In this document: piece after piece, positions 1 to 19,935 of the stretch
How the letters are laid out: every line of letters begins with the position of its first letter
Numbering within the stretch: the first letter of the stretch is position 1
NCBI GenBank assembly: GCA_048884785.1
Contig: JBHLQM010000064.1
Location: 1-19,935, forward strand
Source: Candidatus Thorarchaeota archaeon
GTDB lineage: Archaea > Asgardarchaeota > Thorarchaeia > Thorarchaeales > Thorarchaeaceae
Reading direction: 5' to 3'
DNA: 19,935 nt
Translations under genes and position numbers: made by a program
Notes under the pieces: model-generated
Seen by the model: the letters and a program-made list of their open reading frames with translations, nothing else
What the model was told of the DNA's origin: nothing
The model's database searches: none

Positions 1-18
1 CGGAATCGAAACACCAGC

Positions 19-25
19 TATAAAA
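19..25 (+). promoter_or_regulatory. Possible archaeal TATA box for the Lrp/AsnC gene
   Basis: TATAAAA at 19-25, about 40 nt upstream of the GTG at 64; supported by position and sequence only. Confidence 0.3.
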
Positions 26-63
26 GATGATATCAATAGGTAAGCTGATACATCTTCTGGCTA

Positions 64-987
64 GTGTTGGATTTGGATATCATTGACAAGTTTCTCTTAA
101 TTGCATTGGATGCCAATTGTCGAGCCTCATATGAAGCGCTATCTCGACAACTTAGTGTTAGTGCAAACGCAGTAAGAAAAAGAATTGTCAATCTGATTGA
201 TTCGAATGTGATTACCGACTTTGTGGTTCTTTTGTCCCCGGCAATGACAGGGGCTGAAATGGTCTTTCTTTTGATTCAGACAGATGGATGCGAAGATCCG
301 GAAGCAATCACCGACACAATTGGCAACCATCCCTTGGTTCTTCAGGTGACTAGAATTGCCAGCGCATGCAGAGGAACCTACATGGCTCTCGCAGAATATA
401 TCGAATCTCCGCAATTACTCGAGCTAAGCAGTTTCGTGAGGTCTGTTGAGTGTGTTGAATCTGTTGAGATACATCCATTACTGATAGATAAAGGAGGCCG
501 AATTGACTTTGCAAAAGCCCATTTGAAAATCCTTCGTGCCCTAAAAGACGACCCACGGATGCAGATTTCTGAGATTGCAAGAAAGACCAAATTATCCGCA
601 AGGAGTGCAAGACGTATACTTCAACAGTTGATAGATAGCCGTGCTCTGATTTTTGGGACACGCTGGGATTTAGCAGCTGGAGGCGGGATGAGGTTTTTCG
701 CACATATCCGCTACGACGAGCAGAAAATAAATTACTCAGAACTAGATGATCGACTTAGAGAGCAATACTCACTAGAATATTGGTACTCATATGTTTCTGC
801 AACTGAACCAGTTGTATTTGCCAATTTTGTCGTTGAGCATCTTCGTGATGCAAATCGTATCTCAAGTGAACTTGTGAGAATGCCATTTATTCGATCCGCG
901 ATACCATTGATTCAATATCCAACAAAGAAATACCCACGGATTGGCATGACAATGCTTGATGACATCTTAAAGGAAACTGAGCTATGA
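64..987 (+). CDS. Lrp/AsnC-family transcriptional regulator with two tandem wHTH+RAM-like units
   Basis: Two AsnC-type HTH motifs, DIIDKFLLIALDANCRASYEALSRQLSVSANAVRKRIVNLIDSNVI and AHLKILRALKDDPRMQISEIARKTKLSARSARRILQQLIDSRAL, each followed by a ~90 aa alpha/beta segment. Start is GTG 64 or TTG 67. Confidence 0.85.
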   Translation: MLDLDIIDKFLLIALDANCRASYEALSRQLSVSANAVRKRIVNLIDSNVITDFVVLLSPAMTGAEMVFLLIQTDGCEDPEAITDTIGNHPLVLQVTRIASACRGTYMALAEYIESPQLLELSSFVRSVECVESVEIHPLLIDKGGRIDFAKAHLKILRALKDDPRMQISEIARKTKLSARSARRILQQLIDSRALIFGTRWDLAAGGGMRFFAHIRYDEQKINYSELDDRLREQYSLEYWYSYVSATEPVVFANFVVEHLRDANRISSELVRMPFIRSAIPLIQYPTKKYPRIGMTMLDDILKETEL

Positions 988-1093
988 TCATCGCAGCTCT
1001 TTTGGGCCCTTGTATGTTGACTCTGCGGGTTCCTAGGCAAAGTAATAATTCATTTTGCCTCATATGATTCTCTTTAGGGGTGCAAGGCAGAGT

Positions 1094-1732
1094 ATGTCTA
1101 GTAAAGGGTCTGACATCAAGGCTAACGTGATTCATCTCAACAATGGTCCGATAATTCTCTCAAAGAAAGAATACTCGAAAATGGAAGAGATTGAATCCGA
1201 TTTTGATAATTTCAATTCAGTCCTTGGTCCTTGGACATGCAAGGAGATAGAATCATATTTTGCATCCGATTTTGGCGAGGAGCTCTTTTGGCCATTCGAA
1301 AAGTACGAGATTCGACAATTCATGGACTCATCGGATTGGATACTTCCAGAAACAAGTGGATTCAGAGCTTTAACGCCTTCTGCAATTGCTCTAAGATTCA
1401 ATGGATATATCAACTTCAGAAACATAGATGGACTACAGTCTATGATGACCGAGGACCACACTTTCATCGATTCTGCCAATGATGTTCATGCTGGCAAAGA
1501 AATGATGGTGACTGGATGGAAAGAATTCTTTGACACATATCCAGACTACAGAAATATTTTCACTAGGCTCTTTGAACGTGGCAATTTTGTTATCATACTG
1601 GGCTATTCAATGTGTTCCTATAGTCCACTAGATGGGCCTGCCATTTGGAGTGCAAGAATTCGTGATGGGAATCTTTCCGAATGGAGGGTATATCTAGATA
1701 CAAAAGAAAACCGGGCGCATTTACAGATATGA
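1094..1732 (+). CDS. Protein with an unassigned N-terminal domain and a C-terminal NTF2/SnoaL-like domain
   Basis: The C-terminal half (IALRFNGYINFRNIDGLQSMMTEDHTFIDS...GKEMMVTGWKEFFDTYPDY...ARIRDGNLSEWRVYLD) matches the SnoaL/NTF2 pattern. ATG 1094 preferred over the track's TTG 1055; start uncertain. Confidence 0.7.
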   Translation: MSSKGSDIKANVIHLNNGPIILSKKEYSKMEEIESDFDNFNSVLGPWTCKEIESYFASDFGEELFWPFEKYEIRQFMDSSDWILPETSGFRALTPSAIALRFNGYINFRNIDGLQSMMTEDHTFIDSANDVHAGKEMMVTGWKEFFDTYPDYRNIFTRLFERGNFVIILGYSMCSYSPLDGPAIWSARIRDGNLSEWRVYLDTKENRAHLQI

Positions 1733-1820
1733 TCTACCGGCTGAATATGCATTCTCAGCACTAAGCATAATCATCCAAGATATTAAGTACAACAAGCTAT
1801 CATTTGAAGGTGGGATTACT

Positions 1821-2030
1821 ATGACCTGCTATTTTAGGCATATTAACTGGATATTCGAAGATATGGGAATAGAAGTGACGAAGGAAAACAAGGCTGATAT
1901 CGACAAGAAAATCCATGGGCTTGTTGGAATAGAATACAAGAATTGCTCCTCTGCTTGGAAAGAGGTAAAGAGAAGATTGAGTGAAAATGAGCTTGGTTTT
2001 ATCGCCGATTTGAAGAAATTACTAAGCTAG
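1821..2030 (+). CDS. Small conserved hypothetical protein (69 aa, two Cys)
   Basis: ATG preceded by SD-like AAGGTGGG. MTCYFRH...GIEVTKENK.DID..IH..VG..YKNC...WKEVK resembles a small protein family I recall from anaerobic archaea; function unknown. Confidence 0.7.
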   Translation: MTCYFRHINWIFEDMGIEVTKENKADIDKKIHGLVGIEYKNCSSAWKEVKRRLSENELGFIADLKKLLS

Positions 2031-2050
2031 GACAACAATAATTTGAGAAG

Positions 2051-2076
2051 TGAGTTTCACTTCCTGATGAAACTCA
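2051..2076. terminator. Hairpin between convergent genes, probable bidirectional terminator
   Basis: Perfect 9-bp inverted repeat TGAGTTTCA (2051-2059) / TGAAACTCA (2068-2076) with an 8-nt loop, followed by TTTT on +, lying between the stops at 2030 (+) and 2091 (-). Confidence 0.6.
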
Positions 2077-2090
2077 TTTTCCTAGACAAA

Positions 2091-2981
2091 TTAATTCGGA
2101 ATTGAACTGGCTGGAGGCAGATTGTCCATCACAATCGGCGCTAGAATTACTACAGGGCAATCAGCTAACTCATAGAAGTCGTATGCATCAAAGATATTGC
2201 CTGTATAGCTTTTCCAGTGCATTGGAATCGCGAATTTAAGGTCAGAATTGATTTTCAAATCTTCAACTGCTTCCGCAGCTTCTTCAGCGCTCATTTCGGC
2301 ATATCCACTAACTGGAAGCAGGGCAATGTCTGCATCAATTTCCTTCAATTCAAGAATACGATCCGAATCAGATGCATCGAATATCCTAACACCTCCAATT
2401 TCCACAATTACACCAAAATCCTCTGTTTCTGGTGGATGTGCCCACAACCTCGATTCAACTATATTATACATTGGCACGAACTCAAAGGTCACACCTTCAA
2501 AAGAAAGAGTATCACCTGGTCTTGCAACATAGTCAGGAGTGTAATGTCTCTTGTTATCAGCTATATTGTTGAGATCTGCAACATCCGGAGATGCTATCGT
2601 AATTGTATCATTATCAGATACCTCCTGAATATCTCTTGGAGAACAATGAGTTAGATGAGCATGTGTGTTAATGATATAGCTCCCTGGTTCAAACTGAATA
2701 TCGAGATTCCATATCCAAAGAGGGTCTATGTATATGATAACATCTTGGTATTGGATTTTGAAACCGGCATATCGCAAATAAGTGATATTCACTGAGTTGT
2801 ATACTAATGATGATTGTAAATCCGGCCTAGATGGCTCGGTATTGGTAGTTGTCGTCGTTGTCTGCGTGGAGTTATTGTTCGTGTTGAGGTTAGGTAGGTA
2901 CGAGAGAGAAACTCCAAGGCCCACGAGAACGATAACGATTGCAATGACGCCGAGGGTTTTTGCATTACGGTTCATTGTCAT
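2091..2981 (-). CDS. Membrane-anchored or secreted MBL-fold metallo-hydrolase-like protein with altered metal motifs
   Basis: N-terminal hydrophobic helix LGVIAIVIVLVGLGVSL, N/T-rich linker, then MBL-fold motifs IYIDP, THAHLTH, WAHP, DASDSD, DIALLPV and IPMHW. Confidence 0.8.
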   Translation of the reverse strand: MTMNRNAKTLGVIAIVIVLVGLGVSLSYLPNLNTNNNSTQTTTTTTNTEPSRPDLQSSLVYNSVNITYLRYAGFKIQYQDVIIYIDPLWIWNLDIQFEPGSYIINTHAHLTHCSPRDIQEVSDNDTITIASPDVADLNNIADNKRHYTPDYVARPGDTLSFEGVTFEFVPMYNIVESRLWAHPPETEDFGVIVEIGGVRIFDASDSDRILELKEIDADIALLPVSGYAEMSAEEAAEAVEDLKINSDLKFAIPMHWKSYTGNIFDAYDFYELADCPVVILAPIVMDNLPPASSIPN

Positions 2982-3125
2982 GATTCTATATTCTCCATCA
3001 AATGCCTAGATTGGCAACAGGTTTCATCTAGATAGTATAAAATAGAGTTCTTTTTGGCGCAATGAACTCAATGCCGAATTACAAATCTCCGGTCTCTTCA
3101 AAGATGTGTGCAGTCAAATGCGCTA

Positions 3126-3160
3126 TAAGAAAAAGAGTGAAAGAGGGGGAAATCCCCTCT
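3126..3160 (-). terminator. Intrinsic terminator-like hairpin plus U-tract downstream of the Gfo/Idh/MocA gene
   Basis: 7-bp stem AGAGGGG/CCCCTCT (3142-3160), followed on the minus strand by TTCACTCTTTTTCTTA, about 15 nt after the stop at 3176. Confidence 0.65.
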
Positions 3161-3175
3161 ATACTAGCAATTCCA

Positions 3176-4234
3176 CTACATGAGATCTGTTACAATCTTG
3201 TTCGACCATTTTTGTGCAGCAATTGCATCTTTATAGGTACAGGCTGGTTTCTCATTACCAAGACAGGCTTGGACAAAGTTAGTGATTAGCTGTTTGTGAC
3301 CCCAAATAAGTGGGCCCTTCCCCTCTACCTGCCAATTCTCCTTATCATCATCCTTGCCAAATAGGGTTACGTCAAAGACTTCCCGGTTAATCCTTGGAAT
3401 CCAATCAACAAGAATAGTCTTGCCATTATTTCCATAAATCTCGAACCTACTGAGATCCAGACCCTTTGCGACTGTTGATCCAACCATTGTAGTACCGACA
3501 ACGCCATTGGAGAACTTTATGATCCCTACAGTCTGATACCCCTTGAAATCGCTAATCCCTTCAATAGGCATGTAATTAGCAGTCCATTCAACATTTTCAA
3601 CCTCAGCATTGAAAAACCAGCGGAACATATCCATTGACCATACCGACAGCGTATAATCTGGATACCCTCCAGCTTTCTCAATATCCCAAGCCCAGCCGCT
3701 TAGTGGCCACTGGCTTGCCAGATCTTCTGCAGCAATGAATTCTCTAAATGTAATTGCAATGGGTTTTCCAATTGCACCACTATCCAAGAGTTCCTTGGCC
3801 TTGAGATAACCTGGACAGAATCTGAAATTCAAGATGGGCATTAGAACCACACCCTTCTTTTCTGCAATTTTGCCTAGTTCTTCGGCATTCTTGAGTTTTG
3901 GTGCTATTGGCATCTCTAGATAGACATGTTTTCCTGCCTCAAGAGCTTCTTTGCCCATTGGATAATGGAATGGTGTAGGTGTAGCAACACATACCGCATC
4001 GACATCAGGGTCTTTGCAGACATCACTCCAATCATAATAGATTTTGAGTTCCTGATTGTCCTTCTTAGCTAATTTCTCCTTCATTTCAAGTGCATACTTT
4101 TCACTCTCTCTACCCTTCCTAGCTAAGAGACCATACAATCGAGAGTTTGGTGCTTTGCGGAAAGATGGGACATGAGCGGCGCCACCGACGAAACCCACTC
4201 CAGCGCAGACTGTATTCAAAACTTTCTCAGTCAT
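3176..4234 (-). CDS. Gfo/Idh/MocA-family NAD(P)-dependent oxidoreductase (atypical active-site motifs)
   Basis: Rossmann GVGFVG, DPDVDAVCVATPTPFH, ALEAGKHVYLEMP, NFRF.P and G.IG.P motifs. ATG 4234 with upstream GAGG preferred over 4294. Confidence 0.88.
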   Translation of the reverse strand: MTEKVLNTVCAGVGFVGGAAHVPSFRKAPNSRLYGLLARKGRESEKYALEMKEKLAKKDNQELKIYYDWSDVCKDPDVDAVCVATPTPFHYPMGKEALEAGKHVYLEMPIAPKLKNAEELGKIAEKKGVVLMPILNFRFCPGYLKAKELLDSGAIGKPIAITFREFIAAEDLASQWPLSGWAWDIEKAGGYPDYTLSVWSMDMFRWFFNAEVENVEWTANYMPIEGISDFKGYQTVGIIKFSNGVVGTTMVGSTVAKGLDLSRFEIYGNNGKTILVDWIPRINREVFDVTLFGKDDDKENWQVEGKGPLIWGHKQLITNFVQACLGNEKPACTYKDAIAAQKWSNKIVTDLM

Positions 4235-4503
4235 TTTGTTCCTCGCCTTTTGTTTTCTGTGATTGCCAAAGAGAAGTTCCTGTAGAATAATCATCAGCTG
4301 TGTATATGCCAGACTATCTGCAATTACGACCCTCTGGTTTCACTTTGCGAGTCAATTATGGAAAACATCCGCCTTTTAAGCCCTAGGGCAAGAAGTGAGC
4401 ATAATACATCAAATGGTTTCATTTTCGAACTTGAAAGCTAGCATAATTGCCGATTTCAGACATTTTTTTGTGCCCGCATTCGAATATCTATTCGGAAGCA
4501 AAC

Positions 4504-5175
4504 CTAGAGTGCTTTCATAGCTCTGCTGACAAGAAACCAGCTGATATCTCCGAGCTGTTCATGTGGAAGATAGAATATTGAGTTGCTGTCGTATAGCAAT
4601 CTAACGCTTGCTGGGAATTCTTCGTCGTCCTTTTCAAAAGCAATCAAGATTTTCACCTTTGGAAGGAATAGAAGCTCAAATGCAAACTCACCAAAGTCTA
4701 CTCTCTTAGCTCCCATTTTTTCCAAAGCCTTAAACAATCCTTCTCTGTTTTCGACGAAAGCCTGTGTCAGAGCGTTGACATTTTCCTCATCAAATGAATA
4801 TCTGCACGCCCAAGAACCACGCAATGCACCAAACTTTACCCATTCATTTCCAATTCCCTTGTCTTTCGCCCTCGAATAGTAATAGAGATGTGGAATTATT
4901 CTGCTAGTATGGAAAGCGTCCCCAGTGAACAAGTCCATTGTTTCACCCGTGAAGAGGTTCACTCTTAGGCCAAGAATATTAACATGGTCTTTGCCGACAC
5001 CAAGTCTATTTCTAAGAGTCTTGATATCTTCGCCAAAATTCTCCCAGCTCCACATTGCAGAGCTTGAATCAAACTCCTCGATATTGAACCTTGAAGCAAG
5101 CTCGCGCGAGAGGCTCATCCAGTACTCCAGAATGTCGTCAGCCATTGCAATTCGGTCCATGTTTCCATCTGACAC
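4504..5175 (-). CDS. DUF3786-like protein
   Basis: C-terminal signature LPKVKILIAFEKDDEEFPASVRLLYDSNSIFYLPHEQL, plus HLYYY..A and WVKF. Starts 13 nt after the upstream stop; start is GTG 5175 or ATG 5160. Confidence 0.7.
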   Translation of the reverse strand: MSDGNMDRIAMADDILEYWMSLSRELASRFNIEEFDSSSAMWSWENFGEDIKTLRNRLGVGKDHVNILGLRVNLFTGETMDLFTGDAFHTSRIIPHLYYYSRAKDKGIGNEWVKFGALRGSWACRYSFDEENVNALTQAFVENREGLFKALEKMGAKRVDFGEFAFELLFLPKVKILIAFEKDDEEFPASVRLLYDSNSIFYLPHEQLGDISWFLVSRAMKAL

Positions 5176-5188
5176 CTATCAGTCTTTC

Positions 5189-5980
5189 TCAATGACCTTT
5201 TTCTTTCTCTATCTGATTCCTGCAATCTTCAATTCCTGTTGCCTCGCAGACGGCATATCTTGCATTATAGCCTGCAACATGGAGAAGTGCATCTCCAACC
5301 TCGCGATCCTTTGCCATTGATGCAGTACAGGGATAGGAATGATGCGCTTTTGCAATCTCATCGAATAAAGCATCTGTGTCACTGATTGATTTTCCTCTTA
5401 TCTTTTGGCTGACGTACCATGTGCATCCGCAGGGAGCAGACCTGAGAGGGCCTATCTCTGCAATAAACTGCCCCTTCATATCGACAAAATGGACTGGACG
5501 ACCCAATTTGTAGGTCTCTATGAATTCATCTATCAGCTTTCCCTCACCTAGTTCAAGCGTGCAGAAAGGCTTGGGAAACGCCGATTCAACTCCCATCTTA
5601 TTCAGAGTTTCCCTCACTTGTTCTCTCAAACCAGGTGGTACCCATGATGGGTCTTCAATTGGAACGAGGACAGCTTTTGCGCCAGTTGCTTCGACTAGAA
5701 TGTCGATTGATGCCAATAGATCATGATGAATTGCAACTACAAGTAGGATGTCACACTCAGTTAGTCTAATGTCTTTGAAGTATTCTTCAGGATCCTCAAT
5801 TATCGTGGGTGAAACTGACTCAACTTTTTGCGCGCCAACAATATCTCCGACAAATGAACCATATGTCTTCCTACATTCAGAACAAACTGGCTCGCAGCCA
5901 GTGCAGAAATTCTTGAACGAGATTAGATTTCCCAACACTCGTTCTGCAAAGACATCGCCATATACTGCAGCAATTCGCAA
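5189..5980 (-). CDS. DUF166 (COG1810)-like protein with an N-terminal Cys cluster
   Basis: Motifs HHDL, FPKPFCTL, RSAPCGCTWYV and HHSYPCTASM..D, plus N-terminal CTGCEPVCSEC. TTG 5980 preceded by SD GGTGA; the track's extension to 6253 overlaps the opposite-strand gene. Confidence 0.75.
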   Translation of the reverse strand: MRIAAVYGDVFAERVLGNLISFKNFCTGCEPVCSECRKTYGSFVGDIVGAQKVESVSPTIIEDPEEYFKDIRLTECDILLVVAIHHDLLASIDILVEATGAKAVLVPIEDPSWVPPGLREQVRETLNKMGVESAFPKPFCTLELGEGKLIDEFIETYKLGRPVHFVDMKGQFIAEIGPLRSAPCGCTWYVSQKIRGKSISDTDALFDEIAKAHHSYPCTASMAKDREVGDALLHVAGYNARYAVCEATGIEDCRNQIEKEKGH

Positions 5981-6120
5981 GACAATCACCCATAAAGTGT
6001 CAGGATGGTCGCATAACACTAAAAAAGGGTGATGTTTGCGGCTCAGAACCACAACAGAAATGTAATATGGACTACCCAATGAAACGGTGTAGAAAAACTG
6101 GGTACTAGGATGGCAAGAAT

Positions 6121-6516
6121 ATGGCCCTAGGCGACTTTCTCTTTCCGCACATCGAGGTGGAGCTAGTGATTGCTCATTCGTTTGAAGCCGATATAGCCGG
6201 GACTGGCGACAAGCTCTCTCAAGGCTACATGGATGTCGCCGCTCGTGTTGCACTAAATAAAGGTGATTTGCAGAAACTTGGATTACAGGACGGGAAGCAT
6301 GTCATACTAAAATCAAAAGCAGGTGCTGTTGTAGTCGCTGCCTTTGGAAGTGAAAAGGTTGCAGAGGGGTTGGCAGTGATGCCTCATGGACCATGGGCTT
6401 TGGCACTCGTTGCAGTACCCTCAGATGATTCTCCTCCAGTGCTTCATGGAGTTACAATTGCAGCCACTCGTACCAATGATGAGATCACTCGTCCGGAATC
6501 TCTTCTTGCTCCCTGA
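6121..6516 (+). CDS. FwdD/FmdD-like molybdopterin-dinucleotide-binding (double-psi barrel) protein, degenerate
   Basis: ARVALNKGDLQKLGLQDGKHVILKSKAGAVVV...EGLAVMPHGPWA follows the FwdD pattern (MNPEDM..LG...GD.V.V.S..G.VVV...G.V.IP.GPWAN); length is 131 aa. Confidence 0.75.
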   Translation: MALGDFLFPHIEVELVIAHSFEADIAGTGDKLSQGYMDVAARVALNKGDLQKLGLQDGKHVILKSKAGAVVVAAFGSEKVAEGLAVMPHGPWALALVAVPSDDSPPVLHGVTIAATRTNDEITRPESLLAP

Positions 6517-7837
6517 TCGATTTGATGACCTTCTTGGTATTTCCTCTCTCCAATTGAAGATGGACTCTAGGATTCTTTCTCAAGAAGTCCCTGATTTCTT
6601 GGACTGCTGCCATCGCCTTATCGCGCTCCCCATCAATGGAATCCCACCCTCTTCTCTCATTAGGTTTAACGCGTTGCCTTTCCACCGCATTAACAGTAAT
6701 ATCCCTTTCAAAGAGCTCGCTTGGCGGGGGTCCCTTTCCGACGACAGCATCGAAAAAGACCCTTCTTGCGCGTTCCCATTCTCTAGCTCTTTCGAGTTCT
6801 TCAACTACATATCCTTCTCTGTGGACCTCAAGGACTTCATAGGGGCAGGAATGTTCGCAGGCTCCACAATATACACAATTCTCGTCCCTTATGGCAATCT
6901 TATCTTCCGTCCCAGTTGGGTAGATGGCCTTCACAGGGCAGATGTTGAAGCAATTATTGCACCCTGTAGGGTCACATTTTTCCAGTTTCACTATTCTGAC
7001 TTCGCCTGCAAAAGGCTTGGTGACTTCAAGCGCATCATAAGGGCAGACCTCCGCACAAAGACCACACTTGACACATGTATCGTCATTGTGTGTAAGCTTG
7101 CCACTGATCTCAGGGTCCTTGATCTCTCTTGGGGACGATTCCGAGCAGGTCACCTCAATTGCCTCGTCTGGGCAAATTTTGGCGCAGAGACCACAGTAGT
7201 CACACTTCTCCTCAGTGACTCTTATTGCCACGGCTGGCCTAAAATCTGGAGGTTCTGCTGAGTCTGACCAAAATATCGTGATGGCTTCAGGACAGAGCAG
7301 TTCACATAGCCCGCAGAGAGAACACTTTTCTTCATCAATCTTGATAGTCCCCTTTGCATATTCCTCTCCCTCATATGTAACCAAGTCCACTTTCCTGTCA
7401 ACCTTAACATCTACATCAAGGGATTTTGTGGGGCATACTTTCGCACAAAGAAGACAAGGTTTGCATTTTTCCTCATCAATTGTGTGTACCCCGTCTATGC
7501 GGTTGAATTCGTTTACAGCCCCCTCTCCCTCATACTTTGCGTCAAATGCACGGAAGATACAGGCGGAATCACAGAGACCACAGAAAGTGCAGGCTTCAGG
7601 GTCAACATTCACAAGAGAAGCTCCCTCAATCAGCCCGGAGGCCATTTCTTTGACAGGTCCCATGGTGATGGCATCCCATGGACACGGAAGGCACAGATTG
7701 CACCCCACACATTTTGAAATCTCATGGTCAAGAGTCTTTGTCAGAAGTGAGGTCTTCCAGACAAGTCTTACCTTTCCATCGACAAGATCCATGGAAATTA
7801 CTGGCTTTTCACCAACTGAAACGCCATGTTTCTCCAT
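6485..7837 (-). CDS. fwdF: FwdF/FmdF-type polyferredoxin, 8 x [4Fe-4S]
   Basis: Eight ferredoxin motifs: CVGCNLCLPCP, CTFCGLCDSACI, CKPCLLCAKVCP, CSLCGLCELLCP, CDYCGLCAKICP, CVKCGLCAEVCP, CDPTGCNNCFNICP, CVYCGACEHSCP. ATG 7837 lies 4 nt after the hdrA stop with GGTG upstream. Confidence 0.8.
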   Translation of the reverse strand: MEKHGVSVGEKPVISMDLVDGKVRLVWKTSLLTKTLDHEISKCVGCNLCLPCPWDAITMGPVKEMASGLIEGASLVNVDPEACTFCGLCDSACIFRAFDAKYEGEGAVNEFNRIDGVHTIDEEKCKPCLLCAKVCPTKSLDVDVKVDRKVDLVTYEGEEYAKGTIKIDEEKCSLCGLCELLCPEAITIFWSDSAEPPDFRPAVAIRVTEEKCDYCGLCAKICPDEAIEVTCSESSPREIKDPEISGKLTHNDDTCVKCGLCAEVCPYDALEVTKPFAGEVRIVKLEKCDPTGCNNCFNICPVKAIYPTGTEDKIAIRDENCVYCGACEHSCPYEVLEVHREGYVVEELERAREWERARRVFFDAVVGKGPPPSELFERDITVNAVERQRVKPNERRGWDSIDGERDKAMAAVQEIRDFLRKNPRVHLQLERGNTKKVIKSIREQEEIPDE

Positions 7838-7841
7838 GTAT

Positions 7842-10256
7842 CTATACACCGCCTGCCTTCTGGGCTGTCTTCTCAAGTTCCTTGCCAAGAGGTCCTATTC
7901 TTGTGACTTCATTCACGAACTCAGTTACCTGTTCTGCAAATCTATCAGCTTCTGATGCCGAGGTACTTCCGAAGTACAGGCGCCTCTCGTCGATTCCTGC
8001 GGCCTTGAGAACATCCTTCAGATTTTCCGTCCTATCCATAGCATGTTTTGCGCCTGACCGATAGTGACAGTCTTGTACGTGGCATCCCATGACAGCAACA
8101 CCATCAGCCCCCTCAGCAAATGCTGTGAGCAGTGTATCTGCGTTCAGGCGGCCTGTACAGGGTACCTGAATCGGAATCATATTTGCTGGATATCTCATGC
8201 GTGCAGTTCCTGCCCTGTCAGCAGCTCTGTAGGCACACCATCGACATAAATAGCCCACAATAGCTGGTCTGTTGGGATTGAATTGAATTGCTGCCCTAGT
8301 TGCGTTCTCTAGCTGTTCATTGGTCAAACATGGCAAATCAAGAGCGCCTGACGGGCAAGCGGCCACACACGCTCCGCACGCACGGCATGCAACCAGATCA
8401 ATATCTGGTACCTCCTCTCCGTTGAACTTGATTGCTTTGGATGTGCAGACTTGTTCGCAGAGTCTGCACGCAATGCATAGATCAACATCAAAGGATGGCA
8501 CACAAGCGTCTGTTATCACCTCACCTGAAGCCAGCAATGTCTTTACTTTAGAAGCAGCAAGACCTGCGTGTGCTACAGTGTCTGCTATATCCTTAGGACC
8601 CTGAGCCACTCCAGCCAAGAAAACACCCCTTGACTCGGTGCTGCTTGGCGCAAGTTTCGGATGCTGTTCAAGAAAGAATCCGTTCTCATCTAGAGGTGCT
8701 TTGAAAAGTCTAGCAAGTTCTGGATTGCTTGGTTCTGGATCCATTCCCACCATGAGAACCACTAGGTCGACCTCCATCTCCATCATTCTTCTGAGAAGGG
8801 TGTCTTCGGCTCTTATAGTGGTCTTCCGCGTTACCGGATCCTGAAAGACTTCGCCAATTGAACCTCGAATGAAATTGACTTTGTATTCCTCTGCAGCTCG
8901 GACATAGAGTTCTTCTTGTCCTTTGCCAAAGGTTCTCATATCAGTATAGAAGACGAATGCCTCGCTTTCAGGTAGCTGTTGTTTGAGCTGGATAACTTCC
9001 TTTACAGCTGCAGAGCAACAGGCTCTACTACAATATGGTCGTTGGAATCTATGCGACCTGCTCCCAACACAAGGAGCAAAGACAATGCGATGTGGGGTTG
9101 TGCCATCTGAGGGTTTTACTAGTTTTCCCCCGCTTGGTCCTCCAGGGTTCATTAGACGTTCCAATTCAACAGAGGTCACCACATCCGGAATTTCTCCATA
9201 ACCCAGTTCCTCAACAATTGTAGGATTAAATGGTTTGAAGCCAGTCGCTACAATTACCGCACCTACATCAAGTATCTCTGTATCATCAAGCTCATCATAA
9301 CGGAGTGATTTTGGTTCACACACTCCGGCGCACGACTGACATCCAATACAATTCTCAATATCGATATACGGAGCTTTGGGGACTGCATCGACAGTAGGAC
9401 GCACCATTGCTCTCCGTTTTCCAAGACCGTTGTTGTATTCATCAATCACATCTACAGGACATACTTCGATACATCGATTGCATCCGGTGCATGTATCAAT
9501 GTCAACATATCTTGCCGCTTTTCTAACGGTGACACGGTATTGCCCAACTCTACCTTTCACCTCAATAACATCGGCAAGGGTAATGATTCGGATAGATGGA
9601 TGTCTTGCCGCCCGTGCCATCATTGGGCCGAGGATACATATACTACAGTCAAATGTTGGAAAGAGCTTGTCGAATTTCGCCATATGCCCTCCAATGAAGC
9701 CTTCTCTCTCCACAATGACAGTTTCAATTCCAGCATCTGCAAGCTCTAGAGCTGCAGTGACTCCAGCGACTCCTCCACCCACAACGAGAGCTCGTTGCAC
9801 AATAGGCATCTCGCGTGTCGGAATTGCATAGGACTCCCTCACTCTCGCGATACCAGTATCAATGATCGCAGCCGCCTTTTCTGTAGCGGCTTCGGGGTCA
9901 TCATAATGCACCCAACTGCATTGCTCTCTTATATTCGCCATGTGCAGATATCCTGGATTGATACCAGCTTCTTTCACAGCGTCTGAAAACAGTTCGCTGT
10001 GTAGCAGTGGCGAGCAGCCTGCAATCACAACTCTCTCTGATTTGCTTTTCTTGATTTTATCAATTAAATCGAACACTCCCTGCTCCGAGCAGAGATGATC
10101 GTCAACATCCACGAGAGGAATTCCTTGTTTTTCATATCTTTCTCTCAATCTATCGATATCTATCGTTTCTGCAATATTGGAGCCGCAGCGACACAAGAAG
10201 ACGGCTAGTTTATCCTTACCTTCTGTTTTTCTAGTGGTAGGCTTCTTGCGGCTCAC
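7842..10256 (-). CDS. hdrA: Heterodisulfide reductase subunit A fused to an MvhD/FlpD [2Fe-2S] domain
   Basis: N-terminal VFLCRCGSNIA..LCS..AGCSP..ANIREQCSWVH; FAD motif GGGVAG; FPTFDCSICILGP; two ferredoxin domains; ELERL; CVGSR..YCSRACC; GPKDI. C-terminal MvhD motifs YLCRWCAY, PCTGR, GADGV and GCH..DCHY. GTG 10256 with SD AGGTGA preferred over 10265. Confidence 0.93.
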   Translation of the reverse strand: MSRKKPTTRKTEGKDKLAVFLCRCGSNIAETIDIDRLRERYEKQGIPLVDVDDHLCSEQGVFDLIDKIKKSKSERVVIAGCSPLLHSELFSDAVKEAGINPGYLHMANIREQCSWVHYDDPEAATEKAAAIIDTGIARVRESYAIPTREMPIVQRALVVGGGVAGVTAALELADAGIETVIVEREGFIGGHMAKFDKLFPTFDCSICILGPMMARAARHPSIRIITLADVIEVKGRVGQYRVTVRKAARYVDIDTCTGCNRCIEVCPVDVIDEYNNGLGKRRAMVRPTVDAVPKAPYIDIENCIGCQSCAGVCEPKSLRYDELDDTEILDVGAVIVATGFKPFNPTIVEELGYGEIPDVVTSVELERLMNPGGPSGGKLVKPSDGTTPHRIVFAPCVGSRSHRFQRPYCSRACCSAAVKEVIQLKQQLPESEAFVFYTDMRTFGKGQEELYVRAAEEYKVNFIRGSIGEVFQDPVTRKTTIRAEDTLLRRMMEMEVDLVVLMVGMDPEPSNPELARLFKAPLDENGFFLEQHPKLAPSSTESRGVFLAGVAQGPKDIADTVAHAGLAASKVKTLLASGEVITDACVPSFDVDLCIACRLCEQVCTSKAIKFNGEEVPDIDLVACRACGACVAACPSGALDLPCLTNEQLENATRAAIQFNPNRPAIVGYLCRWCAYRAADRAGTARMRYPANMIPIQVPCTGRLNADTLLTAFAEGADGVAVMGCHVQDCHYRSGAKHAMDRTENLKDVLKAAGIDERRLYFGSTSASEADRFAEQVTEFVNEVTRIGPLGKELEKTAQKAGGV

Positions 10257-10485
10257 ATGTTTCACCTGATTGATAGGGCAAACCGTTTGTTTTGTACCTC
10301 GCTACGGTGCCGCTGAGATTGTATAAGTTTGCCTCTAGAGGACACGAAGTACCATATATTCTGTTTTCCTGTAGGAATTTAATCCGTGTAAGATATTATC
10401 TGCACCCACCGTATAGTTCATGTACAAAACAGGGAATGGCTTGAGGAGTGTCACAATCAAGTATTGATTGTGGAGGCATATTATA
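10257..10485. promoter_or_regulatory. Divergent promoter region between hdrA-fwdF and fwdG-fwdB-cooC
   Basis: About 230 nt non-coding gap between divergent starts; minus-strand BRE/TATA-like GGCAAACTTATACA near 10319-10333; SD GGAGG at 10472-10476. Confidence 0.45.
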
Positions 10486-10944
10486 TTGAAACTCAGCCCC
10501 ATGGAACTATACAATTTGCTGCCAAAGACTAACTGCAGGTTATGTGGGCCCAAGACGTGTATGGCATTTGCAACAAAGCTCGCGCTTGGTGACGTTTCAC
10601 CTGATGAATGTCCTCCTCTCTTGGAAGCAGGGTTTGAGCAGAACCTGCAAAAGATTCGTGATTTAGTTGCTCCATTACAATCAACTGCAGAAACAGGCGT
10701 AAAGCTTGATGAAAGTAAATGTACTGGCTGTGGCAATTGTGTTGTTGTGTGCCCAGTTGATATTGCAGTTGAGCCGCCAACAGGCATTGGCAAAGCTGCC
10801 AAGGATGGTTCGACGGTATTCAGAGTTGAGAATGGAATTTCAAAGATAATCAATTTGGAGAAATGCAGACGATTTCCACCTGACAGGCTTAATTGTCGTG
10901 TCTGTGAGCAATATTGCTGTACTAATGCTATTGAGATATGGTAG
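10486..10944 (+). CDS. fwdG: FwdG-type ferredoxin with an N-terminal CdhE/RnfB-type Fe-S domain
   Basis: N-terminal LLPKTNCRLCGPKTCMAFA..L.....ECP. C-terminal CTGCGNCVVVCPV...G.G......VFRVENG...INLEKC...CRVCEQYCCTNAI is typical of FwdG. TTG 10486 follows SD GGAGG. Confidence 0.75.
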   Translation: MKLSPMELYNLLPKTNCRLCGPKTCMAFATKLALGDVSPDECPPLLEAGFEQNLQKIRDLVAPLQSTAETGVKLDESKCTGCGNCVVVCPVDIAVEPPTGIGKAAKDGSTVFRVENGISKIINLEKCRRFPPDRLNCRVCEQYCCTNAIEIW

Positions 10945-10953
10945 GTGGTGAAT

Positions 10954-12177
10954 ATGGAGGATATAATCTGCAGCGGTTGTTCACTTCTCTGTGATGATGT
11001 TTCTGTTATGGTTGAAAAGGGGGAAGTCAGTTCGATGGGATTATGCCGACTCGGTCATGCTCACCTGACAGAGTCATTCAAGCTCCAAGAACCAACTGCA
11101 ATTATTCGAGAGGATGGGAAATCGCGTAGAGTTTCTCTCGAGGAGGGTATCTCTAATGCCGTCGAGATTCTGAAGAACAGCCAGAAGTCAACTCTACTGT
11201 ATGGATGGGCAAACTCATCAAATGAAACAATCAAAGAAGGCCTTCTTCTTGCGGAATCTCTTGGAGCCCAATTTGAGGCTCTGACCGGAATGGGTGCGAA
11301 TCAGTCGTTGGCCCATGATCTACACAAGTTCAAGCTTGATGTGGACTTGGAGTACGTCAGGAACAATGGAGAGTTCATAATCTATTGGGGATCCGACCCG
11401 ACCGAGAGTCTTCATAGACACCCAAGCAGATTTGCCGTATTGCCTAGAGGTGACAAAATCCCAGAGGGGATAGAGAGCCGAATAATCGGAGTTGTTGATG
11501 TTCGAGAAACAGAAACCATGAAGATGGCAAACCATCGGATAAAGATCCCAATTGGCACTGATGCAGAATTCATCAAACCAATAATATCTGAACTCTCCGG
11601 AAAAGGAGCAATAACTCAGGCAGTTCTAGGCATTCCAGCGGCGGAGATGCTCGGACTTGTGAGAGGTCTTCAGAAATCAGACTGCACAGTGATATTCTAT
11701 GGAAGTGGTATTCTAAATTCAGGCCATGCACAGAAAAACCTTCAGGCAATCAAGGAGCTTGTTGATACTCTCCGTTCCTTAGGAAAGGAGGCATATGCAC
11801 TTCCCATGTTTCCGGAAGCCAATTCGATGGGCGCCATAACCGCTTTGAAGGATGCAGCATCTGGTTCTAGTGTCTTTCTCAATATTATCAATGGGAGCTT
11901 TGCATCCGCACTTGTTGCAGACGATGATGTTCTTGCGGCAATTCCTGGCCCCGCAGCCAAGGCACTTGCTGGGACCAGCATAATCTATATTGGCTCTCCA
12001 GGAACATTCACTGATTCTGTGGCATCTGTTTCATTCCACCTTCCAAATCCTATTACAAGCGGATCCGGGTCCATGGTTCGTATTGACATGATTTCTGCAG
12101 AGTTTAGAGCCTGGCAGGGAAGCAAGAGCATTGTAAGCAAAGCTGAGTTGCTTAACAAGATCCGCAAGGCGATATAA
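10954..12177 (+). CDS. FwdB/FmdB-like protein lacking the W/Mo ligand and catalytic residues (putative non-catalytic homologue)
   Basis: FwdB framework: CSGCSLLCDD..CRLG, LLYGW, YWGSDP..SLHRH.SR, VVDVRETET, FYGSG, LPM, GSMVRID. The SVCHGP and MRGHYN motifs are replaced. ATG 10954 follows SD GGTGGTGA. Confidence 0.85.
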   Translation: MEDIICSGCSLLCDDVSVMVEKGEVSSMGLCRLGHAHLTESFKLQEPTAIIREDGKSRRVSLEEGISNAVEILKNSQKSTLLYGWANSSNETIKEGLLLAESLGAQFEALTGMGANQSLAHDLHKFKLDVDLEYVRNNGEFIIYWGSDPTESLHRHPSRFAVLPRGDKIPEGIESRIIGVVDVRETETMKMANHRIKIPIGTDAEFIKPIISELSGKGAITQAVLGIPAAEMLGLVRGLQKSDCTVIFYGSGILNSGHAQKNLQAIKELVDTLRSLGKEAYALPMFPEANSMGAITALKDAASGSSVFLNIINGSFASALVADDDVLAAIPGPAAKALAGTSIIYIGSPGTFTDSVASVSFHLPNPITSGSGSMVRIDMISAEFRAWQGSKSIVSKAELLNKIRKAI

Positions 12178-12197
12178 GAACAAAGGAGAATCAAGAC

Positions 12198-13001
12198 ATG
12201 AAAGTAGCAGTTGCAGGAAAAGGCGGAGTCGGCAAGACAACGGTGGCAGGTACCCTAGCCCGGCTACTCGGACAGGATGGCTTGCATATCCTTGCAGTCG
12301 ATGCCGATCCTAGTTATACACTCTGGTCTGCCATAGGAATTCCAGCGGAAGTGGCCGCCAAGATTGTTCCTCTCACCGAGAATGCCGAGTTGGTTGAAGA
12401 ACGACTGCAGATTAAAGAAGTGGGTCCGACTTCCACTGGTGTCTTTAAGCTCAATCCTCGTGTTGACGATCTTGCAGCCAAATTTGCCATTAGAGGGCCC
12501 GATAATGTAGACCTGCTTGTTGCAGGAACTGTTGATGTGGGTGGTTCTGGTTGCATGTGTCCATCTGCGACTCTGCTCAAATCTCTCATGCGGCATCTTG
12601 TGATTGGAACAGATGAGGCATTCATCATGGACATGGATGCGGGTGTGGAAAACTTGGGCCGTGGAACAACCAAAGGTATGGATGCGCTCATAGTCGTTAC
12701 AGAGCCAGGACGAAGAGCACTTGACATTCTCGGGAAAATCAGAAATCTTGCAGGTGATATTGGAGTAGGGCGGGTGTTTGCTGTAGGAAATAAGATAGCA
12801 ACTCCTGAAGATGAGCAGATGATACGAGATCGAGTAGAATCTGAAGGGATACCAATTTTGGGTATGATTCCTCTTGACGACTCAATCAAAGAGGCAGATA
12901 GAAGAGGAATGGCTCCAATAGACTTGGAACCCAAATCTCCAGCGATGATGGCAATCAGAGAAATCAAGCAGAGAATCGTTCAAGAAACCAAAACCGCCTA
13001 G
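12198..13001 (+). CDS. cooC: CO dehydrogenase/ACS nickel-insertion ATPase (CooC/AcsF family)
   Basis: Deviant Walker A GKGGVGKTT, DADP, FKLNPRVDD, Ni-binding GCMCP, DMDAGVENLGRG and GNK; SD AAGGAG upstream. Confidence 0.92.
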   Translation: MKVAVAGKGGVGKTTVAGTLARLLGQDGLHILAVDADPSYTLWSAIGIPAEVAAKIVPLTENAELVEERLQIKEVGPTSTGVFKLNPRVDDLAAKFAIRGPDNVDLLVAGTVDVGGSGCMCPSATLLKSLMRHLVIGTDEAFIMDMDAGVENLGRGTTKGMDALIVVTEPGRRALDILGKIRNLAGDIGVGRVFAVGNKIATPEDEQMIRDRVESEGIPILGMIPLDDSIKEADRRGMAPIDLEPKSPAMMAIREIKQRIVQETKTA

Positions 13002-13135
13002 GTGCTTATTACGCTAATGTAAGTGAAAAGTGAGTAAAGTGACAATTTGTAACCAATCACATCATTTTAGTTAATATTCTTATATATTAATGATTTTTTT
13101 TCATCGCGGCGGATTCATAACTTTCATATGCACCA
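13002..13135 (+). promoter_or_regulatory. AT-rich intergenic region, probable cdh operon promoter/operator
   Basis: TTATATA box at 13080-13086 inside the inverted repeat TTAATAT-N6-ATATTAA (13071-13090); three AAGTGA direct repeats (13021-13042); T8 tract after the box. Confidence 0.5.
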
Positions 13136-15520
13136 ATGATTCAGCCAAAACTACTACGCACAGGAACTGAGCGAGCTATGAAGAAGAAAGCTTACTTCAA
13201 AGCAGACGAAGCGGACACAGGTTTGGGTCATTTCAAAGGTCTCGAAGTCAGAATCGGCGAGATTGTTGATGACGAGTGGGACGAGCCAATGGGTCCTACA
13301 CCAATGCCCGGTCTGACAACTCTGCGATCGTGGGATCACAAACTTCTTACAAAATACCAGCCGTCATACATGCCATATTGTCAAGTATGCTGCCTCTGTA
13401 CAATGGGCAAATGTGATTTGTCTGGAACAAAGAGAGGTGCCTGCGGTATAGACATGAAAGCACAACAGGGCAGGATTGTACTGGCAGCGGCCAATATAGG
13501 CACAGCAGCGCATTTGGCACACTCCAGACACCTGATTGATCATCTAATAGATGAGTATGGCCCTCGGACCAAACTTATTCAGGGTCCCGGCACCGAGATT
13601 CATGCTCCTATTTCACGATTGGTAACAGGAATGCGGCCTCGTACTTTGGAGGATGCAAGCATTATCATTGACTATTGTGAGAGCCAACTGGCTCATGGTC
13701 TCTCGGCTACGGCAACTGGACAAGAAGGGAGCTGGCTAGACTTTGAGAGCAAGGTCTTCCATATGGGGATGATTGACCATCTCGCGCTGGAAATCGCTGA
13801 TTTGGCACAGGTTTCAACTCTTGATATGCCCCAAGCAGATCCAGATGCACCTCTTGTACGGGCCGGTCTCGGAAATATGGATGCAAGTAAGGCAACTATA
13901 TTGACCATAGGGCACAATATTGTGCCTGCCGCAGCCATAACAGACTATATCACTGAGAAGAAACTTGGTGAGGTGGTAGAAGTTGGTGGGATTTGCTGTA
14001 CCGCGTGGGACATAACACGGCGTGATAAGAATGCAAAGGTCATCGGTCCTATCTCATGGCAGCTTAGATTCATTCGAAGCGGTGGTGCTGACATTGTTGT
14101 TGTTGACGAGCAGTGTGTCCGCACGAATGTTGTTGATGAAGCCAAGAAAGTAATGGCTCCAGTCATATCAACCAGCGACAAAGCGGTGATGGGACTTCCT
14201 GATAGATCAGATGACTCAGTTGACTCCATTGTTAATGAATTGGTTTCTGGAAAGATACCGGGGGCCTATATTCCTGACCATCGAAAGGTTGGAGAGGTTG
14301 CCGTCAAAGTAGCACTAGCAATGAAGCCAATTCGTGAAAAGAAGAAATTCTTGCCCAGCAAGAAGCAGATTCAGAAGATGGCTGAAGAGTGCAAGAAATG
14401 CATGGAATGTGTGCGAGCATGTCCCAATGACCAGAACGTGCAGGAAGCCGTTCTTGCCGCAGCTACAGGCAACATGGAGCCACTGCGAGAGATCTACAGC
14501 AACTGTATCGGGTGTGCTCGATGCGAGTCCGCCTGTCCAAATGAATATGACCTACACAGCTGGATGGTTGTCGCAGGGGAGAAAGACTGTGACAATGAAA
14601 CCTACATGGTGCGAACCGGTAGGGGTGCAGTTCAGGATACAGAGATTAGAAGGGTAGGTCAACCAATCGTCTTTGGAGAGATCCCCGGTGTAATTGCACA
14701 TGTTGGGTGCGCTAACTATCCTGGTGGAGGCCAAGATGTACATGACATGGCTGAGGAGTTCGCGAAACGAAGATTCATCATCGTGACCTCAGGATGTGCC
14801 GCGATGTCTGCTGGCATAGTGAAAGATGAGAACGGACAATCAATCTATGAGCGAAGAAGTGGCGAGTTTGATGCAGGAAGCGTGGTCAATGTAGGATCCT
14901 GTGTTGCTAACTCACACATTGCTGGTGCAGCCATCAAAATTGCTGCCATTTTCGCGAAAAGAAACCTTCGTGGCAATTATGCAGAGATTGCAGATTACAT
15001 CTACAATCGAGTAGGAGCGGTAGGAATCTCATGGGGTGCCATGTCCCAGAAAGCAGCTGCGATTGCTGCAGGATTCTGGAGGCTCGGTGTTCCTGTGATT
15101 GTTGGACCCCATGGTTCCAAGTACCGCAGAATGCTGCTCGGAAATCCAGAAAATGAGAGGGACTGGATGGTCTATGATGCCAGAACTGGAGAACGGATGC
15201 TGACTGCACCCGGACCGGAACATCTCTTCTATGCAGCAGAAACAAAACAAGAAGCGATGGTTATGACCGCAAAGCTCTGCATCAGGCCAAATGATACAGG
15301 AAAGGGACGATCTATCAAACTCAGCCACTACATAGATCTTCATGAAACACACTACGGATTCTTCCCAGAAGATATCTGGAAATACATCCGTCGTGAGTCA
15401 GATATACCTATCACGCTCAAGGATAGAATTCTGACTCAAATGAAGGAGAACAAGTGGAAGGAGCGACCGATTCCTGACCCAACACTGCTCAAGGAGCAAA
15501 TCATGGGAGGTGGTACATAA
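13136..15520 (+). CDS. cdhA: ACDS alpha subunit (archaeal Ni-CO dehydrogenase)
   Basis: EPMGPTP; CQVCCLCTMGKCDL..RGACG (B/D clusters); C-cluster ligand motifs GHN, GICCT, DEQC, GCAN, SGC, GSC; two extra ferredoxin motifs CKKCMECVRACP and CIGCARCESACP. Alternative start at ATG 13178. Confidence 0.97.
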   Translation: MIQPKLLRTGTERAMKKKAYFKADEADTGLGHFKGLEVRIGEIVDDEWDEPMGPTPMPGLTTLRSWDHKLLTKYQPSYMPYCQVCCLCTMGKCDLSGTKRGACGIDMKAQQGRIVLAAANIGTAAHLAHSRHLIDHLIDEYGPRTKLIQGPGTEIHAPISRLVTGMRPRTLEDASIIIDYCESQLAHGLSATATGQEGSWLDFESKVFHMGMIDHLALEIADLAQVSTLDMPQADPDAPLVRAGLGNMDASKATILTIGHNIVPAAAITDYITEKKLGEVVEVGGICCTAWDITRRDKNAKVIGPISWQLRFIRSGGADIVVVDEQCVRTNVVDEAKKVMAPVISTSDKAVMGLPDRSDDSVDSIVNELVSGKIPGAYIPDHRKVGEVAVKVALAMKPIREKKKFLPSKKQIQKMAEECKKCMECVRACPNDQNVQEAVLAAATGNMEPLREIYSNCIGCARCESACPNEYDLHSWMVVAGEKDCDNETYMVRTGRGAVQDTEIRRVGQPIVFGEIPGVIAHVGCANYPGGGQDVHDMAEEFAKRRFIIVTSGCAAMSAGIVKDENGQSIYERRSGEFDAGSVVNVGSCVANSHIAGAAIKIAAIFAKRNLRGNYAEIADYIYNRVGAVGISWGAMSQKAAAIAAGFWRLGVPVIVGPHGSKYRRMLLGNPENERDWMVYDARTGERMLTAPGPEHLFYAAETKQEAMVMTAKLCIRPNDTGKGRSIKLSHYIDLHETHYGFFPEDIWKYIRRESDIPITLKDRILTQMKENKWKERPIPDPTLLKEQIMGGGT

Positions 15521-15521
15521 A

Positions 15522-16070
15522 ATGATGCAATCAGTACCATGGCAGACTGGGGAAATATGTGGTCCAGACGCTGCCAAGACTCTGAACAAAGCTGATGTTC
15601 TCAAGAGGGATTTCAAATTATGTAAGAAACCTCTTCTTATAGTTGGTTCAGAAGCTGTGAAAGAGAAATACGACAAAGGCACAATGGTTGATTATATCAT
15701 TGAGCTATCCAATGCAGGAAAAATTCCTGTCATAGCGACGGGAGGAGCAATAAAGGCATTCCTTGAGAAGGGATTCACGAATGCCAAATCCATGGGTGCA
15801 ATGGAAGTAGCTTATTTCCTACAAGACACTGAGTGGAAAGGGCCTCATAAAACAGGTCCCTATGACATGATCCTTACCTATGGAATGCCATACTTCATGC
15901 AGTGGACACTTCTGTCTGCTGTGATGAACTTTGCCCCACATATTACTGCAATCGCATTGGGGCGACACTATCAGCCACATGCCAAATGGAGTTGTCCAAA
16001 TCTCAAAGAGAAGAATTGGCATGAACTCCTGAAAGATATACTCGCTCTAGTGGGAGGAGGAAGCACATAG
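15522..16070 (+). CDS. cdhB: ACDS epsilon subunit
   Basis: Follows cdhA; PWQ, KKPLLIVGS, IPVIAT, LQDTEWKG...G.YD and YQPHAKWSCPN motifs; ATG 15522 after SD GGAGGTGG. Confidence 0.92.
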   Translation: MMQSVPWQTGEICGPDAAKTLNKADVLKRDFKLCKKPLLIVGSEAVKEKYDKGTMVDYIIELSNAGKIPVIATGGAIKAFLEKGFTNAKSMGAMEVAYFLQDTEWKGPHKTGPYDMILTYGMPYFMQWTLLSAVMNFAPHITAIALGRHYQPHAKWSCPNLKEKNWHELLKDILALVGGGST

Positions 16071-16071
16071 C

Positions 16072-17478
16072 ATGTCATTTGAAGATATACCAGTAGACAT
16101 TGGCGTTGTCTATGAAGGAGAACGCGTGAGAGGCAAGGACATGTTTGTCGAGCTCGGCGGTCCCAAAATGGAGAAGAAGTTCGAGCTGGCACTTGCCAGA
16201 GGCATGGACGAGATTGAAGATGAAAAGATCAAAATAATTGGTCCAGACCTCAAAGACATGGAACCGGAGAGCTATCATCCCCTCGGCATCCTCATTGAAG
16301 TTGCTGGGAAGGACATTGAGCCTGACCTTGAGGGAGTTATTGAACGAAGAATCCACGAATATGTGAACTTTGTTGAAGGTATGATGCACCTGAACCAGAG
16401 ATATGACATCTGGATTCGACTCAGCAAGAAGTCATTTGACAAGGGCTTCAACTCACTCGAATATCTGGGTAAGGTCTTGATTCGACTCTTTAAGAGTGAG
16501 ATGAATATCATCGAGAAGATTCAGGTGACATTCATCACAGACCCGAAAGAGGTCGAAGGCAGATATGAAGAGGCCATAAACAGATACAACGCTCGCGATG
16601 AACGGGCACGAGGTCTGAGTGATGCTGATGTTGATACCTTCTATGGGTGTTCACTCTGTCAATCATTTGCACCAACACACGTCTGCACCATTACTCCACA
16701 GAGATACGCCAACTGTGGAGCTATTAGCTGGTTTGACGGGCGTGCCGCGGCCAGAGTCGATCCAAAAGGTCCACTTTATGCAATTCCCAAGGGAGATACA
16801 ATTGATGACTTCCGTGGCGAATACACAGGAGTCAATCAAGCATATGTTGAGAAATCCCTGGGCAAGGTGAACTCGGTCGCACTTTATAGCGCATTCGAGA
16901 AACCTCACACAAGCTGCGGATGCTTTGAGGCAATAGCATTCGTAATTCCAGAGGTTGACGGACTTGGGATAGTTCACAGAGACTTCAAGGGCGAAACTGT
17001 CAATGGATTGCCATTCTCAAGCATGGCAGACTCTACAGCCGGTGGACGCCAAGTTCCAGGATTCCACGGGCTCTCAATTGAATACATGAGGTCTCCAAAA
17101 TTCCTTCAGGTTGATGGAGGATGGGACAGAGTAGTATGGCTCCCGGAGTCTATTAAGGAGAGAGTGGTTGATTTCATACCTGATGCAATCCGTGATAAGA
17201 TTCCGACGGAATCGGATGCTATGAGTATTGGTGACCTTAAGGCTTTCCTGAAAACAAAGAACCACCCTGTAGTTGGGCGATGGACTGAGATTGCTGAAGA
17301 AGATGAGGAATTACCCGGAGATATGACCCGCGGTGATGACTATGTTTCAGTTCCCGGAGAACTGACTGCAATGGTTGGAGGCGTTGGCGGTGGCCTTGAG
17401 ATTATTTTCAAAAATGCCAAGATATACGCCGAACGGGTCATCATCCGAAAGAAAGATGTTGGTGGCAAGAAGAAATGA
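16072..17478 (+). CDS. cdhC: ACDS beta subunit (acetyl-CoA synthase)
   Basis: YEGERVR, ELGGP, LEGVIERRIH, HLNQR; A-cluster ligands GCSLCQSFAPTHVC, CGAISW and PHTSCGCFE. Confidence 0.97.
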   Translation: MSFEDIPVDIGVVYEGERVRGKDMFVELGGPKMEKKFELALARGMDEIEDEKIKIIGPDLKDMEPESYHPLGILIEVAGKDIEPDLEGVIERRIHEYVNFVEGMMHLNQRYDIWIRLSKKSFDKGFNSLEYLGKVLIRLFKSEMNIIEKIQVTFITDPKEVEGRYEEAINRYNARDERARGLSDADVDTFYGCSLCQSFAPTHVCTITPQRYANCGAISWFDGRAAARVDPKGPLYAIPKGDTIDDFRGEYTGVNQAYVEKSLGKVNSVALYSAFEKPHTSCGCFEAIAFVIPEVDGLGIVHRDFKGETVNGLPFSSMADSTAGGRQVPGFHGLSIEYMRSPKFLQVDGGWDRVVWLPESIKERVVDFIPDAIRDKIPTESDAMSIGDLKAFLKTKNHPVVGRWTEIAEEDEELPGDMTRGDDYVSVPGELTAMVGGVGGGLEIIFKNAKIYAERVIIRKKDVGGKKK

Positions 17479-18668
17479 CCGCGAAAAAGGACGAAAAGAC
17501 CACCACATTAGATGACCTGTTTGGTGACTTTGCAGAGCTCGTGCTTGAGAATGTAACGATTGAACTCGATGAACTCAAGCTCGCTCTCCGTCCAATGATA
17601 CAGCAGATGGCGCGAAGTGCAGCTCAGCCTGCGCTATCTGTTCCGAAGTCCCTAATCGCCTCCAAATTTGAACCTCCATTTGGTGAATATACCTCGACCA
17701 TCCATGAAATCACGATTGGTGCTACCAAGGGTGAGGGTGGGACTCGAAGCAAGGCTGTAACCATTGGCGGACATACAGCTCCAGCCTGGGATTTATTTCA
17801 ATCACCACCAAAGAATCCTCCAGTTGTCGCTGCTGATGTCTTTGATATGAAAATCTCATTGGCAAAGGCCGTAAAGATGCACTATCAAGAAGTGATAGAA
17901 GATCCTGCTGAGTGGGCAAAACTCTGTGTCAATAAATTCGGTGCGGATGTCATAACCATGCATCTAATCAGCACAGACAGACAATTGAAGGATACATCTC
18001 CAAATGATGCTGCAAAGACACTTGAAGAAGTACTTCAGGCAGTGAAAGTACCAATTCTCGTTGGTTCTGCAGGGGATCCAGAGAAAGACGGACCAGTTCT
18101 GGCTAAAGCCGCGGAAGTGTGTGAAGGCGAGAAAGTACTCTTGTGTTCTGCGACAATTGATGTATACGAGGAAATTGCAGAAGCCGCAAAGAAGCACGAT
18201 CAAGTTGTCCTCTCATGGACATCTCTTGACATCAATCAGCAGAAAGAGCTCAATCGTCGATTGGTCGATTGGCTCCGACCCGACCAGATTGTAATTGATC
18301 CCACAACGGCTGCATTGGGCTATGGTCTTGAATATGCTTTCACAATGATGCAACGAATGCGTTTGGCTGGGCTTCTTGGAGATAGCGAATTACAATATCC
18401 AATAAGCTCAGGAACCACCAACGCCTGGGCTGCGAGAGAGGCTTGGCTGAATGCTCCTGAACTTGGACCTAGAGAGCTAAGAGGGCCAATCTGGGAGAGC
18501 GTTACAGCACTTGCGCTGCTACTGGCAGGAAATGACCTCTTTATGATGATGCATCCTGCAGCCATCAAGACTGTTCACGATCTTGTTGGATGGATGAAGG
18601 AAAGACGAAAAGTCACTGCAGATGATTATCCTGATTGGACAACCATCTCAATTCCGGAGGGAACATAA
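17475..18668 (+). CDS. cdhD: ACDS delta subunit (corrinoid Fe-S protein small subunit)
   Basis: IGAT..EGGTR, DPAEWAK, GDPEKD..VL.KAAE, DINQQKELNR, DPTTAALGYGLEY, NAWAAREAW, MMMHP; ATGA overlap with cdhC. Confidence 0.96.
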   Translation: MTAKKDEKTTTLDDLFGDFAELVLENVTIELDELKLALRPMIQQMARSAAQPALSVPKSLIASKFEPPFGEYTSTIHEITIGATKGEGGTRSKAVTIGGHTAPAWDLFQSPPKNPPVVAADVFDMKISLAKAVKMHYQEVIEDPAEWAKLCVNKFGADVITMHLISTDRQLKDTSPNDAAKTLEEVLQAVKVPILVGSAGDPEKDGPVLAKAAEVCEGEKVLLCSATIDVYEEIAEAAKKHDQVVLSWTSLDINQQKELNRRLVDWLRPDQIVIDPTTAALGYGLEYAFTMMQRMRLAGLLGDSELQYPISSGTTNAWAAREAWLNAPELGPRELRGPIWESVTALALLLAGNDLFMMMHPAAIKTVHDLVGWMKERRKVTADDYPDWTTISIPEGT

Positions 18669-19935
18669 TGGCGAAACTTCCTGGTCCATTAGAGATCTAT
18701 CCGCTCTTACCTGGCACCAATTGCAAGGAATGTGGAGAGGCAAACTGCATGGCATTTGCTACCAAGCTTGCAGAACATACAGTCAAGATCAAGGCTTGTA
18801 GCCCCCTCTACAAAGAGGCCAAGTATGCCAAGAAACTCGCAAAACTTGATGATCTTATTCGCCCACCTGTACGTGAAGTTGTAATTGGCGTTGGAGATAG
18901 GGCAGCGGCTATAGGTGGGAAGCTTGTTCTCTACCGACACGATCTTCGCTACTCAAACGAGACTGCCTTCTTTGTTGATGTGCCTGACACATTGGATAAG
19001 GAGGGTCTCTCAAAGAGGGTAAAAGCCATTGAAGACTGGACATACGTCTATATTGGACAGAACCTTCGCCTAGATGGCATTGCCCTTCGCGGTGTTTCCA
19101 AGGATCCCCAGATGTTTGCAAAAGCAGCCAAGACAATTACAGAGATATCTGATTGGCCTATTGCCCTCTGTTCCCTAGATCCCAAAATGCTGGCTACTGC
19201 TGCAAATGCAATAGCGGACAAAAGACCTCTGCTTTATGCTGCAACTCTGGATACTTGGACCGAAGTCGGTGAAATTGCGGTGAAGCATAATCTTCCTCTT
19301 GTTGCATATGCGCCTGGGAATTTAGATGACGTTTCCACCCTGGTGAACACACTGAGAGCAATGGGTGTTGAGGAAATCGTCATTGACCCCGGCACTATTT
19401 CAAAATCCGGACTGGGAACCACTATCGACAATCTCACACAACTGAGGCGATCCTCGACGGTCAATGATAATGAAACACTTGGCTATCCACTCCTTGGTAC
19501 ACCAATCACTGTTTGGGCTGACTACAAGGAGGGTGAGGCACCAGAATTGACCAAATGGGATGAAACACTTGTTGCAGCCTCGCAGATTGTCAGATACTCA
19601 GACATGATTATTATCCATAGTATTGATATGTGGACCAATCTACCCACAACATTTCTGCGCAGCAATCTCTACACTGACCCCGTTAAGCCGGTTGCAGTTG
19701 AAGCGGGGCTGAAGAAGTTTGGAGAGGCTGGACCTGATTCGCCTGTCATGTACACGACCAACTTCGCATTGACATACTTCACCGTTGAGAGTGATATCAA
19801 ACAAGGTAATGTTGATGCATGGCTTGTTGTAGTTGACACAGAAGGGATGAGTGTTCAATCCGCTGTTGCAGGAAGAAAGCTTACCGCCGAGAAAGTTGCT
19901 GAAACCTTAGAGGAGGTTGGAATCTCCGAGAAGGT
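18668..19935 (+). CDS. cdhE: ACDS gamma subunit (corrinoid Fe-S protein large subunit), truncated at the window edge
   Basis: Not in the ORF track because it has no stop. Manual translation from ATG 18668 (TAATG overlap): MAKLPGPLEIYPLLPGTNCKECGEANCMAFATKL...IGGKLVLYRHD...LGYPLLG...NLYTDPVKPVAVEAG...TTNFALTYFTVESD...VDTEGMSVQSAVAGRKL; open to the window end. Confidence 0.96.
   Translation, partial: MAKLPGPLEIYPLLPGTNCKECGEANCMAFATKLAEHTVKIKACSPLYKEAKYAKKLAKLDDLIRPPVREVVIGVGDRAAAIGGKLVLYRHDLRYSNETAFFVDVPDTLDKEGLSKRVKAIEDWTYVYIGQNLRLDGIALRGVSKDPQMFAKAAKTITEISDWPIALCSLDPKMLATAANAIADKRPLLYAATLDTWTEVGEIAVKHNLPLVAYAPGNLDDVSTLVNTLRAMGVEEIVIDPGTISKSGLGTTIDNLTQLRRSSTVNDNETLGYPLLGTPITVWADYKEGEAPELTKWDETLVAASQIVRYSDMIIIHSIDMWTNLPTTFLRSNLYTDPVKPVAVEAGLKKFGEAGPDSPVMYTTNFALTYFTVESDIKQGNVDAWLVVVDTEGMSVQSAVAGRKLTAEKVAETLEEVGISEK

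Follow-up and report, generated by a model that had tools for sequence, protein, structure and literature searches.

A gene cluster named fwdG2B2D2 is known from M. acetivorans, in which expression of fwdB2 is constitutive (PMC2838876). In methanogen Hdr-Fmd/Fwd supercomplexes, of which Fdh-Hdr-Fmd of M. hungatei (7BKB) and (Mvh-Hdr)2-Fmd4 of M. marburgensis (9SW6) were used for comparison, the expected electron path leads from HdrA via F and G to the cluster of the B subunit (PMC13580544). Furthermore, the COGs of HdrA/C/B and MvhD have been associated with Wood-Ljungdahl Ni-CODH contexts (PMC6344411). We also saw fwdG2B2D2 together with hdrA(-mvhD) and a polyferredoxin gene in Methanolobus vulcani and Methanolobus sp. 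ZRKC3. Loss of molybdopterin catalysis from MopB-fold proteins has precedents in FhcB and in NuoG/Nqo3 of complex I, and NuoG keeps its Fe-S clusters as an electron relay.

In the Thorarchaeial (Asgard) genome analyzed here, HdrA and Fwd-derived Fe-S subunits are encoded inside a CODH/ACS gene island. The window (the whole stretch of DNA that was analyzed, 19,935 nucleotides) contains hdrA-mvhD, the gene of an FwdF-like polyferredoxin with eight clusters, a fwdG-like gene, genes for the FwdB- and FwdD-like proteins B* and D*, cooC, and then cdhABCDE:

3176..4294, minus strand: GFO/IDH/MocA-family oxidoreductase (Pfam), conserved island flank
4504..5175, minus strand: DUF3786 protein (PF12654, E = 1.7e-23), conserved island flank, syntenic in Thorarchaeia
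5189..5971, minus strand: DUF166 protein (PF02593, E = 9e-49)
6121..6516, plus strand: FwdD* (D*), FwdD2-type paralog of 131 aa without Cys (Pfam Molydop_binding, E = 3e-12)
6485..7837, minus strand: FwdF-like polyferredoxin with 8 [4Fe-4S] motifs (NCBIfam FwdF)
7842..10265, minus strand: HdrA-MvhD fusion, HdrA2-type flavoprotein of 807 aa (NCBIfam HdrA2; FlpD, FAD and Fer4 domains)
10266..10485, no strand: intergenic region from which hdrA and the fwdG-long/fwdB*/cooC/cdh operon diverge
10486..10944, plus strand: FwdG-long ("FeS158"; PF04060 and Fer4)
10945..12177, plus strand: FwdB* (B*), FwdB2-clade paralog of 410 aa (TIGR03129, 224 bits, cut-off of 327.8 not reached)
12198..13001, plus strand: CooC-type Ni-insertion ATPase (CbiA/ParA-type P-loop)
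13136-15520, plus strand: cdhA (cdhA-E matched TIGR00314, 1090 bits, and the Pfam families CO_dh, CdhC and CdhD)
15510-16070, plus strand: cdhB
16072-17478, plus strand: cdhC (Pfam CdhC family)
17475-18668, plus strand: cdhD (Pfam CdhD family)
18635-19933, plus strand: cdhE (the window stops ahead of its stop codon)

The original prediction had placed the module directly upstream of cdhABCDE. All of its genes were found, but this wording hides the mixed strands: hdrA and the polyferredoxin gene are minus-strand genes that diverge from the cdh operon, and the D* gene, on the plus strand, runs towards the polyferredoxin gene. As had been claimed, all ORFs are intact, and fwdA, fwdC, hdrB, hdrC, mvhA/G and fdh are absent from the window. 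Direct reading of the intergenic region revealed TATAAG at approximately 10322 and a GGAGG preceding the TTG at 10486, the likely start of FwdG-long, whose ORF opens at 10468; an element at 10408-10423 is partially conserved among orthologs.

CODH/ACS accessory genes are located on both sides of the module, namely cooC, which every Thorarchaeial locus has between B* and cdhA, and, at the opposite end, DUF166. The DUF166 ORF continues to 6253, the PF02593 match begins at residue 97 and orthologs are called at 260 aa; the N-terminal extension is probably spurious. The protein itself is probably a CODH/ACS accessory factor, and CODH/ACS-dependent autotrophy of M. maripaludis needs a DUF166 gene (bioRxiv 10.1101/2024.03.05.583561). 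The GFO/IDH/MocA oxidoreductase is 81-88% identical in the Thorarchaeial orthologous loci and also adjoins cooC-cdh in a Bathyarchaeote (L072). No further copies of cdhABCDE were found in the organism's own genome.

HdrA-MvhD aligns with positions 2-777 of the 777 of the NCBIfam HdrA2 model (892.6 bits, cut-off of 1100 not reached), carries its FlpD/MvhD domain at residues 669-791 and is 66-79% identical to Thorarchaeial orthologs. The polyferredoxin, whose ORF reaches 7888 with the ATG at 7837 as likely start, scores 226.9 bits against NCBIfam FwdF, under the cut-off of 375. It contains eight Cys groups, with all 32 ligand Cys kept in 13 of 13 orthologs, and no paralog of it was found in the same genome. 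The gene predicted as fwdG does encode an FwdG-like domain with two [4Fe-4S] clusters at its C-terminus, but it is not a plain fwdG, since an N-terminal single-cluster [4Fe-4S] domain of the CdhE/AcsC/RnfB type (PF04060) is added. PDB matches of this protein are the AcsC/CfsA N-terminal domain and FwdG (9sfi_U, 2.6e-9; 5t5i_G, 9e-7); it has 12 invariant Cys and is ~50% identical to the N-terminal region of the organism's own CdhE over 68 aa. Almost every locus examined has FwdG-long next to a FwdB2-type gene. FwdG-long is also the G subunit in apparently functional, fwdA-containing Fwd operons of Borrarchaeum, Asgard family f15 and a Thermoproteote, so that the CoFeSP-like domain is not a CODH-specific adaptor.

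B* has Gly, Ala and Phe where canonical FwdB has Cys118, His119 and Arg288, the alignment reading GMGANQ for SVCHGP and PMFPEAN for PMRGHYN. Its [4Fe-4S] motif CxxCxxxC...C is retained, and C9, C12, C16 and C34 are invariant in 94 aligned sequences (B*/B2 and canonical FwdB). With the 32 Cys of the polyferredoxin and the 12 of FwdG-long, every Fe-S motif is retained, as predicted. The accompanying claim that B and D lack their catalytic and cofactor motifs holds for the three catalytic residues of B*. Loss of the cofactor motifs is not established, since B* keeps YWGSDP..HRH and VDVRETETMKMAN, its best-conserved block, and both the Molydop_binding signature and the GPWA motif are still present in D*; the label "pterin-free" thus goes beyond the evidence. 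In arsenite oxidase, Mo-bisMGD is bound without a protein ligand. The site of the old active-site loop differs among Thorarchaeial orthologs of B* (GMGANQ, EMGSMQ, SLGALR), which argues against a new catalytic residue there, and a loop of ~20 residues near the former active site is deleted in most of them. The AF2 model of B* (pLDDT 95.8) matches FwdB of 8RJA, 5T5I and 7BKB with a TM of 0.87, NuoG with 0.70-0.75 and FhcB with 0.66. D* scores 50 bits against NCBIfam FwdD, under the cut-off of 175, and its best solved relative is FwdD-2 (2KI8). The position and strand of its gene are constant in all orthologous loci; in the Borrarchaeum locus it is followed by fwdA.

Values of dN/dS, which are rough because dS is saturated, were 0.03-0.14 for B* and 0.06-0.14 for D*, compared with 0.01-0.055 for FwdG-long and HdrA. 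Being well below 1, they indicate purifying selection on B* and D*. B* forms >120 ortholog clusters, nearly all of them from Thorarchaeota, and evolves faster than canonical FwdB (41-60% vs. 68-73% identity for the same genome pairs). The five-gene core is syntenic in Thorarchaeia (f1), the Asgard families f14, f6, f28 and f33, Hecatellales (Bathyarchaeia) and a Promethearchaeote; this bears out the expected conservation of the neighbourhood and marks the module as selected and not as debris.

In family f6 the genes form one same-strand operon, fwdG-fwdB-hdrA/mvhD-pfd-hdrC-hdrB-cooC-cdhAB, and in another locus (L060) cdh lies on the opposite side of the module; the linkage of module and cdh persists through rearrangements. 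Among 86 genomes of the Thorarchaeial family, B* and cdhA are both present in 40, both absent in 39 and mismatched in 7, mostly at contig ends or assembly gaps. Canonical fwdB is present in ~20 family genomes that lack both B* and cdhA. In the family, B* was seen only in cdhA-bearing genomes, while canonical fwdB also occurs without cdhA. This restriction and the f6 operon leading into hdrCB-cooC-cdhA support the predicted link to CODH/ACS, although joint presence and absence is weak independent evidence, since one deletion or one missing contig removes neighbouring genes together. Moreover, gene linkage could be mere Wood-Ljungdahl co-regulation; Altiarchaeota have a complete canonical fwdG-A-C-B directly 3′ of cdhE.

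The proposed check for separate canonical fwd genes located fwdD-B-A on contig C59 and fwdC on contig C77 of the same genome; B* and D* are thus not the cell's Fwd. In the FwdB tree, B* falls into the FwdB2 clade together with FwdB2 of Methanosarcinales. Arg288 is missing throughout this clade, and Methanosarcinales and Archaeoglobi have Gln or Leu instead of His. The clade combining FwdG2B2D2 with HdrA(MvhD)-polyferredoxin also occurs in Methanolobus and Archaeoglobi. Its members are graded, from relatives keeping fwdA and the Cys-His pair, through those keeping hdrCB, to Thorarchaeia without all of these. The Thorarchaeial module is the most degenerate branch of this widespread clade, to which cultured Methanolobus also belongs, and its designation as a new system was therefore overstated.

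We tentatively propose, with a probability of roughly 45%, that the module is a non-catalytic, Hdr/Fwd-derived electron unit serving CODH/ACS. Retention of all Fe-S ligands while the catalytic residues of B* are gone was counted in favor of this reading, as were purifying selection on B* and D*, the conserved synteny, the persisting linkage to cdh, the distribution of B* with cdhA, the flanking accessory genes, the separate canonical fwd genes and the close fold match of B* to FwdB. The ancestor of the module would be a "Fwd2"-type formylmethanofuran dehydrogenase coupled to Hdr, with CO2 reduction to formyl-methanofuran presumably given up in Thorarchaeia. HdrA-MvhD would provide the flavin site at which electrons are bifurcated or confurcated, and the polyferredoxin (eight clusters), FwdG-long (three) and FwdB*/FwdD* (one) would form the relay, the old W/Mo site being degenerate. 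B*/D* would most likely have been kept as a scaffold with one relay cluster, positioning the G and F ferredoxins. In this way, the module may supply CODH/ACS with low-potential electrons when CO2 is reduced to CO, or take them up when acetyl-CoA is cleaved. We infer assembly as in Hdr-Fmd supercomplexes, and likewise CdhA as electron partner, the direction of flow and the high-potential partner of HdrA. The absence from the locus of hdrBC or a hydrogenase as partner for HdrA was counted against the reading as an electron unit.

Outside the module the genome has no FwdF-like or FwdG-like gene, so that the module might serve canonical Fwd. It could, though this appears unlikely, be the Hdr and polyferredoxin half of an Hdr-Fwd supercomplex feeding canonical FwdABCD encoded elsewhere and possibly CODH too, with B*/D* as a dead structural copy nucleating the F and G ferredoxins and with cdh adjacency due to Wood-Ljungdahl co-regulation only. 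Canonical fwdDBA has no F- or G-like genes of its own, and in methanogens several catalytic Fmd units are connected with HdrA through FmdF (PMC13580544). In some Thorarchaeia no more than a few kb separate the canonical fwd genes from the island, and some relatives have fwdA inside the locus (L051). However, ~20 family genomes with canonical fwdB have neither B* nor cdhA, B* without cdhA was clearly shown in no genome of the family, and FwdG-long is the neighbour of a B*/B2 gene in almost every locus examined, while it was not seen beside canonical fwdB. The nearest such case is that of Altiarchaeota (L063), with fwdA and fwdC in between.

It is rather improbable that a pyranopterin is still bound by B*/D* in the absence of the Cys ligand, whether W/Mo is present or not, and serves some other HdrA-driven redox reaction. 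The best-conserved motifs of B* (YWGSDP..HRH, VDVRxTETMKMAN) correspond to MopB nucleotide-binding-type motifs, D* as the cofactor-capping domain IV is kept under selection, and the altered site across the whole FwdB2 clade suggests non-canonical chemistry from the start. Still, the first motif is shared by a bacterial Cys-less FwdB-like group and therefore not diagnostic, and the variable old active-site loop, the mostly deleted loop nearby and the faster evolution of B* also speak against this. The formyl-methanofuran hydrolase exchanging free formate that had been offered as an alternative, formed by B*/D* with FwdA/FwdC, has a precedent in FhcB, an FwdB homolog without catalytic residues (6S6Y is among the fold matches), and fwdA and fwdC are present elsewhere in the genome. 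It is nevertheless very improbable: in the tree, the Cys-less bacterial sequences that were taken as Fhc-like group with canonical FwdB and not with B*, a sequence search at E <= 0.001 misses FhcB (6S6Y_B), and the fold match is the weaker one (TM 0.66 vs. 0.87). Moreover, the features of the module that are conserved best, namely [4Fe-4S], polyferredoxin and HdrA, are not needed by a hydrolase, fwdA adjoins canonical fwdB/D with one match each for fwdA and fwdC in the searches run, and B* tracks cdhA rather than canonical fwdB. Finally, the loss of all three catalytic residues and an evolution faster than that of neighbouring genes would fit B*/D* being decaying, pseudogene-like remnants without function. 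This idea has the least probability of all and is contradicted by intact ORFs in >120 ortholog clusters, dN/dS far under 1, invariant cluster Cys and a confident, complete fold (pLDDT 95.8).

Compared with the methanogen Hdr-Fmd/Fwd supercomplexes, the Thorarchaeial locus shares homologs of HdrA, MvhD, FmdF-type polyferredoxin, FmdG, FmdB and FmdD. It differs in lacking FmdA/C, HdrBC and an Mvh/Fdh donor, in the lost W/Mo ligand and catalytic residues, in the additional CoFeSP-type domain of G and in its position in a CODH/ACS island. FhcB (6S6Y) and NuoG are weaker fold matches to B* than FwdB (TM 0.66-0.75 vs. 0.87) and belong to a different clade, and the Fhc complex has no FwdD, polyferredoxin or HdrA. 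The cdh operon of M. maripaludis likewise encodes a dedicated carrier, a PorE/F-like protein, with CODH/ACS; unlike the Thorarchaeial module, such CODH/ACS-linked ferredoxins and Hdr-like genes (M. maripaludis; PMC6344411) include no Fwd-derived B, D, F or G subunits. Methanosarcinales fwdG2B2D2 resembles the module in an FwdB of the same FwdB2 clade without Arg288, the FwdG-long architecture of 152-158 aa, FwdD2, the HdrA2-type fusion, the FwdF-like polyferredoxin and the absence of fwdA and fwdC from the cluster. However, Methanosarcinales FwdB2 keeps the Cys ligand (SFCQGP) where Thorarchaeial B* has Gly, and passes the TIGR03129 cut-off with 467 bits compared with 224 bits for B*. In Methanolobus the two gene sets are separated by ~5 kb that contain unrelated genes, and they do not adjoin cdh, whereas in Thorarchaeia the same two sets are divergent neighbours joined to the cdh island.

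The genome to which the window belongs (3.6 Mb, 91% complete, GC 43.7%) carries the CODH/ACS (cdh) genes on contig C64, in an island together with Fwd- and Hdr-like genes, in the following arrangement.

Genes of the CODH/ACS island and its flank (coordinates, strand, description)
64-987, plus strand, two-AsnC/Lrp-type-HTH protein, upstream of the island
1055-1732, plus strand, SnoaL-like protein, upstream of the island
2091-2981, minus strand, MBL-fold protein, upstream of the island
3176-4294, minus strand, GFO/IDH/MocA oxidoreductase
4504-5175, minus strand, DUF3786 gene
5189-5971, minus strand, DUF166 gene
6121-6516, plus strand, FwdD-like gene (FwdD*), its 3′ end overlapping that of the polyferredoxin gene
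6485-7837/7888, minus strand, FwdF-like polyferredoxin
7842-10265, minus strand, HdrA-MvhD fusion
10468/10486-10944, plus strand, Fe-S protein FwdG-long, 152-158 aa
10945-12177, plus strand, FwdB-like gene (FwdB*)
12198-13001, plus strand, cooC
13136 to window end, plus strand, cdhABCDE

In other Thorarchaeia, the corresponding upstream position is occupied by nikR and cbiMQ (Ni/Co uptake). Across Thorarchaeia, the cdh island is consistently flanked by the GFO/IDH/MocA, DUF3786 and DUF166 genes (3176-5971, minus strand). Identity of the GFO protein between the orthologous loci amounts to 81-88%, exceeding that of HdrA, and a GFO homolog also adjoins cooC-cdh in a Bathyarchaeote (locus L072:1622-2554). 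The DUF166 reading frame as called (5189-6253, minus strand, 354 aa) shares 133 nt with the FwdD* gene. Its match to DUF166 begins at residue 97, and orthologs are annotated with a length of 260 aa; the true start is probably near 5971, the long N-terminal extension being spurious. In M. maripaludis, a DUF166 gene is genetically required for CODH/ACS-dependent autotrophy (bioRxiv 10.1101/2024.03.05.583561), and the module formed by HdrA-MvhD, polyferredoxin, FwdG-long, FwdB*, and FwdD* thus sits between CODH/ACS accessory genes. A divergent spacer of about 200 bp (10266-10485) separates hdrA from FwdG-long. It contains TATAAG at ~10322 and, at 10408-10423, the element ACCGTATAGTTCATGT, which is partly kept as ATACCGGATAATTCTTGT in orthologous spacers and may serve as a shared regulatory site. 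GGAGG precedes the TTG at 10486, likely the true start of FwdG-long.

Profile searches of the window found no fwdA, fwdC, hdrB, hdrC, hydrogenase or fdh gene, as had been noted in the original prediction, and the separate canonical Fwd for which a search had been proposed is encoded elsewhere in the same genome, with fwdD-B-A on contig C59 and fwdC on contig C77. Other contigs also encode about 22 CCG-domain proteins, several HdrA paralogs and [NiFe] hydrogenase genes; mcrA was not found in this genome. In several Thorarchaeial genomes, canonical fwdA or fwdB lies a few kb from the island ends (L022:19-978; L043:2-1066; G317:C8:2173-3450), indicating that Wood-Ljungdahl genes are clustered beyond the extent of the window.

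FwdB* scored 224 bits against the FwdB/FmdB model TIGR03129, under its cut-off of 327.8; the canonical FwdB of the same genome reached 529.7 bits. Where M. wolfeii FwdB has Cys118, His119, and Arg288, FwdB* has Gly, Ala, and Phe, so that the W/Mo ligand and the catalytic His and Arg are gone. The N-terminal [4Fe-4S] motif CxxCxxxC...C is kept, with C9, C12, C16, and C34 invariant, and MopB domains I-III are present. An AF2 model (pLDDT 95.8) gave a TM score of 0.87 to FwdB subunits, compared with 0.70-0.75 for NuoG and 0.66 for FhcB. Since the former active-site loop varies among Thorarchaeia and most of them lack the adjacent loop, catalysis at the old site seems to be truly abandoned. The proposal that FwdB* and FwdD* lack both cofactor and catalytic motifs stands for the catalytic residues of FwdB* but not for all cofactor motifs, as MopB nucleotide-site-type motifs constitute its best-conserved block and FwdD* is retained. 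A pterin-free FwdB*, one that would no longer bind tungsto- or molybdo-bis-pyranopterin, is accordingly no more than a possibility. Retention of YWGxDP..HPRH was considered as a marker of pterin binding and dismissed as not diagnostic, a bacterial Cys-less group keeping it too. Selenocysteine, suggested by an internal TGA in several matches, was likewise rejected because this TGA terminates the fwdG-long gene lying upstream.

FwdD* is a separate Molydop_binding beta-barrel (MopB domain IV) of about 130 aa (PF01568, 46.9 bits, above the 26.8 cut-off) with PDB matches to FwdD-2 (2KI8) and 5T5I_D; against the NCBIfam FwdD model it reached 50 bits, below the cut-off of 175. The polyferredoxin was correctly predicted to hold eight clusters: it has eight Cys groups, all 32 ligand Cys being kept in each of 13 orthologs, ranging from Thorarchaeia to Methanolobus, and agrees with the definition of FwdF/FmdF polyferredoxins as eight [4Fe-4S] motifs in about 350-450 aa. 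It aligned with positions 7-330 of the 336 of the NCBIfam FwdF model at 226.9 bits, below the 375 cut-off. A 33rd cysteine, Cys248 of the 467-aa ORF (6485-7888, minus strand), lies outside the cluster motifs, is kept in 12 of 13 orthologs and might act as an inter-subunit ligand. The gene originally called fwdG is a FwdG-like 2x[4Fe-4S] ferredoxin in residues 77-158, which match FwdG-type chains (9sfi_U, 2.6e-9; 5t5i_G, 9e-7), but is not a plain FwdG, as an N-terminal PF04060 domain is fused on. Residues 9-57 match this [4Fe-4S] domain, known from RnfB and from the N-terminus of the large subunits of corrinoid Fe-S proteins, and the N-terminal region shares about 50% identity over 68 aa with the CdhE of the same genome; the solved FwdG chains 5T5I_G and 9SFI_U comprise 80-82 aa without such a domain. 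Three clusters are possible in FwdG-long since 12 Cys are invariant. HdrA-MvhD covers model positions 2-777 of 777 of HdrA2 (NF040770), with FlpD at residues 669-791, at 892.6 bits (cut-off 1100); its Methanolobus ortholog reached 1398 bits.

FwdB* homologs were found almost exclusively in MAGs of Thorarchaeota, Sifarchaeia, and Promethearchaeota. More than 120 ortholog clusters, 50-66% identical, all have intact reading frames. Within one genus, dN/dS was well under 1, values near 1 for FwdB* and FwdD* having been named as refuting the original prediction, with 0.03-0.14 for FwdB*, 0.06-0.14 for FwdD* and 0.01-0.055 for FwdG-long and HdrA, values that are rough upper-level indications as dS was saturated (>1 or undefined) in all pairs; polyferredoxin pairs with locus L021 were left out owing to nonsense values from an out-of-frame segment. 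Over the same genome pairs, FwdB* is 41-60% identical and canonical FwdB 68-73%, i.e., FwdB* diverges faster. Low dN/dS together with this faster divergence indicates that FwdB* and FwdD* are under selection, with a constraint looser than that on a catalytic subunit, and their reading as pseudogenes is disfavoured. Genome G368 was considered as a case of a decayed FwdB* remnant in a cdhA-less genome and rejected, since runs of N interrupt the locus and point to an assembly gap instead.

A search with FwdG-long detected the fwdG-long-fwdB gene pair beyond Asgard archaea, namely in Bathyarchaeia (Hecatellales), Methanomethylicota, Archaeoglobi, and cultured Methanolobus and Methanococcoides. In a quick IQ-TREE analysis, the FwdB paralogs linked to FwdG-long form one clade, FwdB2, apart from canonical FwdB (SH-aLRT 95 for both clades). 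All FwdB2 members are without Arg288, and FwdB* belongs to them by its place in the tree, the absence of this residue and the position of its gene directly after fwdG-long. The relatives can be arranged in a graded series. In the Borrarchaeum locus, fwdD-fwdA is convergent on pfd-hdrA (pfd, polyferredoxin), which in turn is divergent from fwdG-fwdB, and the B subunit keeps Cys-His; this arrangement explains the opposite-strand FwdD* of Thorarchaeia as the relic of a fwdD-fwdA operon. In the Asgard families f6 and f33, a Promethearchaeote and Hecatellales, the locus no longer has fwdA, and hdrC-hdrB comes after the polyferredoxin gene; cdh genes are in the same locus in three of these four, the short Hecatellales contig showing none, and in f6 fwdG through cdhAB are all on one strand. 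The Promethearchaeote FwdB2 lies past the contig end, so that three complete sequences could be compared at this step: all three keep His119, and Cys118 is kept in f6 and f33 and replaced by Tyr in Hecatellales (SLYHGY). In family f14 and then in f1, the family of the window, Cys-His is lost (EY, then G/S-x-G), hdrCB no longer belongs to the locus, and the module has a fixed place, with the DUF166/DUF3786 genes on one side and cooC-cdhABCDE on the other. The core of the module recurs in Asgard families and Hecatellales, as expected for a conserved neighbourhood. hdrCB occurs within the module locus only in other lineages, and a search of the genome under study for a module-type HdrB ortholog found no ortholog-level copy; the best match, on contig C8, is ambiguous, with 32-34% identity vs. 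35-60% among module HdrBs.

Between hdrA-mvhD and the polyferredoxin gene, family f14 also carries large inserted ORFs, one or two per locus, of about 456-460 aa and 565-574 aa and without Pfam/NCBIfam match (L025:13703-15427, plus strand; L026:3058-4428 and 4509-6206, L027:4124-5506, all minus strand), possibly lineage-specific partners of the module. Between its cooC and cdhA lie a ~400-aa amidohydrolase (Amidohydro_1, not FwdA-like) and a PEMT/ICMT-like membrane methyltransferase (L025:6388-7593 and 7707-8345, minus strand; L026:13272-15149, plus strand).

Among 86 genomes of the window's family, FwdB* and cdhA are both present in 40 and both absent in 39; the seven mismatches are mostly due to contig ends, assembly gaps or a second cdhAB copy. 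Canonical fwdB is retained in about 20 genomes that are devoid of both FwdB* and cdhA, which implies that FwdB* follows cdhA, not canonical fwdB. This co-occurrence is supportive rather than decisive, as neighbouring genes can disappear in a single step and related genomes do not count as independent observations. A second cdhA-cdhB pair, away from cooC and the module, occurs in some genomes of genus g12 (L040 = G375:C21 10155-13048; G377:C94; G372:C15).

By homology with solved Hdr-Fmd supercomplexes, HdrA-MvhD, polyferredoxin, FwdG-long, FwdB*, and FwdD* would be expected in one complex, in which Fe-S clusters would form a chain from the ferredoxin domains of HdrA via the polyferredoxin and FwdG-long to the FwdB* cluster. 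With the W/Mo site gone, this chain would have no catalytic end of its own. We tentatively favour, at a probability of about 0.45, that the module exchanges low-potential electrons with CdhA and that FwdB* and FwdD* are a scaffold. The main rival is that it serves the canonical FwdABCD, which in this genome is without F or G subunits of its own; considering the genomes in which canonical fwdB is present and FwdB* and cdhA are both missing, we hold this to be unlikely. It is less likely still that FwdB* and FwdD* are a pterin-retaining enzyme with a different chemistry, a view for which the conserved nucleotide-site-type block and the retained FwdD* speak, although one of those motifs also survives in bacterial Cys-less relatives. 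The original prediction had further offered an Fhc-like formyl-methanofuran hydrolase as an alternative. This is disfavoured: FwdB* is in a clade separate from the bacterial Cys-less group (taken as Fhc-like), which branches with canonical FwdB and not with FwdB2, FhcA, FhcC, and FhcD (Ftr) are not among its neighbours in the window, and FhcB (6S6Y_B) gave no sequence match to it at E ≤ 0.001.

Going beyond electron exchange with CdhA, Thorarchaeia and related Asgard and Bathyarchaeial lineages might possess a supercomplex that hard-wires HdrA flavin-based bifurcation to the CODH subunit through polyferredoxin and FwdG-long on a catalytically dead FwdB*/FwdD* scaffold, driving CO2-to-CO reduction directly, without free ferredoxin. 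This stronger version is doubtful; if true, CODH/ACS would have its own equivalent of the methanogen Hdr-Fmd supercomplex, for which a dead enzyme was exapted. Asgard archaea, of all known lineages the one closest to eukaryotes, have a predicted acetogenic/organotrophic energy metabolism that hinges on a low-potential electron route to or from the Wood-Ljungdahl enzymes; an HdrA/polyferredoxin module conserved in the CODH/ACS island would be a concrete and testable candidate for this route. The scaffold reading would also make FwdBD a clear case of an enzyme kept as a non-catalytic Fe-S scaffold, comparable to NuoG in complex I.

Literature searches found no description of a degenerate module derived from Fwd; a general association between Hdr-like genes and Wood-Ljungdahl CODH contexts is already known (PMC6344411). 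In contrast to the window, the Hdr-Fmd/Fwd bifurcating supercomplex has an HdrBC heterodisulfide site, an Mvh or Fdh donor and catalytic FmdABCD. A different arrangement is seen in an Altiarchaeota MAG (L063, 2807-14066), where cdhA-C-cooC-D-E is directly followed by fwdG-long, fwdA, fwdC, and canonical fwdB (SHCHGP, PMRGHYN), i.e., a complete Fwd is joined to the cdh operon; in a Methanobacteriota MAG (L065), a FwdG-long homolog lies between cdhD and cdhE. In Methanosarcinales, the fwdG-long-fwdB pair corresponds to the annotated, functionally unexplained fwdG2B2D2 cluster, and in Methanolobus an hdrA(mvhD)-polyferredoxin pair is located about 5 kb from it. The graded series is also relevant to fwdG2B2D2 and hdrA-pfd of Methanosarcinales, unexplained genes that are genetically tractable in cultured organisms.

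Follow-up and report, generated by a model that had tools for sequence, protein, structure and literature searches.

In the Fdh-Hdr-Fmd supercomplex of Methanospirillum hungatei (7BKB), low-potential electrons pass from the bifurcating flavin of HdrA to a polyferredoxin, then to FmdG and the cluster of FmdB, and finally to the pterin. The [4Fe-4S] cluster of FwdB points to the pterin. The methylotroph protein FhcB works with FhcA, FhcC, and FhcD in C1 transfer and has been described as being without an Fe-S domain. In M. acetivorans, the HdrA-MvhD fusion HdrA2 shares an operon with a polyferredoxin whose expression rises on acetate (PMC5296606), and a Methanosarcina fwdGBD cluster without A and C has been named fwdG2B2D2 (PMC2838876). 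No description of the paralogue clade reported below was found in the literature, the nearest being a remark that the Cys is missing in some hits of the FwdB family (PMC10100899).

The stretch of DNA analyzed here (the window) comprises positions 1 to 19,935 of contig JBHLQM010000064.1 from a Candidatus Thorarchaeota archaeon (GCA_048884785.1). The HdrA, MvhD, polyferredoxin, FmdG, FmdB, and FmdD gene types were all found together within it (Table 1). The FwdB-like protein is labeled FwdB*, and its module partners FwdG* and FwdD* likewise. The FwdB* open reading frame starts with an ATG that has GGTGGTG just upstream and is separated from the FwdG* stop codon by 9 nt. Against TIGR03129 (FwdB), the protein scored 224 bits, under the curated equivalog cut-off of 327.8 (NCBIfam), and a Pfam search of it gave no domain match. 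When solved structures were searched with HMMER, the strong matches were exclusively FwdB/FmdB chains (8rja_B, E of 1e-35; 5t5i_B, E of 1e-29). An AlphaFold (AF2) model built on 61 homologues had a mean pLDDT of 89.7, and the top Foldseek matches of this model were again the FwdB chains 8rja_B and 5t5i_B, with a TM score of 0.85. The first structural match outside FwdB was the cofactor-less NuoG domain of complex I (7awt_G, E of 5.5e-17), and TIGR01973 also matched the protein weakly.

Table 1. Genes of the window and diagnostic codons within the FwdB* reading frame
Feature	Position	Strand	Evidence or remarks
DUF3786 (4504-5175) and DUF166 (5189-6253) pair	4504..6253	-	Conserved beside the module in Thorarchaeial loci
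FwdD-like (domain IV cap) protein (FwdD*), degenerate at conserved Lys	6121..6516	+	PF01568 46.9 bits; FwdD chains E 1e-8
FwdF-like polyferredoxin, eight-cluster type	6485..7888	-	NF042909 FwdF 226.9 bits (cut-off 375); multiple Fer4 domains
HdrA-MvhD fusion (HdrA2 type)	7842..10265	-	NF040770 892.6 bits (cut-off 1100); PF02662 at residues 669-791
FwdG-like 2x[4Fe-4S] protein (FwdG*), N-terminal CdhE/AcsC/RnfB-type [4Fe-4S] domain	10468..10944	+	9sfi_U, 5t5i_G FwdG; 4djd_C CFeSP N-terminus
FwdB-like protein (FwdB*)	10954..12177	+	407 aa; FwdB fold; Cys/His/Arg absent; Fe-S motif intact
Codons of the four [4Fe-4S] cysteines	10969..11046	+	C6 10969-71, C9 10978-80, C13 10990-92, C31 11044-46
Gly114-Ala115 at the position of the W/Mo-ligating Cys/Sec and catalytic His	11293..11298	+	GGT (11293-11295), GCG (11296-11298)
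Phe286 at the catalytic Arg position	11809..11811	+	TTT; PMRGHYN of FwdB opposite PMFPEAN
CooC/MinD-type P-loop ATPase	12198..13001	+	PF01656, PF00142
cdhA 13136-15520, cdhB 15510-16070, cdhC 16072-17478, cdhD 17475-18668	13136..18668	+	TIGR00314 1090 bits; cdh set 13136..19933 also TIGR00315, TIGR00316, TIGR00381, NF003195
cdhE	18635..19933	+	Runs off the window

The active-site segment of FwdB* aligned without gaps to the solved FwdB chains in HMMER, with ...SVCHGPS opposite ...GMGANQS, and MAFFT and HMMER both placed G-M-G-A-N-Q opposite the segment of the metal-ligating Cys and the His. The substitutions that an earlier note on this DNA had read from such a gapless alignment, Cys to Gly and His to Ala, were correct to the codon, and the change of Arg to Phe in PMRGHYN was likewise seen in the codons. 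The note had also excluded Sec at the ligand position; the reading frame contains no internal stop, and a hidden selenocysteine was rejected because in-frame TGA is absent. The N-terminal Fe-S cysteine motif, which the note had called intact, was found to be invariant in all four residues across 61 aligned homologues. Judged from these residues, FwdB* is a homologue of FwdB that is predicted to be unable to act as a canonical CO2 reductase.

A homologue search over 5.8 billion proteins (E of 0.001 or better) returned 208 homologues. Among the FwdB* homologues, at least 120 clusters at 90% identity were present, with 49 to 66% identity, and all named ones came from Thorarchaeota or related Asgard MAGs. 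In the protein cluster listing, the FwdB* query was itself sorted into a cluster of short fragments. The residue comparison covered 24 canonical FwdB/FmdB, clusters of the Thor (18) and Hermod (7) types, and 12 relatives at a greater distance. The canonical set was drawn from a peptide-pattern scan of genome contigs in which about 60 of the 80 loci were ordinary Methanomicrobiales FmdB, the pattern being common to canonical FmdB. The Cys-His-Arg triad was present in 24/24 canonical proteins versus 0/18 Thorarchaeial orthologue clusters; the expectation of the earlier note that orthologues share the losses was thus borne out, and no close orthologue was found to retain the Cys-His pair and the Arg. 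The ligand position was occupied by Gly in all Thor-type clusters but one (17 of 18), the exception being P0006 with Ser; the adjacent residue was unconserved, and the Arg was absent. The four Fe-S cysteines were kept in every Thor-type (18/18) and Hermod-type (7/7) cluster.

Erosion extended well beyond the triad. Canonical FwdB has 77 positions with 90% conservation or higher, and in the Thor group just 29 of these reached 80% or higher; a conserved loop of roughly 17 to 20 residues was deleted in most Thor members. Canonical Gly119, His156, Gly288-His289, Pro344, and Gly385 were each retained in 0 to 11% of the Thor type, and the Asn of GxNP was changed to Asp in 10 of the 18 clusters. Several nucleotide-fold motifs, namely, GTD, DVR, G-x-G, and R-x-D, survive in FwdB*, and many clade-specific residues were conserved among its relatives, with HRHPSRF and NHR as invariant residues particular to the family. 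Of the changes that the earlier note had listed for the pterin-binding segments GCNP, SDP, and GTAYRMDG, not all turned out to be informative, the SDP/DPR-type change being the exception. A second, canonical fwdB was located on contig C59 of the same genome, scoring 529.5 bits against TIGR03129 and containing SVCHGP, PMRGHYN, and DRMDG. This canonical copy also carries the DVR form, and DVR instead of DPR was for that reason rejected as a mark of degeneration in FwdB*. The canonical gene is flanked by an fwdD-type ORF and by a long ORF that is taken, from its position, to be fwdA.

The proposal that automatic annotation as fwdB would mislead was confirmed by the public names of the FwdB* homologues (JGI), which read "formylmethanofuran dehydrogenase subunit B." FwdB* should not carry the fwdB annotation because it fails the defining FwdB tests, namely, the cut-off score, the ligand, the His, the Arg, and the fwdA/fwdC context, no fwdA or fwdC having been found among the window ORFs scanned. 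Such proteins were not confined to one lineage. An exhaustive HMMER search, with clustering at 50% identity, gave 134 full-length representatives, of which only 12 had the full triad and nearly all had the four cysteines. FwdB-like proteins without the canonical site are thus common and diverse, with Methanothrix and some bacterial MAGs included among their hosts. The homologue search from a third query (P0192) matched Methanothrix relatives only.

The 61 sequences of the comparison set (24 canonical, 18 Thor, 7 Hermod, and 12 distant) were placed in a tree with IQ-TREE. A branch with 100% SH-aLRT support split a 37-member paralogue clade from canonical FwdB. Its hosts were Thor-, Hermod-, Baldr-, Bathy-, and Korarchaeia-type and other archaeal MAGs. 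The Thor and Hermod types formed one clade (99%), and the remaining paralogues branched below it. The active-site Arg was present in 0/37 members. The Cys-His pair was kept in 7 of the 12 basal members, from Korarchaeia/Thermoproteota-labeled MAGs, some Bathyarchaeia, and Baldrarchaeota and Nitrososphaerota-labeled MAGs. Other Bathyarchaeia and Hecatellales had Tyr-Tyr or Gly-Tyr at this site, the Hermod type had Glu-Tyr without exception, and the Thor type had Gly-x. With the Arg absent throughout the clade and the Cys-His pair kept by some basal members, the Arg was therefore lost first and the ligand later, several independent times. The earlier description of FwdB* as an independent archaeal pseudo-enzyme was not upheld, as the protein falls inside a broad paralogue clade with stepwise losses. 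On this tree, the Thorarchaeial state is the end of a stepwise series rather than a stand-alone event.

The partners of FwdB* showed a mixture of retained and altered features. The C-terminal half of FwdG* corresponded to FwdG, and its N-terminal 50 residues corresponded to the [4Fe-4S] domain of the corrinoid Fe-S protein large subunit; the true start is likely the Met at about 10501. In the alignment, FwdD* had lost the Lys of the FwdD motif GMPxFKG: the Thor type has His there, and the Hermod type lacks the residue. The FwdD* gene was also conserved in related loci. In Thorarchaeia, the HdrA-MvhD/FwdF pair was divergent from FwdG*-FwdB*. Neither hdrB nor hdrC was found on the contig of the window, and about twenty CCG-domain proteins were encoded elsewhere in the same genome. 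Membership of the DUF3786/DUF166 pair in the module is uncertain.

The set of five genes (FwdG*, FwdB*, FwdD*, polyferredoxin, and HdrA-MvhD) recurred across lineages, usually adjoining cooC-cdhABCDE. It was found in four Thor loci, one divergent Thor-type locus, and three Hermod-type loci, as well as in two Thermoproteota (one isolate named Kor3) and several Bathyarchaeia and Hecatellales, the loci of these three groups being mostly directly beside cdh. In the Bathyarchaeia and Hecatellales, FwdB* abutted cdhA and cooC was absent. In a Baldrarchaeota MAG and a Nitrososphaerota-labeled MAG, the genes formed a single co-directional operon, FwdG*>FwdB*>HdrA-MvhD>FwdF, with gaps of 5 to 25 nt. 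Within the Thor loci, FwdB* and FwdD* were the fastest-evolving genes, ahead of the Fe-S carriers and CODH/ACS, with 52 to 56% and 48 to 60% identity to the window proteins, respectively, compared with 81 to 86% for FwdG*, 74 to 77% for HdrA-MvhD, and 84 to 90% for CdhA.

In the family of the window's organism (77 genomes, its own included), FwdB* and CdhA occurred together in 36 genomes, FwdB* only in 1, CdhA only in 5, and neither in 35. The FwdB*-only genome was 77% complete, and four of the five CdhA-only genomes were less than 90% complete. In the Hermod-type family, 18/19 genomes had FwdB* and 17/19 had CdhA. The largest Asgard family sampled had CdhA in 63 of 68 genomes and FwdB* (E below 1e-40) in none, no match being better than 1e-32. 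These counts, which are descriptive only because the genomes are related, show a one-sided dependence, of the module on CODH/ACS and not the reverse.

We consider it moderately probable that FwdB* does not reduce CO2 and is instead an Fe-S subunit, acting as scaffold or wire, in a complex of Hdr and polyferredoxin that is coupled to CODH/ACS. What would be left for it is to carry a single [4Fe-4S] cluster and to serve as the scaffold of an electron-transfer assembly derived from Fwd and composed of FwdG* with its extra CdhE-type Fe-S domain, FwdB*, FwdD*, the FwdF polyferredoxin, and the HdrA-MvhD flavoprotein. The template would be the Fdh-Hdr-Fmd supercomplex, with a wire that in the Thorarchaeial version may no longer end at a tungsten or molybdenum site and that probably exchanges low-potential electrons with CODH/ACS, for the CO2/CO couple or for corrinoid reactivation. 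FwdB* and FwdD* would form a structural core with one cluster, comparable to NuoG in complex I and to FhcB in the Fhc complex. The electron-wire reading is the most economical because the Fe-S carriers have all been conserved and only the catalytic end has been eroded. CODH/ACS is suggested as the partner by the genetic tie to cdh and by the CdhE-type Fe-S domain on FwdG*. A precedent is the acetate-induced polyferredoxin encoded with an HdrA-MvhD fusion in M. acetivorans (PMC5296606, PMC2838876). From synteny and the operon arrangement in the Baldrarchaeota and Nitrososphaerota-labeled MAGs, we infer a physical complex of the module proteins; the direction of electron flow and the partnership with CODH/ACS are likewise putative. 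FwdB* is most likely pterin-free, and without a pterin its cluster could be a dead end of purely structural function, like N7 of NuoG.

Several points weigh against this interpretation. In Thorarchaeia, the HdrA-MvhD/FwdF pair is transcribed away from FwdG*-FwdB*, so that co-transcription is putative there, and CODH/ACS occurs without FwdB* in the largest Asgard family sampled. A missing Cys is by itself no proof of a missing cofactor, since a Mo-bisPGD enzyme can be without a protein ligand to its metal, as is arsenite oxidase (AioA) (PMC10100899). FwdB* and FwdD* might accordingly retain a W/Mo-bis-pterin, with no protein ligand or a different one, and carry out a catalysis other than CO2 reduction that is fed by HdrA and the polyferredoxin. 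The retained FwdD-like cap, the surviving dinucleotide-fold motifs, and the Ser in P0006 are compatible with such an enzyme, as are the Cys-His pair of basal clade members and the invariant Glu-Tyr of the Hermod type, and some of these relatives, namely, the basal Cys-His keepers and the Hermod Glu-Tyr type, may still bind metal. For the Thor type it is nonetheless unlikely, given a Gly with an unconserved neighbor at the ligand position in nearly all clusters, the near-complete replacement of the canonical residues listed above, the change in GxNP, the deleted loop, the FwdD Lys that is His or absent, and the rapid evolution of FwdB* and FwdD* relative to the rest of the locus.

The gene order in the Thor loci, with FwdB* directly between FwdG* and cooC and upstream of cdhA, together with the use of the FwdG*-type Fe-S domain to serve the corrinoid in CdhE/AcsC, could instead suggest that FwdB*, FwdG*, and CooC assemble or mature the Ni-Fe-S centers or the corrinoid of CODH/ACS rather than act as steady-state electron carriers. 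Such a maturation factor is distinctly unlikely, as FwdB* occurs beside cdhA without cooC in Bathyarchaeia and Hecatellales, shares one operon with HdrA-MvhD and FwdF in Baldrarchaeota, has electron-transfer proteins as its conserved partners, and is absent from most cdhA-bearing Asgard genomes. That FwdB* is simply a decaying, functionless duplicate of fwdB is scarcely credible. Its catalytic residues are gone, no Pfam domain is recognized, and it diverges fast relative to its neighbors, but intact full-length ORFs were present in 37/77 genomes of the family and in more than 120 clusters at 90% identity, none of the Fe-S cysteines varies, many residues specific to the clade are conserved, and the model is confidently folded. 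The dN/dS of FwdB* was about 0.14, as determined from two orthologue pairs with unsaturated synonymous divergence; a pseudogene was rejected on this value, and the gene is under purifying selection and not decaying.

Returning to the electron-wire reading, a bolder version, which we advance tentatively and regard as rather doubtful, would have FwdG*-FwdB*-FwdD*-FwdF-HdrA-MvhD and CODH/ACS physically joined in one supercomplex in archaea of the Thor, Hermod, Baldr, Bathy, and Korarchaeia types. This supercomplex would direct bifurcated electrons of very low potential to the reduction of CO2 to CO or to corrinoid reactivation without free ferredoxin, the dead FwdB/FwdD serving as a docking adaptor, and may run in reverse during acetyl-CoA cleavage. 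If true, this would answer in concrete terms, by a hard-wired bifurcating module, how electrons of about -500 mV are supplied to CODH/ACS and how energy is conserved in non-methanogenic archaea. The main interest of the locus lies in this candidate route of electron supply. The paralogue marks a conserved, uncharacterized Hdr/polyferredoxin module at the CODH/ACS locus, and it inflates the fwdB counts used in claims of Wood-Ljungdahl CO2 fixation or release for Asgard archaea, Bathyarchaeia, and Korarchaeia. The clade is also a clean case of stepwise evolution from enzyme to scaffold, in which the Arg went first, the Cys-His pair went several times, and the Fe-S cluster was always kept.

Compared with FwdB/FmdB (PDB 5T5I, 8RJA, and 7BKB chain H), FwdB* resembled the known proteins in its fold, in a full-length collinear alignment, in the four-Cys [4Fe-4S] motif, and in having FwdD, FwdG, and FwdF types nearby. 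It differed in the replaced Cys/Sec, His, and Arg, the deleted loop, the lower profile score, its separate clade, and its position adjoining cdh genes with no adjacent fwdA or fwdC. FhcB of methylotrophs (PDB 6S6Y) is likewise a FwdB homologue that serves as a cofactor-less scaffold (PMC10100899), but its solved chain (361 aa) matched only the C-terminal part of the profile, and weakly (E of 6e-10; TM score of 0.64), and FwdB*, unlike FhcB, keeps the Fe-S cluster motif, has electron-transfer neighbors, and is not accompanied by FwdA/FwdC homologues. The C-terminal MopB domain of NuoG/Nqo3 is also a pterin-less MopB fold that persists in the scaffold role within a wire of Fe-S clusters; it belongs, however, to another MopB lineage (formate dehydrogenase-related), is fused to other Fe-S domains, and sits in a membrane complex. 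Methanosarcina fwdG2B2D2 shares the fwdGBD arrangement without A and C, a likeness by gene names only (PMC2838876). The Fdh-Hdr-Fmd supercomplex contains the same types of protein (HdrA with MvhD, polyferredoxin, FmdG, FmdB, and FmdD), and the B, D, G, and F chains of 7BKB were homologous to FwdB*, FwdD*, FwdG*, and FwdF. Its wire ends in an active Mo/W site, whereas in the FwdB* module the site is gone, the genes lie at the CODH/ACS locus, and no hdrBC is present in the window. On its sequence features, FwdB* would join the known class of cofactor-less MopB-fold proteins, with which it shares the loss of the ligand and of the catalytic residues and, as we infer, the absence of the pterin.

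In the Hermod-type orthologues of FwdB*, the FwdB-like protein that has lost the Cys-His-Arg triad, the Cys-His of FwdB was replaced by an invariant Glu-Tyr (P0124, P0137, P0141, P0148, P0150, P0154, and P0167; loci L024 to L026), while RMDG and the loop motifs were still present. This Glu-Tyr form may represent an intermediate state in which the old pocket still binds something. Within FwdB* itself (P0001), residues ∼151 to 190 (window ∼11404 to 11523) were almost invariant in the family, reading HRHPSRFAVLPRG...EGIESR, and were also modeled with the lowest confidence (pLDDT of 55 to 74). This segment could serve as a partner interface.

The highest conservation in the module was found for the FwdG-like protein, at 81 to 86% among the Thor loci. 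The FwdD-like ORF, which is convergent to the polyferredoxin gene and overlaps a long DUF166 ORF call, was kept across the Thor, Hermod, Kor, Bathy, and Baldr loci and carries a His where canonical FwdD has a conserved Lys. The DUF3786/DUF166 pair was a conserved neighbor of the module in the Thorarchaeial loci (L027, L028, L029, and L031). Separately, for a different Asgard family, the genome search returned full-length, high-scoring cdhA matches with one in-frame stop codon apiece in several genomes (TAA in G255, G177, G189, and G138; TAG in G117).

Features of the module and the adjoining gene pair
Feature	Window position	Strand	Match
FwdG-like ferredoxin (two clusters) with a fused CdhE/AcsC/RnfB-type [4Fe-4S] domain at its N terminus	10468-10944	+	
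FwdD-like ORF	6121-6516	+	PF01568, 46.9 bits
DUF3786 + DUF166 gene pair	4504-6253	-	

An exhaustive HMMER search yielded FwdB homologues that were examined as 50%-identity cluster representatives (P0204 to P0351). The majority lacked the triad but had all four Fe-S cysteines. Such triad-less homologues span several distinct clades, among them Methanothrix (Cys-Gln, Val) and bacterial metagenome-assembled genomes (MAGs) labeled Deferrimicrobium. In two Methanocellales MAG loci (L043 and L053), a canonical fwdD-fwdB pair was accompanied by a second set, FwdG*-FwdB*-FwdD*, no more than ∼8 to 10 kb away.
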